Origin: a virus | Lineage: Duplodnaviria; Caudoviricetes | Reading direction: 5' to 3' (one strand) | IMG/VR virus record: IMGVR_UViG_3300042154_002208 | Length of the DNA stretch: 64,000 nucleotides | Part shown: in pieces, positions 1 to 64,000 of the stretch | How the letters are laid out: the number at the start of each line of letters is the position of its first letter | Numbering within the stretch: position 1 is the first letter of the stretch | Notes under the pieces: generated by a model | The model's input: only the letters and a program-made list of their open reading frames with translations | The model's database searches: none | What the model was told of the DNA's origin: nothing | Position numbers and translations under genes: made by a program

Positions 1-1
1 A

Positions 2-664
2 ACAGTTACAAAAATATTAGACGTTCTTCGTGCCGATGTTGTTATTAATTGTTTAACCTTTGGTGGCAAAACAGAACTACACGAGAACAATGCTTGGAAT
101 GTTGGCAAGAACATGGCAGTGTTCTATAACTTCTATACCAATGAGGATAAATTTAAATTTTATATTAATTTGGGTTCTGGCATTGAAAAAACCAATGCAA
201 GAAATGCGTATGTATTTTCCAAAAGATTAATTAAGAATTTGTGTTTTGGTCCTAAGTATCTGACACTACGAATATATGGATGTTTTGGTGCAGGAGAACC
301 CTCACATAGATTGTTAAAGCAATACAATGCAACCGAAGGTGAATTTAAAATAAAGAATGATCGCGAATTCGACTATTTTTCAGTACAAGATTTATATAAT
401 GTTATTGATTATTCATTGAATAATTATGGCACTAGCGATTGGTTAGTAGGTAATGATATAGATTGCGTATATCGGAACAAAATTACCCTAAGTGAATTTT
501 TGGGGATGTACTGCGATATAAATAATATAGAGAAAAGATTTGTAGTTGAATCTACAAGTGATGAAAAATATATAGGCCATCCAGTTGATATCAGTACTCT
601 AGAAGAGTTCGGAGGATTGAAGTTGTATGGCATTGGACATGGATTGAAAGTTTATAATGACTAA
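2..664 (+). CDS. NAD-dependent epimerase/dehydratase family protein (5'-truncated by window)
   Basis: The frame appears open upstream of the 113 ATG (ADVVINCLTFGG). It has extended-SDR-like motifs (GSGIE, YVFSK, LRIYGCFG) and overlaps the start of rmlB. Confidence 0.7.
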   Translation, partial: TVTKILDVLRADVVINCLTFGGKTELHENNAWNVGKNMAVFYNFYTNEDKFKFYINLGSGIEKTNARNAYVFSKRLIKNLCFGPKYLTLRIYGCFGAGEPSHRLLKQYNATEGEFKIKNDREFDYFSVQDLYNVIDYSLNNYGTSDWLVGNDIDCVYRNKITLSEFLGMYCDINNIEKRFVVESTSDEKYIGHPVDISTLEEFGGLKLYGIGHGLKVYND

Positions 665-1607
665 AGTTGTTTATGTTACAGGGTGCATTGGATTTATAGG
701 TTACCATGTAACCAAAAAATGTTTAGATGCGGGGTATCATGTTTTAGGGATAGATAGTAAAACATATGCGAGCAATCTAAATTTACTTCCAGACTTATTA
801 AAATATCCAAAATTCAAATTTTTAGAATTGGATATTAATGATCTAGACAGACTTCATGACTGCGATTATTTTATTAATACCGCAGCTGAAACACACGTCG
901 ACAATAGTATTGTTAGTTCAGATGTTTTCCTTAGAAGCAACATCAACGGTGTTCATAAAATACTAGAACTAATTAAAGCTATACCAAAAGCTCGTAGACC
1001 AATATTACTACACTTCAGTACAGATGAAGTGTATGGAGATATCGTAGATGGGGTTCATACTGAAACAGATTTACTAAAACCAAGCAATCCATATTCAGCA
1101 ACAAAAGCAGCAGCTGATATGTTGGTAACAGCATGGGCAAGAACATATGATGTTCCCTATGTAATTGTTAGACCAACTAATAATTACGGAATTGGTCAAT
1201 ATGTTGAGAAGTTTATTCCTAAAGCAATTAAAAATTTATCTCTAGGTAGACCTATTATTATGCATGACAACGGATCTCCTAGAAGAACTTGGTTGCACGT
1301 ATCCGATACAGCAACTGCAGTATTAAAAATTATTGAATCGGGAACAGTTAACGAAACCTACAATATATCAGGCAATTATGAGGAACAAAATATTATTGTT
1401 GCTAAACATTTAGTTGATTTATTCTTTAATTGGAATGTTATCCATTATACAGAATTTATGGATTTTTCTGAAAAGCGTGTTGGTCAAGATGTTAGATATG
1501 CTATAGATGATTCTAAATTAAAAGCATTAGGTTGGAAACCAGAAGCAGAGTTTAAAGATTCATTAGTTGAGATTGTGGAATACTATAAAGAAAATTTTAT
1601 ATGGTAA
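657..1607 (+). CDS. rmlB: dTDP-glucose 4,6-dehydratase
   Basis: Motifs VTGCIGFIG, AAETHVDNSI, HFSTDEVYG, PSNPYSATKAAAD, NNYG and GQDVRYAID. Confidence 0.9.
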   Translation: MTKVVYVTGCIGFIGYHVTKKCLDAGYHVLGIDSKTYASNLNLLPDLLKYPKFKFLELDINDLDRLHDCDYFINTAAETHVDNSIVSSDVFLRSNINGVHKILELIKAIPKARRPILLHFSTDEVYGDIVDGVHTETDLLKPSNPYSATKAAADMLVTAWARTYDVPYVIVRPTNNYGIGQYVEKFIPKAIKNLSLGRPIIMHDNGSPRRTWLHVSDTATAVLKIIESGTVNETYNISGNYEEQNIIVAKHLVDLFFNWNVIHYTEFMDFSEKRVGQDVRYAIDDSKLKALGWKPEAEFKDSLVEIVEYYKENFIW

Positions 1608-2299
1608 AAATTATATCATTAAGTGTTTGGGGAAATGATCCCAGATATATTGTTGGCGCAAATCGTCAGTATGAATTAGCAAAGAAATATTATCCTGATT
1701 GGGAATTTAGAATTTATACTGATGATAAAAATAAATTCTCTAATCTAACAAATGCCAACATTATAGAAGTAACTGATGGAACATATGGTATGTTCTGGAG
1801 GTTCAGAGCAATGTTTGAGGATGAATCTAATATTGTAATTGTCAGAGACTCGGATAGTAGAATTACTTTCAGAGAACATCAAGCAGTCAATCAATGGTTG
1901 CAATCTAATAAAAAATTCCACACATTCCGAGATCACGAAGCACATTTTGAATTCCCTATTATCGGATGTGCATTTGGATACAAGGGTAAATTTGGAACTC
2001 CTATATTAAATTTATTAAATTCTTATACATCTCAGATGAATTATTATGTGGGCGATCAAATATTTTTAAGAGATGTAATTTGGCCATTAGTTAAAGACGA
2101 TGCAATGATTCATTGCATGAAAGATGGATGGTTCAAAGAAACAAGAACACAATTAGTTAATCCATATGATTTTTGTGGCAACGGATATGACGAAAATGAT
2201 ATGCCGTTGTATCCGCCAACTTTAGCGGAATGCGCAGGATTTGACCCTAAAAATACCTCTAAAGAATTTAAATTTAACAAAGGCATTTTAACAAAATGA
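1601..2299 (+). CDS. Putative glycosyltransferase-like protein
   Basis: ISLSVWGNDPRY N-terminus, MFWRF and VRDSDSR (DxD-like) motifs; lies within a sugar-gene cluster. Confidence 0.55.
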   Translation: MVKIISLSVWGNDPRYIVGANRQYELAKKYYPDWEFRIYTDDKNKFSNLTNANIIEVTDGTYGMFWRFRAMFEDESNIVIVRDSDSRITFREHQAVNQWLQSNKKFHTFRDHEAHFEFPIIGCAFGYKGKFGTPILNLLNSYTSQMNYYVGDQIFLRDVIWPLVKDDAMIHCMKDGWFKETRTQLVNPYDFCGNGYDENDMPLYPPTLAECAGFDPKNTSKEFKFNKGILTK

Positions 2300-3090
2300 A
2301 AAGCTATTTTATTACTCCCGTATTCAATAAAGAGAATATGATTGGGAAAGTACTTGAAGGAATTGCGCAATCTGTTGCAGGTAAATATACTGCAATTTTT
2401 ATTATTGATGGATGCACTGATAAAAGCGAAGAAGTTATTAAAAGCTACAACAATCCAAATATTGTTTTATTGCATGCTCCGAATATTCATGAGATTAAAA
2501 GTCTAAATATTGGTCTATCATATATTAGAGATAATTGCAATCCCGACCCAGATGATTTAGTATTCACAGTACAAGACGATGTAATTATTGAAGAAGAAAA
2601 TATTGATATACTATTTACTAATTTGTTTGAGGAATATACTGATTTAGGATACATGTCTTTTAGATTGGGTATCAGTATGCAATTAGCGGGTGATGGTATA
2701 TCTGAATATAACTTCGCGGAGTCTGAATTTGGACATTGGAAGCAATTAGGTCTAAAACATTTTCGAGAAATTAAACACGGTGATTTAGTTGAAGCTGAAG
2801 CAGTTATTAGAAGTCCTACTTGCGTTCTATGGAAGCGTTATCAGGAGGTAGGATTCTACAATGACGATCTTGCTCCTTGCGGTTACGACTGCCAAGATTT
2901 TAGTATTCGTATGAATATGAATGGATATCGCAATGGTGTATATGCTTTAAAATATAGAAGCGATGTTGATTGGGGTTCTACAAGAGAAAAGGCTGAAACA
3001 GAAGTTAATTCTAAGATGGGACAAATACAGGAACGCAATAGACAATATCTTGCAAGAACATATAGAAATTATTTTGAGGGAAAACGATGA
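2296..3090 (+). CDS. GT2 family glycosyltransferase
   Basis: ITPVFN, IIDGCTDKS and VQDD (DxD) motifs. Confidence 0.8.
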   Translation: MKSYFITPVFNKENMIGKVLEGIAQSVAGKYTAIFIIDGCTDKSEEVIKSYNNPNIVLLHAPNIHEIKSLNIGLSYIRDNCNPDPDDLVFTVQDDVIIEEENIDILFTNLFEEYTDLGYMSFRLGISMQLAGDGISEYNFAESEFGHWKQLGLKHFREIKHGDLVEAEAVIRSPTCVLWKRYQEVGFYNDDLAPCGYDCQDFSIRMNMNGYRNGVYALKYRSDVDWGSTREKAETEVNSKMGQIQERNRQYLARTYRNYFEGKR

Positions 3091-3812
3091 GTGAAGTGAC
3101 TATTATAACAGCAACAACTGGTTCTAATTATCTTCACGATAATATTAAATCGGTTCAATTGCAAACACATAAAGATATTCAGCATCTAATTGTTGTTGAT
3201 GGTGAGGAACATTTTGAGAAGGTTGCTGCTATATTAGCAGAACACGATTTTCCAAATATAGATATGGTTGTTTTGCCTTATGCTACAGGTAAAGAACAAT
3301 ATAATGGTCACCGAATCTATGGCGGATTTACCCACATTGCAAAAGGTGATTACATTGGTTACCTAGATGAAGATAACTGGCTAGAGCCAGAACATGTGGA
3401 AGTATTGCTTGATACTGTAAAAGATAATCAATGGGCAGCAACCTTGCGTAAGATTGTAGATAACGAAGGTAAGTTCATTTGTAATGATGATTGCGAAAGT
3501 CTGTGTAATTGGGAATCGGTTATTAAAGATTACTTTGTAGATGTTAATTGTTTCTTTTTCACCAAACCTCTTGCGCTTCAATTAAGTCCTATTTGGTATA
3601 GACGTGCAAGACATCCAGACGATCAACCTGAAGTAGATCGAGCATTGACGTACACGCTAAAAGATAATAAAATAGCATGTGAGGTGACGGGAAAGTATAC
3701 TGTAAATTACCGAGCAGGAAATAGAGCAGATTCGGTTCAAGCTAAATTTTTCCTGCAAGGTAATGAAATAATGAAACAAAAATATAATGGAGAGCTACCA
3801 TGGCGGAAATAG
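3087..3812 (+). CDS. GT2 family glycosyltransferase
   Basis: VTIITAT, HLIVVDG and AKGDYIGYLDEDN motifs. Confidence 0.8.
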   Translation: MSEVTIITATTGSNYLHDNIKSVQLQTHKDIQHLIVVDGEEHFEKVAAILAEHDFPNIDMVVLPYATGKEQYNGHRIYGGFTHIAKGDYIGYLDEDNWLEPEHVEVLLDTVKDNQWAATLRKIVDNEGKFICNDDCESLCNWESVIKDYFVDVNCFFFTKPLALQLSPIWYRRARHPDDQPEVDRALTYTLKDNKIACEVTGKYTVNYRAGNRADSVQAKFFLQGNEIMKQKYNGELPWRK

Positions 3813-4117
3813 ACTACAAATATAATGAGGGTGAGTTAATTAAAGAGTTTCAAGAATACATTGATGCAACATATGGACAACATTATTCAATGAATAGATT
3901 CCAGGCATCCGAGTTTATTATTGATAATGGGCATGGTGTAGGATTTACTGCAGGCAATGTAATGAAATACGTCCAAAGATATGGCAAAAAAGCTGGTCGT
4001 AACAGACAAGACTTGTTAAAGGTTTTACACTACGCATTGATGTTGTTATATGTGCATGATCTTGAAACAGGCGAAGGCAATGCTGATAATTTTGAAATAC
4101 GTAAGGTAAATAAATGA
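3800..4117 (+). CDS. DUF3310-like (T7 gp1.7-like nucleotide kinase-related) conserved phage protein
   Basis: YKYNEGE, TYGQHY, GFTAGNVMKYVQRYGKK and DLLKVLHYA motifs recognised from T4-like phages. Confidence 0.65.
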   Translation: MAEIDYKYNEGELIKEFQEYIDATYGQHYSMNRFQASEFIIDNGHGVGFTAGNVMKYVQRYGKKAGRNRQDLLKVLHYALMLLYVHDLETGEGNADNFEIRKVNK

Positions 4118-4989
4118 GCACTATTCTTCTAGGTTCAAGCGGGTTTCTAGGCCCACAAATATTAGAAAAATATCCTGATATTGTTTCTGTTGGTCGCACA
4201 AAACCTGCAACAGGAGTGAAGCACGTGGATTGTCCTACATTAGAGCATCTACCCGAAGTTCTAGACAAATTAGATTTTGATAAAGTGATTATGATGATTG
4301 GTAGTTCTAATCATACAGAATTAAATTGTCAGAATATGTTAGCGATTGAAAAGAATGTAATACCGTTAAAAAAGGTATTTGCATATTTCAAGAATAGACC
4401 AATTAAAAAGCTATTAAGTTTTAGTTCTATTCTTTTATATGATCGCAGTAAAATGACTTTGCCGGTTGACGAATCGCAATCATTAAGTACTTATCAGAAT
4501 GAATACATTTTCAGTAAGTTCTTAGGCGAAGAAGTTGCAAAATTTTATTCTGATGTACCTAACATCATTGTGAGATTAACAAACATTTACGGACCAACTA
4601 CAGCATTAGATAGACCAGATTTGGTTAATCAATTAGTTGAAGGTTTGGTTATTCGTAAAAAAGCACGAGTATTAAATTTAAGACCACAGCGAGATTTTAT
4701 TTATACTGCAGATGCTTCTGACGCAATTGTAAAATTATTGGATACTGATTATACAGGTCCTGTTAATGTTGCTACAGGTCAAATGCATTCCGTAGGTGAC
4801 GTTGTTAAAATTTTAGAAAAACTTTCTGGAATTAAAATTGAAATAGGTGACGGTCCAGCAACTGGACATATGCAATTTGTTTCGGACAATACATTGATTA
4901 AGAAATTAATTGAATGGGAACCGAAATACAATTTGGAAGAAGGTCTAACAGAGACCTATAAAAAAATGATGGCTATGTATGGGAAATAG
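4114..4989 (+). CDS. NAD-dependent epimerase/dehydratase
   Basis: LGSSGFLG, YIFSK, RLTNIYGP, RDFIYTAD and VNVATG motifs. Confidence 0.85.
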   Translation: MSTILLGSSGFLGPQILEKYPDIVSVGRTKPATGVKHVDCPTLEHLPEVLDKLDFDKVIMMIGSSNHTELNCQNMLAIEKNVIPLKKVFAYFKNRPIKKLLSFSSILLYDRSKMTLPVDESQSLSTYQNEYIFSKFLGEEVAKFYSDVPNIIVRLTNIYGPTTALDRPDLVNQLVEGLVIRKKARVLNLRPQRDFIYTADASDAIVKLLDTDYTGPVNVATGQMHSVGDVVKILEKLSGIKIEIGDGPATGHMQFVSDNTLIKKLIEWEPKYNLEEGLTETYKKMMAMYGK

Positions 4990-4991
4990 TA

Positions 4992-5020
4992 TAGACTTAT
5001 ACGCACATAGGTGTTATAAT
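4992..5020 (+). promoter_or_regulatory. sigma70-like early promoter
   Basis: TAGACT-17 nt-TATAAT with extended -10 TG, upstream of gp45. Confidence 0.6.
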
Positions 5021-5059
5021 ATATTTTTATGTAAATGATATTGCAATTTAGGAGATATT

Positions 5060-5716
5060 ATGCAATTTAGTAATGAAACAATTCAGTTCTTAAAGAACTT
5101 CGCCGCAATTAATAGTAACATCTTGATCCGTAAAGGTCAGACGTTATCTACAATCAGCACAGCAAAGAATATCTTTGCCCGTGTAACAGTTACAGAAGAC
5201 TTCCCAGTAGAAGTTCCTGTATATGATTTAAATTCGTTGTTGGCATTGTTAACATTGATGGAGAATCAGCAAGTTGATTTTGGCGAAAAGTCTTTGACTA
5301 TTTCTAAAGACAATGGTAAATTTGAATACTTCTATTCTAATGCAAGCGTTATTGTAGCAGCACCTGATAAGAACATCGAGATTGATGAACACTTCAAATT
5401 CAATCTATCATCTGAAGATGTTAACATGATTATGAAGGCAGCAGCTATTACAGCAGCACCTACAATTTCTGTTATTAGTAAAAATGGACAAGTTACATTG
5501 ACCATTGGTGATAAGAAAAATGATACTGCAAACACTTATAAAAAGACAATTGGAGCATCAGATGCAACATTTGAATGTCATATGGCAGTTGAAAACTTTA
5601 AGATCATTCCTGATGCGTATGCAGTAACAGTTGCTAAAAAGAAATTGTTCCACTTTAAAAACGCCACAAAGCCTTTGGAATATTTCATCGCAATGGAACC
5701 TGATTCGGTGATCTAA
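5060..5716 (+). CDS. gp45: Sliding clamp (T4 gp45)
   Basis: LKNFAAINSNILI N-terminus and YFIAMEPDS C-terminus; syntenic with gp44/gp62/regA. Confidence 0.92.
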   Translation: MQFSNETIQFLKNFAAINSNILIRKGQTLSTISTAKNIFARVTVTEDFPVEVPVYDLNSLLALLTLMENQQVDFGEKSLTISKDNGKFEYFYSNASVIVAAPDKNIEIDEHFKFNLSSEDVNMIMKAAAITAAPTISVISKNGQVTLTIGDKKNDTANTYKKTIGASDATFECHMAVENFKIIPDAYAVTVAKKKLFHFKNATKPLEYFIAMEPDSVI

Positions 5717-6066
5717 TGAATCACTTAGGTCGTAGATCATTTGCTAAAGGCCTAGGTCTTATAGGTCTAATTGGTGTAGGCGTTGCAGGATATAAAGAAG
5801 CTAAAGAGCAACTTATGCCTGCCCCCGATGAACTAGCGTCTAAAGAGTTATCTGACAAATTAGACGAACAAGCTGTTCTTTCTTTGCAGGCAACATATGG
5901 TGAAAAGATGCCACCGCCGGATTTTACCCCATATGGACAGTTTATGGTTTCTGGCAGTGGCCCTAATTATAAACCCGGGACTGAAATACGTGTACAAGCT
6001 AAGATGCAGGTTGGACCTGATGGAAAGCTATACGTCAAAGAGAATGACATTTGGCGTAAAATTTAA
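5716..6066 (+). CDS. Hypothetical protein with twin-arginine-like signal peptide
   Basis: GRRSFAKG followed by a hydrophobic stretch (LGLIGLIGVGVAG); coupled TAATG start. Confidence 0.55.
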   Translation: MNHLGRRSFAKGLGLIGLIGVGVAGYKEAKEQLMPAPDELASKELSDKLDEQAVLSLQATYGEKMPPPDFTPYGQFMVSGSGPNYKPGTEIRVQAKMQVGPDGKLYVKENDIWRKI

Positions 6067-6081
6067 TATTATGGAGTTATT

Positions 6082-7023
6082 ATGGAATTTCGTGAAGATC
6101 AATTTTTGTGGGTTGAAAAGTATCGCCCTCGTAAACTAGATGAATGTATTTTACCTGTAGACCAAAAGAAGGTCTTTCAGGACATGGTTGAAAAAGATGA
6201 AATACAAAACATGCTATTGTGTGGTTCGGCGGGTGTAGGTAAGACTACTATTGCCCGAGCATTATGTGAAGAACTAGGTACAGACTATATCATCATTAAC
6301 GGTTCAGAAGAATCTGGTATTGATGTTCTTAGAACTAAGATCAAACAGTTTGCTTCTACAGTATCCTTTAGTGGCAAGACTAAAGTTGTTATTTTAGATG
6401 AGGCTGATTACTTAAACCCCAATTCTACACAACCGGCCTTAAGAGCATTCATAGAAGAATTCTCAGCAAATTGCAGATTCATTTTTACTTGTAATTTTAA
6501 AAATCGTATTATTCCTCCGCTTCATTCTCGATGCGCGGTAATCGAATTTAAAATTGGTAAAGAAGAACGTCCTAAGATTGCTGCTCGTTTCTTTAAACGT
6601 GTTAATGAAATATTGGCAAACGAAAAGGTCGAAGCCGACCCTAAAGTTGTAGCAAAAGTTCTTGAGAAACATTTTCCCGATTATCGTCGTGTACTTAATG
6701 AGTTGCAGCGTTATGCATCTTCGGGTAAAATTGATGAGGGCATTCTTGTTAATATGGGTGAGGTTAATATGCAAGACCTTATCTCTGCTCTCAAAGACAA
6801 AGATTGGAAAAAGATGCGTACCTGGGTTGTTAACAATTTAGATAACGATCCGCAAACTCTTTTCAGAAAAATCTATGATACATTATTAGATTCGGTTGTT
6901 CAAGTTCCACAACTTGTTTTGTTGCTTGCAGACTATCAGTACAAAGCGGCATTTTGTGCAGACCAAGAAATTAATCTTGTTGCGTGTTTAACAGAGATTA
7001 TGGCATCGGTTGAATTTAAATGA
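6082..7023 (+). CDS. gp44: Clamp loader large subunit (T4 gp44)
   Basis: LWVEKYRP, Walker A GSAGVGKTT, ILDEAD, SRC and FPDYRR motifs. Confidence 0.95.
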   Translation: MEFREDQFLWVEKYRPRKLDECILPVDQKKVFQDMVEKDEIQNMLLCGSAGVGKTTIARALCEELGTDYIIINGSEESGIDVLRTKIKQFASTVSFSGKTKVVILDEADYLNPNSTQPALRAFIEEFSANCRFIFTCNFKNRIIPPLHSRCAVIEFKIGKEERPKIAARFFKRVNEILANEKVEADPKVVAKVLEKHFPDYRRVLNELQRYASSGKIDEGILVNMGEVNMQDLISALKDKDWKKMRTWVVNNLDNDPQTLFRKIYDTLLDSVVQVPQLVLLLADYQYKAAFCADQEINLVACLTEIMASVEFK

Positions 7024-7307
7024 TTGATTTATTAAAACCTACATTTGATTGGATTAAAGATGACTACATTACTAATCGCTTTCGTTTTTGCGTGGAGTTG
7101 CTTGCTTGGGCTATCAGTATTGGGTGTTCAATTACCATGGCTCTCACAGTCCCCAACCCGCCCCTACTTTCTCTTTACCCTATATGGATCGTCGGTTGCG
7201 GTATGTATGCTTGGGCTGCTTGGACTCGTAAATCTTTTGGCATGCTGGCTAACTATCTGTTACTGGTAACAATTGATTCAGTTGGACTGATAAGGATGCT
7301 ATCATGA
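7020..7307 (+). CDS. Small multi-pass membrane protein
   Basis: About three hydrophobic segments; ATGA overlaps at both ends. Confidence 0.65.
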   Translation: MIDLLKPTFDWIKDDYITNRFRFCVELLAWAISIGCSITMALTVPNPPLLSLYPIWIVGCGMYAWAAWTRKSFGMLANYLLLVTIDSVGLIRMLS

Positions 7308-7744
7308 GTTTATTTGGAACCCCTGTGGAAAAACCAGCAGAAGTTCCATATAAGGCTCCTGCAATTTCCCCCTTTGACTTTATTAATGCTATTCATTACA
7401 GCAAAGATAATCTAATCGTAGACGATTGGTCGGAGAAACAATATAACGCTTTTATCATTAATAAAGGACTATCTTACGGACATGACACAGTAATCCCTGC
7501 GAATGAGATGAATTCGCGACCACATCTTGAGAAAAAGATGCAGTTTTCGTTTCTTATAAATACTATTAGGCCCCGTAAAAGATTCAATAAATGGATCAAG
7601 GCGGAGAAAATTGAATCGATCGAAGTAATAAAAGAATACTATGGATATAGCACAGAAAAAGCCCGCCAAGTACTCCCGCTTCTCGACGACTCAAAATTAG
7701 ATTATTTAAGAACAAAACTAATAAAAGGTGGTCGTAATGGCTGA
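7304..7744 (+). CDS. gp62: Clamp loader small subunit (T4 gp62)
   Basis: PFDFINAI, YNAFIINKGLSY, NEMN, IRPRKRFNKW and KEYYGYS motifs. Confidence 0.92.
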   Translation: MSLFGTPVEKPAEVPYKAPAISPFDFINAIHYSKDNLIVDDWSEKQYNAFIINKGLSYGHDTVIPANEMNSRPHLEKKMQFSFLINTIRPRKRFNKWIKAEKIESIEVIKEYYGYSTEKARQVLPLLDDSKLDYLRTKLIKGGRNG

Positions 7745-8168
7745 AGATATTTTTCACATTGATTATCCTGGATACAACCCGCTGGAAGTAACCATGGCAC
7801 AACCTGACGATTTTTTGAAAGTCAGAGAAACTCTCACACGCATCGGTGTAGCATCCCGCAAAGATAAAGTACTGTATCAATCCTGCCATATTTTACATAA
7901 GCAAGGTAGATATTTCATTGTTCATTTTAAAGAGCTATTTGCTCTCGATGGTAAGACTGCAGATTTAACAGAGAACGATTTACAAAGACGTAATACAATT
8001 GCCAAGCTGCTAATAGATTGGGGCTTGGTAAAAATTATTGATCCTGATAAATTTACAGATTTAGCACCATTGTCGCAAATTAAAGTAATTGCTTTTAAAG
8101 ATAAGGGCGAATGGTCTTTACAAACAAAGTATAATATTGGTAAGAAAAAACAACCTACAGATGAATAA
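7737..8168 (+). CDS. regA: Translational repressor RegA
   Basis: DDFLKVRETLTRIG, LYQSCHILHKQGRYFIVHFKELF and KYNIGKK motifs; ATG at 7737 preferred over 7728. Confidence 0.95.
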   Translation: MAEDIFHIDYPGYNPLEVTMAQPDDFLKVRETLTRIGVASRKDKVLYQSCHILHKQGRYFIVHFKELFALDGKTADLTENDLQRRNTIAKLLIDWGLVKIIDPDKFTDLAPLSQIKVIAFKDKGEWSLQTKYNIGKKKQPTDE

Positions 8169-8172
8169 TCTG

Positions 8173-8180
8173 TATAAATA
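8173..8180 (+). promoter_or_regulatory. T4-type late promoter
   Basis: TATAAATA upstream of a structured leader. Confidence 0.7.
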
Positions 8181-8186
8181 ATAATA

Positions 8187-8340
8187 TCCCAGGGATGGGA
8201 ACTAGCAGTCCGAGGTAGGCTAGTAAAATATTCCTCGGGCCAATTTCAGTCCCACTACCTTGGGAACGTCTAAAGCTGGTACAACGTATGGTACCCCTGT
8301 AGTCAGTAAGCAGGATTAACGCTATGCCTTCGGGGTAGCA
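8187..8340 (+). ncRNA. Structured leader RNA with an H-type pseudoknot and a C(UUCG)G hairpin upstream of phasin-like/hsp20 genes
   Basis: ACTAGC 8201-06 pairs with GCTAGT 8219-24; CCGAGG 8210-15 with CCTCGG 8233-38. Outer stem 8187-8200/8250-65; UUCG hairpin 8321-39. Confidence 0.6.
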
Positions 8341-8370
8341 AATTTTAAACTCGCTTAATAGGAGAACTAT

Positions 8371-8601
8371 ATGTTTTACGCAAACATGGCTATCGATTCA
8401 ATTCAAGACGCCAAAATCAACTTCCTCAAACAAACAGTCAAGGAAGATTCCCTTCAAAAACCTCTAGTCGATTTTGTAGAAGCACAACGGGTCTTTACAA
8501 AACAAGTTGCTAAGTCTGCTAACGATGTAATGAATATTGCGTCAGAGACTTTTGCTAATTCGATTACTGGTAAAACAAGTAAAAAGGGAGAATCAAAATG
8601 A
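8371..8601 (+). CDS. Small helical protein, possibly phasin-like
   Basis: Strong SD (AGGAG); amphipathic helical pattern. Family assignment is from memory only. Confidence 0.45.
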   Translation: MFYANMAIDSIQDAKINFLKQTVKEDSLQKPLVDFVEAQRVFTKQVAKSANDVMNIASETFANSITGKTSKKGESK

Positions 8602-9122
8602 CATTTGTTCCACAAATATTTGGCCGTGATATGTTCAAAGACTTTGATAAACTATATGTAGGCTTTGACGATCAATTTAGCAAGATGGCCAAGATTCATG
8701 ATGATCTAACAAAGAGCATTCCGAATTATCCACCATACAATATTAAGAAAACTGGCGATACAACTTATGTTATTGAAGTTGCAGTTGCTGGTTTTGCGAG
8801 ACAGGATATTGAAATTGAACTTGCCGATGGCAAAATGATTATTAAAGGCAATGTAAATGGTGCAGAGCAAGAAGATAATTTCTTGTTCAAAGGTATTGCT
8901 AATAGAGCATTTACTCGCACATTTGCTTTAGAAGACCATATTGAAGTTCAAGATGCTGCTATGTTAAATGGTATGCTTAAGATTTTCTTAGAGCGTATTA
9001 TTCCAGAACATAAGAAGCCAAAGAAAATTGAAGTTAAAGATTCTGAAGTAAGCACAAAGCCTACAAAGAAATCTAAGCCTCAATTACTTACAGAAGATCC
9101 TGTAGAAAATAGAAACCTATAA
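8598..9122 (+). CDS. hsp20: Small heat shock protein Hsp20 (IbpA-like)
   Basis: NYPPYNIKK, IEVAVAGF, KGIANRAFTRTFAL and NGMLKIFLER motifs. Confidence 0.95.
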   Translation: MTFVPQIFGRDMFKDFDKLYVGFDDQFSKMAKIHDDLTKSIPNYPPYNIKKTGDTTYVIEVAVAGFARQDIEIELADGKMIIKGNVNGAEQEDNFLFKGIANRAFTRTFALEDHIEVQDAAMLNGMLKIFLERIIPEHKKPKKIEVKDSEVSTKPTKKSKPQLLTEDPVENRNL

Positions 9123-9307
9123 TGAATAATGATCTAAAAGAATTTGAGGGAGTTCATTTCCCTGCAATGAAAGACTTTTGGTCATGGGTTGAAAAAGCCT
9201 TTACTCCTTCATATCAAAAAGAAATTGATATGTATTTGAAAGATTCTGTAGATTATAAAGATCTAGAACATAGAATGCAGGTATTAGCACGTAGAGGATT
9301 ACTATGA
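9122..9307 (+). CDS. DUF3563-like small protein
   Basis: YLKDSVDYKDLEHRM motif resembles the Burkholderiales DUF3563 family. Confidence 0.55.
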   Translation: MNNDLKEFEGVHFPAMKDFWSWVEKAFTPSYQKEIDMYLKDSVDYKDLEHRMQVLARRGLL

Positions 9308-9396
9308 AATTCATTAGAGCTTTTATTAAAATCGTACATGAAGTACGACACCGACTAGCCACTCGTGGAGATAAACTCCCCACAAAGGGTTCGTAA
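9304..9396 (+). CDS. 30-aa hypothetical peptide
   Basis: ATGA-coupled start; ends just before the terminator. Confidence 0.4.
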   Translation: MKFIRAFIKIVHEVRHRLATRGDKLPTKGS

Positions 9397-9400
9397 AATC

Positions 9401-9420
9401 ACTAGGGCTTCGGCCCTAGT
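9401..9420 (+). terminator. Intrinsic terminator-like hairpin
   Basis: ACTAGGGC TTCG GCCCTAGT perfect stem with UUCG loop. Confidence 0.75.
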
Positions 9421-9496
9421 TGTCCAAATGATATTAGAATACTTTGTTATTTTACATAAAGATGTTATAATATATTATTCGTAAACGGAGAATTGA

Positions 9497-9814
9497 ATGA
9501 TTAAAATTTTAAAGCTACAAACCGGTGAAGAATTAGTTGCCGATATGACAATGGAAACCGCAAGTATTAAACTTGTGCAACCATTCATTTTAACAATGTC
9601 GCCTAATCGTGAACCTGGATTTGAAAAAGAAATGACACTGGCATTGTTTCCATATGCCCCATATGTTGTTAAACATACAATTGAAGTTGATGCTTCAAAA
9701 GTTATATGGATTGCAGAATTGCCAAATAGTATGATTGCAGACTACAATCGTGCATTGGAAAATCTAAATGTTACATTGTCTAACATTAAGCAAGACCTTG
9801 ATACTAAAGCATAA
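9497..9814 (+). CDS. Conserved T4-like hypothetical protein (Sm-like fold candidate)
   Basis: IKILKLQTGEELVA N-terminus typical of the gene near hsp20/gp43 in T4-like phages. Confidence 0.65.
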   Translation: MIKILKLQTGEELVADMTMETASIKLVQPFILTMSPNREPGFEKEMTLALFPYAPYVVKHTIEVDASKVIWIAELPNSMIADYNRALENLNVTLSNIKQDLDTKA

Positions 9815-9816
9815 AA

Positions 9817-9933
9817 ATGAAAACATTGCACAACTTTAAAAAACGCACCAAACAGGGCGGCAAAGCAAAAACCTCAAGTATGAATAAGACTCAAAAGAGA
9901 AGTTATAAGGCATACAGAGGCCAGGGCAAATAA
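9817..9933 (+). CDS. 38-aa basic peptide
   Basis: MKTLHNFKKRTKQGG...KRSYKAYRGQGK; below the ORF-track cutoff. Confidence 0.6.
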   Translation: MKTLHNFKKRTKQGGKAKTSSMNKTQKRSYKAYRGQGK

Positions 9934-10113
9934 ATGAGCGGTAAGGGTAGTAAACCTAGACCATATAGTGTTCCTATTGCTACATTTGATAATAATTACG
10001 ATGCTATTTTTCGTAATTATAAAAAAACAGATGAAGAAAAATTTGATGATGCGATTATGAAAAACGAATACTATGAAGATTCTGAGAAGCTAACAGAAAA
10101 AGATTATAAATAA
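9934..10113 (+). CDS. 59-aa conserved phage hypothetical protein
   Basis: MSGKGSKPRPYSV...FDNNYDAIF; abuts the upstream stop. Confidence 0.6.
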   Translation: MSGKGSKPRPYSVPIATFDNNYDAIFRNYKKTDEEKFDDAIMKNEYYEDSEKLTEKDYK

Positions 10114-10120
10114 ATTATAC

Positions 10121-10194
10121 CGCGGATTGGTGAAATGGTATCACAAAGGACTCATAATCCTTAGTTCCTAGTTCAACTCTGGGGTCCGCATCCA
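10121..10194 (+). tRNA. tRNA-CAT, initiator (fMet)-like
   Basis: Cloverleaf with C1:A72 mismatch, G2-C71, C3-G70; anticodon arm AAGGA-CTCATAA-TCCTT; CCA end; TATAAATA at 10105-10112. Confidence 0.8.
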
Positions 10195-10196
10195 TT

Positions 10197-10499
10197 ATGA
10201 AAAAAATTATATTATTACTGCTACTGGCTGTATCTACAATTGCGTGTAGTGAAGAAAAACACAAACCCGTAATTTGTTTAGATACAAAAGAAATGTTTGA
10301 CGCAATATTTGAAGAATACCGCGAGACAATACTTATGATATTTGACCAAGATACATTTACCAACAAGATTGTTTTAACAGTTAATCAAACAACAAAGACA
10401 TGGTCATTAGTCGAATACAGTACTAAGATAGCTTGTTTGTTAGGTTCAGGCCATAATTATAAGATAATGGGTCGTGTATCAAGTAAAGATTATATATGA
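10197..10499 (+). CDS. Hypothetical exported protein / putative lipoprotein
   Basis: MKK, hydrophobic core, then STIAC (lipobox-like). Confidence 0.55.
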   Translation: MKKIILLLLLAVSTIACSEEKHKPVICLDTKEMFDAIFEEYRETILMIFDQDTFTNKIVLTVNQTTKTWSLVEYSTKIACLLGSGHNYKIMGRVSSKDYI

Positions 10500-11224
10500 A
10501 GTATATAATGTTATTAGCATTGTTTATAACAAGCAATGCCTTTTCCATGAAAGTAACTGCTCATTCTTGGCTTGTTGCTGATAGCAATGGTAAGATAATT
10601 CAGGGTGAGCGTATGGATGAGTCTCGCTCAATTGCAAGTATCACAAAACTTATGACTGCAATGGTCGTAATAGATGCCGGTCAAGATCCAAAAGAAAAAC
10701 TGGGCAAATTTACAAGGGAACAGCATATACAGTTGGCGCTTGTTAAATCCAGTAATGAATCTGCTATTTTACTATGCGACAAATATCCCGGCGGCAAACC
10801 CAATTGTATTAGGGATATGAATCAAAAAGCAGTTGCGATTAATATGCACAATACTAAATTTGTCGAGGCATCGGGATTGAGCCCAATGAATATTAGTACT
10901 GCTAAAGATTTATTGGAATTAACATTGGCCGCAAGCTACTATCCCGAAATTGTTGAAGCAAGTAAAACTCCTCAAGTAAAAATTCAGATCAAAAAGAAGT
11001 GGTTCTTTTTTAATAATACAAATCCTATTATTGGAAAGAGACATAATTTTATTGTGAGTAAAACTGGAACAACAAATGCTGCTGGTGGTTGCATCGTTAT
11101 GATGCTTGATACCGATATCGGCAGACGTATTGTTGTTGTTCTTGGAAGTAAAAACGGTAGAACTAGAATTCCCGAAGCCGAATTTATCGCACTTCAGGAA
11201 TATCAATTAGATAAAATTTATTAA
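10496..11224 (+). CDS. D-alanyl-D-alanine carboxypeptidase/endopeptidase (peptidase S11, PBP-like)
   Basis: Signal peptide; SxxK (ASITK), SxN (SSN), STAKDL and KTG motifs. Confidence 0.9.
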   Translation: MKYIMLLALFITSNAFSMKVTAHSWLVADSNGKIIQGERMDESRSIASITKLMTAMVVIDAGQDPKEKLGKFTREQHIQLALVKSSNESAILLCDKYPGGKPNCIRDMNQKAVAINMHNTKFVEASGLSPMNISTAKDLLELTLAASYYPEIVEASKTPQVKIQIKKKWFFFNNTNPIIGKRHNFIVSKTGTTNAAGGCIVMMLDTDIGRRIVVVLGSKNGRTRIPEAEFIALQEYQLDKIY

Positions 11225-11336
11225 TTCAATTCCAGTATTTGGTACAGGTATTCAGATTGTATCTGAGGATATTCCCAGACCAAGGACTATACCCAAAGCA
11301 CCTTAATGCTAAGGTACCACTAGATTTAAAATTTTT

Positions 11337-11588
11337 ATGAAATGGCACCCAATTGGTAAAAATCTAAATTTTGCTCAAGAAATATTAGGTAATTCTGATC
11401 ATGGAATAATTACCTGGATGTATATAAGTGGGCCGTTTGGAATTGTGAAAGCGTACGATATAGGGTACATTGATGATGGATATTATGAACAATATCCTGA
11501 TAGGCTTTGGGATTTATATAAATCTATTTTGTCGGTCCTTGATGGACATTATCACTGTTGCTTATCAGGTAGGGTTTGGAATTTTTGA
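11337..11588 (+). CDS. Hypothetical protein
   Basis: Coding-like codon pattern, but no clear SD and overlaps the end of a convergent gene. Confidence 0.3.
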   Translation: MKWHPIGKNLNFAQEILGNSDHGIITWMYISGPFGIVKAYDIGYIDDGYYEQYPDRLWDLYKSILSVLDGHYHCCLSGRVWNF

Positions 11589-11776
11589 AATTTTCTTTGT
11601 TGCCACCACATGAGCCAAGGAGTTACGTGTGCTGCCGCCATAATTAACCACATGATAGGCATTTCTAAAGTAAATGCTCCGCATAAGTTATGGTGTGAGT
11701 ATGCATAGCTAACCGCCGCTCCTAGTAGGAATACAGGTGCAGGAAACAAACTAAAAAATAGATTAATATTTTTCAT
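11552..11776 (-). CDS. Small two-TM membrane protein
   Basis: Two hydrophobic segments with MWLIMAAAH motif; coupled to erpA. Confidence 0.6.
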
Positions 11777-12096
11777 ACACTAAACGAACTACCGCAACCG
11801 CAAGTGGATTGAGCATTTGGATTAGTTATAACAAACTGTGAACCTTGTATATCTTCTTTGTAATCCACAGTTGCGCCTGTTAGATATTGCATGCTCATGG
11901 CATCAATTAATATTTTAGTTTTTTCAAGCGGCATTTCGAAATCGTCTTCGTTCATTATCTCATCGAATGTGAATCCATAACTCATTCCGCTACATCCTCC
12001 ACCCTGCACAAATGTTCTTAAACATAAGTCAGGATTACCTTCTTCTGCGAAAAGATCTAGAATTTTTGTTTTTGCTGATTCTGTTATTGTTATCAT
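11773..12096 (-). CDS. erpA: Fe-S cluster insertion protein ErpA (A-type carrier)
   Basis: [25 protein letters not shown] and [14 protein letters not shown] motifs; start at 12096 overlaps the iscA stop. Confidence 0.9.
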
Positions 12097-12419
12097 ACTC
12101 TGAAACTTTCTCCGCATCCGCATCGGTCACGTTCGTTGGGGTTTTTAAAATCAAATCCTTCATTAAGTCCATTACGAACCCAATCCATTACTACTCCGTT
12201 TAAGTAAGCTAAACTTTTAGTATCTACTAATACTACAAAATCTTTTTGAGCGTAGTTTGTTGTGCTAACGTCAGTAACATAGTTGTCAACATATTCCATG
12301 GTATACGCTAAACCACTACAACCAGTAGTCTTTACACCCAATCGAATACCAACTCCCTTACCTCGTTTCTGAAGTAGGGTTTTAACTTTCTCATATGCCT
12401 TTTCAGTTAATGAGATCAT
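12093..12419 (-). CDS. iscA: Fe-S cluster assembly protein IscA
   Basis: [24 protein letters not shown] and [14 protein letters not shown] motifs. Confidence 0.92.
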
Positions 12420-12810
12420 GATTTGCTAACCATTCTTTTCTTTTGTAGTCGGCTACTGCGGCTTTAATTGCATCTTCTGCTAGGATCGAACAATGTATCT
12501 TAACTGGTGGTAATGCTAGTTCTTGGGCAATGTCGGAATTTTTAATTGATCCGGCTTGGTCAAGGGTTTTTCCTTTGACCCATTCTGTAATGAGACTCGA
12601 ACTCGCAATAGCCGATCCGCAGCCATACGTTTTAAATTTCGCATCTGTAATAATACCTGTATCATGGTCAACCTTTATTTGTAGTTTCATTACGTCGCCG
12701 CAAGCAGGCGCGCCAACCATACCAGTACCAATATCAGTATCAGTCTTGTCAAAAGATCCCACATTCCTGGGATTTTCATAATGATCAATTACTTGTTGTG
12801 AATAGGCCAT
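12403..12810 (-). CDS. iscU: Fe-S cluster scaffold IscU
   Basis: MAYSQQVIDHYENPRNVGS, GAPACGDVM, KTYGCGSAIASSS and LPPVKIHCSILAEDAI motifs. Confidence 0.95.
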   Translation of the reverse strand: MAYSQQVIDHYENPRNVGSFDKTDTDIGTGMVGAPACGDVMKLQIKVDHDTGIITDAKFKTYGCGSAIASSSLITEWVKGKTLDQAGSIKNSDIAQELALPPVKIHCSILAEDAIKAAVADYKRKEWLANHDLIN

Positions 12811-13358
12811 TATAGTACAATCGGCAACCAGAGCCATATTCCTTGACTCATTAACAACGCAGATAATGCGCCAACCGCAATACTTGCAATATATAATGCG
12901 GGTGCTACAGCCAAGATACTAGCTGACAATAACACAATAGCAATTTGAAATCCAGAACCAGCAAAGGTCATCCATGGTCCAGACTTGCGTATCTCATCAC
13001 GCTCAGCTTCTAAAGCGCGGGCCTTAGCCATTAGTTCTTTCTTGCCTTCACCTGTTGCAGGCTCGCTCTCGTATCTATTAATTTTAGCAGTTAACTTATC
13101 TGCCTTTTCAAATTGTTTTCTTTCAACCGCATCGTCTCTAGCCATTTCAGCAAGAGTTTGTTTAATCGACTTTGCCTGAAAGAATGCCCAAGTATCGTTT
13201 GCTTTAATAGTATTGTTTAATACTTTAGAACTATTACCCGAAGCAATATAAGTATTAATAGCTAAAAGAGCAGCAAGTACAGTAATTAACCAACCGGCTT
13301 TATCTTTAATTTGTGCTTCACGCTCGGAACGTGATAATGGTTTCTTTTCTTCTGCCAT
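12810..13358 (-). CDS. DUF4337-like membrane protein
   Basis: N-terminal TM, DTWAFFQAKSIKQ motif, coiled coil and two C-terminal TMs. Confidence 0.7.
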   Translation of the reverse strand: MAEEKKPLSRSEREAQIKDKAGWLITVLAALLAINTYIASGNSSKVLNNTIKANDTWAFFQAKSIKQTLAEMARDDAVERKQFEKADKLTAKINRYESEPATGEGKKELMAKARALEAERDEIRKSGPWMTFAGSGFQIAIVLLSASILAVAPALYIASIAVGALSALLMSQGIWLWLPIVL

Positions 13359-13359
13359 T

Positions 13360-13629
13360 TTATTTTCCTTTTTGTTTTAGTTCAATAACTTCTTTTTGAA
13401 GATATTCAAAATCTTTTCTTAGTAATTCAACATCTGTTGTATTACGACCTGGCTGCTTTATATAGCTTACAAATCTTTCGTCGGCCAGCATTACTGTGTG
13501 TTCTAACTCTGAAATTCTTGTCTGTGTGGTAAACACATACCAGCTAGCAATAACAATAGCAGTAACCACAGAGATCAAAGTCTTTAAAGGAACTGTGACT
13601 TCTGTCTTCTCATCAATTTGTACCGCCAT
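13360..13629 (-). CDS. Hypothetical single-TM coiled-coil protein
   Basis: Hydrophobic segment followed by a heptad-like tail. Confidence 0.6.
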   Translation of the reverse strand: MAVQIDEKTEVTVPLKTLISVVTAIVIASWYVFTTQTRISELEHTVMLADERFVSYIKQPGRNTTDVELLRKDFEYLQKEVIELKQKGK

Positions 13630-14355
13630 TTATTTGTCCTCTGCTTTTTCCAATTTGGCAATATAGTTTGCCATCATATGATCAAATACCCCAATGAACT
13701 TTTGTCCTTTTGCTCTGGCTCTTAATCTACTGCGAATCATATCCTTCACTCTCTGCCAAGGAGTTAGATCTCTAAACTCACCATAGTAGTTCATGTATTT
13801 ATGTGTCCCATGATGCGTAAAGCCCATTAACATAAAAGGAACCTTGGTAACATCATCACAGTTATTTTGCACTCTATAGTGGGTGACTGTTAGACTATTA
13901 ACGTATTCCTTATTGCCCACTCTCGGCGAACCAAATGTTATTAGTGCTATAACCTTTGATTGCATTCTGCCTGCAGCAATAGTTGCCATAGCAGCACCAA
14001 GACTATGACCTGTAACATAAAGGCTATCGATTTTTTCAACAGCTTTTTCTATTGCAGGCCATAACTTATTAATCTCACCTTTAAAGCCTACGTGAATTTT
14101 GCCACCAATCGCTTCAATATTCTTACCAGCTTTTAAATCGGCCAATATGTCTGACTTTTGTGTTACTTCAGTTCCCCTAAAACTCAAAACGTGTATACCG
14201 TTAGTATCTTTTAACAAGTATGCTTGAGCACCTTCGATATCAAAAAACTCAACAATAGTAAATCCATGAGACTTAAATTTAGTTTTTGATTCTTTTGGGT
14301 TGTCATAAGTAATTGCAGATATGTTAGCAAATACTGATAGTTGAGCTTTTTCCAT
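13630..14355 (-). CDS. Class 3 (fungal-type) lipase
   Basis: SFRGTE, IHVGF, TGHSLGAAMA nucleophile elbow, TFGSPRVGN, DDVTKVP and DHMM motifs. Confidence 0.92.
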   Translation of the reverse strand: MEKAQLSVFANISAITYDNPKESKTKFKSHGFTIVEFFDIEGAQAYLLKDTNGIHVLSFRGTEVTQKSDILADLKAGKNIEAIGGKIHVGFKGEINKLWPAIEKAVEKIDSLYVTGHSLGAAMATIAAGRMQSKVIALITFGSPRVGNKEYVNSLTVTHYRVQNNCDDVTKVPFMLMGFTHHGTHKYMNYYGEFRDLTPWQRVKDMIRSRLRARAKGQKFIGVFDHMMANYIAKLEKAEDK

Positions 14356-14373
14356 TTATTTTCCTTTTTTTTA

Positions 14374-14526
14374 TTAACCGGGTAAAAATCTACCTAGTAA
14401 AACATTAACAATTTTGTTTGATATGTCGTCTGGAAGAAATTTAAGAAACCCTAAAAAATATAACGCCACGCATCCATACACAAATATTTTCAAACACATA
14501 TCAAATGTTTTTTGGTATTCGTTCAT
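14374..14526 (-). CDS. 50-aa membrane peptide
   Basis: MNEYQKTFDMCLKIFVYGCVALYFLGFLKFLPDD; ATGA overlap. Confidence 0.6.
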   Translation of the reverse strand: MNEYQKTFDMCLKIFVYGCVALYFLGFLKFLPDDISNKIVNVLLGRFLPG

Positions 14527-15020
14527 CTTCCGCACCTATTACCCGTTTGGCAAAACTGCATTAGTTCATAACCACCAATGAACAATACGAACAAGACAAA
14601 AGCAGCTCCGCCAAGTATCATAGCCCATTCATTTAGCTCTTCTTCTTTTTGTTTACGTTTACGCTCTTGATCGTTAAACATTCTTAAATCATTCGCATCA
14701 TCAGAATCCATTTCTGCTTGGCGAGCTTTGATCTTGTTCCATACGTCAATCTTACCTGTCTGCATAAACAACATCTTTAGTTCTTCTTCAAATGCTCTGG
14801 CTTGTTCTAATGCCATTTCAATCTGAAGTGCGGTTCCCATGTTGGAACCTTTTTTAGACTTTTTGGCCTCCATTAATGCTTTAGTGGCAGTACTCTTAGC
14901 GTCAAACATTTTCCCAATCATGGGAGCAAGAGAGCCTAGATCATTAGCTACTTTACTAGCTTTTTTAACCATGCTTATTGCAGACTGTATGCCTGCGAGT
15001 GCTGTCATTGGATCTATCAT
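14523..15020 (-). CDS. Conserved phage protein with C-terminal TM
   Basis: MIDPMTALAG N-terminus, coiled coil and C-terminal hydrophobic helix. Confidence 0.7.
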   Translation of the reverse strand: MIDPMTALAGIQSAISMVKKASKVANDLGSLAPMIGKMFDAKSTATKALMEAKKSKKGSNMGTALQIEMALEQARAFEEELKMLFMQTGKIDVWNKIKARQAEMDSDDANDLRMFNDQERKRKQKEEELNEWAMILGGAAFVLFVLFIGGYELMQFCQTGNRCGR

Positions 15021-15163
15021 TTCTTTTTACCTTCTTTGGGTTTTTCTTCTTTTCTCCACTCCAAACAAATCACTTTTCTATTATAGACATCGCCAATCCA
15101 GGTCCATCTTACACATTCTGGTTTTTGAATGTACATATACATGGCAAGAGCAGTAGCAAACAT
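15017..15163 (-). CDS. 48-aa peptide with Cys pair
   Basis: MFATALAMYMYIQKPECVRWTWIGDVYNRKVICLEW; coupled at both ends. Confidence 0.6.
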   Translation of the reverse strand: MFATALAMYMYIQKPECVRWTWIGDVYNRKVICLEWRKEEKPKEGKKK

Positions 15164-15750
15164 TATTTATTCGCCAATGGATTGTCAATAGCTTTTTGAA
15201 TTTTGCCATCAACTTCTTTCTTCAACCCTTCAACTTCTTTAGATATTTCTCTACGGGCATCTGCCATTTCTTTACGTATAGCATTTACTTCGCCTCGAGC
15301 TTTATCCAAATCTTCACGAATATCTTTACGAGCCTGGCGCATTTCTTGCTCCGTCTCTCTTTGAGCTTGTTTTACCCCGCGCTCTACCTGTTCTGTAACT
15401 GATTCATTACGACGAATATCGTTCTTTAGATCAGTCTTAATGTCGCGAGTGTAATCAGATGTTTTAGAACTGTTTTCTTCTATAACAGCTAGACGTTTAT
15501 CAAACCCCGACAAGTCAGGTGCTTCGTATGATGCAATCTTTTTCTTCATACCTACGTAATCTTTATATACTTCAAATGTACCATATAGGCCACCTAATAC
15601 AGATGACACAATAGTGGCTGCAACCATTAATTTTGCTGGGGTGAATTCATATCCGCCAATACTAATAACAGTATCTTTACTTGCATATTTCTTCATTGCC
15701 GCTTCTGCTTCGTCAATCTTAGCATTAACGTTTTTAATTTCTTCTGCCAT
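15163..15750 (-). CDS. Single-TM long coiled-coil protein
   Basis: TM at about residues 40-60, then extended heptad repeats; SD GGAG. Confidence 0.7.
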   Translation of the reverse strand: MAEEIKNVNAKIDEAEAAMKKYASKDTVISIGGYEFTPAKLMVAATIVSSVLGGLYGTFEVYKDYVGMKKKIASYEAPDLSGFDKRLAVIEENSSKTSDYTRDIKTDLKNDIRRNESVTEQVERGVKQAQRETEQEMRQARKDIREDLDKARGEVNAIRKEMADARREISKEVEGLKKEVDGKIQKAIDNPLANK

Positions 15751-15910
15751 TTTTATCTCCTATTTTTTGGGTTGATAACATTCTCAACCATTCTTTTTTT
15801 GCTTCTAAATTGTCTTTTGCATTTTGTAATTTTGTATTATTCTTTTTTATAATACTTGTTGCAGATAATCCTACACCAATTCCTATGATTATGTAAACAC
15901 CATATCCCAT
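15734..15910 (-). CDS. 58-aa single-TM peptide
   Basis: MGYGVYIIIGIGVGLSATS; fills the gap between operon genes. Confidence 0.45.
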   Translation of the reverse strand: MGYGVYIIIGIGVGLSATSIIKKNNTKLQNAKDNLEAKKEWLRMLSTQKIGDKNGRRN

Positions 15911-15911
15911 A

Positions 15912-18035
15912 TTATTGCCCTAACTTATATTGCTTATCAATCATTTCTTGATGCAATCTGTCAGAACTAAGTGATCTTAACGCCCTCGCATTGTCAATAG
16001 TCTTTTGATTTCTATAAATTTCTTTAGGTTCATAAAATGCTGCATCGGGAATCATTGAAAAATACTGTGCAAAATTTGCAGGCTGACGGGCAATTGATTC
16101 AATTGTTACTCCGCCAGCAAGTTCATTGTTTTGTACATTTCGGTTCAATGCATCAGTTTGTTGTCCTGTGCCAGATTGTAATATAATTGGTCTATATTCT
16201 ATTGCAGATTCCACGGGATTTTTATTTCCGCTAAATTTGATACCTTCTAATACTGGCATTTCTATTTGTACAGGTGATTGCCGTGTGGGCGGAACTAAAC
16301 TATAATTTAATGATTGCGAAGATACCATTGAAACAATTATATCTTGTCTAACAACTGGAGGTTGATACTGATATACTTGAGTAGAAGCTGCTGCAGTATT
16401 TTCAAACTTAGGTGGTTCATATTTAACCGGAGGCAAAATATTAATTTGTGCGCTTGCCTGCGTGTCTTGTTTAATTTCAAACTGTGTTCTGCCCATAGTA
16501 GAAGAAGGAACTTGCAGTCCCATATTCTCATTACTTAAAGGTGGTTCATATTTTGGGATTTGAACACTGGTATTAATTTCTAACTTACTTGTAGATTCAA
16601 CTTTGGGGACATATGCAATGGGTTGAGGTACATTAAAAACAAAATCTTGTTTTGTATCATTTTGAATGTTTTGTTGCATACTAAAACTCATACTTGAACT
16701 AGAAGATGATTGCCCAGAATTTGCACTTGATAATGATTGTTCCAGTCTAGCAGAACTAAACATTGTATTGGATTGCAAGTTTCCTTGCAATGGTAGTCCG
16801 CTATTTTGTGTAGGCCCGGAAACAGATTGGGTACTTGATGATTGAGATGTACCTGCAGATTGCGAATTTCCAATAGCTATACTTTGCGATTGTGCATCAC
16901 CTGCAATTTTTTCTGCAGTTTGTTTTGCGGTTTCGCCTGCAGAAAATGCCTGTGCGTCAGCTGCTTGTACTACTGACTTTTCTAATGCTGCAGTTTTTTC
17001 CTGATTTGATCCTATCATACTTAAAACAGATGATAATGAAACAGGCGATGAACTTTTACCACCACCTGCATCTGCAACTTCTCCTGCTTTTGGTTGCTGA
17101 TTATTCGCACTAGGTTGTGCCGCGGCTTGTTGAGGCGCAGGCCCAGGCGGAGGAAGAGATCCGGGTTGAGCTTGTCCCTGTTGAGGTTGCTGTTGTTCTT
17201 GAGGGGGAGGAGAACCTGCCGATTGAGGAGATCCTTGAGGTTGCGGTGGCCCAGGTGGCGGCGCAGCTGCAAATGTTTCAGGTGGAGGTGCTGCTGTAGG
17301 TGTTTGTGCTGGGACTAACTTAGCCAATGCATCTAAATAGCCTTTGCAAGTAGGCGAATATAGTGGGTTAGACGCACATGGGTCAACACTATATTTTACA
17401 CTGAAATTAACATTATATATTTCTGGCCCATATGGACCAGCCCAAAAATTATTATCTCTACCAATAAATCCGTATTGTACTTGTCCGATAGAAGGTACTG
17501 CAAGAGGCGTCGTAAATGTTTTGGAGTAATCAAATGTAGTCCAATTATATTTACGAGTTAAATCATAAACATCTCCATACAATAAATTTGTTGCGCCTCT
17601 ACCACCTGTGTTGTCCCAAAAGCGAACTAATGCCATTAAATTATCTACACGGCCATCATCCCAACCATTACCATTCTTTGCTGTAAACCCAAAGTTATAA
17701 CCATTGACTTGTAGCCCTGAACCAGACGGTAGTACCGAGGCAATATGCTGTTGTTGATAGAGGTATGTTGAACCATAAGAAAAATTAATGTTACCACCTG
17801 GACGCACAATAGCATTCGGTCCGCAGTAACCCGTATCCCCAGGTTGTCCCCAACAAGTTAGTTGGTTCTGATAAACCCCGCCAACCCAAGGCGTAGGTCC
17901 GCCCTGGGGAGTATCTTGAACAATATTCCCTGTGGTGTAAACTTGCCCTGGTTCTAGTACTTGCGCTTTACTTAAAAGCGGCGTGAACAAGAATACCGAG
18001 CAAAGAGCCAGCGCCGATATGTTTAGCAGTTTCAT
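15912..18035 (-). CDS. Large exported protein with Pro/Gln/Ser-rich linkers
   Basis: Signal peptide MKLLNISALALCSVFLF (ATG 18035), globular aromatic N-domain, low-complexity middle. Confidence 0.7.
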   Translation of the reverse strand: MKLLNISALALCSVFLFTPLLSKAQVLEPGQVYTTGNIVQDTPQGGPTPWVGGVYQNQLTCWGQPGDTGYCGPNAIVRPGGNINFSYGSTYLYQQQHIASVLPSGSGLQVNGYNFGFTAKNGNGWDDGRVDNLMALVRFWDNTGGRGATNLLYGDVYDLTRKYNWTTFDYSKTFTTPLAVPSIGQVQYGFIGRDNNFWAGPYGPEIYNVNFSVKYSVDPCASNPLYSPTCKGYLDALAKLVPAQTPTAAPPPETFAAAPPPGPPQPQGSPQSAGSPPPQEQQQPQQGQAQPGSLPPPGPAPQQAAAQPSANNQQPKAGEVADAGGGKSSSPVSLSSVLSMIGSNQEKTAALEKSVVQAADAQAFSAGETAKQTAEKIAGDAQSQSIAIGNSQSAGTSQSSSTQSVSGPTQNSGLPLQGNLQSNTMFSSARLEQSLSSANSGQSSSSSSMSFSMQQNIQNDTKQDFVFNVPQPIAYVPKVESTSKLEINTSVQIPKYEPPLSNENMGLQVPSSTMGRTQFEIKQDTQASAQINILPPVKYEPPKFENTAAASTQVYQYQPPVVRQDIIVSMVSSQSLNYSLVPPTRQSPVQIEMPVLEGIKFSGNKNPVESAIEYRPIILQSGTGQQTDALNRNVQNNELAGGVTIESIARQPANFAQYFSMIPDAAFYEPKEIYRNQKTIDNARALRSLSSDRLHQEMIDKQYKLGQ

Positions 18036-34289: not shown

Positions 34290-34586
34290 ATGAATGAACT
34301 TAACAAAGATCAAGCCGCTATTCTTCAAATTTTACAAGAAGAATGCGCAGAAGTAATTCAAGCAACATCGAAAGTATTTCGATTCGGATTGTTTGATACA
34401 CATCCAAATACCCCAAGCAAAACAAATACAAACCATCTTGAAGAAGAATTGGGCGATGTTCTCGCAATGATTGAATTGCTAGATTCGCACAAAGTTATTT
34501 CTTATAGTAATGTAATTCAGTTTAAACAAAGAAAATTCGATAAGCTGCGTACTTGGTCGGAAATAGATGTAGACTACCGAGGATAA
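34290..34586 (+). CDS. MazG-like nucleotide pyrophosphohydrolase
   Basis: ILQEECAEVIQATSK and LEEELGDVLAMI (EExxE...EExxD) motifs. Confidence 0.8.
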   Translation: MNELNKDQAAILQILQEECAEVIQATSKVFRFGLFDTHPNTPSKTNTNHLEEELGDVLAMIELLDSHKVISYSNVIQFKQRKFDKLRTWSEIDVDYRG

Positions 34587-34592
34587 CCAAAC

Positions 34593-34624
34593 GCCTGAGT
34601 GGTGAAATAGGTAGACACAAAGAC
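34593..34624 (+). pseudogene. 5' half remnant of a tRNA-Leu
   Basis: GCCTGAG TG GTGAAATAGGTAGACAC (Leu-type D arm) ends at the anticodon stem; no matching CTCAGGC 3' strand nearby. Confidence 0.7.
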
Positions 34625-34670
34625 ACACCTTAACTTTCCGTTTATTATAAATAATAATAAAGGAGAGTAT

Positions 34671-35138
34671 ATGATAGATGTACAAGAGTTTATAAAAGAA
34701 TCTCGAGAAGTTCGCAGATCGCATTTAGATTTAACTGAAGAATGTTGTGAACGAGGTGGAAATTCTACAAATCATAAAGGTGTTCTTGCAGAATATTTAG
34801 ATACAACTATACCATCGGGAAGAATTCTTTTATGTCATGCGTGCAATAATGGTAAATGTAGTAATCCTAAACATTTATATTGGGGCACTGATTATGATAA
34901 TATCATAATTGATGGTAAAGAATTTGGTACTCACATTTCTCCCTGGGAAAGACGAGTTGAAAAATATGGGTATGAAAAAGCTTGTGCTATGAATAGTAAA
35001 GTTGGTAATACAAATGGATCTGGCAACAAAGGTAAACCTAAGTCAGACGAACATAAAAGAAATATTGCATTAAATCGAAAAGGTGGGAAACCTAAAGGTT
35101 GGAAAAAGAACAAGGCGCCTGTAACCGAATTGGTATAG
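34671..35138 (+). CDS. HNH/His-Cys-type homing endonuclease with NUMOD3-like motif
   Basis: LCHACNNGKCSNPKHLYWGT..DN and KGKPKSDEHKRNIA motifs; own TATAAATA (34646) and SD AGGAG. Confidence 0.85.
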   Translation: MIDVQEFIKESREVRRSHLDLTEECCERGGNSTNHKGVLAEYLDTTIPSGRILLCHACNNGKCSNPKHLYWGTDYDNIIIDGKEFGTHISPWERRVEKYGYEKACAMNSKVGNTNGSGNKGKPKSDEHKRNIALNRKGGKPKGWKKNKAPVTELV

Positions 35139-35191
35139 GTATCGGACTTAAAATCCGAGTTTTGTGGGTTCGAGTCCCACCTGGCGCACCA
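35115..35191 (+). tRNA. tRNA-Leu(TAA), short variable loop
   Basis: Acceptor GCGCCTG/CTGGCGC, arm TCGGA-CTTAAAA-TCCGA, CCA end; 5' end overlaps the endonuclease stop codon. Confidence 0.9.
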
Positions 35192-35211
35192 TTTTTATAT
35201 TAAAGAAAATT

Positions 35212-35691
35212 ATGTCAATTACATTAAAAAACTTAGAAAGTGCCTTAGCCGGCGAATCTATGGCTCATATTAAATATCGTTACTTTGCACGTATTGCTCG
35301 TGACGAAGGGTTTGAAGATATTGCACAACATTTTGAGCATACTGCAGATCAAGAAATTAAACACGCATGGGGTCATTTGGATTTGCTAGTAGGCACACCA
35401 ACTACCAAAGAGTGTTTGCAACTAGCGATTATGGGTGAAACATACGAGTTCACTAAAATGTATCCTACATTCAAAGCGCAAGCTGAGCAAGAAGGTAATG
35501 CATTTGCCGCAAAAGAGATTGACCATCAGATTTCAGAATCACAAGAGCACGCTGCTCAATTTATGGAAATTATGCAAAAAGCTGAGAAGAGATTTACAGC
35601 ATTGGCAAAGGTTGAAGAACGTCATGCAAAAGCATATGAAGATTTGTTAAATAGTCTTGAATTTAAACAAGCCCTATTGGGAGGCAAATAA
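35212..35691 (+). CDS. rbr: Rubrerythrin
   Basis: LESALAGESMAHIKY, EIKHA, GETYEFTKMYP and ESQEHA di-iron motifs. Confidence 0.92.
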   Translation: MSITLKNLESALAGESMAHIKYRYFARIARDEGFEDIAQHFEHTADQEIKHAWGHLDLLVGTPTTKECLQLAIMGETYEFTKMYPTFKAQAEQEGNAFAAKEIDHQISESQEHAAQFMEIMQKAEKRFTALAKVEERHAKAYEDLLNSLEFKQALLGGK

Positions 35692-35692
35692 T

Positions 35693-35827
35693 ATGAGTGA
35701 AACACACGTATGCGTAGTTTGTGGTCACGAACACGATGAAACAATCGAAGGTAAATGGAATGATTTGCCTGCAGACTTTACCTGCCCAGAGTGTGGTGTA
35801 GGCAAAGAAGATTACGAAGTAATTTAA
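35693..35827 (+). CDS. Rubredoxin
   Basis: CVVCGH...WNDLPADFTCPECGVGKEDY; 44 aa. Confidence 0.92.
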   Translation: MSETHVCVVCGHEHDETIEGKWNDLPADFTCPECGVGKEDYEVI

Positions 35828-35833
35828 AAAGTT

Positions 35834-35910
<77 letters not shown>

Positions 35911-35916
35911 TTTTAT

Positions 35917-36312
35917 ATGATTAATATTCTTGTCAACGGCACATTCGATATTGTTCACAGAGGACATATTGAATTACTTAATTATGCTAGAGGTTGTGGT
36001 CAACAACTTATAGTCTGTATTGATTCGGATAGACGAGTTAAAGAATTAAAAGGTGATAGTAGACCTATTAATAATCAAGATGATAGAAAACATCTGTTAC
36101 AAAATTTAAGAGCAGTTAATGCTGTTCATATATTTGATTCAGCTGAAGAATTAGAAATGCTTTGTAAACAGTATTCGCCTATAATGGTTAAGGGTAGTGA
36201 TTATAAAGATAAGCCTATTGTGGGAAGTCAATATTGTAAAGAGATTAGATTTGTGGATTTGGTAAATGGATATTCAACAACAAAAACAATTCAAAATATT
36301 ATTACTCGGTGA
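35917..36312 (+). CDS. D-glycero-beta-D-manno-heptose 1-phosphate adenylyltransferase (RfaE domain II-like)
   Basis: NGTFDIVHRGH, IDSDRRVKELKGDSRPINNQDDR, VKGSDY and GYSTT motifs. Confidence 0.88.
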   Translation: MINILVNGTFDIVHRGHIELLNYARGCGQQLIVCIDSDRRVKELKGDSRPINNQDDRKHLLQNLRAVNAVHIFDSAEELEMLCKQYSPIMVKGSDYKDKPIVGSQYCKEIRFVDLVNGYSTTKTIQNIITR

Positions 36313-37018
36313 TAATTGTATTGATGTTTATCAGTATGGTGCAGTAGATCGTATCAGTCCTGAAGCACCTGTGCCTGTGTTCAAATTTTCTCACGAAGAA
36401 AAACGAGCAGGCATGGCGGGCAATGTTAAGAATAATCTAATTTCACTTGGTGCAGATGTTACATTCCTACACGGAGAAACTTCTACAAAAACTAGATTGG
36501 TTGACCTTAAAAGCAAACAACATATTGTTAGAATTGATAATGATGTTTTATCTGATGCATTTGTTTTTGATACAAGTATTCCAAAATTATATGACGCAAT
36601 AGTGATTTCCGATTATAATAAGGGAACAATTAGTTATGAGATGGTCGAAGAATTAATTGCAGACTTTAAAGGTCCAGTTTTTATTGATACAAAGAAAACG
36701 GATCTTAAAAGATTTGAAGGTGCAATCGTTAAAATTAATAGTTTAGAAAATAGTTTGGCCAAGACTTTACCTACAGAGTTAATTGTAACTATGGGTAGAT
36801 ATGGGGCACAATATAAAGATCAACAATATTCCGCACCGCACACCGAGGTGTTTGATGTTTGCGGTGCTGGAGATACATTTCTTTCAGCGTTGGTTCTTGA
36901 ATTCTTAAAGACAAACAATATGGAAAAGGCAATTGAGATTGCCAACATTGCAGCTAGTATTACAGTAAAGCATATCGGAGTATATGCACCGACATGGGAA
37001 GAAATAAATGAGGCTTGA
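36266..37018 (+). CDS. Heptose 7-phosphate kinase (RfaE domain I-like, PfkB)
   Basis: RISPEAPVPV, GMAGNV, ISDYNKG and VFDVCGAGDTF motifs. Confidence 0.88.
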   Translation: MDIQQQKQFKILLLGDNCIDVYQYGAVDRISPEAPVPVFKFSHEEKRAGMAGNVKNNLISLGADVTFLHGETSTKTRLVDLKSKQHIVRIDNDVLSDAFVFDTSIPKLYDAIVISDYNKGTISYEMVEELIADFKGPVFIDTKKTDLKRFEGAIVKINSLENSLAKTLPTELIVTMGRYGAQYKDQQYSAPHTEVFDVCGAGDTFLSALVLEFLKTNNMEKAIEIANIAASITVKHIGVYAPTWEEINEA

Positions 37019-37364
37019 GGGGTTTGTTAAAAAAGGTTGGGGTCACGAATTAATCTGGGCTACTAACGATAAGTATTGCGGCAAGTTGATGAAGTTCAAC
37101 AAAGGTGCAAAATTTAGTATGCACTTTCATTCTGAAAAAGATGAATCATGGTATGTACTTGACGGGTTATTCTTTGTTAAATGGATTGATACCAAAACAG
37201 CCAAAGAACAAATTAAGTATCTTAAGCAAGGCGATACTTGGCACAATCCCCCATGCTTACCTCATCAATTGGTTTGTCAGGAAGAAGGTACTATCATTGA
37301 AGTTAGTACACCGGATTCGGTAGAAGATAATTATAGAGTTGCACCTGGAGATAGTCAGGCATGA
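37008..37364 (+). CDS. Cupin (sugar isomerase-like)
   Basis: VKKGWGHE, SMHFHSEKDESWYV, PHQL and EVSTPD motifs. Confidence 0.8.
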   Translation: MRLEGFVKKGWGHELIWATNDKYCGKLMKFNKGAKFSMHFHSEKDESWYVLDGLFFVKWIDTKTAKEQIKYLKQGDTWHNPPCLPHQLVCQEEGTIIEVSTPDSVEDNYRVAPGDSQA

Positions 37365-37669
37365 AGTACATTGTAGATATAGATGGAACAATCTGTTCGG
37401 TTGTTCTTAATGATGATAAGAGTGTGAATTATGATAAAACACAACCACATAAAGATAGAATTGAAAAAATTAATAAGTTATTTGATGAAGGACATGAAAT
37501 AACTTATTGGACAGCTAGAGGTTCTGCTTCTGGAGTTGATAGATCAGAATTAACTAAAAAACAGATGACAGAATGGGGAGCAAAATACCATAAGCTAGTA
37601 TTTTATAAACCCGTTTATGATATTTGGATTGATGATAAAGCTGTAAACAGCGAGGTATATTTCAAATGA
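37361..37669 (+). CDS. Small HAD-superfamily phosphatase
   Basis: DIDGTIC, YWTARG and KPVYDIWIDDKA motifs. Confidence 0.8.
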   Translation: MKYIVDIDGTICSVVLNDDKSVNYDKTQPHKDRIEKINKLFDEGHEITYWTARGSASGVDRSELTKKQMTEWGAKYHKLVFYKPVYDIWIDDKAVNSEVYFK

Positions 37670-38445
37670 AAATATTACTAACAGGTCATAGAGGATTTAT
37701 TGGTTCTAGACTATTGACGGCCTTGCGTGATCGAGGTGATGATGTTGAAACGTATGAATTTGACGATGGCGTAAGACCCGGCGTTATGGATTTTGAATGG
37801 GTTATTCATGCTGGTGCCATCAGTTCAACAACCGAAAAAGATATTGATAAAGTACTAAGACAAAATTACGAATTCTCCATGGACTTATACGACGAGTGTA
37901 AAACATTCGGAGTTAATTTACAGTATTCTAGTTCTGCTAGTGTGTATGGATTGAATAAAGAGTTTTGTGAAAATTCTCCGTTGGATCCAAGAACGCCTTA
38001 TGCTTGGTCAAAGTATTTGTTTGAAAGATATGTAAAACAACATCATCATGATAGTCCCATTGTGCAAGGATTTAGATATTTTAATGTATGGGCTTGGGAA
38101 GGTGAAGAACATAAAGGCAATCAGGCAAGCCCATTTGCTCAGTTTAAGAAACAAGCCATAGAAACAGGTAAGATTAAATTATTTGAGAATAGTGAAAATT
38201 ATCGTAGAGATTTTGTTCATGTGAAATCTATTGTGGATTATCATTTAAAGTTTTTAGAATCAAGTAGATCTGGAATCTTTAATATGGGCACAGGTAAAAC
38301 TATGAGTTTTTATGATGTTGCGGATATGGTTGCAGAAGAATATCATGCGGAGATTGAAATTATTCCGATGCCAGAAATTTTAAAGGCAAGTTATCAGGAG
38401 TATACTTGTGCAGATATGCGCAAGACAAATGAAGTAATATTGTAA
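37666..38445 (+). CDS. hldD: ADP-L-glycero-D-manno-heptose 6-epimerase
   Basis: TGHRGFIGS, HAGAISSTTE, YSSSASVYG, YAWSKYLFE, FRYFNV, RDFVHV and YQEYTCAD motifs. Confidence 0.85.
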   Translation: MKILLTGHRGFIGSRLLTALRDRGDDVETYEFDDGVRPGVMDFEWVIHAGAISSTTEKDIDKVLRQNYEFSMDLYDECKTFGVNLQYSSSASVYGLNKEFCENSPLDPRTPYAWSKYLFERYVKQHHHDSPIVQGFRYFNVWAWEGEEHKGNQASPFAQFKKQAIETGKIKLFENSENYRRDFVHVKSIVDYHLKFLESSRSGIFNMGTGKTMSFYDVADMVAEEYHAEIEIIPMPEILKASYQEYTCADMRKTNEVIL

Positions 38446-38447
38446 AT

Positions 38448-38521
38448 GCGGGGTTCGTATAGTGGTAATACCTTAGCCTTCCAAGCTAAAGCGAGGAGTT
38501 CGATTCTCCTACCCCGCTCCA
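38448..38521 (+). tRNA. tRNA-Gly(TCC)
   Basis: Acceptor GCGGGGT/ACCCCGC, loop CTTCCAA, U73, CCA end. Confidence 0.94.
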
Positions 38522-38530
38522 GGAATAAAA

Positions 38531-39001
38531 ATGAAATTCGATTTCGTAAAAATTAAAGAGTATATTGATGCTCAAGGTCCAGATACAAAAATTTATATTG
38601 GTTGCGATTCAGAACGTTTCCGTAAAAATGATATGTGGTTTGCCGATTATACTTTGGCAATTGTAGTTCATATTGATGGTAAGCATGGTTGTAAAATTTT
38701 TGGAGAAGTTCAAACCGAAAAAGATTATGACCAGCGTAAAAACAAACCCCGTATGCGTTTGATGAATGAAGTAATCAAAATTGCAAATTTATATCTTGAA
38801 TTGGAAAAACTAATTGATGATAGACCAATTGAAGTTCATTTAGATATTAACCCAGATGAAATGTTTGGCTCTTCTTGCGTTGTAGGTGAAGCCATTGGGT
38901 ATATTAAGGGTATGTGTAATGTGGTTCCTTTTGTCAAACCAAAAGCATTCGCGGCAACATACTGTGCAGATCGTTTAAAAGAAATCGTAAAGGTAGCATA
39001 A
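38531..39001 (+). CDS. RNase H-like YkuK/DUF458 family protein
   Basis: IYIGCDS, RLMNEV, EVHLDIN and VKPKAFAATYCAD motifs. Confidence 0.8.
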   Translation: MKFDFVKIKEYIDAQGPDTKIYIGCDSERFRKNDMWFADYTLAIVVHIDGKHGCKIFGEVQTEKDYDQRKNKPRMRLMNEVIKIANLYLELEKLIDDRPIEVHLDINPDEMFGSSCVVGEAIGYIKGMCNVVPFVKPKAFAATYCADRLKEIVKVA

Positions 39002-39222
39002 TGTCAAATCAAATCACATCAGAAGATGCAGTTAACATGGTAGGTAATCGATATGATCTGGTGCTAATTGCATCAGCTCGCGCCAGAGAATTGCGCAAAG
39101 GATATGCACCAAAAATTGATGCAAAACATCATAAGCCAATTGTAACTGCTTTGAATGAAATTGAGCGGGGTTTAATTGGTAGAGAATATTTGAATAAGGT
39201 CAGGAAGCCACAAAAAGGCTAA
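39001..39222 (+). CDS. rpoZ: RNA polymerase omega subunit homolog
   Basis: ITSEDAVNMVGNRYDLVLIASARAREL and KPIVTALNEIERG motifs. Confidence 0.85.
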   Translation: MSNQITSEDAVNMVGNRYDLVLIASARARELRKGYAPKIDAKHHKPIVTALNEIERGLIGREYLNKVRKPQKG

Positions 39223-39230
39223 CTAAGTGC

Positions 39231-39259
39231 TTGACAGATACAGCTAAATGCTGTATAAT
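39231..39259 (+). promoter_or_regulatory. sigma70-like promoter
   Basis: TTGACA-17 nt-TATAAT. Confidence 0.8.
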
Positions 39260-39334
39260 AGTTATATACAGTAATGAAAGGTCGCCGTTACTGATATATT
39301 TTGAAGCGACTGTTTTATTTAATGGAGATATTAT

Positions 39335-39586
39335 ATGGTTAAAGACCGTGTATTAAAAGTTCTTTTGTCTGGTCGTCAATTCACACCCGCCCAATTAGCA
39401 GGTTTGACTGGCACTTCTGAGGGCAGCGTTCGTCCTCGTATCAGTGAGCTTCGTTCTGAAGGTCACGCAATCTATACCAATTCTACTAAGAATGGTAAAA
39501 CAGCATATCGCTTGGGTACCCCATCCCGCACAATGGTAGCAGCAGCTTATGCTACTATGGGTAGCGATGCTTTCACTAGTATTTAA
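39335..39586 (+). CDS. Winged-helix DNA-binding protein
   Basis: FTPAQLAGLTG..SVRPRISELRSEGHAI motif. Confidence 0.75.
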   Translation: MVKDRVLKVLLSGRQFTPAQLAGLTGTSEGSVRPRISELRSEGHAIYTNSTKNGKTAYRLGTPSRTMVAAAYATMGSDAFTSI

Positions 39587-39674
39587 TTAAACTAGTCGAA
39601 CACTTCTACCATTCGAGCCACATTCGATAAAGTGTTTCCGCATGGCGTAAGCGGAATAAATTTTAAAGTATATC

Positions 39675-39965
39675 ATGCCACTATTTATCGTTGAAACTAT
39701 TACTACATTTCGTCATTACTATGCCATTGAGTGTGAGTCAGCAGAACACGCTGAAGACACAGTAGTTATGCAAGAAGCTCAAGAACTAGACCAAAAATGT
39801 TTAGGCGAGACCATTGTATCAACACGAGAAATTACTACTAAAGAATTTTATCAAATTGCAAAAGACAGTATGAACGGACATCTTGCTGAGAAAATGATTC
39901 ATAAAGTAGATTACGGTAATCACACTCAACCTAATCACGCAAGTAATGTGGATGGATATGTATAA
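39675..39965 (+). CDS. Hypothetical protein
   Basis: Clean ORF; LFIVETITTFRHYYAIE. Confidence 0.65.
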   Translation: MPLFIVETITTFRHYYAIECESAEHAEDTVVMQEAQELDQKCLGETIVSTREITTKEFYQIAKDSMNGHLAEKMIHKVDYGNHTQPNHASNVDGYV

Positions 39966-40518
39966 TTTTGAAGATCCCAAAGTTCGCAAAGAAGCAAAAC
40001 GTCTACATCAGATCAGACGTTTAGATGCCAGACCACTTACTGCAGATGAGGATGCCATTGCTACAGCATTTGGTAAATGGGATTATCAAAAGAAAAAAGA
40101 AAGCTTGACTCCTGAGCAAAAAGCGGCAATTAGAGTCAAAACTCGTATTGCGAATAGAGCAAAGAAAGCATCGCCTGAAAAATTCGGTATTACCGAATAC
40201 GTTGCTCTAAAGAATCGAGTTGCCGCTCATGAGAAAAAAGGTCGTAAGATGACGTTTAATCTTACTCCCCAATATATTCAGAGCAAGTTCGACGCATGCG
40301 AAGGTAAATGTGCCGTCACTAAACTTCCTTTTAGTATGGAACTTGGCACAAAGGGCAATAGAAATCCATTCCGTCCTAGCGTAGATCGTATTAACTCTAA
40401 AAAAGGGTATGTCAAAGGCAATATTCAGATTATTCTGGCAATTGTTAACACCATGAAGATGGATTATACTGATGATATACTACATCCGGTAATTAAAGCA
40501 TGGCATAAAAACATCTAA
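39955..40518 (+). CDS. HNH-like endonuclease
   Basis: CEGKCAVT, PSVDRINSKKGYVKGNIQII and VNTMK motifs. Confidence 0.75.
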   Translation, partial: DMYNFEDPKVRKEAKRLHQIRRLDARPLTADEDAIATAFGKWDYQKKKESLTPEQKAAIRVKTRIANRAKKASPEKFGITEYVALKNRVAAHEKKGRKMTFNLTPQYIQSKFDACEGKCAVTKLPFSMELGTKGNRNPFRPSVDRINSKKGYVKGNIQIILAIVNTMKMDYTDDILHPVIKAWHKNI

Positions 40519-40527
40519 TTTACACTA

Positions 40528-40551
40528 AAGCCGGCGTTAATCGCCGGTTTC
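40528..40551 (+). terminator. Terminator-like hairpin
   Basis: AAGCCGGCG TTAAT CGCCGGTTT. Confidence 0.7.
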
Positions 40552-40613
40552 CTACGAGTTCCGCAACTTTAATTTATATAAATATAAGTATAATTCGTTT
40601 CAATGGACTAAAA

Positions 40614-41963
40614 ATGCAGGCAAGACTTTCATTCAAAGCGTATAGGGCGCTTGTCGAATCTCACGATTTCTCAAATCTAACACCCTATCACCAATATAAA
40701 ACAGAAGATGGACACGATGTGCATGTGCATGTCTTTAGAGACGGTGATCATAAAACAGCAATTTTCCATAACAATACATTAGGTGCAATTACAAAGATTG
40801 TGTCTTTTCCTCACTCTTCTAATCTAAGCAAAGAAGAATTAGTCCATGCAGGAAAAGAAGTAAAGCATGATAATATTATGGAAGCGGCCGCGCCATCATT
40901 AGATGCGGATACCGCAGGCAAAGTAGCTGAAGTTGCTCTGGCAAAAGAGATGATCAACCATAAACACAAGCAAGCAGGCACATTTGGTGCTGCCGAACAT
41001 AAAAAAGAATTAAAGCCATACAACGATGAGATGATTCAATTGTCTAGCGGCAAAGATGCAGATCAAATTGCCATTAGAGAAGCTCACGGCAAAGCAATGG
41101 CAGCAGGAGTTATTAAACATATCGACGAACATCATCCTGGCGCAACAGTTACAGATGTGGGTAGAACTGCTAAACCTGGAGATATTGCTAGATTTACAAA
41201 AGGTGTTCATACTGACGGACAAGAGAATCCATCAGATGTTACTTTAAAATTAAATCACCCCGATGGAGCTGAAACATATATGGGAGTGTCCGCAAAGTCA
41301 ACGGGCAAATCTTCTGGCAATATTACTGCAAAAAATCCAGGTGTTGCGGGACAAGATGAATTTTTATCAAGTGGTCCGGCAACAAGAAAATCTAGAGCAA
41401 ATGAAATTGCTCAAGAAGGTAGAGCAGCAATTCTCAAAAAATATAAATTAGAAGGTCTGCCAGATAAGTCTACTAAAGGCGATTCAAGAAAAGCTAGAGT
41501 TACATCAGTTAATCCTGAAACAGGAAAACCCGAAATTAATGAACTCGGCAAAAAGATGAATGTAGAGTTTAAAAAGAATAATGAAGAAACTGCACGCGAA
41601 TTGCAAATACAATTAGGACACCTTGCATCATTGGGCCCTAAAGGTCACGCACATATTGGAAAATGGTTGCATAGCAATCTAGTATCTTCCGAAGGTATGC
41701 CATGGATCAAGGCAACAGGGCACGGTAAGGAAATGAATAAGGTTCATGCTGTTGTTAAGCCTGGTAGCGATTCTCCGTTAAATGCAGTATTAACAGATAA
41801 GAAGACCAGATATGCGGTTCATCGTTCCACATCTGCAGTAACAGTACACAAAGAAGAAAAAGATGGGACACATATTCCAATCGTTAGAATTGGGGCAAAA
41901 CCCAAATCACACGGGGCATATTCAAGCCAAGTATATAACTTCACACCATCGAGTAATTTCTAA
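40614..41963 (+). CDS. Late protein with PD-(D/E)xK nuclease-like motif
   Basis: TATAAATA at 40577; ENPSDVTLK...MGVSAKS. Confidence 0.55.
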   Translation: MQARLSFKAYRALVESHDFSNLTPYHQYKTEDGHDVHVHVFRDGDHKTAIFHNNTLGAITKIVSFPHSSNLSKEELVHAGKEVKHDNIMEAAAPSLDADTAGKVAEVALAKEMINHKHKQAGTFGAAEHKKELKPYNDEMIQLSSGKDADQIAIREAHGKAMAAGVIKHIDEHHPGATVTDVGRTAKPGDIARFTKGVHTDGQENPSDVTLKLNHPDGAETYMGVSAKSTGKSSGNITAKNPGVAGQDEFLSSGPATRKSRANEIAQEGRAAILKKYKLEGLPDKSTKGDSRKARVTSVNPETGKPEINELGKKMNVEFKKNNEETARELQIQLGHLASLGPKGHAHIGKWLHSNLVSSEGMPWIKATGHGKEMNKVHAVVKPGSDSPLNAVLTDKKTRYAVHRSTSAVTVHKEEKDGTHIPIVRIGAKPKSHGAYSSQVYNFTPSSNF

Positions 41964-43132
41964 TGTTATCATTTGGCACATACTTAGTTGAATCTGCGAA
42001 CGAGGAAAAGTTAACACACCTCGAACACGCAGAAGATCACCCTATTAATGCAGGGGAAGAAGGCTTTAAGCACGTATTCAATACTTTAAACGAAACACAC
42101 AATGCTTTGTTAGGCAAAAGATCAAAGGCATCTTTATCCACAAAGTATGATGGCTCGCCTAGTATTGTGTTTGGCACTCACCCGGAGTTTCCTAGATTCT
42201 TTGTTGCATCCAAATCTGCATTCAACAAGAATCCCAAATTAAATTTTACAGAATCTGATATTGAAAAGAATCATGGTCACGCACCCGGACTTGTTGCCAA
42301 ATTAAAAGCAGCTCTATACCACTTGCCTAAAGTAACTCCCAACGAAGGGGTGTTTCAAGGCGACGTAATGTATAATAAGTCGGATAAAGATGTGTCAGAC
42401 TCTGGCGGGTCATATCATTTTAAGCCTAACACAATTACATACTCTGCTAAAAAGGGCAGTGAAGAAGGGCAAAAGATCAAAGATGCTAAATTTGGTGTGG
42501 CAGTTCATACAGCATATCGTGGAGATACGCTTGAGAACATGAAGGCTGAGTATAACACCGACACTTCTAAATTTAATTCACATCCAGATGTGCACGTAGT
42601 TGATACTAAGTTTGATCCTAAGACTGCACATTATACCCCTGATGCTCAACAAGAATATCATTCTCATATGGCAAAGGCAGTTGAAGCTCACAATGATTTA
42701 CCCAATTACGATCATCTCGAAGGTCACGACGTATCATTAAAGACATATATTAATTCAACTGTGAGAGACACCTCAATACCATCGGTAGAGGGTTATAAAA
42801 AACATCTACAAGGTTCTCTGCAGAAAGACATTGACAAAGTTAAAACCGATAAAGCCAAACAAAACAAAGCTGCGGATATGAATGAAAAGTTAGATCATAT
42901 TGATACCAATAAAGATTCATTTAAAAAGACTTTGGATATTCATAAACATCTGCAAAATGCAAAAAATGTTTTGGTTAATACCATGTCAAATGCAGATTAT
43001 AAATTTCATCATAGTATTGATGGTAAAAAAGTTAAACCCGAAGGTCATGTTGCAGTATTAAACAACAGACCCACAAAACTAGTAGATAGAGCAGAATTTA
43101 GTGCAGCTAACTTTGCAGCGAGACCAAGATGA
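41963..43132 (+). CDS. Conserved T4-like protein (DUF6267-like) with KxDG motif
   Basis: LTHLEHAED, TKYDGSPSIVFG, FFVASKSAFNKNPK, FQGDVMY, PEGHV and KLVDRAEFS motifs. Confidence 0.7.
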   Translation: MLSFGTYLVESANEEKLTHLEHAEDHPINAGEEGFKHVFNTLNETHNALLGKRSKASLSTKYDGSPSIVFGTHPEFPRFFVASKSAFNKNPKLNFTESDIEKNHGHAPGLVAKLKAALYHLPKVTPNEGVFQGDVMYNKSDKDVSDSGGSYHFKPNTITYSAKKGSEEGQKIKDAKFGVAVHTAYRGDTLENMKAEYNTDTSKFNSHPDVHVVDTKFDPKTAHYTPDAQQEYHSHMAKAVEAHNDLPNYDHLEGHDVSLKTYINSTVRDTSIPSVEGYKKHLQGSLQKDIDKVKTDKAKQNKAADMNEKLDHIDTNKDSFKKTLDIHKHLQNAKNVLVNTMSNADYKFHHSIDGKKVKPEGHVAVLNNRPTKLVDRAEFSAANFAARPR

Positions 43133-43563
43133 AAACATTTAAACAAGTACGAGAAGAATTGCTTTATGAAAATAAAGATGCTTGCTATTATAAAGTCAAA
43201 AGCCGCTATAGCGTTTGGCCTTCAGCATATGCTAGCGGAGCGTTAGTTAAATGCCGCAAAGTTGGTGCGGCAAATTGGGGAAATTCTAGTAAAAATGAAG
43301 ATACAATCGCAGATACTACTGTACAAGTAGATGAAAATTTAAACAAATGGTTTAAAGACAAATGGGTTCGTTTTGGACCTGATGGTAAAATACGAGGAGA
43401 TTGTGCGAGAGAAGATGATACTGAAGGTAAACCAAAATGTTTACCGCAAAGTCAAGCGCATAGTTTGGGAAAAGAAGGGCGAGCCAAAGCCGCCGCAAGA
43501 AAACGCAGAGAAGATCCTAATGCAGAACGCAGAGGCCCTGCAATTAATGTAGCTACAAAGTAA
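43129..43563 (+). CDS. Putative head-packaged protein
   Basis: MKTFKQVREE N-terminus; WPSAYASGALVKCRK and PKCLP modules. Confidence 0.7.
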   Translation: MKTFKQVREELLYENKDACYYKVKSRYSVWPSAYASGALVKCRKVGAANWGNSSKNEDTIADTTVQVDENLNKWFKDKWVRFGPDGKIRGDCAREDDTEGKPKCLPQSQAHSLGKEGRAKAAARKRREDPNAERRGPAINVATK

Positions 43564-43569
43564 ATTAAA

Positions 43570-44259
43570 ATGAAAACATTTAAACAACTAATAGAAGAAA
43601 TTCAATCCATTGACGAAGGCAATCGTCCCGGGTTATGGGATAACATTCACGCAAAACGCAAACGAATCAAATCTGGATCCGGAGAACGTATGCGTGCACC
43701 TGGAAGTGATGGCGCGCCATCCAAACAAGACTTTAAAAATGCGTCAGAAACCGTGGCAGAAGCCAAAAAAGACAAAGCCAAGGGTGCCGACGGTAAAGCA
43801 TGCTGGGATGGATATCGTTACAGTGGTACAACAAACGGCAAAGATGATTGTGTTAAGGTTGAAGAAGCGGAAGAACTGTTTGACTTAATCGAAGATGTGA
43901 TCGAAGATATTGCAAAAGAAAACAATGTTGATTCAGATGTGATTTGGGAAGACCTTAAAGATATCTCAGATGAGGATCTATTTGAAGTCGCAGCTTGGCA
44001 ACGCAAAGAGGGAAAGAATCCTGAAGGCGGATTAAACGCTAAGGGTGTTGCTTCATATCGTAGAGAAAATCCCGGTTCAAAACTACAAATGGCTGTAACT
44101 ACTAAACCATCTAAATTAAAGCCCGGAAGTAAAGCAGCTAATAGAAGAAAATCTTTTTGTGCTCGTATGGGCGGAATGAAGAAGCGATTAACATCTGCAG
44201 AGACTGCTAGAGATCCTGATTCAAGAATTAACAAAGCACTAAGAAAGTGGAATTGTTAA
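43570..44259 (+). CDS. Putative head-packaged modular basic protein
   Basis: MKTFKQLIEE N-terminus; GLWDNIHAKRKR, CWDGY and RRKSFCARM...RINKALRKWNC modules. Confidence 0.75.
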   Translation: MKTFKQLIEEIQSIDEGNRPGLWDNIHAKRKRIKSGSGERMRAPGSDGAPSKQDFKNASETVAEAKKDKAKGADGKACWDGYRYSGTTNGKDDCVKVEEAEELFDLIEDVIEDIAKENNVDSDVIWEDLKDISDEDLFEVAAWQRKEGKNPEGGLNAKGVASYRRENPGSKLQMAVTTKPSKLKPGSKAANRRKSFCARMGGMKKRLTSAETARDPDSRINKALRKWNC

Positions 44260-44480
44260 TGCTTCTTATCACTGAGCCTCATAGCATATAATAACATCAT
44301 GTCAATAGTTTGTCTATAAATTTTGGTTAACTTTGGATAAAAAGGAGGCAAGATGAGCTGGTTCAAACACAAACCTAAAAAAAATCCCCCTAAACCAAAA
44401 CACCCCTATCCTATACCTCCGATAAACCAAACATCCTTATTTTATAAATAATAAGTATCAACTATATTCTAATGGACCAC

Positions 44481-46418
44481 ATGGACTTTAAACAATTCAT
44501 CACAGAAGCGCCTGAAAAAACAGCAGCTTTTGCCTTTGGGCGATTCAATCCGCCTACCGTTGGACACGAAAAACTCATTAATAAAGTCAAATCCGTTGCC
44601 GATGAGCACAATGCTACTGCACATATTGTAGCATCCCATTCTGAAGGTACATCAAAAGATCCTGTTCCTGCCAAGGCCAAGGTAGGATATCTAAAACACG
44701 TAGCACCTGAAGGCACTAAGGTATCAGGTGCTTCTAAAGACTCTCCAACTTTTTTACACGCTGCAGCAAAATTGCACGGCCAAGGCTATAAGCATTTGGT
44801 TATGGTGGCTGGTTCGGATCGTGTGGATGAGTATCACAAAACATTAAACAAGTATAACAATGTCGCCAGCAAGCACGGCCACTACAATTTTAAATCAATT
44901 AAAGTAGTTTCAGCTGGGCAAAGAGACCCTGATGCAGAAGGCGTAGAGGGAATGTCTGGAACTAAGATCCGTGCTCATGCCAGAGCAGGTGAAATGAAAC
45001 AATTTAAATCTGGTCTTCCTAAAGCATTACATCCTCATGCAGAGGAAATTGCCAACCATATCAAAGCGGTTAAAGAAGATTACGAAAATCCAAATAGATT
45101 TGATTGGGGAACACCTGCGGGCACAGATCATGCCATCGGTATGACTCCTGAAATGAAGATTGTTTGTCCTGTTGGTGAAGTATTCAGTAAGGATAAAGGA
45201 ATGTGCGTGCCAGTAAGAGAGTCTTACATAGCAGGCGAGATTTTTAAATTAAACGATTTAGTTGAATCAACTAACGGGACACGGGGCAAGATCGTATATA
45301 GAGGCTCATCATACGTTACCATACAACAAGAAAACGGCGATACATCTAAACATTGGCTAAAAGACATACAAGAAATATTTGGCGAAAAAGCAGGCACAGG
45401 ACTACACGTTGATCTACGCCCCAAATTATCTAAGACTTCAAAGTTACAAAACTTCAAGAAATTTTCTGACGGACCTCAGGAAAAAGAAAAAATCAAATAC
45501 AAAGGCGCATATAAGCCAGCATATGTTGAGGGAAAACAAATCCCTGCATTGTTCCTATCCAAAGAACAATTGTCTGAAATGAGCAACAGTAGAATGGAAG
45601 TTACATTCGATGGTTATACCTCATCATTTATTCATACGTGCCCTGGTGCATCGGCTCAATTAAAAGAATTAATTGCCAGAGTTGAACTTCCAAAGAAATA
45701 TGTTTTGCAGGCAATTATGGCAACAGATCAATATCTTGAAATTGAAAAAGAAGCAAAGGCAAAAGGCTTTGCGAATGATCAAATGATTCATGACTTTAAT
45801 ATGAAGTTTGCTATTGCACATGACACAATGAATATACTAGGTGTTGAAGATAAGGATTTACTGTATATGCAAACACATTTGAAAACCATGTCCGACCTTA
45901 ATATGCATAGAGATGGCACATATGCAAATGATCCAGGCTCAACAGTAACAGTTGTGGGCGCCGGCAGTGTAGAAGAAGATGTTGCGTCTGCAGATTTTGA
46001 ATATATTCCAAGCAAAGACCCAATAACCGGTAAAGTAACATACGTTAAGCATCGTGCTAGAATGATAGATACTTCTACCAAAGAACGACCAAAGACTTTA
46101 TCTTCAATTAGACAGAGTCAAAAAGATAAAGATGAGGAAAACAAAATGAAACTCAAAGAAGCAAGTGAGAGAGATGTCAACTTTACAGACAATAAAGATG
46201 TATTTCATGGCATAGATAAGCCCATTGCTGGTCAAGGTCACCCTGACAAACCAGTTGGTATGGTATCATTCAAATCGTTTATTCAAGATCCACAACATCA
46301 AGCATTTACAAAATATCATGATGCTGATAGACAAGAAGTTCATGCAGCACAGGCAAAGATTGCAGGGCAAAAGTCATCCGCATATAAAATGATGAAGAAA
46401 GCTAGCCAGGCAGAATAA
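44481..46418 (+). CDS. Cytidylyltransferase-like (HxGH) multidomain protein
   Basis: FGRFNPPTVGHEKL, VAGSDRV and SAGQRDPDAEGVEGMSGTKIR motifs; TATAAATA at 44443; MDFKQFITE start. Confidence 0.8.
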   Translation: MDFKQFITEAPEKTAAFAFGRFNPPTVGHEKLINKVKSVADEHNATAHIVASHSEGTSKDPVPAKAKVGYLKHVAPEGTKVSGASKDSPTFLHAAAKLHGQGYKHLVMVAGSDRVDEYHKTLNKYNNVASKHGHYNFKSIKVVSAGQRDPDAEGVEGMSGTKIRAHARAGEMKQFKSGLPKALHPHAEEIANHIKAVKEDYENPNRFDWGTPAGTDHAIGMTPEMKIVCPVGEVFSKDKGMCVPVRESYIAGEIFKLNDLVESTNGTRGKIVYRGSSYVTIQQENGDTSKHWLKDIQEIFGEKAGTGLHVDLRPKLSKTSKLQNFKKFSDGPQEKEKIKYKGAYKPAYVEGKQIPALFLSKEQLSEMSNSRMEVTFDGYTSSFIHTCPGASAQLKELIARVELPKKYVLQAIMATDQYLEIEKEAKAKGFANDQMIHDFNMKFAIAHDTMNILGVEDKDLLYMQTHLKTMSDLNMHRDGTYANDPGSTVTVVGAGSVEEDVASADFEYIPSKDPITGKVTYVKHRARMIDTSTKERPKTLSSIRQSQKDKDEENKMKLKEASERDVNFTDNKDVFHGIDKPIAGQGHPDKPVGMVSFKSFIQDPQHQAFTKYHDADRQEVHAAQAKIAGQKSSAYKMMKKASQAE

Positions 46419-46419
46419 T

Positions 46420-46854
46420 ATGGAATTGTTGCAATTATCTTTACAGAAGACATTGGCAGATGCGTTTACAATGTACTTCAAGGCTCATACATTTCATTGG
46501 AATGTAGAGGGTCCTGATTTTAAACAGTATCACGATTTGTTTGGTGGTATCTATGAAGAAGTATATGGATCTATAGATTTGCTTGCTGAGCATATTCGAC
46601 AAATTGACGCATATACACCTACATCATTAAAACAACTCTCAGGGCTTACAGTTGTAACTGAAGATGAAACTGTAATGCCAGCGTTACAAATGATTAAAAG
46701 TTTAATGGATGCAAACAGCATGGTACTTGCTTCATTAATGCTTTCTTATAGAGATGCGGACAATGCATCCGAATTAGGTTTGGCAAATTTCTTGCAAGAT
46801 AGAATTGCCGCTCATCAGAAACATGCTTGGATGCTAAAAGCAACACTAAAATGA
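46420..46854 (+). CDS. dps: Dps/ferritin-like protein
   Basis: KAHTFHWNVEGPDFKQYHDLF, DLLAEHIRQI and HQKHAWML motifs. Confidence 0.92.
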   Translation: MELLQLSLQKTLADAFTMYFKAHTFHWNVEGPDFKQYHDLFGGIYEEVYGSIDLLAEHIRQIDAYTPTSLKQLSGLTVVTEDETVMPALQMIKSLMDANSMVLASLMLSYRDADNASELGLANFLQDRIAAHQKHAWMLKATLK

Positions 46855-47303
46855 TTACTTTTCAAGAATTTTTAAGTACCGATATAACGGAAGAAGAATT
46901 AGATTCTATTGTGGAAGAACTACAATGGGAAGACATTGAGCATTTATATGCAGACGACGAATTTGAAAATGAATTAGATGAAGCTCTTTCTGCAACAGCT
47001 AGAATGCAAAAATCGCAAAAATTTAAATCTAGAAAAACAGCAGTTGGACAAGCTCGCAGATTAAAATTAAGACGAGCATCATCTACAGATGTTATTAATC
47101 GTAGATCAAAAGTTGCTGCTAGACAAATGGTAATTAGAAAACTTTTAAAAGGCAGAGATAAAAAACAATTATCCGCTGCTGAAAAAGATAGAATTGAGAA
47201 ACAAGCATCTAATATTCTAGCAGGACAAAAAGGACTCGTTGTAAGAATGATTCCTAAAGTTAGAAGTTTAGAGCGATCAAGATTAGCTGGCAAAAAGAAA
47301 TGA
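46851..47303 (+). CDS. Putative head-packaged protein (acidic N-half, basic C-half)
   Basis: MITFQEFLST start; LDEA cleavage-like site before the basic domain. Confidence 0.7.
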   Translation: MITFQEFLSTDITEEELDSIVEELQWEDIEHLYADDEFENELDEALSATARMQKSQKFKSRKTAVGQARRLKLRRASSTDVINRRSKVAARQMVIRKLLKGRDKKQLSAAEKDRIEKQASNILAGQKGLVVRMIPKVRSLERSRLAGKKK

Positions 47304-47350
47304 TTTCGGTTAGCCATAAATAATAAATAGAATTCATTAAAGGACCTAGA

Positions 47351-48409
47351 ATGACAAGAATTACAAATGAATTGTTTGAATCAATCAGACAAATTACAAA
47401 TCCAACTCCAGTTCAAGAAGTAAAAATGGATGCGGTTGGAAAAGAAGACGCGGACATTAACAACGATAAAATTGCCGCAACTGTCAAAGAAGGCAGAGTA
47501 GATGCTGCTCACTTCTGCGCAACACACGTTGAACACGATCTATATGGTGAAGGCGAGTGCATTTCAGAAGCACATGCTGATCCAGATGAGAATGGAAATA
47601 TTGCTTGGTATACAGTACAATTTGCTGACGGTGTTCGCAAAGTACAAACCGAAGCAGTTAAAGTTAAAAAAGGCAAGATGCATGAGCATGCTGAAGCAGA
47701 TGCAGAATCAATTGAAGAAAAGAAACTACATCCTAATCAACAAGTATTAGATGTGCATGAGCCAGAGAAAGATAAATTAACTGCTAAAGATTTTGAAATG
47801 CTACGTAAGGGCAAAAAACAAAAGGCAGTCAAAGAAGGAACTATGGGCAATGCTGGAACTGTTACCATGAAACAAGTTAACAAAAGCAGCGCATCGCCTA
47901 CAGTTAAGAAAGCAATTAAAAAAGCTGCACCTGATATTAAATCTTATGCTGACAGAGCAGCTGCTCTAACAGCTGCAGGTATTAAGAGAGAATCAGTTGA
48001 AGAAGGCATATCAGAAACTATTGTTAAGCATAATGACTTTACAATCGAAATTACTGATAATCCTACATATGGTGACTTCTTAAGAGCAGTTCAATCTATT
48101 GTTAGAACAGATGAAGAATCAATGCAACAAGAAATTGTTGCTATTGCTGAAGAAGCATATGCAGAAAATTATGAAGATGTGATTATTGAATCATTCACTA
48201 GAATGGAAATTGAAGATAAGTTAGCTGCTCACCGCAAGGCGGGCAACACAGTATCAAACGATAAGTTTAGTACTAAAAACGGAGAACCTTATGCTGAGTA
48301 TGTTGTGACTGATAAAGAAGGTGGACGTAAGAAATATATTCACCATGGATCGGTTCGTCGCATGGAATCAATGCCAGGTAAAACAGCTAAATCTTCCAAA
48401 GAAGAATAA
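47351..48409 (+). CDS. Late acidic protein, prohead-core-like
   Basis: CATAAATA at 47315; many (I/V/L)xE sites; DAVGKEDADINND and KLHPNQ..LD modules. Confidence 0.6.
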   Translation: MTRITNELFESIRQITNPTPVQEVKMDAVGKEDADINNDKIAATVKEGRVDAAHFCATHVEHDLYGEGECISEAHADPDENGNIAWYTVQFADGVRKVQTEAVKVKKGKMHEHAEADAESIEEKKLHPNQQVLDVHEPEKDKLTAKDFEMLRKGKKQKAVKEGTMGNAGTVTMKQVNKSSASPTVKKAIKKAAPDIKSYADRAAALTAAGIKRESVEEGISETIVKHNDFTIEITDNPTYGDFLRAVQSIVRTDEESMQQEIVAIAEEAYAENYEDVIIESFTRMEIEDKLAAHRKAGNTVSNDKFSTKNGEPYAEYVVTDKEGGRKKYIHHGSVRRMESMPGKTAKSSKEE

Positions 48410-48451
48410 GCACCATAGTGTTTCAATAAATATAAAAACAGGGAGACAAAA

Positions 48452-48997
48452 ATGTCAGCATGGGGAAAATTAGATAGAAGAGAAGTTGGCGCAACAGCAC
48501 GCGCTAATTTAGGTAGCACAACAGTTGTTACAAGCACTGCTGCAGTTACTGCTGCGAATGGCTTTCAAGCCGGGTATTCATTGGTAATTGCAAACGTGGA
48601 CTATAGAATTGAAACTATTAGTACATCCAATACAATTATTCTTGATACCGCATATCGTGGCGCAAATGTAGCAGCTGCCAATATTGCTATTCAAGAAGAT
48701 CCAAAATGGATTACAACAAATGGGCGTGGCACTACAATGGCTTCTGGTCGTGGTCCTAACACAACCAATAAGGCCAACGTATACGGTGTTGACCGTACTG
48801 AAGTTGGTGTTGCTGGTAATAAAGCAAACGGGTTTAGCCAACCAGGTTGGGTTTCATATAAAACATATACTACCACTCAGGGCGCAACAAGAAACAAAGT
48901 TGAAGTATTAGTAGCAAGTTCAAAGAACTTTAATGCTAATGCCACAGGTGTATTGCAAGGTGATGCTAACGATAACACTATATTGCCAAATAGCTAA
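48452..48997 (+). CDS. Putative virion structural protein
   Basis: MSAWGKLD, VYGVD, PGWVSY and RNKVEVLVA motifs; heads the fibre cluster. Confidence 0.65.
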   Translation: MSAWGKLDRREVGATARANLGSTTVVTSTAAVTAANGFQAGYSLVIANVDYRIETISTSNTIILDTAYRGANVAAANIAIQEDPKWITTNGRGTTMASGRGPNTTNKANVYGVDRTEVGVAGNKANGFSQPGWVSYKTYTTTQGATRNKVEVLVASSKNFNANATGVLQGDANDNTILPNS

Positions 48998-49040
48998 AAT
49001 CTAAATATATTATTTTAAGTTTTAACTAACAGGGACAGTA

Positions 49041-52000
49041 ATGGCAGATGTAAAAATATCGGATCTGGTATCGGCCAATGTAGTTAATAAGAACGACCTA
49101 TTCTTATTAGTACAAGATGATTCTAGCAAGAATGTTTCAGCAGGAACACTCTTTTCTTCAATCACAGATCCTACATTATCAGGTAATATCTTTTTTGGCG
49201 GACCTGTCCAATCCTTAACAGGGATTGGCACCGTCAGTATTACCACAACTAGAACCGATTTATTCGGCGGGGTATCTGCCGCTACTGCAGCCATTGCTAA
49301 TGGCTCGGTATTGCCTTCCACTATCTACTTGTATACTGAAGGTAAATCTGCCTCCGGTAGAGGTTTACAATTTGCAAATGGTACGCCATTCTTCAAGACC
49401 ATTTATGTCCAGCATGTAAATGGCAAGATCAATTTGTCACTTGGTGCAAATGCAACAGGGACATTAAATCATGCTCCAGAAAGTTGGGTTGGTACAACCG
49501 GCCTAAGACCGTTTAATGATGGATTGTATTTTGTCAAGGGCTCAGCATATACGTTTGACGTTAGCCACCCCACAAATGCTGGTAATATAATTGGATTTTC
49601 AACATCTATTGATGGAACAAATACACTTGGTCTAGAATATACTCCAGGTGTTGTTAGAACTGGAAATCCTGGTAATGCAGGTGCAACGGTTGAATTTACT
49701 CCAGCTAATGTCAGTATTGACCAAGGCGGTAGAAATTATTTAGATATACCCAAAGGTGTAGATGGTCAATTAAAAGTTATTAACTTAGTATCTACGGGTG
49801 GCGGACAGTTCGTAATATCTAGTAACATTCAAAATAACTTGGCAATTGAATTGAGAAAAGCAGGCGACTCTGCATTCTTAATGTATTCAGGTAATGCTTG
49901 GATTTTAGTTGGTTCTAATCCAGGATTACAGACTTCATTCTCTGGCACTTCTGACGATATTCCAGAAGGCGAAAAATTATATTTCACAAATGCTAGAGCA
50001 AGATCTGCCATTAGCGTTCCTGACAATACTTTAATTTACAATGCAACTACCGGTTCTATTAGAGCAAACGTATTAGCATTAAGTAATATTAACCTTGGCA
50101 ACATTATTCCCAATTCGGATAGTATTCCTGAAGGTGCAGTTAACTTATATTATTCAAATGCAAGAGTTCACGCTAATTTAAAATTGGCAAGTATTGATGC
50201 TCTTGTTGACGTTGATACAGTAACGATTGCCCCTCAAACCGGTTATGCATTAGTTTGGAATGGAGTAAAGTGGATACCTAATGTAATTTCTGCAACCTCT
50301 TTTTCCGGCACCCTTAATTTTGCTAATACATCGCAGACCGCAAATGTTGCCAATACAGTATTATCTTTAAGCAATTTTACCACTGCTAATTTAATAGAAA
50401 GCTCTTCTAATCTATACTACTCCAATGATAGAGTATTTGCCAATTTATCTTTGGCTAATATTAGCGTATTTGCGGATGTTGATACTGTAACAGTTGCCCC
50501 GTCATACGGTGACGCATTAGCTTGGAATGGTAATACTTGGGTTCCTAGTGTAATTAATGCCTTAACCGCATTATCATCGGTTGTATCAAATACTGCATTA
50601 ACTGCCAATACAGTATTATCTTTAAGCAATTTTACCACTGCTAATTTAACAGAAGGTTCTCGACTATATTATACCAATGCCAGAGCATATGCTAATTTAA
50701 CAGCTGCAAGCATTAATGCATTTGCGGATGTTAACGCGATTAACCCCGGAGTGGGACAAGTTCTTTACTGGAATGGTTCATCTTGGGAAGCAAATAGTGT
50801 AAATATTCCGGCAACCGAGTATGCTAATATTGCAAATACGGTTATTAGTGTTGTACAAAGTTCAATTAGTGCCAATGTTGCAAATACTGTTTTATCTTTA
50901 AGCAATTTTACTACTGCTAATTTAACAGAAGGTTCAAGTTTATACTATACGAATGCAAGAGTATATGCCAATTTAAGTTTAGCAAACCTTAACGTATTTG
51001 CAGATGTTAACGCAAATAATCCTGGAGTGGGACAAGTTCTTTACTGGAATGGTTCATTTTGGGAAGCAAACAGTGTCAATATTCCTGCAACAGAATATGC
51101 CAATATTGCAAACACCGTTATTAGTATTGTACAGAGTTCAATTAGTGCCAATGTTGCAAATACTGTTTTAACATTAAGTAATTTTACCACCGCTAATTTA
51201 ACAGAAGGCAATAATTTATATTATACGAACGCAAGAGTATATTCTGCTATTACCGGAAATTTAGCATTAAAAGCAAATGTTGTAGATTTAACAACATCAA
51301 ATGTTATAGAAACTGCAGGTAATTTATACTATACCAATGCCAGAGTTAATGCACAAGTAGAATCTAATTTAGCGTTAAAGGCTAATGTAGTAGATTTAAC
51401 CACTGCCAATGTTATAGAAAGTTTTGCTACTTTAACCAATAGAACATATGGTGTAACTAACTCTGGCGCTAGTGCCTATGCGTTTACCGGGTACAGTTCT
51501 GGAAATAATATAGCTATTACAGCTGAAGCTGGAACTGTTTTAACATTTACTGTTAATGCATCTGGTCACCCGTTTTGGATAAAGACTGCTGCAGTAACTG
51601 GCACAGGATCCGCAGTAACTACCGGTGTAACCAATAACGGTGCTGCAATCGGTACGGTAGTTTGGGATACTGCAGGTATTGCTCCTGGAACATATTATTA
51701 CATATGTCAAATCCATGGTTCAATGGTAGGTACAATAACTGTAGTTGAGAGACCTCAATATCTTTACTATACCAATGCCAGAGTATTTTCTAATTTAACA
51801 CTTGCTAGTATTAATGTCCTAGCGGATGTTGATACATTAACAACTCCCCCATCTTCAGGCCAGGCATTGGGTTGGAATGGGACAGCTTGGATTCCAACTA
51901 CTGTTTCAGCATCGAATGCTAATACGGCGACTGTGGCCAATACGGTATTATCAATTAGTAATTTTACAACAAGTAATCTTGCTGAAGGATCAAACTTATA

Positions 52001-55000
52001 TTATACCAATGCAAGAGTTTACGCCAATGTTATTGGTTTATTAAACGCAAAGGCAAATGTTGTAGATTTAACAACTGCGAATGTTGTAGAATTAAACAAT
52101 CTATACTATACAAATGCCAGAGTAAATGCTCAAGTTGAATCCAATTTGGCTTTAAAGGCAAACGTAGTTGACTTAACAACTTCCAATGTTCTAGAATTAA
52201 ACAATCTATACTATACCAATGCCAGAGTTAACGCACAAGTAGAATCTAATTTAAGACTAAAAGCAAATGTAATAGATTTAACAACTGCTAATGTTGTAGA
52301 ATTAAACAATTTATACTACACGAATGCAAGAGTTAATGCACAGGTTGAACCAAATTTAAGACTAAAAGCAAATGTAGTTGATTTAACAACTGCTAATGTC
52401 GAAGAGTTAAACAATCTATACTATACCAATGCAAGAGTTAATGCACAGGTTGAACCAAATTTAAGACTAAAAGCAAATGTAGTTGATTTAACAACTGCTA
52501 ATGTAATTGAATCTGCTTCAAATCTATATTATACTAATGATCGAGTTTATGCAAACGTTACTGACAGATTTGCATCTATTAATACAAATCTTGTTCCTGA
52601 TACAGATGAAGCGCATGATTTAGGCGCGCCAGATAAAAAATGGAAAGATCTATATTTATCTGGATTCTCAATAACACTTGGCGCTACAAAGATTACATCT
52701 GGTTCAGGTGGCGCACTATCAGTTCAAGCTCTTGCATCAAACTCAAATGTTACTACAAAATCGATTACGTCGAATATATGGAATAACCTCTATACCGCTA
52801 ATGTACTTGAGACTAATAGCAACCTATATTATACCAATGCCCGTGTAAGATCAACATTATCAAATGGTACAGGTGTTTATTACGATAATACAACCGGCGT
52901 TATAAGCATCGGCCAAAATGTAGATACAACATCTAACGTAACATTCAATAATATGACCTTGACCGGCAACTTAAATGTTGTTGGAAATGTAGTTGGATTC
53001 TATGCAAATACATTAATTATAACTGATCCATTAATTCAATTGGGTTACGGCAACCCCTCGGATTCTATTGATCTGGGATCAATTGGACATTATAACGATG
53101 GTACCCAAAAACTTGCGGGTATATTCAGAGATGCAACTGATAAGAAATTTAAGTTCTTTGATAACCTTTCAGGTGAACCTGGCGCAGCTACTGTTAATAC
53201 AACAGACGCTACATTCCGTTTAGCAAATGTTGTAGCTACAACGTATGAAGGTAACCTAATTGGTAATGTAACTGGATTTGTATCTACAATTAGTAATTTT
53301 AGTACTACTAATTTAGTAGAAGGAACGCAGTTATATTATACAAATGCAAGAGTTGACTCGCATGTTGATCCAAAGTTAACTACTGCTAATGTTGTTGAAC
53401 TAAACAATCTATACTATACCAATACAAGAGTTGAATCTTATGTTAACCCTAAGTTAACTACTGCTAATGTAGTAGAACTAAACAATTTATATTACACTAA
53501 TTCCAGAGTTAATGCTCAAGTTGAATCCAATTTAAGATTAAAAGCTAATGTAATAGATTTAACAACTGCCAATGTTGCAGAATTAAATAACTTATATTAT
53601 ACTAATGCGCGTGTTATATCTAATGTAGCGCAGATGAGTATTAATGTTTTTGCAGATGTTGATATTTCTGGCATTGGTAATAACGGCATATTAATTTGGA
53701 ATGGAACATCTTTTGTTGCTGGTTCACCATCAATTGCAACGGAAGCAAACTTTGCGAATGTTGCTGGTACAGCCAATGTAGCATTAGTTGCTAATTTTGC
53801 AAATGTTGCAGGAATCGCTAATGTATCATTAGTTACTAATTTTGCAAACACGGCAGGTACAGCCAATATAGCAACCGAAGCAAATTTTGCAAACACCGCA
53901 GGAACTGCTAATGTAGCAAATACTGTTTTAACAATAAGTAATTTTACAACTGCTAATTTAGCAGAAGGCAATAATTTATATTATACCAATGCTCGCGTAC
54001 TATCTAATGTAGCGCAAATGAGTATTAATGTATTTGCGGATGTAGATATAACAGGTATCGGCAACAACGGCATATTAATTTGGAATGGAACATCTTTTGT
54101 TGCAGGTTCCCCATCAATTGCAACCGAAGCTAATTTTGCAAATGTTGCCGGAACTGCCAATGTTGCTAATTTTGCAAATGTTGCCGGAACTGCCAATGTT
54201 GCTAATTTTGCAAATGTTGCCGGAACTGCCAATGTAGCAAATACTGTGTTATCAATTAGTAACTTCACTACAAGCAATTTAGCAGAAGGTACTAATCTAT
54301 ATTACACAAATGTAAGAGTTAATGCACAAGTTGAATCCAATTTAAGATTAAAAGCTAATGTTACAGATTTAACAACTGCTAATGTTATAGAGAGTCTTTC
54401 TACTGTAACAGACAGAACATATGGTGTGACTGCTTCGGGTTCCAGCGCCTATGTGTTTACAGGGTACAGTTCTGGAAATAATATAGCTATTACTGTTCAA
54501 GTAGGCACTGTTTTAGTATTTAATGTTAATGCGTCTGGGCATCCGTTTTGGATAAAGACTGCCCCAGTAACTGGCACAGGATCTGCAGTAACTACCGGTG
54601 TTAGCAATAACGGTGCCGCAATTGATACTGTAGTCTGGGACACTTCTAGTATTGCTCCTGGAACATATTATTACATATGTCAAATCCATGGTTCAATGGT
54701 AGGTACAATAACTGTAGTTGAACGACCTCATTATCTTTACTATACCAATGCAAGAGTTAATGCACAAGTTGAATCCAATTTAAGATTAAAAGCTAATGTT
54801 ACAGATTTAACAACTGCTAATATTATTGAATTAAATAATCTTTATTATACCAATGCTCGTGTACTATCCAATGTAACGCAAATGAGCATTAATGTGTTTG
54901 CAGACGTTGATATTTCAAATATACAACCAAATGACACATTGGTATGGGATGGAACTAAATTCATCAAATCTACTGCTGGGCAATCCAACGCAATAGTTGC

Positions 55001-64000: not shown

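What the first reader, a model, noticed from the sequence alone, without database searches (positions are those of the whole stretch)
8173..8370. Pseudoknotted, late-promoter-driven leader RNA ahead of the phasin-like/Hsp20 operon
Seen: an H-type pseudoknot (ACTAGC/GCTAGT, CCGAGG/CCTCGG, A-rich loop AAAATATT) is nested in an outer stem (8187-8200/8250-65). It is followed by GGTAC/GTACC and CCTG/CAGG stems and a C(UUCG)G hairpin just before the SD. Established: RNA thermometers precede small HSP genes, and the T4 gene 32 operator is a pseudoknot. Inference: it could be a thermometer, a RegA or other protein operator, a riboswitch or a small ribozyme. I cannot assign it to a known family.
Basis: partly seen in the sequence, partly recalled or inferred. 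Interest (0 to 1): 0.7.

Follow-up and report, generated by a model that had tools for sequence, protein, structure and literature searches.

The report
Pseudoknotted leader ending in ROSE-like thermometer
The 185-base untranslated leader in front of a lake phage's small heat-shock operon ends in the two-hairpin "ROSE-like" RNA element that bacteria use as a translational thermometer, and upstream of it carries conserved pseudoknotted RNA modules that match no described family and whose function is unknown.

Summary

**ROSE-like core (8321-8364).** Hairpin I is capped UUCG and has a bulged G. Hairpin II pairs UCGCU, with a bulged G, against the Shine-Dalgarno AGGAG. The core aligns end to end with Rfam ROSE_3, but below threshold. 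The same core precedes hsp20 in over 100 viral contigs and 305 cultured cyanophage records. This scan had already found it on phage hsp20 in other genomes, and I found no paper describing it in phages.

**Upstream modules, found only in uncultured freshwater T4-like phages:**
- a 5'-terminal hairpin, M1 (8187-8200)
- a hairpin, M3 (8250-8265)

Compensatory base changes support PK1 and the 8266-8314 stems and linker-loop pairs. M3 is less consistent, and M1 has none.

**Function.** No response to temperature has been measured. The role of the upstream modules is inferred only: mRNA stabiliser or folding aid, or a protein- or ligand-binding platform.

The parts
8173..8180 (+). T4-type late promoter octamer TATAAATA. 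The predicted transcript start is about 8186.
   Evidence: Sequence. A late-promoter-like octamer lies 5-9 nt upstream of the first hairpin in 43 of 66 distinct M1-bearing leaders (an octamer at any distance in 53 of 66), whatever the upstream gene. The motif count in the window is not itself above chance (13 against 10.5 expected).
8187..8200 (+). M1, the 5'-terminal hairpin: UCCCA / UGGGA with loop GGGA. The 3' half GGGAUGGGA is nearly invariant.
   Evidence: Present in 73 distinct leaders. Pairing potential is kept (C-G or U.G), but there are no compensatory changes because the 3' strand never varies.
8201..8240 (+). PK1, an H-type pseudoknot. Stem 1: 8201-06 / 8219-24. Loop 1: A8207. Stem 2: 8208-15 / 8233-40. 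Loop 2: UAG 8216-18. Loop 3: AAAAUAUU 8225-32.
   Evidence: About 20 distinct covarying versions exist. Stem 1 is 99% paired and stem 2 is 96.9% paired, and six pairs have changes on both sides.
8250..8265 (+). M3 hairpin: UCCC / GGGA with loop ACUACCUU. The motif ACCUU(A/G)GG is conserved across all size classes.
   Evidence: The arms covary (CUCC/GGGG, CUCUU/AGGAG, GCCC/GGGC). RNAalifold predicts the hairpin independently.
8266..8314 (+). PK2 domain. The linker (8266-77) pairs with two hairpin loops. Hairpin M4: 8278-82 / 8291-95. Hairpin M5: 8296-8300 / 8310-14. Tertiary pairs PK2a: G8275.U8307, C8276-G8306, U8277-A8305. Tertiary pairs PK2b: C8267-G8286, G8268-C8285, U8269-A8284.
   Evidence: M4 and M5 are 99% paired, with 4 and 3 covarying pairs. 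PK2a is 100% paired, and its third pair takes all four Watson-Crick forms (UA 20, GC 13, CG 4, AU 3). PK2b has CG 35 / UA 4, plus one C-G for U-A exchange, and no exception other than one misaligned row.
8321..8339 (+). ROSE-like hairpin I: GCUAU(G)CC [UUCG] GGGUAGC, with G8326 bulged.
   Evidence: 98 distinct sequences, 5 covarying pairs, 90.8% of cells paired. It aligns to hairpin I of Rfam ROSE_3.
8350..8364 (+). ROSE-like hairpin II: CUC(G)CU [UAAU] AGGAG. The Shine-Dalgarno sequence (8360-64) pairs with UCGCU (8351-55), and G8353 is bulged.
   Evidence: It is the minimum-free-energy structure of the core from 10 to 50 C. It aligns to hairpin II of ROSE_3. ACUCGCUU was present in all 42 distinct leaders found through the protein alone.
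8371..8601 (+). 76-aa ORF of unknown function, the first gene behind the leader. Its stop codon overlaps the hsp20 start (ATGA at 8598-8601).
   Evidence: No Pfam or PHROG family matched. Only weak Atlas leads point to PHB_acc or Phasin_2 clusters.
8598..9122 (+). hsp20, a small heat-shock protein.
   Evidence: Pfam HSP20 E 2.7e-16. PHROG 432 E 1.3e-39. PDB sHSP chains matched at E 3e-17.

Best explanation
**What it is.** The region is the roughly 185-nt 5' untranslated leader of a late transcript that encodes a 76-aa protein and Hsp20.

**The core (shown by sequence).** The last 45-55 nt are a short two-hairpin ROSE-like element. A stable, UUCG-capped hairpin I with a bulged G is followed by a weak hairpin II. 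In hairpin II, UCGCU and a bulged G mask the Shine-Dalgarno AGGAG.

**How the core probably works (inferred).** As in bacterial ibpA leaders, hairpin II limits 30S binding when closed and lets translation start when it opens. Opening could come from warming or from release of a bound repressor.

**The upstream part (shown by comparison of relatives).** Upstream lie four self-contained structural modules: 5'-terminal hairpin M1, pseudoknot PK1, hairpin M3 and the doubly pseudoknotted PK2 domain. They are added to or dropped from this leader in different freshwater T4-like phages.

**What the upstream part probably does (inferred).** These modules probably do not sense temperature themselves. 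They more likely protect the 5' end of the mRNA from decay and keep the weak sensor hairpin correctly folded. This is the role proposed for the extra 5' hairpins of bacterial ROSE elements.
For: **ROSE likeness**
- Window 8318-8376 matches all 69 positions of ROSE_3 (15.7 bits, E 0.25 on 111 nt). Cyanophage versions score 23.3 bits, E 0.0038.
- The letters AUGCC..GGGU and ACUCGCU..AGGAG are shared with the ROSE_3 consensus.
- The published definition is 2-4 hairpins, with the last one holding the SD imperfectly paired to U(U/C)GCU and a bulged G (PMC11182007; PMC3669281). The sequence and its predicted fold meet it.

**Conservation**
- All 42 distinct leaders found through the protein alone carry the core.
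- Over 119 further distinct viral examples were found by DNA pattern.
- 305 cultured cyanophage records have it just upstream of 'heat shock protein', unannotated.
- Hairpin I covaries strongly.

**Stability**
- Predicted hairpin II energy is -6.2 kcal/mol at 4 C, -4.4 at 20 C and -2.5 at 37 C.
- At lake temperatures this falls in the -4.1 to -7.6 kcal/mol range reported for Pseudomonas thermosensing hairpins (PMC3669281).

**Upstream modules**
- Covariation supports PK1 and the PK2 stems and tertiary pairs; M3 less consistently, and M1 not at all.
- The modules come and go as units.
- M1 starts 5-9 nt after the late-promoter octamer, that is, at the predicted 5' end.
- Krajewski et al. state that hairpin II alone suffices for thermoregulation. 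They suggest the 5' hairpins may stabilise the transcript and help folding.
Against: - The ROSE_3 score is far below Rfam's gathering score (43 bits).
- Hairpin II has only 5 bp and its arms never vary, so covariation cannot test it.
- The nearest-neighbour model predicts only a shallow change in SD accessibility: 0.23 unpaired at 20 C against 0.29 at 42 C.
- No temperature response has been measured for any phage copy.
- hsp20 has its own GGGAG upstream of its AUG (8584-8592, read). In this phage the element therefore gates the 76-aa ORF directly and hsp20 perhaps only by coupling.
- The upstream modules hold many invariant unpaired nucleotides: GGGAUGGGA, ACCUU(A/G)GG, UAAAGC, ACG and GUAA. 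PK2 also has an intricate fold. This is more than a simple 5' protective structure needs, and it is typical of RNAs that bind a ligand or protein.
- In one phage, M1 plus PK1 sits after regA, before a terminator and without hsp20.
Confidence: 0.6

Rival explanations
1. The upstream domain (M1, PK1, M3, PK2) is a sensor of its own, either an operator or an aptamer. It would bind a protein or a small molecule and thereby set whether the ROSE hairpins close. The most obvious protein is the phage Hsp20 itself, as E. coli IbpA binds its own 5' UTR. In that case the leader reports chaperone demand or a metabolite rather than, or as well as, temperature.
For: - Invariant unpaired nucleotides sit inside covarying scaffolds: GGGAUGGGA in M1. 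In the PK1 subtype, loop 1 is an invariant A; AAAAUAUU (loop 3) was fixed by the search pattern. UAAAGC, ACG and GUAA are invariant in PK2.
- Three independent tertiary or pseudoknot contacts are present.
- The modules occur almost only in front of the ROSE core.
- IbpA of gamma-proteobacteria represses its own translation by binding its thermometer-bearing 5' UTR. This needs R93, with R97 and K98 (PMC10474464).
- The phage Hsp20 has R-x-F-x-R in the matching stretch, GIANRAFTRTF (alignment). The correspondence to IbpA R93/R97 rests on my memory of the IbpA sequence, so it is a lead only.
Against: - No known riboswitch or protein-binding RNA family matched.
- The modules are dispensable in most relatives, which keep only the core.
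- I found no conserved alternative pairing between the upstream domain and the ROSE hairpins. The M3 loop against the hairpin I 3' strand does not covary (checked by eye on the and 64 lists).
- Neither a ligand nor binding has been tested.
Confidence: 0.25
2. M1 plus PK1 is an independent RNA element linked to the end of the regA transcription unit. It could be a 3'-end stabiliser or a small RNA. On this view it lies in the hsp20 leader only because hsp20 was inserted next to it.
For: - In L531/L410 the order is gp44, gp62, regA, M1+PK1, an intrinsic-terminator-like hairpin with a U run, then unrelated genes. There is no hsp20 and no late promoter.
- In L395 a second late promoter lies between PK1 and the ROSE core.
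- M1+PK1 often follows regA directly: in the window, L275, L230, L395 and L526.
Against: - The same module also follows other genes, namely pqqA-like and rubredoxin-like ORFs, always with a late promoter octamer just upstream and the ROSE core downstream.
- Only one contig shows the stand-alone form. That form could be a remnant left by deletion of hsp20.
Confidence: 0.1
3. The leader contains a small self-cleaving ribozyme that processes the late transcript.
For: Only the general resemblance: a compact, multiply pseudoknotted fold with invariant unpaired nucleotides.
Against: No ribozyme family of Rfam 15 matches at E up to 10.
Confidence: 0.03

Closest known systems
Short two-hairpin ROSE-like RNA thermometers of Pseudomonas ibpA (Rfam ROSE_3, RF02523; Krajewski, Nagel and Narberhaus 2013, PMC3669281)
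   Same: - Both lie in the 5' UTR of a small heat-shock gene.
- Both have a GC-rich hairpin I with a bulged G, followed by a short hairpin II.
- In hairpin II, U(U/C)GCU and a bulged G pair with the SD.
- The alignment to the model covers its full length and shares AUGCC..GGGU and ACUCGCU..AGGAG.
   Different: - The score is below the family's gathering score (15.7-23.3 bits against 43).
- Hairpin II is 2 bp shorter and much weaker at 37 C (-2.5 kcal/mol).
- The element is driven by a phage late promoter rather than sigma-32.
- In this phage the first gene behind it is a 76-aa ORF, not hsp20.
- It is preceded by about 130 nt of pseudoknotted modules that no described ROSE element has.
- Its temperature response is untested.
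Long ROSE elements of rhizobia and E. coli ibpA (three or four hairpins)
   Same: Extra 5' hairpins lie upstream of the sensing hairpin. Their role is described as not fully understood, and folding aid or transcript stability has been proposed (PMC3669281).
   Different: The phage modules are pseudoknots with tertiary contacts, not simple hairpins. Neither ROSE nor ROSE_2 matched the upstream part.
Autoregulatory pseudoknot at the 5' end of the phage T4/T2 gene 32 mRNA
   Same: Both are H-type pseudoknots near the 5' end of a T4-like phage mRNA leader with a one-nucleotide loop 1 (recalled from established knowledge; not tested here).
   Different: - The gene differs.
- In gene 32 the pseudoknot is followed by an unstructured A/U-rich tract that gp32 coats, whereas here further structured modules follow.
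- I could not test sequence similarity.
IbpA self-repression through its own 5' UTR (Miwa and Taguchi; PMC10474464)
   Same: A small heat-shock gene sits behind a ROSE-type leader. The phage Hsp20 keeps an R-x-F-x-R stretch in the alpha-crystallin domain.
   Different: Binding is known only for gamma-proteobacterial IbpA. The RNA determinants are not defined, and nothing has been tested for phage proteins.

Membership tests
ROSE-like RNA thermometer (short type, Rfam ROSE_3 RF02523) | Lies in the 5' UTR of a small heat-shock (ibpA/hsp20) gene | tested here: met
   The leader precedes a 76-aa ORF whose stop overlaps the hsp20 start. In many relatives the same core lies directly before hsp20.
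ROSE-like RNA thermometer (short type, Rfam ROSE_3 RF02523) | [quoted passage not shown] | tested here: met
   The minimum-free-energy fold of 8318-8400 gives hairpin I and an SD-containing hairpin II from 10 to 50 C. Hairpin I has 5 covarying pairs.
ROSE-like RNA thermometer (short type, Rfam ROSE_3 RF02523) | SD imperfectly paired with a conserved U(U/C)GCU motif and a bulged G | tested here: met
   UCGCU 8351-55 lies opposite AGGAG 8360-64, with G8353 unpaired. One relative (L431) has the UUGCU form. The arms never vary, so covariation says nothing either way.
ROSE-like RNA thermometer (short type, Rfam ROSE_3 RF02523) | Score at or above Rfam's gathering threshold (43 bits) | tested here: not met
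   15.7 bits for the window. 23.2-23.3 bits for cyanophage-like copies.
ROSE-like RNA thermometer (short type, Rfam ROSE_3 RF02523) | Translation and 30S binding rise with temperature through melting of hairpin II | not testable with these tools
   Only predicted energies are available: -6.2 kcal/mol at 4 C to -1.9 at 42 C.
H-type RNA pseudoknot (structural class) | Two stems in which the loop of the first pairs with sequence 3' of it, and both stems are kept by compensatory changes | tested here: met
   PK1: stem 1 is 99% paired and stem 2 is 96.9% paired, with 3 covarying pairs each, above shuffled and slid controls.
Any riboswitch, ribozyme or phage cis-regulatory RNA family in Rfam 15 | Match to the family's covariance model | tested here: not met
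   No family matched the upstream domain at E up to 10 in 7600-9200.
T4 gene 32 translational operator | 5' pseudoknot followed by an unstructured A/U-rich tract up to the start of gene 32 | tested here: not met
   The downstream gene is not gene 32. The tract after PK1 is structured: M3, PK2 and the ROSE hairpins.
RegA translational operator | RegA binds an A/U-rich site overlapping the start codon of early mRNAs | not tested
   No binding model was at hand. The leader follows regA in many phages, but also follows other genes.

The most novel reading that the evidence does not exclude
The upstream 130 nt (M1, PK1, M3 and the doubly pseudoknotted PK2 domain) would be a new class of regulatory RNA specific to freshwater T4-like phages. 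It would be an aptamer or operator that binds the phage small heat-shock protein, the 76-aa protein or a small molecule, and would couple that signal to a ROSE-type thermometer. The result would be a two-input switch on a viral chaperone operon.
Probability: 0.25. Interest if true: 0.8.

Novelty: new variant of a known kind. Interest (0 to 1): 0.6.

Why it matters
**Thermometers in phages.** A 2024 paper counts only about three RNA thermometers in phages: lambda cIII, SPbeta blyA and a sigma-70 leader (PMC11182007). A ROSE-type leader on hsp20, a core gene of marine cyanomyoviruses (PMC3037559), would therefore be by far the most widespread viral case. It would give a testable route by which very abundant aquatic viruses tune chaperone synthesis after transcription.

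**What this window adds.** In lake phages the simple bacterial element has been extended by conserved pseudoknotted modules with tertiary contacts. RNA of this complexity is usually seen in riboswitches and ribozymes. The extension offers a natural series of leaders: core only, core plus PK1, core plus PK2, and all modules together. That series could show what the poorly understood 5' parts of ROSE elements do.

Tried and rejected
**Searches that found nothing useful**
- Rfam scan at E up to 10 over 7600-9200: no relevant hit. ROSE_3 appeared only when a short stretch was searched.
- ARAGORN: no tRNA or tmRNA in the leader.
- The core motifs occur once in the 64-kb window, so there is no second copy on another chaperone gene here.
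- The loose viral scan GGGATGGGA..GTAAAA gave almost only chance hits.
- The metagenome scan for M1+PK1 added only a few true copies.
- The genome-contig scan for M1..ROSE found one contig filed under an Erysipelotrichaceae MAG. It is a T4-like phage fragment with regA and hsp20, so no bacterial source was found by that exact pattern.
- No cultured phage record holds the long leader.
- No whole genome is held for this window.

**Ideas tested and dropped**
- tRNA-like 3' end: NCCA follows stem 2 of PK1 in some copies, but in many copies CCA is simply the 5' arm of hairpin I, and other subtypes lack it.
- M3 loop CUACCUU pairing with the 3' strand of hairpin I (GGGGUAG): possible in the window, but it does not covary with hairpin I in relatives.
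- Long-range pairing of 8283-8294 with the start-codon region in the single-sequence fold: not supported, because the covarying M4 and M5 stems exclude it.
- A leader peptide starting at the AUG inside GGGAUGGGA: the frame and length are not conserved (read).

**RNA evidence**
- Lake metatranscriptome contigs of three studies cover 8242-8486. One reaches into a relative's PK1.
- None of the four runs covers 7988-8163. Contigs cannot show a start, an end or a strand, and DNA carry-over is possible, so I draw no conclusion on the transcript's 5' end or on cleavage.

Full report
**Setting**

- The window comes from an uncultured T4-like phage. DNA runs that hold it are lake-water metagenomes.
- The gene order around the finding is:
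  - gp44-like clamp loader (6082-7023)
  - a small membrane ORF
  - gp62-like (7304-7744; Pfam Phage_clamp_A)
  - regA (7728-8168; Translat_reg, E 2.9e-48)
  - a 202-nt gap (8169-8370)
  - a 76-aa ORF (8371-8601)
  - hsp20 (8598-9122; HSP20, E 2.7e-16; PHROG 432, E 1.3e-39)
  
- No ORF of 40 aa or more lies in the gap on either strand.
- The 76-aa ORF stop overlaps the hsp20 start (ATGA).
- The 76-aa protein has no Pfam or PHROG family. 'Phasin-like' rests only on weak Atlas leads.

- The single-sequence fold is better than shuffles (z = -2.7). The decisive evidence is comparative.
- Searching viral contigs with Hsp20 and with the 76-aa protein gave 158 loci.
- The 42 distinct upstream regions obtained this way, selected by protein and not by RNA, all keep the leader's 3' part. 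They differ by whole blocks in the 5' part.
- Further pattern scans raised the set to 163 distinct leaders.

- It is present and can be refined:
  - stem 1: 8201-06 / 8219-24
  - loop 1: A8207
  - stem 2, 8 bp: 8208-15 / 8233-40
  - loop 2: UAG
  - loop 3: AAAAUAUU
- About 20 different versions keep both stems through compensatory changes. Examples of stem 2 are GUGAGGGG/CCCCUCAC, GUGGGAGG/CCUUCCGC and GUCGGAGG/CCUCCGAC.
- On 16 distinct sequences of the window's subtype:
  - stem 1 is 99% paired
  - stem 2 is 96.9% paired
  - six pairs change on both sides
  - no shuffle or slid register comes near
- Other subtypes have different sequences but the same topology and an A-rich loop 3.

- GGTAC/GTACC and CCTG/CAGG are each 99% paired in 39 distinct sequences, with 4 and 3 covarying pairs. 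RNAalifold predicts them independently.
- The UUCG hairpin has five covarying pairs in 98 distinct sequences and a constant bulged G.

*The outer stem*
- Its UGGGA/UCCCA half can form completely in only 7 of 41 distinct leaders that have both ends, all from the window's own clade.
- A local hairpin M1 (UCCCA/UGGGA, loop GGGA) and a local hairpin M3 (UCCC/GGGA, loop ACUACCUU) form in all 41.
- Each of these hairpins also occurs in leaders that lack the other.

*1. A ROSE-like core at the 3' end*
- When only 111 nt are searched, window 8318-8376 aligns over all 69 positions of Rfam ROSE_3 (RF02523): 15.7 bits, E 0.25, against a gathering score of 43.
- Cyanophage-like copies reach 23.3 bits, E 0.0038.
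- The shared letters are those that define the family:
  - AUGCC..GGGU with a bulged G in hairpin I
  - ACUCGCU..AGGAG in hairpin II
- In the window, C8350-G8364, U8351-A8363, C8352-G8362, C8354-G8361 and U8355-A8360 pair around the bulged G8353, with loop UAAU. The SD (8360-64) is therefore masked, 6 nt before the AUG at 8371.
- This is the minimum-free-energy fold of the core from 10 to 50 C.
- It fits the published definition of ROSE-like elements (PMC11182007; PMC3669281).

*2. A second pseudoknotted domain at 8266-8314*
- The linker before hairpin M4 pairs with two hairpin loops.
- PK2a:
  - G8275, C8276 and U8277 pair with U8307, G8306 and A8305 in the M5 loop.
  - The contact is 100% paired in 40 distinct sequences.
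  - Its third pair takes all four Watson-Crick forms (UA 20, GC 13, CG 4, AU 3).
- PK2b:
  - C8267, G8268 and U8269 pair with G8286, C8285 and A8284 in the M4 loop.
  - The first pair is CG in 35 sequences and UA in 4.
  - One sequence has C-G in place of U-A at the third pair.
  - There are no exceptions apart from one misaligned row.
- The sequences were chosen by flanking invariant motifs, not by the covarying positions.
- The evidence for PK2b is thinner than for PK2a, with perhaps two or three independent events.

**Distribution**

- The core alone, placed 3-4 nt behind a late-promoter-like octamer, precedes hsp20 in marine cyanophage-like contigs. It also occurs in 305 cultured Synechococcus and Prochlorococcus phage records, where nothing is annotated on it.
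- The long forms occur only in uncultured, mostly freshwater contigs. No cultured phage record has them.
- The one hit in 185,579 species genomes is a mis-binned phage fragment.
- The modules combine freely:
  - core only (77 of 163 distinct leaders)
  - M1 + PK1 + core
  - M1 + M3/PK2 + core
  - all of them, as in the window
  - M3/PK2 + core without M1
  - PK1 without M1
  
- PK2 comes in three size classes (86-91, 102-106 and 110-119 nt, counted with M3 and the start of hairpin I). All share ACCUU(A/G)GG and GUAA; UAAAGC and the M4-loop ACG were shown only for the two shorter classes.
- M1 begins 5-9 nt after the promoter octamer, at the predicted 5' end of the late transcript.
- Two odd cases:
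  - In L531/L410, regA is followed by M1 + PK1 and then a terminator-like hairpin. There is no hsp20.
  - In L395 a second late promoter lies between PK1 and the core.

**How it most likely works**

*Shown*
- The structures exist as conserved, covarying RNA.
- The 3' end has the ROSE signature.

*Inferred for the core*
- Hairpin II gates ribosome binding as in Pseudomonas ibpA. There, hairpin II alone suffices for thermoregulation and hairpin I stays closed (PMC3669281).
- The predicted stability of the phage hairpin II is -2.5 kcal/mol at 37 C, -4.4 at 20 C and -6.2 at 4 C.
- This reaches the -4.1 to -7.6 kcal/mol range reported for Pseudomonas sensing hairpins only at lake temperatures. That would fit a sensor tuned to cold water.
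- The model predicts only a shallow change in SD accessibility, and nothing has been measured.

*Inferred for the upstream modules*
- Krajewski et al. say the role of the 5' hairpins of ROSE elements is not understood. They propose folding help and transcript stabilisation by a 5'-terminal stem-loop.
- M1 at the very 5' end, followed by compact pseudoknots, fits that proposal. I give this combined reading 0.6.

*Main rival (0.25)*
- The upstream domain may be a sensor of its own.
- It holds many invariant unpaired nucleotides within covarying scaffolds and has three tertiary contacts. This is typical of RNAs that bind a ligand or protein.
- E. coli IbpA is known to repress its own translation by binding its thermometer-bearing 5' UTR (PMC10474464).

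*Minor rivals*
- A regA-linked 3' element or small RNA (0.1).
- A ribozyme (0.03).

**Relation to earlier notes of this scan**

- Follow-up agents on other genomes had already reported short ROSE-like leaders on phage hsp20, dnaK and groES. They named ROSE_3 and Krajewski 2013 as the closest known.
- My own Rfam alignments and covariation counts agree with them.
- Two first readers on another genome had noted a pseudoknot in front of such a leader, but no follow-up was listed.
- Here the pseudoknot is tested and confirmed, and a second pseudoknotted domain is added.
- I found no paper that links cyanophages or T4-like phages with an RNA thermometer on hsp20.

**Verdict**

- Membership in Rfam ROSE_3 is not met by score, although the defining sequence and structure features are met. 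I file the core as ROSE-like and the whole leader as a new variant of that kind.
- The upstream modules match no described family.

Noticed in passing
L531 2280-2400 (- strand; same contig as L410): A related T4-like phage has gp44, gp62, regA, then M1 + PK1 and a terminator-like hairpin with a U run. A 61-aa ORF and a dCMP-deaminase-like gene follow. There is no hsp20 and no late promoter octamer.
   Followed up: partly
L395 2930-3100: Between PK1 and the ROSE-like core lies a second late-promoter octamer (GATATAAATA). The core can therefore have its own promoter, which would leave M1 + PK1 on a separate or read-through transcript.
   Followed up: no
L207, L191 and L429, just upstream of the leader: A short ORF ends in ...RFGFEVTMY(I/V)..., which looks like a PqqA-type precursor peptide (recalled from memory, not tested). 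In these phages it takes the place of regA as the upstream neighbour of the leader.
   Followed up: no
L273 368-556 (- strand): A strong match to the manA RNA motif (RF01745, 191 bits) lies next to a cyanophage-type hsp20 leader.
   Followed up: no
L537 (CAZXTB010000315.1, filed as an uncultured Erysipelotrichaceae MAG): This 1.8-kb contig carries a regA 3' end, M1 + pseudoknot + ROSE core and hsp20. It is a T4-like phage fragment, probably mis-binned into the MAG.
   Followed up: partly
window 10105-10194: A TATAAATA octamer (10105-10112) sits 8 nt before a lone tRNA-Met gene (10121-10194), far from the main tRNA array at 30-38 kb.
   Followed up: no
window 8584-8601: hsp20 has its own GGGAG upstream of its AUG, inside the end of the 76-aa ORF. 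The ROSE-like hairpin may therefore not control its translation fully.
   Followed up: no
L431 about 4090-4125: This relative has ACUUGCUU in place of ACUCGCUU, which is the UUGCU form of the ROSE motif. It also has the only C-G exchange at the third pair of PK2b.
   Followed up: partly

What the first reader, a model, noticed from the sequence alone, without database searches (positions are those of the whole stretch)
34593..35191. Homing endonuclease that appears to have split a tRNA-Leu and carries a replacement allele
Seen: a 5' half of a tRNA-Leu (34593-34624) breaks off at the anticodon stem. A late promoter, SD and an HNH/His-Cys endonuclease with a NUMOD3-like motif follow. A complete but different tRNA-Leu(UAA) then begins within the last codons of the nuclease. 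There is no intron core, and the remnant cannot pair with the downstream 3' strand. Established: free-standing endonucleases such as T4 SegB and T5 HNH genes spread within tRNA clusters. Inference: an intronless mobile unit (nuclease plus resistant tRNA) that targets tRNA-Leu genes.
Basis: partly seen in the sequence, partly recalled or inferred. Interest (0 to 1): 0.75.

Follow-up and report, generated by a model that had tools for sequence, protein, structure and literature searches.

The report
Homing nuclease carrying a replacement tRNA-Leu
A selfish nuclease gene has landed inside a phage's leucine tRNA gene, destroyed it, and brought its own different leucine tRNA; the same nuclease-plus-tRNA package recurs in many uncultured phages, like a natural "cut-and-rescue" gene drive.

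Summary
Window 34593-34620 is the exact first 28 nt of an 85-nt tRNA-Leu(UAA). That tRNA is intact at the same site in 12 nuclease-free relatives, and one of them (L006) has flanks 97-99% identical to the window.

In the window the rest of that tRNA is replaced by a cassette with three parts:
- a leader in which a T4-type late promoter sits inside a hairpin that hides the ribosome-binding site;
- a 155-aa His-Me/His-Cys-box nuclease;
- a complete, different, compact 77-nt tRNA-Leu(UAA) that overlaps the last 8 codons of the nuclease gene.
No intron core is present.

In about 19 distinct metagenomic phage lineages a close homologue of the nuclease is followed by a complete tRNA-Leu(UAA). Many are preceded, 51-53 nt before the ATG, by a 5' tRNA-Leu fragment with one specific D-arm. 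Two lineages also keep the exact 26-nt 3' end of the destroyed tRNA after the cassette.

An unrelated phage context (L292/L293) carries the same nuclease and the same 77-nt tRNA (76/77). Homology to the window there is limited to the cassette.

Cleavage of the old allele and resistance of the new one are inferred, not shown. This is a new variant of intronless homing: the nuclease brings a rescue tRNA with it.

The parts
34593..34624 (+). 5' remnant of the resident type-II tRNA-Leu(UAA). It comprises the acceptor 5' strand GCCTGAG, the whole D-arm and positions 26-28. It is exact to 34620 and degenerate at 34621-34624.
   Evidence: Identical to the start of the intact 85-nt tRNA in L003-L014. 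Flank homology to L006 (97%) ends at 34624.
34621..34670 (+). Cassette leader. The late promoter TATAAATA (34646-34653) sits inside a hairpin (34633-34668) whose 3' arm is the Shine-Dalgarno AAGGAGAG (34660-34667).
   Evidence: -13 kcal/mol, z -3.85, 0 of 200 shuffles fold as well. Eight of nine homologous leaders fold the same way. The arrangement matches the one described for I-TevI-III, segB and mobE (PMC2988022). About 90% identical to the leader in L023.
34671..35138 (+). Free-standing His-Me finger (His-Cys-box-like) nuclease of 155 aa. It has the motif CHxCxNxxCSNPxHLYWGT...N and a basic C-terminal tail with a NUMOD3-like stretch.
   Evidence: dN/dS is 0.05-0.16 against 12 homologues. 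898 homologous clusters, all named 'hypothetical'.
35115..35191 (+). Replacement tRNA-Leu(UAA). It is a compact 77-nt type-I form with discriminator A73 and a T6.T67 mismatch. Its first 24 nt are the last 7 codons and the stop codon of the nuclease gene.
   Evidence: ARAGORN. Rfam tRNA 64.9 bits. 90% identical over positions 6-67 to the tRNA-Leu of T5-like phages. 76/77 identical, mismatch included, to the tRNA behind the 83%-identical nuclease in L292/L293.
35192..35833 (+). Rubrerythrin (35212-35691) and rubredoxin (about 35693-35827). These are absent from the closest nuclease-free relative L006 and were probably co-transferred with the cassette. Homology to L006 resumes at tRNA-Met, 35834.
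   Evidence: A Logan contig with a 95%-identical nuclease has the same order of nuclease, 72-nt gap, rubrerythrin and rubredoxin.
34290..34586 (+). Upstream flank: a MazG-like gene with a perfect sigma-70-type promoter at 34242-34270. Read-through from this promoter would give transcripts in which the nuclease's ribosome-binding site is hidden.
   Evidence: The read-through consequence is inferred.

Best explanation
The region is a free-standing homing-endonuclease cassette made of a leader, a His-Me/His-Cys-box nuclease and a complete tRNA-Leu(UAA). It entered a resident type-II tRNA-Leu(UAA) gene of a T4-like lake phage at the boundary between the D-arm and the anticodon stem.

Proposed mechanism:
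1. In a mixed infection the nuclease, made late, cuts the DNA of nuclease-free tRNA-Leu(UAA) genes that carry the D-arm TGGTGAAATAGGTAGACAC.
2. The break is repaired from the cassette-bearing genome.
3. The resident anticodon and variable arms, and here the whole 3' part, are lost, and the first 26-28 nt remain.
4. The cassette's own tRNA-Leu takes over decoding of UUA/UUG. Its D-arm differs (10 of 20 aligned positions in the window) and it is presumed not to be cut.
5. The remnant D-arm, and in some lineages a remnant T-arm, would serve as homology for entering other phage genomes.

Shown: the insertion and replacement architecture, its recurrence, co-travel of the nuclease with the tRNA, purifying selection on both, and HEG-type regulatory signals.
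Inferred: the cleavage site, the specificity, resistance of the new allele, and that the 77-nt tRNA is charged with leucine.
For: Empty and filled sites. L006 is 97% identical up to 34624 and 99% identical from 35834, and it has the intact 85-nt tRNA there. L010 (89-90% identical) also has it. A second pair, L024 (filled) against L152 (empty), keeps 28 nt of the 5' end and AGCACCA of the 3' end of the resident tRNA around the cassette.

Linkage. In L015-L043 the nuclease ORF is followed, within -20 to +75 nt, by a complete tRNA-Leu(UAA). None of 101 unselected phage tRNA-Leu(UAA) genes has the nuclease upstream.

Remnants. An exact 19-nt D-arm fragment ends 51-53 nt before the ATG in the window, L015, L024/25, L026 and L028. 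It ends 39 nt before in L027 and about 53 nt before in L042, counting from the ATG that lies 15 nt upstream of that locus's tblastn match. L029/30 has one mismatch. L035 and L039 have a variant, and others are degenerate. The acceptor strands of these fragments differ, and each is found in intact nuclease-free alleles. L027 and L042 also keep exact 26-nt 3' ends of those same alleles.

Allele bias. The motif occurs in 9% of a baseline sample (11 of 119) but in 7 of 19 upstream fragments. It occurs in none of the 19 downstream tRNAs, which differ at 3-10 D-arm positions. None of the 105 intact motif-bearing tRNAs has the nuclease nearby.

A unit. L292/L293 carry the nuclease (83% aa, 74% nt, third-position identity 48%) and the same 77-nt tRNA (76/77). 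Homology to the window runs only from 34599 to 35191, and the flanks are unrelated.

Selection. dN/dS is 0.05-0.16 and synonymous sites are near saturation. Perfectly conserved fragments are therefore not neutral hitch-hikers.

Other support. The late promoter lies inside the hairpin that hides the ribosome-binding site. TTA makes up 43% of Leu codons in the window. The stretch is held by 20 lake-water metagenome runs from 2018-2024, and a 95%-identical nuclease sits in the same gene order elsewhere, so an assembly artefact is unlikely.
Against: - No cleavage data exist, and neither the recognition site nor the cut site is known.
- The absence of the motif from 19 downstream tRNAs is not significant on its own against a 9% baseline (P about 0.17).
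- No single D-arm position is changed in all of the downstream tRNAs.
- The window has no 3' remnant. Its 5' fragment could have come with the donor rather than from the recipient.
- Fragments may not be independent events.
- Some homologues lack a fragment (the L016 group, L031, L040, L043) or sit beside other tRNAs (L033, L044-L056, Citrobacter phage Ursula). Specificity therefore varies or is looser than proposed.
- All comparators are metagenomic contigs.
- Nuclease assignment of the window protein itself is below Pfam's cut-off (14.9 against 27 bits), and the fold matches are weak (Z 4.3).
Confidence: 0.78

Rival explanations
1. Recombination scar without site-specific targeting. tRNA genes are recombination hot spots in tRNA arrays. 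The nuclease-tRNA module would be shuffled by ordinary homologous recombination between conserved tRNA segments, and the nuclease would cut elsewhere or non-specifically, like the relaxed SegB.
For: The window differs from L006 by a 1.2-kb patch bounded by two tRNA genes. More distant homologues sit beside many different tRNAs. SegB recognises a motif common to many tRNAs (PMC2330249).
Against: The junction is always at the same tRNA position (26-28), and a 5' fragment sits in the same position upstream of the ATG (39-53 nt, mostly 51-53) in lineages whose synonymous sites are saturated. One D-arm allele is enriched among the fragments (7 of 19 against 9%). The partner is specifically tRNA-Leu(UAA) in about 19 lineages.
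Confidence: 0.12
2. The module is kept mainly for the phage's benefit. The compact tRNA-Leu, which lacks the long variable arm, would be an escape allele against a host tRNA-cleaving defence. The nuclease would promote replacement or amplification of tRNA loci. The 5' fragment could also act as an operator for autorepression.
For: SegB-driven amplification of tRNA loci counters a defence that cuts a tRNA variable loop (PMC13096335, abstract only). Compact tRNA-Leu is common in phages (21 of 101). I-TevI binds an operator that resembles its homing site (PMC2988022).
Against: Most cassettes carry ordinary long-arm tRNA-Leu, so loss of the variable arm is not the common theme. No defence that targets tRNA-Leu has been tied to these hosts. 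Nothing here tests binding.
Confidence: 0.07
3. An interrupted tRNA gene, by an intron or as a split gene: the 5' fragment would be joined by splicing to a 3' half.
For: Related phage alleles do carry a group I intron in tRNA-Leu(UAA) (L107, Rfam 53.4 bits).
Against: No ribozyme match in 34400-35400 at E<=10. That intron sits after U34, not at position 26-28. The fragment's acceptor strand has no complementary 3' strand in the window. The downstream tRNA is complete on its own.
Confidence: 0.02

Closest known systems
T4 SegB, a free-standing GIY-YIG homing endonuclease in the tRNA cluster (PMC2330249)
   Same: It is a free-standing nuclease gene inside a phage tRNA array and is absent from close relatives. 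It cuts within tRNA genes and drives inheritance of itself and neighbouring tRNA genes. It has a late promoter and a hairpin over its ribosome-binding site.
   Different: SegB belongs to a different fold family (GIY-YIG). It recognises the shared T-psi-C motif at the 3' end of many tRNAs and sits between intact tRNA genes. It does not destroy a resident tRNA and does not carry a same-anticodon replacement flanked by remnants of the target.
I-PpoI, a His-Cys-box homing endonuclease
   Same: Best sequence match (CHxCxNxxCxNPxHL; E 0.026) and best structural match (Z 4.3, 58 residues, 28% identity). The proposed catalytic His and Asn are conserved.
   Different: I-PpoI is encoded in a nuclear rDNA group I intron of a slime mould. 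The match here covers only the core. The protein here is free-standing, phage-borne, and has a basic NUMOD3-like tail.
Cassettes that pair a nuclease with self-protection or gene repair: T4 mobA with the gene-60 insert, Aeh1 mobE splitting nrdA, and the Allomyces mitochondrial atp6 hybrid gene with an endonuclease ORF (recalled from memory; mobA and mobE are listed in PMC2988022)
   Same: The nuclease moves together with sequence that makes the invaded gene uncuttable yet still functional. In Allomyces a foreign gene end replaces the resident one, whose remnant stays behind.
   Different: Here the rescued gene is a whole tRNA carried as a second complete copy, the target is a tRNA gene, and the same module is seen in many phage lineages.
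Group I intron of tRNA-Leu(UAA), known from cyanobacteria and plastids and also found here in phage contigs
   Same: It is a mobile-element insertion in the same gene and in the same D-arm allele class.
   Different: It lies in the anticodon loop after U34, is removed by RNA splicing, and carries no nuclease ORF in these copies. The window has no ribozyme.
Integrases that insert into tRNA genes and restore the 3' end, and synthetic cleave-and-rescue or home-and-rescue gene drives (from memory)
   Same: The logic is the same: disrupt a useful gene and bring a working, insensitive copy.
   Different: The mechanism here is double-strand-break repair, not site-specific recombination. The element is natural, not engineered.

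Membership tests
His-Me finger / His-Cys-box nucleases (Pfam PF05551, I-PpoI-like) | Sequence match to the zinc-binding loop and beta-beta-alpha-Me core | tested here: inconclusive
   The window protein scores 14.9 bits (E 0.03) against a cut-off of 27. All 20 aligned homologues hit the family, best E 8.4e-5, and 8 of 20 also hit HNH_3. A profile against PDB finds only I-PpoI, E 0.026.
His-Me finger / His-Cys-box nucleases | Conserved catalytic His, metal-binding Asn and Cys/His zinc ligands | tested here: met
   Invariant in 20 sequences: C25, C55, H56, C58, N60, C63, P66, H68, N77. H35 is conserved in 90% or more. The roles of these residues are assigned by analogy with I-PpoI.
His-Me finger / His-Cys-box nucleases | The fold | tested here: inconclusive
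   AF2 model with pLDDT 76.7, core above 85. Foldseek gives no hit at E<=0.001, with I-PpoI top. VIA-align gives I-PpoI Z 4.3, I-HmuI Z 3.5 and further HNH nucleases, all below Z 5.
Free-standing homing endonuclease (intronless homing) | Presence/absence polymorphism between otherwise near-identical genomes at one site | tested here: met
   Window against L006 (97-99% flanks) and L010. L024 against L152.
Free-standing homing endonuclease (intronless homing) | The nuclease cuts the nuclease-free allele and is over-inherited in crosses | not testable with these tools
   Needs a purified enzyme or phage crosses.
Free-standing homing endonuclease (intronless homing) | Same element in unrelated genomic contexts, showing mobility | tested here: met
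   L292/L293 are homologous to the window only over 34599-35191. Neighbouring genes are diverse in L015-L043.
Group I intron-encoded endonuclease in tRNA-Leu(UAA) | Ribozyme core, and exons that join into one tRNA | tested here: not met
   No Intron_gpI match at E<=10, although the same search finds one in L107. The acceptor strands are not complementary.
GIY-YIG Seg family (SegB) | GIY-YIG domain | tested here: not met
   No GIY-YIG family appears among the Pfam or PHROG hits.
NUMOD3 DNA-binding motif | Match to PF07460 | tested here: inconclusive
   3 of 20 homologues match at E<=5, best 0.013. The window protein does not.
tRNA (Rfam RF00005), leucine isoacceptor | Cloverleaf above the gathering score, anticodon UAA, discriminator A73 | tested here: met
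   64.9 bits against 29; ARAGORN.
Bacterial type-II tRNA-Leu | Long variable arm | tested here: not met
   The variable loop is 5 nt and the tRNA is 77 nt long. It belongs to the compact phage class seen in T5-like phages and in 21 of 101 sampled IMG/VR genes. Charging with leucine was not tested.

The most novel reading that the evidence does not exclude
The cassette is a natural 'home-and-rescue' gene drive for phages. It destroys a useful tRNA-Leu(UAA) gene and supplies an uncuttable copy. It also carries remnants of its own target (D-arm on the left, T-arm and acceptor on the right in some lineages) as portable homology arms, which let it jump between unrelated phages wherever the sensitive allele exists. 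The conserved 5' half-site may in addition bind the nuclease as an operator. The rescue tRNA module is exchangeable between long-arm and compact alleles, so the drive also reshapes phage tRNA repertoires.
Probability: 0.35. Interest if true: 0.8.

Novelty: new variant of a known kind. Interest (0 to 1): 0.66.

Why it matters
Free-standing homing endonucleases are known to bias inheritance of neighbouring genes. I found no described case in which one destroys a tRNA gene and carries a complete replacement tRNA of the same anticodon, nor a described phage family of I-PpoI-like nucleases tied to a single tRNA species. Three full-text searches and two key papers turned up none.

If the mechanism holds, it would have three consequences:
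- It would be a natural counterpart of engineered cleave-and-rescue drives.
- It would explain part of the allele turnover and the pseudo-tRNA fragments seen in phage tRNA arrays.
- It would provide a compact nuclease with a defined, conserved target of about 20-40 bp, with ready-made sensitive and resistant alleles for study.

The family is abundant (898 clusters at 90% identity) and entirely unannotated.

Tried and rejected
- Near-identity search of 33800-36400 against cultured phages found nothing. The distant search hit only the nuclease and generic tRNAs.
- No whole genome is held for this window.
- An exact search for the middle of the new tRNA in IMG/VR gave 0 hits. Close copies were found later through the protein.
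- RNAalifold on 12 aligned leaders predicted no consensus structure. The hairpins are present in single-sequence folds but in different registers, so no covariation argument is made.
- The L032/L135 pair was too diverged upstream to define boundaries.
- L141, L158 and L166 carry the D-arm motif without a called tRNA or a nuclease. They look like odd tRNA-like genes with long inserts and were not pursued.
- Considered and rejected: that the 77-nt tRNA is a recent variable-arm deletion or a decaying pseudogene. It is 76/77 conserved beside a nuclease whose synonymous sites are near saturation, and it belongs to a populated compact class.
- Considered and rejected: that the downstream tRNA is the resident gene and only the fragment was imported. 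The window's relatives have the GCCTGAG allele at that site.

Full report
**What is in the window**

- A MazG-like gene ends at 34586 (Pfam).
- 34593-34624 looks like the 5' part of a tRNA-Leu.
- TATAAATA lies at 34646-34653.
- AAGGAG lies at 34660-34665.
- A 155-aa ORF runs from 34671 to 35138.
- A 77-nt tRNA with anticodon UAA lies at 35115-35191 and begins 24 nt before the ORF ends.

Rfam scores that tRNA at 64.9 bits and finds no intron or other relevant family in 34400-35400, even at E<=10. The fragment's acceptor strand has no complementary 3' strand anywhere in the 64 kb.

The window comes from a T4-like phage. Its gp43-type polymerase is about 52% identical to those of cyanomyoviruses. 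It has no close cultured relative and no genome is held.

**The fragment is the start of a real, displaced gene**

An exact search for the 26-nt fragment in IMG/VR found 12 contigs. In all of them it starts an intact 85-nt, long-arm tRNA-Leu(UAA). Most keep the window's gene order of Ser, Ser, about 1.4 kb, Leu(UAA), Met, Gly.

The alignment shows 28 identical nucleotides, after which the window diverges. L006 is 97% identical to the window up to 34624 and 99% identical from tRNA-Met (35834) onward. L010 is 89-90% identical on both sides and has the intact tRNA followed by the same rubrerythrin and rubredoxin genes.

Relative to these empty sites, the window has lost tRNA positions from about 29 to the end. 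In their place it has gained the leader, the ORF and the new tRNA. Relative to L006 it has also gained rubrerythrin and rubredoxin.

**The protein**

Alone, the window protein hits only Pfam zf-His_Me_endon, below the cut-off, and PHROG 1872 'endonuclease'.

An alignment with 19 homologues shows invariant C25, C55, H56, C58, N60, C63, P66, H68 and N77, with H35 nearly invariant. All 20 members hit zf-His_Me_endon, 8 hit HNH_3 and 3 hit NUMOD3.

A profile search of PDB finds only I-PpoI, on the CHxCxNxxCxNPxHL block. The AF2 model (pLDDT 76.7) has no significant Foldseek match. An exhaustive structural alignment ranks I-PpoI first (Z 4.3), followed by I-HmuI and other HNH nucleases.

I read it as a His-Me finger nuclease closest to the His-Cys-box type. 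Membership is supported by motif and weakly by fold.

dN/dS against 12 homologues is 0.05-0.16, with synonymous sites near saturation, so the gene is maintained by selection. The family has 898 clusters at E<=1e-10, all named 'hypothetical'.

**The architecture recurs**

A search for relatives returned 49 IMG/VR loci.

In essentially all close ones (L015-L043) the ORF is followed, within -20 to +75 nt and on the same strand, by a complete tRNA-Leu(UAA). In an unselected sample of phage tRNA-Leu(UAA) genes, none of 101 had the nuclease upstream.

Upstream of the ATG, many loci carry a 5' tRNA-Leu fragment that ends at the same tRNA position.
- The 19-nt D-arm is exact and ends 51-53 nt before the ATG in the window, L015, L024/25, L026 and L028. 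It is also exact in L027 (39 nt before) and in L042 (68 nt before the start of its tblastn match, about 53 nt before the ATG).
- It has one mismatch in L029/30.
- It is a variant in L035 and L039.
- It is degenerate in L023, L032, L034, L036 and L041.

The acceptor strands of these fragments differ (five different 7-mers among the exact ones). Each one is found in intact, nuclease-free alleles that share the same D-arm.

**Both ends of the destroyed gene can be seen**

L024 and the nuclease-free L152 share flanks. L024 keeps the resident tRNA's first 28 nt before the cassette and its last 7 nt after it.

In L027 and L042, a 26-nt stretch lies 12-13 nt after the complete downstream tRNA. It is identical to the T-arm, acceptor strand and CCA of intact alleles that have the same acceptor as the upstream fragment.

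The ancestral form is therefore: resident positions 1 to about 27, then leader, nuclease and a whole tRNA, then resident positions about 52-85. The window and L023 lack the 3' remnant. There the new tRNA's CCA abuts the old flank directly.

**Nuclease and tRNA travel together**

ENA contigs L292 and L293 carry four matching features:
- a nuclease that is 83% identical in protein, 74% in DNA and 48% at third codon positions;
- the same overlap junction between ORF and tRNA;
- the same 77-nt tRNA, 76/77 identical, including the T6.T67 mismatch;
- a 5' tRNA-Leu fragment upstream.

Their flanks (Met and Gly upstream, Val and Ser downstream) are unrelated to the window. Homology to the window runs only from 34599 to 35191.

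A Logan contig from another sample has a 95%-identical nuclease in the window's own gene order. Twenty lake-water metagenome runs from 2018-2024 hold the stretch. The arrangement is therefore real, and the pair behaves as one module.

The tRNA module can differ between lineages. Most are 83-90-nt long-arm alleles. L023, whose nuclease and leader are closest to the window's in IMG/VR, has an 85-nt one.

**Which allele is hit**

The exact D-arm motif is present in about 9% of a baseline sample (11 of 119). Among about 19 distinct nuclease loci it is present in 7 upstream fragments and in none of the downstream tRNAs. Those downstream tRNAs differ from it at 3-10 D-arm positions, often by paired changes in the D-stem.

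Of 119 loci that carry the motif, 105 are intact tRNAs. None of these has the nuclease within 700 nt upstream or 900 nt downstream. No nuclease-bearing locus holds a second copy of the motif.

Because the nuclease lineages are saturated at silent sites, perfectly conserved fragments cannot be neutral passengers. Either they are recent captures of resident genes, or they are kept because they serve the element, for example as homology arms. The varied acceptor strands favour repeated captures.

This fits a nuclease specific for that allele class with resistant rescue alleles, but it is not proof. The 0 of 19 result alone has P of about 0.17.

**Regulation**

The leader folds into a hairpin (34633-34668; -13 kcal/mol, z -3.85). 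Its 3' arm is the Shine-Dalgarno sequence, and the late promoter lies within it. Eight of nine homologous leaders fold the same way, in different registers. RNAalifold found no common register.

This is the arrangement described for I-TevI, I-TevII, I-TevIII, segB and mobE. Early read-through transcripts are untranslatable and late transcripts are translatable (PMC2988022). A perfect sigma-70-type promoter at 34242-34270 would supply such read-through.

Because the ORF ends inside the tRNA, 5' processing of the tRNA would remove the stop codon from the nuclease mRNA. This is an inference.

**The replacement tRNA**

It shares its architecture with the window's own 77-nt tRNA-Leu(UAG): a 3-bp D-stem, an 11-nt D-loop, a 5-nt variable loop and A73.

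It is 90% identical over positions 6-67 to the tRNA-Leu of T5-like phages. It belongs to a compact class that makes up 21 of 101 sampled phage tRNA-Leu(UAA) genes.

TTA is the phage's commonest leucine codon, at 43%. That gives a reason why a rescue copy would be retained.

**Comparison with what is known**

SegB is the nearest functional analogue. It differs in fold and target motif, and it does not replace a gene.

Related phage alleles carry a true group I intron after U34. This shows what an intron would look like here, and that the window has none.

Full-text searches found no description of a nuclease-plus-replacement-tRNA cassette.

**Verdict**

This is a new variant of intronless homing. 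Cleavage specificity and allele resistance are still to be shown.

Noticed in passing
L107:13185-13378 (- strand); also L068, L074, L079, L083, L127, L159, L168, L171: Nine of 119 phage tRNA-Leu(UAA) genes with the same D-arm are interrupted after U34 of the anticodon by an insert of about 225 nt. In L107 this insert scores as a group I intron (Rfam RF00028, 53.4 bits). It is the classical cyanobacterial tRNA-Leu intron position, here in phage contigs.
   Followed up: partly
window 30921-30997 and 35115-35191; 21 of 101 loci: Compact 77-78-nt 'type I' tRNAs with leucine anticodons (UAG, UAA), lacking the long variable arm, are common in these phages and in T5-like phages. Whether LeuRS charges them is untested.
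   Followed up: partly
window 35212-35827: The rubrerythrin and rubredoxin pair between tRNA-Leu and tRNA-Met is a presence/absence polymorphism among close relatives. It is absent in L004, L006, L007, L009 and L014, and present in L003, L005, L008 and L010.
   Followed up: partly
window 34242-34270: A perfect sigma-70-type promoter (TTGACA, 17 nt, TATAAT, with an upstream TG) lies in front of the MazG-like gene.
   Followed up: no
L015:3446-3532; L031:3448-3570: In L015 the nuclease's stop codon is the TAA anticodon of the downstream tRNA. In L031 the ORF reads through the entire tRNA gene.
   Followed up: no
L044-L056; L001 (Citrobacter phage Ursula) 2415-2914: More distant homologues of the nuclease also sit inside tRNA arrays but next to other tRNAs (Gln, Gly, Arg, Leu-UAG, Ile2). 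This suggests sub-families with other tRNA-gene targets.
   Followed up: no
L141:1210, L158:4623, L166:5504 (oriented copies): The same 19-nt D-arm occurs in tRNA-like genes with long unexplained inserts. ARAGORN does not call them, and no nuclease homologue lies downstream.
   Followed up: partly

What the first reader, a model, noticed from the sequence alone, without database searches (positions are those of the whole stretch)
35917..38445. ADP-heptose-like pathway with split RfaE and non-canonical stand-ins for GmhA and GmhB
Seen: adenylyltransferase, PfkB kinase, cupin, small HAD phosphatase and HldD epimerase are coupled and bracketed by tRNAs; there is no SIS-fold GmhA or canonical GmhB. 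Established: the pathway needs isomerase, kinase, phosphatase, nucleotidyltransferase and epimerase. Inference: the five genes map one-to-one, with the cupin as isomerase and the small HAD as phosphatase, giving a variant NDP-heptose route for host LPS or virion modification.
Basis: partly seen in the sequence, partly recalled or inferred. Interest (0 to 1): 0.62.

Follow-up and report, generated by a model that had tools for sequence, protein, structure and literature searches.

The report
Phage heptose operon with stand-in enzymes
An uncultured T4-like lake phage carries a five-gene operon that most likely makes the activated sugar ADP-heptose from scratch, with a small metal-binding cupin doing the job of the usual first enzyme (GmhA) and a 102-residue phosphatase doing the job of GmhB; no enzyme assay has tested either swap.

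Summary
Five overlapping + strand genes fill 35917-38445 exactly, between tRNA-Met and tRNA-Gly: HldC-type adenylyltransferase, HldA-type PfkB kinase, 118-aa cupin, 102-aa HAD and HldD-type epimerase. No SIS GmhA or canonical GmhB lies in the window.

The one-to-one mapping is well supported by comparison but not by biochemistry.
- **HAD:** its closest solved relative is phage HY126 AfhF, a sugar 1,5-bisphosphate phosphatase. In 80 related viral loci this slot holds the mini-HAD, a GmhB-like HAD or an NT5C-like HAD, never two together.
- **Cupin:** it keeps a His/His/Glu/His metal site and travels with the kinase in 73 of 80 viral loci, in many gene orders. GmhA appears in none of them.
- **Cellular genomes:** of 32 kinase-bearing Patescibacteria, 26 have GmhA, 3 have the cupin beside or fused to the kinase and no GmhA, and none has both. 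One operon reads kinase~cupin, AT~GmhB, HldD, GT9 heptosyltransferase.

The same cassette is in cyanophages P-SSM2 and S-CAM1, where both small genes are misnamed. The use of the sugar cannot be settled from this window. This scan has reported the same swap on many other genomes; I found no publication describing it.

The parts
34242..34270 (+). Perfect sigma-70-type promoter consensus (TTGACA-17-TATAAT). It is the nearest upstream candidate for transcribing tRNA-Leu, rubrerythrin, tRNA-Met and the cassette as one unit.
   Evidence: 12 of 12 matches. This is a consensus match only, and its function is inferred.
35834..35910 (+). tRNA-Met (CAT) with an encoded CCA end. It ends 6 nt before the ATG of the first cassette gene.
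   Evidence: Two related phages have the same tRNA-6 nt-ATG junction with other tRNAs.
35917..36312 (+). HldC-type heptose-1-phosphate adenylyltransferase (131 aa). This is step 4: heptose 1-phosphate plus NTP gives NDP-heptose.
   Evidence: TIGR02199 at 2.5e-34, 118 bits, below the 181.5 cut-off. It is 38% identical to the C-terminal domain of E. coli HldE. The HRGH and GYSTT motifs are present.
36266..37018 (+). HldA-type PfkB heptose-7-phosphate kinase, trimmed form (250 aa). This is step 2.
   Evidence: TIGR02198 at 8.4e-46, 156 bits, below the 345 cut-off. It is 31% identical to the N-terminal domain of E. coli HldE, with three deletions. The RISPEAPVP and GAGD motifs are kept. More than 580 viral contigs encode relatives.
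37008..37364 (+). Metal-binding monocupin (118 aa), the candidate sedoheptulose-7-phosphate isomerase. This is step 1, in place of the SIS-fold GmhA.
   Evidence: Cupin_2 at 7.9e-08, with sub-threshold PF01050 phosphomannose isomerase. H39, H41, E46 and H86 are conserved. The model has pLDDT 93.7. Its linkage to the kinase, one fusion to it, and its exclusion with GmhA are shown.
37361..37669 (+). Minimal cap-less HAD phosphatase (102 aa), the candidate heptose-1,7-bisphosphate 7-phosphatase. This is step 3, in place of GmhB.
   Evidence: HAD motifs D6, D8, T51, K83, D91 and D92 are invariant in 33 homologues. The profile hits 9IQW (AfhF) at 8e-19, and 9IQW is the top Foldseek match at 33% identity. 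The mini-HAD alternates with GmhB-like and NT5C-like HADs.
37666..38445 (+). HldD-type ADP-heptose 6-epimerase, short form (259 aa). This is step 5.
   Evidence: TIGR02197 at 1.9e-65, 221 bits, below the 274.6 cut-off. It is 39% identical to E. coli HldD over the whole length, with a deletion of about 25 residues in the N-terminal region. The aligned stretches SSSASVYG, YAWSK and EEHKG match YASSAATYG, YGYSK and EGHKG of HldD.
38448..38521 (+). tRNA-Gly (TCC), starting 2 nt after the stop codon of the epimerase gene.

Best explanation
[quoted passage not shown] The cupin, a divalent-metal aldose-ketose isomerase of the same chemical type as cupin phosphomannose and D-lyxose isomerases, converts sedoheptulose 7-phosphate into D-glycero-D-manno-heptose 7-phosphate. 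This step is inferred.
2. The trimmed PfkB kinase phosphorylates C1. This rests on homology to HldE domain I.
3. The 102-residue HAD removes the 7-phosphate from the 1,7-bisphosphate. This is inferred from family membership with AfhF, which removes the distal phosphate of arabinose 1,5-bisphosphate.
4. The adenylyltransferase makes the NDP-heptose. This rests on homology to HldE domain II.
5. The short SDR epimerises C6''. This rests on homology to HldD.

Two of the five enzymes are therefore non-orthologous replacements of GmhA and GmhB. The operon is probably transcribed together with the tRNA array.

The acceptor of the heptose is not encoded in the cassette. A heptosyltransferase elsewhere in the genome presumably uses the donor on virion fibres or on the host envelope.
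For: **Homology of three steps.**

**HAD.**
- All four HAD motifs are kept in a family of more than 1400 proteins, all about 100 aa long.
- The closest solved relative is 9IQW, 'phage HY126 encoded D-arabinose 1,5-diphosphate phosphatase AfhF'. PMC13326640 describes it as an Mg-dependent phosphatase in an isomerase-kinase-phosphatase-nucleotidyltransferase route.
- In 80 viral loci, 7 hold the mini-HAD, 15 a GmhB-like HAD and 10 an NT5C-like HAD, with no locus holding two.

**Cupin in viral loci.**
- It lies within 8 kb of the kinase in 73 of 80 loci, in 16 different arrangements. GmhA is in 0 of 80.
- The complete genomes of P-SSM2, S-CAM1 and a 162-kb phage with terminal repeats (G007) have the cupin and no GmhA. 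In G007 the cupin lies 46 kb from the cassette.

**Cupin in cellular genomes.**
- In 401 Patescibacteria genomes, 32 have the kinase. Of these, 26 also have GmhA, mostly adjacent to the kinase. Three have no GmhA and carry the cupin adjacent or fused. None has both. My own Fisher test on the 32 gives p of about 0.004.
- Genome G247 has GT4, GT4, kinase~cupin fusion (439 aa), AT~GmhB fusion (392 aa), HldD and a GT9 heptosyltransferase in one operon.
- Genome G085 has cupin, kinase, GmhB and AT in a row, about 1.5 kb from lepA.

Against: - No enzyme of this cassette has been assayed.
- The three homology-assigned enzymes all score below NCBIfam's equivalog cut-offs, and two are shortened.
- In the Patescibacteria sample, 13 of the 16 genomes with the strongest cupin matches have no kinase. 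The six of these whose surroundings I read are more distant cupins in unrelated contexts.
- 48 of 80 viral loci show no HAD within 8 kb, so a phage-encoded phosphatase is not always needed or lies elsewhere.
- The rest of this phage's genome and its host are unknown, so a host GmhA or GmhB cannot be excluded here.
Confidence: 0.72

Rival explanations
1. The cupin is not the isomerase. It tailors the finished NDP-heptose, or a keto intermediate of it, for example as a C3 or C3/C5 epimerase in the manner of the CapF or WbuC cupins. Sedoheptulose 7-phosphate isomerisation would then be left to the host's GmhA.
For: - There is a weak WbuC-family hit, 20.6 bits against a cut-off of 42.
- The cupin often sits next to the SDR gene.
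- Relatives carry extra tailoring genes inside the cassette: a 2OG oxygenase, a methyltransferase and an aminotransferase fragment.
Against: - Eleven viral loci carry the cupin with AT and kinase and no HldD-like gene within 8 kb. The Patescibacteria loci L011 and L012 carry cupin, AT and kinase with no HldD-like match. Archaeal locus L017 has only HAD, kinase and cupin.
- No 4-keto-forming dehydratase or oxidase is in the cassette. From my own knowledge, not tested here, the HldD-type enzyme works at C6''.
- This reading does not explain why the kinase-linked cupin and GmhA exclude each other, nor how the GmhA-less G247 operon with its GT9 transferase would obtain heptose 7-phosphate.
Confidence: 0.15
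2. The mini-HAD is not the pathway phosphatase. It would be a nucleotidase or another housekeeping phosphatase that happens to sit in the operon, and a host GmhB or an unspecific phosphatase would remove the 7-phosphate.
For: - The only Pfam hit is to the PNKP phosphatase domain, below threshold, and there is no NCBIfam hit.
- The hhalign probability against E. coli GmhB is only 29%.
- 48 of 80 viral loci have no HAD near the cassette.
- One of the alternative HADs is of the NT5C deoxyribonucleotidase family.
- From my own knowledge, not tested here: E. coli gmhB mutants are leaky, so the step can be bypassed.
Against: - The gene is translationally coupled on both sides by 4-nt overlaps.
- The same small gene is in the cassette of P-SSM2 and S-CAM1.
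- It never co-occurs with a GmhB-like or NT5C-like HAD in 80 loci.
- Its nearest characterised relative acts on a sugar 1,5-bisphosphate in an analogous pathway.
Confidence: 0.1
3. The cassette makes a sugar nucleotide other than a heptose, for example an NDP-hexose by the same isomerase-kinase-phosphatase-transferase logic. The heptose names would then be only best-hit artefacts.
For: All three heptose-family matches lie below the curated equivalog cut-offs. The cupin resembles hexose-phosphate isomerases as much as anything else.
Against: - Three independent genes each have a heptose-pathway family as by far their best match.
- They are 31-39% identical to E. coli HldE and HldD over their full length.
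- From my own knowledge, an HldD-type C6'' epimerase only makes sense for a seven-carbon sugar.
- In G247 the orthologous operon ends in a GT9 heptosyltransferase, PF01075 at 5.7e-21.
Confidence: 0.04

Closest known systems
Bacterial ADP-L-glycero-beta-D-manno-heptose pathway (GmhA, HldE or split HldA + HldC, GmhB, HldD)
   Same: The pathway has the same five chemical steps. The kinase, adenylyltransferase and epimerase are homologous, at 31%, 38% and 39% identity to the E. coli enzymes. The split HldA/HldC layout is already known from some bacteria.
   Different: The isomerase slot holds a cupin instead of the SIS-fold GmhA. The phosphatase slot holds a 102-aa cap-less HAD instead of the roughly 190-aa GmhB. 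The kinase and epimerase are shortened by about 60 and 50 residues. The operon sits inside a phage tRNA array.
Cyanomyovirus heptose gene set (P-SSM2 PSSM2_309-313; S-CAM1 SXBG_00220-00216; also S-SSM7, S-CAM3, S-SM2, P-TIM68)
   Same: It has the same five gene families at 34-56% amino-acid identity. The published genome announcement PMC7378029 lists them as 'heptose-related lipopolysaccharide synthesis' genes.
   Different: The order of HAD and cupin is swapped, and the epimerase is on the opposite strand in the cyanophages. There the cassette lies next to a carbamoyltransferase and tail-fibre genes, not inside a tRNA array. The public records call the mini-HAD 'phosphoheptose isomerase' and the cupin 'cysteine dioxygenase' or 'nucleotidyltransferase'. 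The domain evidence contradicts all of these names.
AfhF of E. coli phage HY126 (PDB 9IQW), D-arabinose 1,5-bisphosphate phosphatase of the UDP-arabinose route for DNA arabinosylation
   Same: It is in the same mini-HAD family: profile E-value 8e-19, top Foldseek match, 33% identity. It has the same place in an isomerase, anomeric kinase, distal phosphatase, nucleotidyltransferase scheme in a T4-like phage.
   Different: AfhF is 123-134 aa against 102 aa here. Its partners are an SIS arabinose-5-phosphate isomerase and a different kinase/uridylyltransferase. Its substrate is a pentose and its product goes onto DNA. No DNA-glycosylation partner of the cassette was seen in this window.
Cupin-type phosphosugar and sugar aldose-ketose isomerases (archaeal monocupin phosphomannose isomerases 7ZVM/7ZVY, type II PMI domain PF01050, D-lyxose isomerases 2Y0O/7NZO)
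   Different: Sequence identity is only 14-20%. Pfam PF01050 and PF07385 are below threshold. The proposed substrate has seven carbons. The structural similarity is no greater than to unrelated cupin enzymes.

Membership tests
HldC / HldE domain II heptose-1-phosphate adenylyltransferase (TIGR02199) | Score over the curated equivalog cut-off of 181.5 bits | tested here: not met
   118.2 bits at E 2.5e-34. It is still by far the best family, ahead of glycerol-3-phosphate cytidylyltransferase at 47.7 bits.
HldC / HldE domain II heptose-1-phosphate adenylyltransferase (TIGR02199) | Nucleotidyltransferase HxGH motif and C-terminal (F/L)xxGxSTT motif | tested here: met
   HRGH is at residues 14-17 and LVNGYSTT at 115-122. 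The protein aligns with E. coli HldE residues 343-471 at 38% identity.
HldA / HldE domain I heptose-7-phosphate kinase (TIGR02198, PfkB) | Score over the curated equivalog cut-off of 345 bits | tested here: not met
   156.5 bits in three stretches. The protein lacks about 60 residues relative to HldE domain I.
HldA / HldE domain I heptose-7-phosphate kinase (TIGR02198, PfkB) | PfkB GAGD anion-hole/catalytic Asp motif and the N-terminal RxSPEAPVP stretch shared with HldE | tested here: met
   G200, A201, G202, D203, R29 and P32 are invariant in the alignment of 11 kinases. Residues 11-70 align with E. coli HldE 13-71.
HldD ADP-glyceromanno-heptose 6-epimerase (TIGR02197) | Score over the curated equivalog cut-off of 274.6 bits | tested here: not met
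   221.1 bits at E 1.9e-65. About 25 residues are missing after the first Rossmann strand.
HldD ADP-glyceromanno-heptose 6-epimerase (TIGR02197) | SDR GxxGxxG, the Ser/Tyr-x3-Lys triad, and the extra catalytic Lys in the HKG motif. The roles of these residues are taken from memory of the HldD literature. | tested here: met
   TGHRGFIG, SSSASVYG, YAWSK and EEHKG align with the corresponding E. coli HldD stretches at 39% overall identity.
GmhA sedoheptulose-7-phosphate isomerase (SIS fold; TIGR00441, PF13580) | SIS-fold domain recognisable by the family model | tested here: not met
   No match in the window, in 80 related viral loci, or in the complete genomes of P-SSM2, S-CAM1 and G007. The cupin model is an all-beta barrel. 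It can work like GmhA but is not a member of the family.
GmhB heptose-1,7-bisphosphate phosphatase (HAD subfamily IIIA) | Recognisable homology to GmhB beyond the shared HAD motifs | tested here: not met
   No NCBIfam hit. The hhalign probability against E. coli GmhB is 29% over 62 columns. The GmhB structure 3L8H ranks only 46th in Foldseek, at E 0.045.
HAD phosphatase superfamily | Motifs I (DxDxT), II (S/T), III (K) and IV (DD), and a Rossmann-like core | tested here: met
   D6, D8, T10, T51, K83, D91 and D92 are invariant in 33 sequences. The model has pLDDT 90.5 with alternating strands and helices.
AfhF-like mini-HAD sugar-bisphosphate phosphatases (PDB 9IQW, 1XPJ) | Significant sequence and fold similarity over the whole short protein | tested here: met
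   hmmsearch gives 8e-19 to 9IQW over profile positions 4-99, and 2.4e-07 to 1XPJ. These are Foldseek ranks 1-5. Substrate specificity is not testable here.
Cupin-type phosphomannose isomerase (PF01050; 7ZVM/7ZVY) | Score over Pfam's gathering threshold of 23.6 bits | tested here: not met
   19.1 bits at E 0.0016. Some close homologues do carry a precomputed PF01050 hit.
Cupin-type phosphomannose isomerase (PF01050; 7ZVM/7ZVY) | Monocupin fold with a His/His/Glu/His metal site | tested here: met
Cupin-type phosphomannose isomerase (PF01050; 7ZVM/7ZVY) | Aldose-ketose isomerase activity on a phosphosugar | not testable with these tools
   This needs an enzyme assay.

The most novel reading that the evidence does not exclude
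The 118-residue cupin founds a second, unrelated family of sedoheptulose-7-phosphate isomerases (EC 5.3.1.28). It would be used in place of GmhA by hundreds of aquatic T4-like phages, including model cyanophages, by some Patescibacteria and, judging from locus L017 and earlier scan notes, by some archaea.

Together with an AfhF-type mini-HAD it would let a phage make ADP-heptose from a central metabolite without any host heptose enzyme. This would also supply the phosphatase step that commentaries on Tang et al. (Science 2024) report as missing from viruses (PMC11461863).
Probability: 0.7. Interest if true: 0.75.

Novelty: new variant of a known kind. Interest (0 to 1): 0.64.

Why it matters
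ADP-heptose is the building block of the inner core of Gram-negative LPS, the donor for protein heptosylation, and an innate-immune agonist sensed by ALPK1.

- **A second isomerase family.** GmhA has been treated as the only entry to the pathway, and from my own knowledge it is studied as an antibiotic-adjuvant target. An unrelated isomerase family would change how genomes are scored for the ability to make heptose. Surveys that look only for GmhA and GmhB would miss these phages, Patescibacteria and archaea.
- **The virus phosphatase gap.** It would fill the 'no phosphatase in viruses' gap noted for the cross-kingdom survey.
- **Annotation.** It would correct misnamed genes in widely used cyanophage reference genomes.
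- **Phage biology.** It would show that many aquatic phages pay for a complete private supply of an activated heptose. That points to an important but still unidentified use, on virion fibres or on the host surface.

Tried and rejected
- **Close relatives in GenBank phages.** megablast of 20 kb found nothing. blastn found only about 350-bp stretches of about 67% identity to cyanophage epimerase genes.
- **Whole-genome search of the window's own genome.** Not possible, because no genome is held.
- **First scan of genome contigs.** Run with the single cupin sequence, it found nothing. The alignment-based scan worked.
- **Fold searches for the cupin** (Foldseek PDB, VIA second look, BFVD). These confirm a metal cupin, but isomerases, epimerases, dioxygenases and decarboxylases are tied, so I draw no function from them.
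- **GT9 heptosyltransferase near the cassette.**
  - jackhmmer from E. coli WaaC and WaaF found none in the window or within 8 kb of the kinase in the 80 viral loci.
  - PF01075 in five longer viral contigs gave one sub-threshold hit, 16.5 bits, in a 449-aa TPR-containing protein of G007, about 2 kb upstream of its cassette.
  - That protein is not related to the window's 449-aa ORF at 40614-41963.
- **Genes just downstream of the cassette** (39946-48997). They hold no glycosyltransferase domain.
- **Nucleotide specificity via the 'STTR5' arginine.** The window's enzyme has R111 four residues before LVNGYSTT. The commentary's wording does not let me place the diagnostic position, and the residue is not conserved in the four other viral ATs that matched the motif search. 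I draw no conclusion.
- **Literature.** No open-access paper combines cupin with GmhA, or with sedoheptulose-7-phosphate isomerase and heptose. Tang et al. 2024 itself is not held.
- **Strong cupin matches in Patescibacteria without a kinase.** I read the surroundings of six of the thirteen. They are more distant cupins in unrelated contexts, so I did not count them as orthologues.
Full report
**What is there.** The window is part of an uncultured T4-like myovirus. It has a gp43-type DNA polymerase, gp45/gp44 clamp and loader, a DnaB-like helicase, giant fibre proteins and 25 tRNA genes, at about 36% G+C. Earlier notes of this scan call it a lake-water phage. No GenBank phage is close to it at the DNA level.

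Between tRNA-Met (35834-35910) and tRNA-Gly (38448-38521) lie five + strand genes whose starts overlap the preceding stops:
- adenylyltransferase, 35917-36312, 131 aa;
- PfkB kinase, 36266-37018, 250 aa;
- cupin, 37008-37364, 118 aa;
- HAD, 37361-37669, 102 aa;
- SDR epimerase, 37666-38445, 259 aa.

**The three homology-assigned steps.** The best families by a wide margin are rfaE domain II, rfaE domain I and heptose_epim. Against E. coli the proteins are 38% identical to HldE residues 343-471, 31% to HldE residues 13-299, and 39% to HldD over its full length.

The diagnostic motifs are kept: HRGH and GYSTT in the transferase, RISPEAPVP and GAGD in the kinase, and GxxGxxG, SSSAS, YxxxK and HKG in the epimerase. 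All three score below NCBIfam's equivalog cut-offs. The kinase and epimerase are about 60 and 50 residues shorter than the E. coli enzymes.

These short forms are the norm in more than 580 viral contigs, so they are a conserved variant, not decay.

**No canonical GmhA or GmhB.** tblastn and iterated HMM searches seeded with E. coli GmhA and GmhB find nothing in the 64-kb window. The rest of this phage genome is not available.

**The small HAD.** Its 1408 database relatives are all about 96-117 aa long, so the protein is complete. The four HAD motifs are invariant: D6, D8, T10; T51; K83; D91, D92. The AlphaFold model is confident, at pLDDT 90.5.

A profile of the family hits PDB 9IQW at 8e-19 and 1XPJ at 2e-07. 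Foldseek ranks 9IQW first at 33% identity and titles it 'phage HY126 encoded D-arabinose 1,5-diphosphate phosphatase AfhF'.

PMC13326640 describes AfhF as an Mg-dependent phosphatase that removes the distal phosphate of arabinose 1,5-bisphosphate. It works in a route of isomerase, anomeric kinase, phosphatase and nucleotidyltransferase in T4-like phages. That route has the same logic as the heptose pathway. The protein is not a GmhB: hhalign probability is 29%, and there is no NCBIfam hit.

**The phosphatase slot in relatives.** I fetched 80 viral loci around the closest kinase relatives and classified their ORFs.
- 7 loci, plus the window, hold the mini-HAD.
- 15 hold a GmhB-like HAD of about 190-225 aa.
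- 10 hold an NT5C-family HAD of about 160 aa. Seven of these sit inside or directly beside the cassette.
- No locus holds two kinds.

Three unrelated HADs alternating in one operon slot is what non-orthologous displacement of one function looks like. Forty-eight loci show no HAD within 8 kb, so the step is not always encoded nearby.

**The cupin: sequence and structure.** It has more than 4000 database relatives, many at 75-85% identity. The canonical metal-binding cupin motifs are conserved: H39, H41, E46 and H86. So is a set of polar residues: K9, K26, K44, E98, S100, T101, D107 and R110.

The model is confident, at pLDDT 93.7. Structure searches return only 'metal cupin':

All are within the noise of one another. 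Weak profile hits go to phosphomannose isomerase and D-lyxose isomerase families. From my own knowledge, those enzymes make the aldose with manno configuration at C2, which is the stereochemistry of the GmhA reaction. This is suggestive, not decisive.

**The cupin: genomic evidence.**
1. In the 80 viral loci the cupin lies within 8 kb of the kinase in 73, and in 74 counting a fragment at a contig end. It appears in 16 different arrangements, and GmhA is in none.
2. The complete genomes of cyanophages P-SSM2 and S-CAM1 have the same five genes and no SIS GmhA. A complete 162-kb phage (G007) whose cassette lacks the cupin encodes it 46 kb away, and also has no GmhA.
3. The cupin sits beside the kinase and adenylyltransferase in MAG contigs labelled as many phyla, some of which may be misbinned phage DNA. 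Two Patescibacteria loci and two archaeal ones are among them.
4. In an even sample of 401 Patescibacteria genomes, 32 have the kinase.
   - 26 of these have GmhA, usually the neighbouring gene.
   - 3 have no GmhA and instead have the cupin adjacent or fused.
   - 3, with the kinase on small contigs, show neither.
   - None has both. My Fisher test on these 32 gives p of about 0.004; it is not corrected for relatedness.
5. Genome G247 carries one operon of GT4, GT4, a 439-aa kinase~cupin fusion, a 392-aa adenylyltransferase~GmhB fusion, HldD and a GT9 heptosyltransferase. Genome G085 has cupin, kinase, GmhB and adenylyltransferase in a row, about 1.5 kb from lepA.

In those two cellular operons every step except the isomerase is filled by a canonical enzyme. 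The only extra protein is the cupin, and in G247 the product is evidently a GT9 donor. This is the strongest argument that the cupin is the sedoheptulose-7-phosphate isomerase.

**Rivals.** A tailoring role for the cupin, as a CapF- or WbuC-like epimerase, is the main alternative. It rests on tied structural matches. It does not explain the exclusion with GmhA, the GmhA-less G247 operon, or the 11 viral loci where the cupin sits with kinase and transferase and no HldD-like gene lies within 8 kb. I give it about 0.15. I give about 0.1 to the mini-HAD being an unrelated phosphatase, and about 0.04 to the sugar not being a heptose.

**Relation to what is known.** Phage heptose genes are not new. 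Cyanophage records have listed them for years, and PMC7378029 names them as heptose-related LPS genes. But the records call the mini-HAD 'phosphoheptose isomerase' and the cupin 'cysteine dioxygenase' or 'nucleotidyltransferase', which the domain evidence contradicts.

Commentaries on Tang et al. (Science 2024) state that the phosphatase is absent from viruses. The three HAD types found here answer that. I found no open-access paper proposing a cupin-type sedoheptulose-7-phosphate isomerase.

Within this scan, the same reading has been reached on more than 150 other genomes, including a DPANN archaeon with a kinase-cupin fusion. My tests were run independently and agree with it. What I did not see in the summaries of those notes: the link to AfhF/9IQW, the three-way exclusive phosphatase slot, the Patescibacteria counts, and the G247 operon with its GT9 transferase.

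**Use of the sugar.** No heptosyltransferase is recognisable in the window or next to the cassette in relatives. Earlier notes place GT9/BAHT-like genes and a modification cluster among adhesin genes about 10 kb beyond the window's end. I could not check that. In cyanophages the cassette adjoins a carbamoyltransferase and tail-fibre genes. Virion decoration is therefore a reasonable guess, but it is not shown. The window also holds a second sugar module at 657-4989.

**Verdict.** It is a new variant of a known pathway, with two non-orthologous enzymes, and still awaits an assay.

Noticed in passing
window 35905-35919; L061 7630-7645; L032 7636-7651: In three phages the ATG of the adenylyltransferase gene lies exactly 6 nt after the encoded CCA end of a tRNA. 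The tRNA differs each time (Met, Arg, Val), the hexamer is A/T-rich (TTTTAT, AATAGT, AATATT), and there is no Shine-Dalgarno sequence. tRNA 3' processing may therefore create a nearly leaderless mRNA for the cassette.
   Followed up: partly
L061, L032, L037, L051, L035, L094: The heptose cassette sits inside or at the edge of the tRNA array in several related phages, directly bracketed by tRNAs in L061, L032 and L037. The placement in this window is therefore a recurring arrangement, not an accident.
   Followed up: partly
window 657-4989: A second sugar module lies just before gp45/gp44. It holds a dTDP-glucose 4,6-dehydratase-like SDR (299.9 bits, below the 365 cut-off), a 232-aa unknown, two GT2 glycosyltransferases, a DUF3310 protein and another SDR.
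   Followed up: partly
L002 4701-5382 (P-SSM2 PSSM2_311, PSSM2_312); L001 4695-5355 (S-CAM1 SXBG_00218, SXBG_00217): RefSeq names the mini-HAD 'phosphoheptose isomerase' and the cupin 'cysteine dioxygenase'. GenBank versions call the cupin 'putative nucleotidyltransferase'. The domain content contradicts all of these names.
   Followed up: yes
L024 7173-7658, L064 9097-9579 and eight more loci: A roughly 160-aa NT5C-family HAD occupies the phosphatase position of the cassette in 10 of 80 viral loci. It is a third alternative to GmhB.
   Followed up: partly
L066 7072-7641; L030 2032-2586; L024 9503-10081; L001 1928-3610: Relatives carry tailoring genes inside or beside the cassette: a 2OG-Fe(II) oxygenase, a methyltransferase, a DegT-type aminotransferase fragment and a NodU-like carbamoyltransferase. 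The final sugar is probably a decorated heptose in some phages.
   Followed up: no
L061 9097-9402 versus 8037-8741: The mini-HAD of this viral contig is 95% identical to the window's, while its kinase is only 59% and its cupin 74% identical. The cassette is mosaic, with recent exchange of single genes.
   Followed up: no
L012 8001-13266: In a Patescibacteria MAG the cupin, a NUDIX hydrolase, the adenylyltransferase and the kinase are followed by a split transketolase-like pair (E1_dh and Transket_pyr/C) and a zinc alcohol dehydrogenase. This may be a private supply of the ketose phosphate.
   Followed up: no
window 35164-35691 and 46420-46854: A rubrerythrin gene sits between two tRNAs just upstream of the cassette, and a ferritin-like gene lies further downstream. 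The phage carries iron or oxidative-stress proteins.
   Followed up: no
window 36247 (R111 of the adenylyltransferase): An arginine lies four residues before the LVNGYSTT motif, near the position said to give heptose nucleotidyltransferases CTP/UTP promiscuity ('STTR5'). It is not conserved in four related viral enzymes, and the exact diagnostic position could not be verified.
   Followed up: partly

What the first reader, a model, noticed from the sequence alone, without database searches (positions are those of the whole stretch)
40614..48409. Cluster of late genes with T4 internal-protein-like capsid-targeting N-termini: an injected payload
Seen: N-termini MLSFGTYLVE (41963), MKTFKQVREE (43129), MKTFKQLIEE (43570), MDFKQFITE (44481), MITFQEFLST (46851) and RLSFKAYRALVE (40614), with late promoters at 40577, 44443 and 47315 and many (I/L/V)xE sites. 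Established: T4 internal proteins carry an approximately 10-residue MKT(Y/F)xEF..E capsid-targeting sequence removed by gp21, and IPI is an injected anti-restriction protein. Inference: at least six proteins, including probable enzymes, are packaged, processed into modules and ejected with the DNA, making this a likely anti-defence reservoir.
Basis: partly seen in the sequence, partly recalled or inferred. Interest (0 to 1): 0.76.

Follow-up and report, generated by a model that had tools for sequence, protein, structure and literature searches.

The report
T4-type head-targeting leaders on phage enzymes
A freshwater T4-like phage puts the ten-residue tag that phage T4 uses to load proteins into its head onto six neighbouring late proteins, among them a restriction-enzyme-like nuclease, an RNA-ligase-like enzyme and a nucleotidyltransferase, so it probably carries ready-made enzymes in the virion.

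Summary
Six adjacent late genes (A 40614, B 41963, C 43129, D 43570, E 44481, G 46851) start with a leader M-x-x-F-x-x-[FY]-[LI]-x-E.

A matrix trained only on leaders of distant B homologues ranks E, D, C and B as the top 4 of 87 window genes. The same matrix ranks T4 ipII, ipIII and ipI as the top 3 of 31 T4 genes. The most conserved leader positions (4, 7, 8, 10) are those shown in T4 to drive targeting and cleavage.

Near-complete relatives all encode a gp21-type protease. In cyanophage S-CREM2, 5 of 6 leader-bearing genes examined are virion proteins by published mass spectrometry (Fisher p = 0.007).

By fold, the cargo includes:
- A, a HinP1I/MspI-like nuclease with an invariant SD-X17-SxK motif;
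- B (DUF6267), an Rnl2-like ligase-superfamily enzyme with a KxDG motif;
- E, a HIGH-motif nucleotidyltransferase;
- C, D and G, small basic modular proteins.

Packaging is well supported but indirect. Ejection and an anti-defence role are untested. The scan found the same theme before on other DNA (for example e1-5320532 and e1-5342168). I found no published link between this tag and this phage group.

The parts
40577..40584 (+). T4-type late promoter TATAAATA, 36 nt upstream of gene A; heads the coupled operon A-B-C-D
40614..41963 (+). Gene A, 449 aa. Leader MQARLSFKAYRALVE (nt 40614-40658). Small beta domain at residues 20-86. HinP1I/MspI-like PD-(D/E)xK nuclease fold at residues ~92-449, with invariant E106, S207-D208, S226-x-K228. 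Mature pI 9.1.
41963..43132 (+). Gene B, 389 aa, DUF6267. Leader MLSFGTYLVE (nt 41963-41992; E10 invariant in 28 homologues; residues 1-13 disordered in the model). Ligase-superfamily nucleotidyltransferase fold with invariant K61-x-D63-G64, Q132-G-D134, E360-G361, K372. Mature pI 8.3.
43129..43563 (+). Gene C, 144 aa. Leader MKTFKQVREE. DUF5872-like module plus a basic C-terminal module that is fused to other cargo in relatives. Mature pI 9.5.
43570..44259 (+). Gene D, 229 aa. Leader MKTFKQLIEE. Basic module (GLWDNIHAKRKR...). Acidic linker from aa 101 (nt 43870) with LIE, VIE, IWE and LFE sites. Conserved L-x-E at aa 137-139 (nt 43978-43986). Then DUF6321 (aa 148-227).
44354..44452 (+). 32-codon ORF (MSWFKHKPKKNPPKPKHPYP...) with an AAGGAGG ribosome site; its end overlaps the next late promoter. 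Status unknown.
   Evidence: read from the sequence
44443..44450 (+). Late promoter TATAAATA, 28 nt upstream of the first ATG of E; heads the operon E-F-G
44481..46418 (+). Gene E, 645 aa (648 from the ATG at 44472). Leader MDFKQFITE (nine residues). HIGH-motif (TVGH) nucleotidyltransferase at residues ~12-200. Further modules that occur separately or in other fusions in relatives. Internal leader-like MVSFKSFIQD at aa 594 (nt 46260-46289), with Asp in place of the terminal Glu.
46420..46854 (+). Gene F, 144 aa. Dps/ferritin-like, acidic (pI 5.2), no leader in the window or in homologues. A conserved member of the block, but probably not cargo by this route.
46851..47303 (+). Gene G, 150 aa. 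Leader MITFQEFLSTDITE, of the long T4 IPI type (T4: MKTFKEFTSTTTPVSTITE). Mature pI 10.2. In relatives this module lies downstream of an E-like module in one frame; in one of them (L012) an internal leader LISFSSFLKEE precedes it.
47315..47330 (+). CATAAATA and AATAAATA (NATAAATA variants, not the exact T4 octamer), 35 and 28 nt upstream of H
47351..48409 (+). Gene H, 352 aa, acidic (pI 5.7). MTRITNELFE is only weakly leader-like (score 2.7, p 0.016). (I/L/V)xE sites marginally enriched. Not counted as cargo; possibly a cleaved core-type protein.
48452..48997 (+). Gene I, 181 aa. Related to the virion structural protein S-SZBM1_136, which was detected by mass spectrometry. AATAAATA lies at 48425-48432 upstream. 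Marks the start of the structural and fibre genes.

Best explanation
The block 40.6-47.3 kb is a set of late operons encoding head cargo.

Six basic proteins (A, B, C, D, E, G; mature pI 8.3-10.2) each begin with a T4-type capsid targeting sequence. It has an aromatic or hydrophobic residue at positions 4 and 7, then (L/I/V)-x-Glu. By analogy with T4 internal proteins, the leader would bind the scaffolding core during prohead assembly. The gp21-type prohead protease would then cut after the Glu, and the mature proteins would stay in the DNA-filled head.

The cargo is mostly enzymatic:
- a HinP1I/MspI-fold nuclease (A);
- an Rnl2-like ligase-superfamily enzyme (B, DUF6267);
- a multi-module HIGH-motif nucleotidyltransferase (E);
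- three small, basic, probably DNA-binding modular proteins (C, D, G). D is likely cut again at a conserved L-x-E before its DUF6321 module.

Shown here: the motif, its significance, its conservation, its identity with the T4 motif, the late-promoter motifs, the folds, the protease in relatives, and the match between leader and virion detection in related cyanophages.

Inferred: packaging and cleavage in this phage.

Speculative: ejection with the DNA, and what the enzymes do in the cell.
For: (1) The motif is real and clustered.

(2) It is conserved while the sequence varies, so selection acts on the peptide. In 29 distinct B-family leaders the information content peaks at positions 4 (F/L), 7 (Y/F) and 8 (L/I); Glu10 was the criterion for choosing the 29 but is invariant in the 28-sequence alignment. 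T4 experiments place targeting at positions 4 and 7 and processing at 8 and 10 (PMC9026906).

(3) The matrix trained on this lineage ranks T4 ipII, ipIII and ipI as 1-3 of 31 genes.

(4) The same leader occurs on homologues of A (14 of 34 full-length relatives), D and E, and in the syntenic clusters of Melnitz-2 and C48C1.

(5) NATAAATA lies 26-36 nt upstream of A, E, H and I, and A-B-C-D and E-F-G are translationally coupled.

(6) A Peptidase_S77 (gp21) gene is present in 4 of 4 near-complete relatives. Their major capsid proteins carry L-(S/T)-E followed by A/V/T near residue 50, and their proteases carry (I/V)-x-E near residue 16.

(7) Virion mass spectrometry of relatives. In S-CREM2, gp6, gp13, gp14, gp15 and gp154 carry leaders and all five are virion proteins; 5 of 6 leader genes against 8 of 37 others, Fisher p = 0.0066. 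In S-SZBM1 the E homologue (leader MRFRQFIIE) was detected, while the leaderless B homologue was not.

(8) The leaders are disordered in the models (residues 1-13 of B, 1-8 of A).

(9) All six proteins are basic, against a median pI of 6.2 for the other window genes.

(10) B has fewer (I/L/V)xE sites than expected (2 against 3.7) and A and E are not enriched (6 against 5.0; 11 against 7.2, p 0.09), consistent with surviving the protease intact.
Against: There are no data on this phage's virions. Its own protease and scaffold genes are outside the window, and no whole genome is held.

A's leader is atypical: three extra residues at the N-terminus and two extra before the Glu, scoring only 6.3.

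C has V-R-E-E rather than (L/I)-x-E.

The S-CREM2 regions were chosen because they hold virion-detected non-structural proteins. The authors themselves caution that abundant late proteins may co-purify with virions.

Leader-bearing S-SZBM1 gp191 and gp192 and S-CREM2 gp175 were not reported in virions. Conversely, several virion proteins lack a leader.

Ejection into the host is known for T4 internal proteins but is not shown for any protein of this lineage.
Confidence: 0.7

Rival explanations
1. The proteins are targeted to the prohead but are not delivered effectors. They would act inside the capsid (DNA condensation, charge neutralisation, core or scaffold function) or be degraded there like gp22, and the enzyme folds would be irrelevant or inactive.
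For: C, D and G are small, very basic and modular, like the DNA-associated T4 internal proteins. D and H carry many protease-type sites. Nothing here shows ejection.
Against: The catalytic-type residues of A (E106, D208, S226, K228) and of B (K61, D63, G64, E360, K372) are invariant across divergent homologues, which argues for active enzymes. A, B and E are not enriched in cleavage sites. In T4, internal proteins do leave with the DNA (PMC3012670).
Confidence: 0.2
2. The shared N-terminus is not a packaging tag. It would be a propeptide that keeps late enzymes (for example the nuclease) inactive, a localisation or degradation signal in the cell, or an mRNA-level translation element of late genes.
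For: The leaders sit on late genes only. AT-rich, Lys-rich second codons are common in AT-rich phages. A nuclease would plausibly need a safety catch.
Against: Codons vary while the physico-chemical pattern at positions 4, 7, 8 and 10 is kept. The motif also occurs inside fusion proteins at module boundaries. It equals the experimentally defined T4 tag. It predicts virion detection in S-CREM2. A zymogen role is compatible with packaging rather than an alternative to it.
Confidence: 0.07
3. Chance or compositional resemblance: MK.F... starts are simply frequent in an AT-rich genome.
For: A loose regular expression gives scattered hits in every genome tested. TATAAATA as such is not over-represented in the window (13 found, 10.5 expected).
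Against: The top four of 87 genes are adjacent, with 0.13 expected at that threshold. Strict hits in C48C1 and Melnitz-2 fall in the syntenic cluster only. There is also the T4 cross-validation and the invariant Glu10.
Confidence: 0.02

Closest known systems
Phage T4 internal proteins IPI, IPII and IPIII with their capsid targeting sequence (Mullaney and Black 1996, as summarised in PMC9026906 and PMC3012670)
   Same: A 10-19-residue N-terminal leader with key residues at positions 4 and 7 and (L/I)-x-E at its end. Compare T4 MKTYQEFIAE and MKTFKEFTSTTTPVSTITE with this window's MKTFKQLIEE and MITFQEFLSTDITE. Also shared: late genes, basic mature proteins, and a gp21-type protease in the lineage.
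   Different: The mature parts are unrelated to the T4 internal proteins (best BLAST E 0.04). Three of the six are 42-70 kDa enzymes rather than small inhibitors. The genes form one block next to replication and fibre genes. The phage belongs to the Kyanoviridae-like branch, not the Straboviridae.
Virion-associated enzymes of T4-like cyanophages (S-CREM2: SAM hydrolase, APH-like kinase, cytidylyltransferase; S-SZBM1: cytidylyltransferase)
   Same: E is a homologue of S-SZBM1_140 (30% identity over about 300 aa). S-CREM2 gp154 is likewise annotated as a cytidylyltransferase and carries the leader, but its homology to E was not tested. These virion-detected enzymes carry the same leader.
   Different: The published papers report detection without a loading mechanism. 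The window adds a nuclease and a ligase-like enzyme to the cargo list.
Monomeric type II restriction endonucleases HinP1I, MspI and HhaI
   Same: Residues ~92-449 of A match HinP1I (Foldseek E 7.8e-4, probability 1.00; VIA Z 7.8 over 214 residues) and MspI (E 6.4e-3; Z 7.5 over 207 residues), well above all other chains. A has an invariant SD-X17-SAK, comparable to HhaI's SD-X11-EAK (PMC7026639).
   Different: There is no sequence-level match and no adjacent methyltransferase. A has an extra N-terminal beta domain and a leader, and Ser stands in place of the second acidic or amide residue. Activity and specificity are unknown.
ATP-dependent RNA ligases of the Rnl2/Rnl5/REL1 type (T4 Rnl2, Naegleria nick-sealing RNA ligase, T. 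brucei REL1)
   Same: The best structural matches of B are 5cot (Z 9.0), 1xdn (Z 8.4) and 2hvq (Z 8.1), followed by tRNA ligases, T4 Rnl1 and DNA ligases. B has an invariant KxDG and candidates for motifs III, IV and V.
   Different: The Z scores are moderate. Foldseek E-values are only 0.03-0.5. No Pfam ligase family matches; the only hit is DUF6267. The region after the nucleotidyltransferase core is a long helical insertion. The substrate is unknown.

Membership tests
T4-type capsid-targeting-sequence (CTS) cargo proteins | N-terminal leader of about 10-19 residues with hydrophobic or aromatic residues at positions 4 and 7 | tested here: met
   B, C, D and G have F4 with Y/V/L/F at position 7. 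E has the same pattern shifted by one residue. A has it after three extra residues.
T4-type capsid-targeting-sequence (CTS) cargo proteins | Prohead-protease site (L/I)-x-E at the end of the leader | tested here: met
   LVE (A, B), LIE/IEE (D), ITE (E, G). C has VRE/REE, a weaker fit. Glu10 is invariant in 28 B homologues.
T4-type capsid-targeting-sequence (CTS) cargo proteins | gp21-type prohead protease (Peptidase_S77) encoded by the same phage | not testable with these tools
   No whole genome is held, and the head genes lie outside the window. The protease is present in 4 of 4 near-complete relatives.
T4-type capsid-targeting-sequence (CTS) cargo proteins | Late expression | tested here: inconclusive
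   Late-promoter motifs sit at the right distance. No RNA data were available.
T4-type capsid-targeting-sequence (CTS) cargo proteins | Protein present in mature heads with the leader removed | not testable with these tools
   Only by proxy: leader-bearing homologues and analogues are detected in S-CREM2 and S-SZBM1 virions. N-terminal processing was not reported.
T4-type capsid-targeting-sequence (CTS) cargo proteins | Mature part homologous to T4 IPI, IPII or IPIII | tested here: not met
   There are no significant BLAST alignments outside the leader. So these proteins are functional analogues that carry the same tag, not members of the T4 internal-protein families.
Covalent nucleotidyltransferase (ligase/capping) superfamily, for B | Motif I KxDG with the catalytic lysine, plus motifs III, IV and V in order | tested here: met
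   K61-Y-D63-G64, Q132-G-D134, E360-G361-x-V363 and K372 are invariant in 28 sequences. The assignment of motifs III to V is by position and pattern.
Covalent nucleotidyltransferase (ligase/capping) superfamily, for B | Nucleotidyltransferase fold | tested here: met
   The model has pLDDT 90.6. Among the highest-scoring VIA matches that span most of the model, all are RNA or DNA ligases (Z 9.0-5.5), and the Foldseek top seven are DNA ligases, though weakly.
PD-(D/E)xK type II restriction endonucleases of the HinP1I/MspI group, for A | Fold and catalytic motif | tested here: met
   The model has pLDDT 86.9. HinP1I and MspI are the top matches in two independent aligners. E106, S207-D208 and S226-x-K228 are invariant.
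PD-(D/E)xK type II restriction endonucleases of the HinP1I/MspI group, for A | Part of a restriction-modification pair (adjacent cognate methyltransferase) | tested here: not met
   The neighbours are an HNH/endonuclease VII-like gene upstream and B downstream. No methyltransferase is in the block. A is therefore a nuclease of this fold, not an R-M system.
HIGH-motif (class-I-like) nucleotidyltransferases, for E | Pfam CTP_transf_like above the curated cut-off, with the (T/H)xGH motif | tested here: met
   23.6-25.5 bits against a cut-off of 21; motif FGRFNPPTVGH. The NMNAT-specific models lie far below their cut-offs, so the substrate is open.

The most novel reading that the evidence does not exclude
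The phage ships a pre-made enzymatic first-strike kit in its head: a restriction-enzyme-fold nuclease, an RNA-ligase-like enzyme and a nucleotidyltransferase. These would act before any phage gene is expressed, for example by cutting host or competitor DNA, resealing RNA such as tRNA cut by host anticodon nucleases (the phage also carries 21 tRNA genes), or making a nucleotide cofactor. The ten-residue leader would be a general, exchangeable cargo tag across the Kyanoviridae-like phages, reused inside fusion proteins as a cut-and-release joint between modules.
Probability: 0.3. Interest if true: 0.8.

Novelty: new member of a known kind. Interest (0 to 1): 0.58.

Why it matters
T4-like phages of this branch (cyanophages, pelagiphages and freshwater relatives) are among the most abundant viruses in water.

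Published virion proteomes repeatedly report "non-structural" enzymes in particles without explaining how they get there. A ten-residue sequence rule would explain this. It is validated here against T4 and against two published proteomes. It would allow cargo to be predicted from sequence alone, including from metagenomes.

It also points to testable delivered enzymes: a nuclease, a ligase-like enzyme and a nucleotidyltransferase, plus SAM hydrolase and a kinase in relatives. These may decide the first minutes of infection. Finally, it offers a natural tag for loading proteins into the heads of non-coli phages.

Tried and rejected
- **Whole genome:** not held, so this phage's own protease, scaffold and full leader inventory could not be examined.
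- **Close isolates:** megablast against isolated phages found none.
- **Sequence searches against solved structures:** single sequences and profiles of A, B and E gave nothing meaningful. Only the structure comparisons were informative.
- **Foldseek for B:** weak on its own.
- **Loose regular expression** (M.{1,3}[FYL]..[FYLIVW]..E): not specific. It was replaced by a cross-validated matrix.
- **(I/L/V)xE enrichment as a general property of the cluster:** rejected, except for D.
- **H as a seventh leader protein:** rejected (score 2.7, p 0.016, acidic). F (Dps-like) has no leader in any homologue.
- **Separate small gene matching E's C-terminal tail in relatives:** none found.
- **Literature:** no paper in the searchable library links the capsid targeting sequence to cyanophage-type phages. 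A search for 'cytitidyltransferase' found nothing. The HinP1I structure paper (PMC1074309) is not held, so the HinP1I and MspI catalytic motifs I recall (SD-X18-QxK, TD-X17-NxK) are unverified memory.
- **Sequencing runs:** no RNA holder is listed. The DNA holders are lake-water metagenomes.
- **Complex prediction:** not attempted. The leader is shorter than the tool's minimum chain length, and the phage's own scaffold is unknown.

Full report
**Context.** The window is part of a T4-like myovirus. It holds the gp43-type DNA polymerase (20878-23385), sliding clamp, clamp loader, UvsX, gp41 helicase and long fibre genes. The nearest isolated phages by protein similarity are Kyanoviridae: phage C48C1, Methylophilales phage Melnitz, and Synechococcus and Prochlorococcus myoviruses, all at about 30% identity. 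Near-identical DNA occurs in many lake-water metagenomes, and IMG/VR holds contigs up to 98% identical. No whole genome is held.

**The observation.** Exact TATAAATA lies at 40577 and 44443. The third site is CATAAATA/AATAAATA, and a fourth, AATAAATA at 48425, precedes gene I. All are intergenic and lie 26-36 nt before an ATG. The gene ends overlap or nearly abut: A/B share one base, B/C and F/G overlap as ATGA, and C-D and E-F are separated by 6 and 1 nt. The block therefore reads as operons A-B-C-D and E-F-G, followed by H and then I.

**Is it more than chance?**
- T4's own leaders, read from NC_000866, are MKTYQEFIAE (ipII and ipIII) and MKTFKEFTSTTTPVSTITE (ipI).
- A strict pattern applied to every Met-start of at least 50 aa in six frames gives five hits in 64 kb. 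Four of them are B, C, D and E.
- To avoid circularity I collected 80 related loci and took the 29 distinct ten-residue leaders of B homologues that are at most 90% identical to the window's B. I built a position matrix from these and scored all genes.
- In the window the top four of 87 genes are E, D, C and B. A is sixth, and G scores 12.5 at its ATG.
- The same matrix ranks T4 ipII, ipIII and ipI first to third of 31 genes in T4's 62-76 kb region.
- Information content across the 29 leaders peaks at positions 4, 7 and 8; Glu10 was the criterion for choosing the 29 but is invariant in a 28-sequence alignment. T4 genetics places targeting at positions 4 and 7 and processing at 8 and 10 (PMC9026906).
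- In Melnitz-2 and C48C1 the strict hits fall only in the syntenic cluster.

**Is the machinery there?** All four near-complete relatives encode a Peptidase_S77 (gp21-type) protease. Their major capsid proteins have L-(S/T)-E followed by A/V/T near residue 50. The proteases themselves have (I/V)-x-E near residue 16, as in T4.

**Does the leader predict packaging?**
- In S-CREM2 I scored 43 annotated genes in two regions. The genes with strong leaders are gp6 (SAM hydrolase, MKDFDSFLEE), gp13, gp14 (APH-like kinase), gp15 and gp154 (cytidylyltransferase, MKNFSSFLTE). All five are on the published virion list. Only the 55-aa gp175 is not. This gives 5 of 6 against 8 of 37, Fisher p = 0.0066.
- In S-SZBM1 the E homologue gp140 (MRFRQFIIE) and the I homologue gp136 were detected. 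The B homologue gp141 lacks a leader there and was not detected.
- Caveats: I chose the S-CREM2 regions because they contain virion-detected enzymes. The authors note possible co-purification. S-SZBM1 gp191 and gp192 have perfect leaders but were not reported.

**What is the cargo?**
- *A.* It has no family by sequence. An exhaustive HMMER search found 44 relatives. Of the 34 full-length ones, 14 carry a scoring leader. E106, D208, G224, S226 and K228 are invariant, and N205 and S207 nearly so. The model (pLDDT 86.9) matches HinP1I and MspI first in both Foldseek (E 7.8e-4 and 6.4e-3) and VIA-align (Z 7.8 and 7.5, 214 and 207 residues aligned). Other PD-(D/E)xK nucleases score at or below Z 5.3. 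Its SD-X17-SAK compares with HhaI's SD-X11-EAK (PMC7026639).
- *B (DUF6267).* Its model (pLDDT 90.6, leader disordered) best matches nick-sealing RNA ligases and T4 Rnl2 (Z 9.0-8.1), followed by tRNA and DNA ligases. KxDG and candidates for motifs III, IV and V are invariant.
- *E.* It begins with a HIGH-motif nucleotidyltransferase of unknown substrate. It continues with modules that are separate genes or differently fused in relatives.
- *C, D and G.* These are small and basic, with mature pI 8.9-10.2.
- *F.* Dps-like, it is a conserved neighbour but acidic and leaderless.

**Processing into modules.**
- Only D is enriched in (I/L/V)xE sites. These lie in a conserved acidic linker.
- The last site, L-x-E at aa 137-139, is conserved and sits directly before the DUF6321 module. 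In the alignment this is exactly where stand-alone DUF6321 genes end their own leader (MKTLKQFLDE/AAVDG..., MIGFKEFITE/RGADS...).
- In L012 the G module is fused behind an E-type module with an internal LISFSSFLKEE between them.
- E carries an internal MVSFKSFIQD at residue 594. In T4, Asp at position 10 allows targeting but blocks cleavage.
- Together these support leaders serving as joints in fusion proteins, but only in silico.

**Limits.** Nothing here shows that this phage's particles contain these proteins, that the leaders are cut, that the proteins leave with the DNA, or that they counter defence. The anti-defence reading is a hypothesis. It is made somewhat more attractive by the ligase-like enzyme sitting alongside 21 tRNA genes, and by SAM hydrolase as leader-bearing cargo in S-CREM2.

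**Prior art.**
- The tag, its cleavage, and injected IPI are established for T4. The T4 review already suggests that the tag may be a general way for T4-like phages to load proteins.
- I found no paper applying the tag to the cyanophage-type branch.
- The scan itself has reported the same theme on other genomes, including one with a nuclease and an RNA-ligase-like cargo (e1-5320532). My results were obtained independently and agree with those notes.

Noticed in passing
window 30040-33143: A block of 21 tRNA genes on the + strand, covering 19 amino acids (Phe and Gly lack one; two each for Ile, Arg and Ser). This is unusually complete for a phage of this size.
   Followed up: partly
window 34671-35138: A 155-aa protein with an HNH-like Cys/His motif (CHACNNGKCSNPKHLYWG). 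It starts MIDVQEFIKE, very close to T4's MKTYQEFIAE, and lies 24 nt after a TATAAATA at 34646. It scores only 3.7 (p 0.009) with the lineage matrix and has no Pfam hit.
   Followed up: partly
window 35917-38445 and 657-4989: Nucleotide-sugar genes: a small cytidylyltransferase-like gene and a PfkB kinase (a split RfaE/HldE-like pair, suggesting ADP-heptose synthesis), three NAD-dependent epimerase/dehydratase genes, and a glycosyltransferase-like gene. The target of the sugar (host surface, virion or DNA) is unknown.
   Followed up: partly
window 39001-39222: A 73-aa homologue of the RNA polymerase omega subunit (Pfam RNA_pol_Rpb6, E 1.7e-15), encoded by the phage next to an RNase H-like gene (38531-39001).
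   Followed up: no
window 44354-44452: A 32-codon, Pro/Lys-rich ORF with a strong Shine-Dalgarno sequence between D and E. The late promoter of E lies inside its 3' end.
   Followed up: no
L002 (phage C48C1, OQ984149) locus 8601-10031: The annotated start of the 'cytidyltransferase' (MNPPTIGH...) cuts off the first beta strand. The open frame continues upstream and contains a leader-like IKNFSQYLLEE before any ATG. The true start is therefore probably an upstream non-ATG codon, and the protein is probably leader-bearing.
   Followed up: partly
PHROG profiles phrog_455 and phrog_727: phrog_455 (764 positions) matches B with its first half and E with its second half. phrog_727 matches C and D with adjacent parts. 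In some phages these neighbouring cargo genes therefore exist as single fused proteins, which hints at functional coupling of the ligase-like enzyme and the nucleotidyltransferase.
   Followed up: no
G002 contig 67868-68842 (-), beside the gp21 gene: A 324-aa protein next to the prohead protease starts MSKDFFSFRNHITE (leader score 9.9). The tag is thus also present on a gene within the head-morphogenesis cluster of a relative.
   Followed up: no
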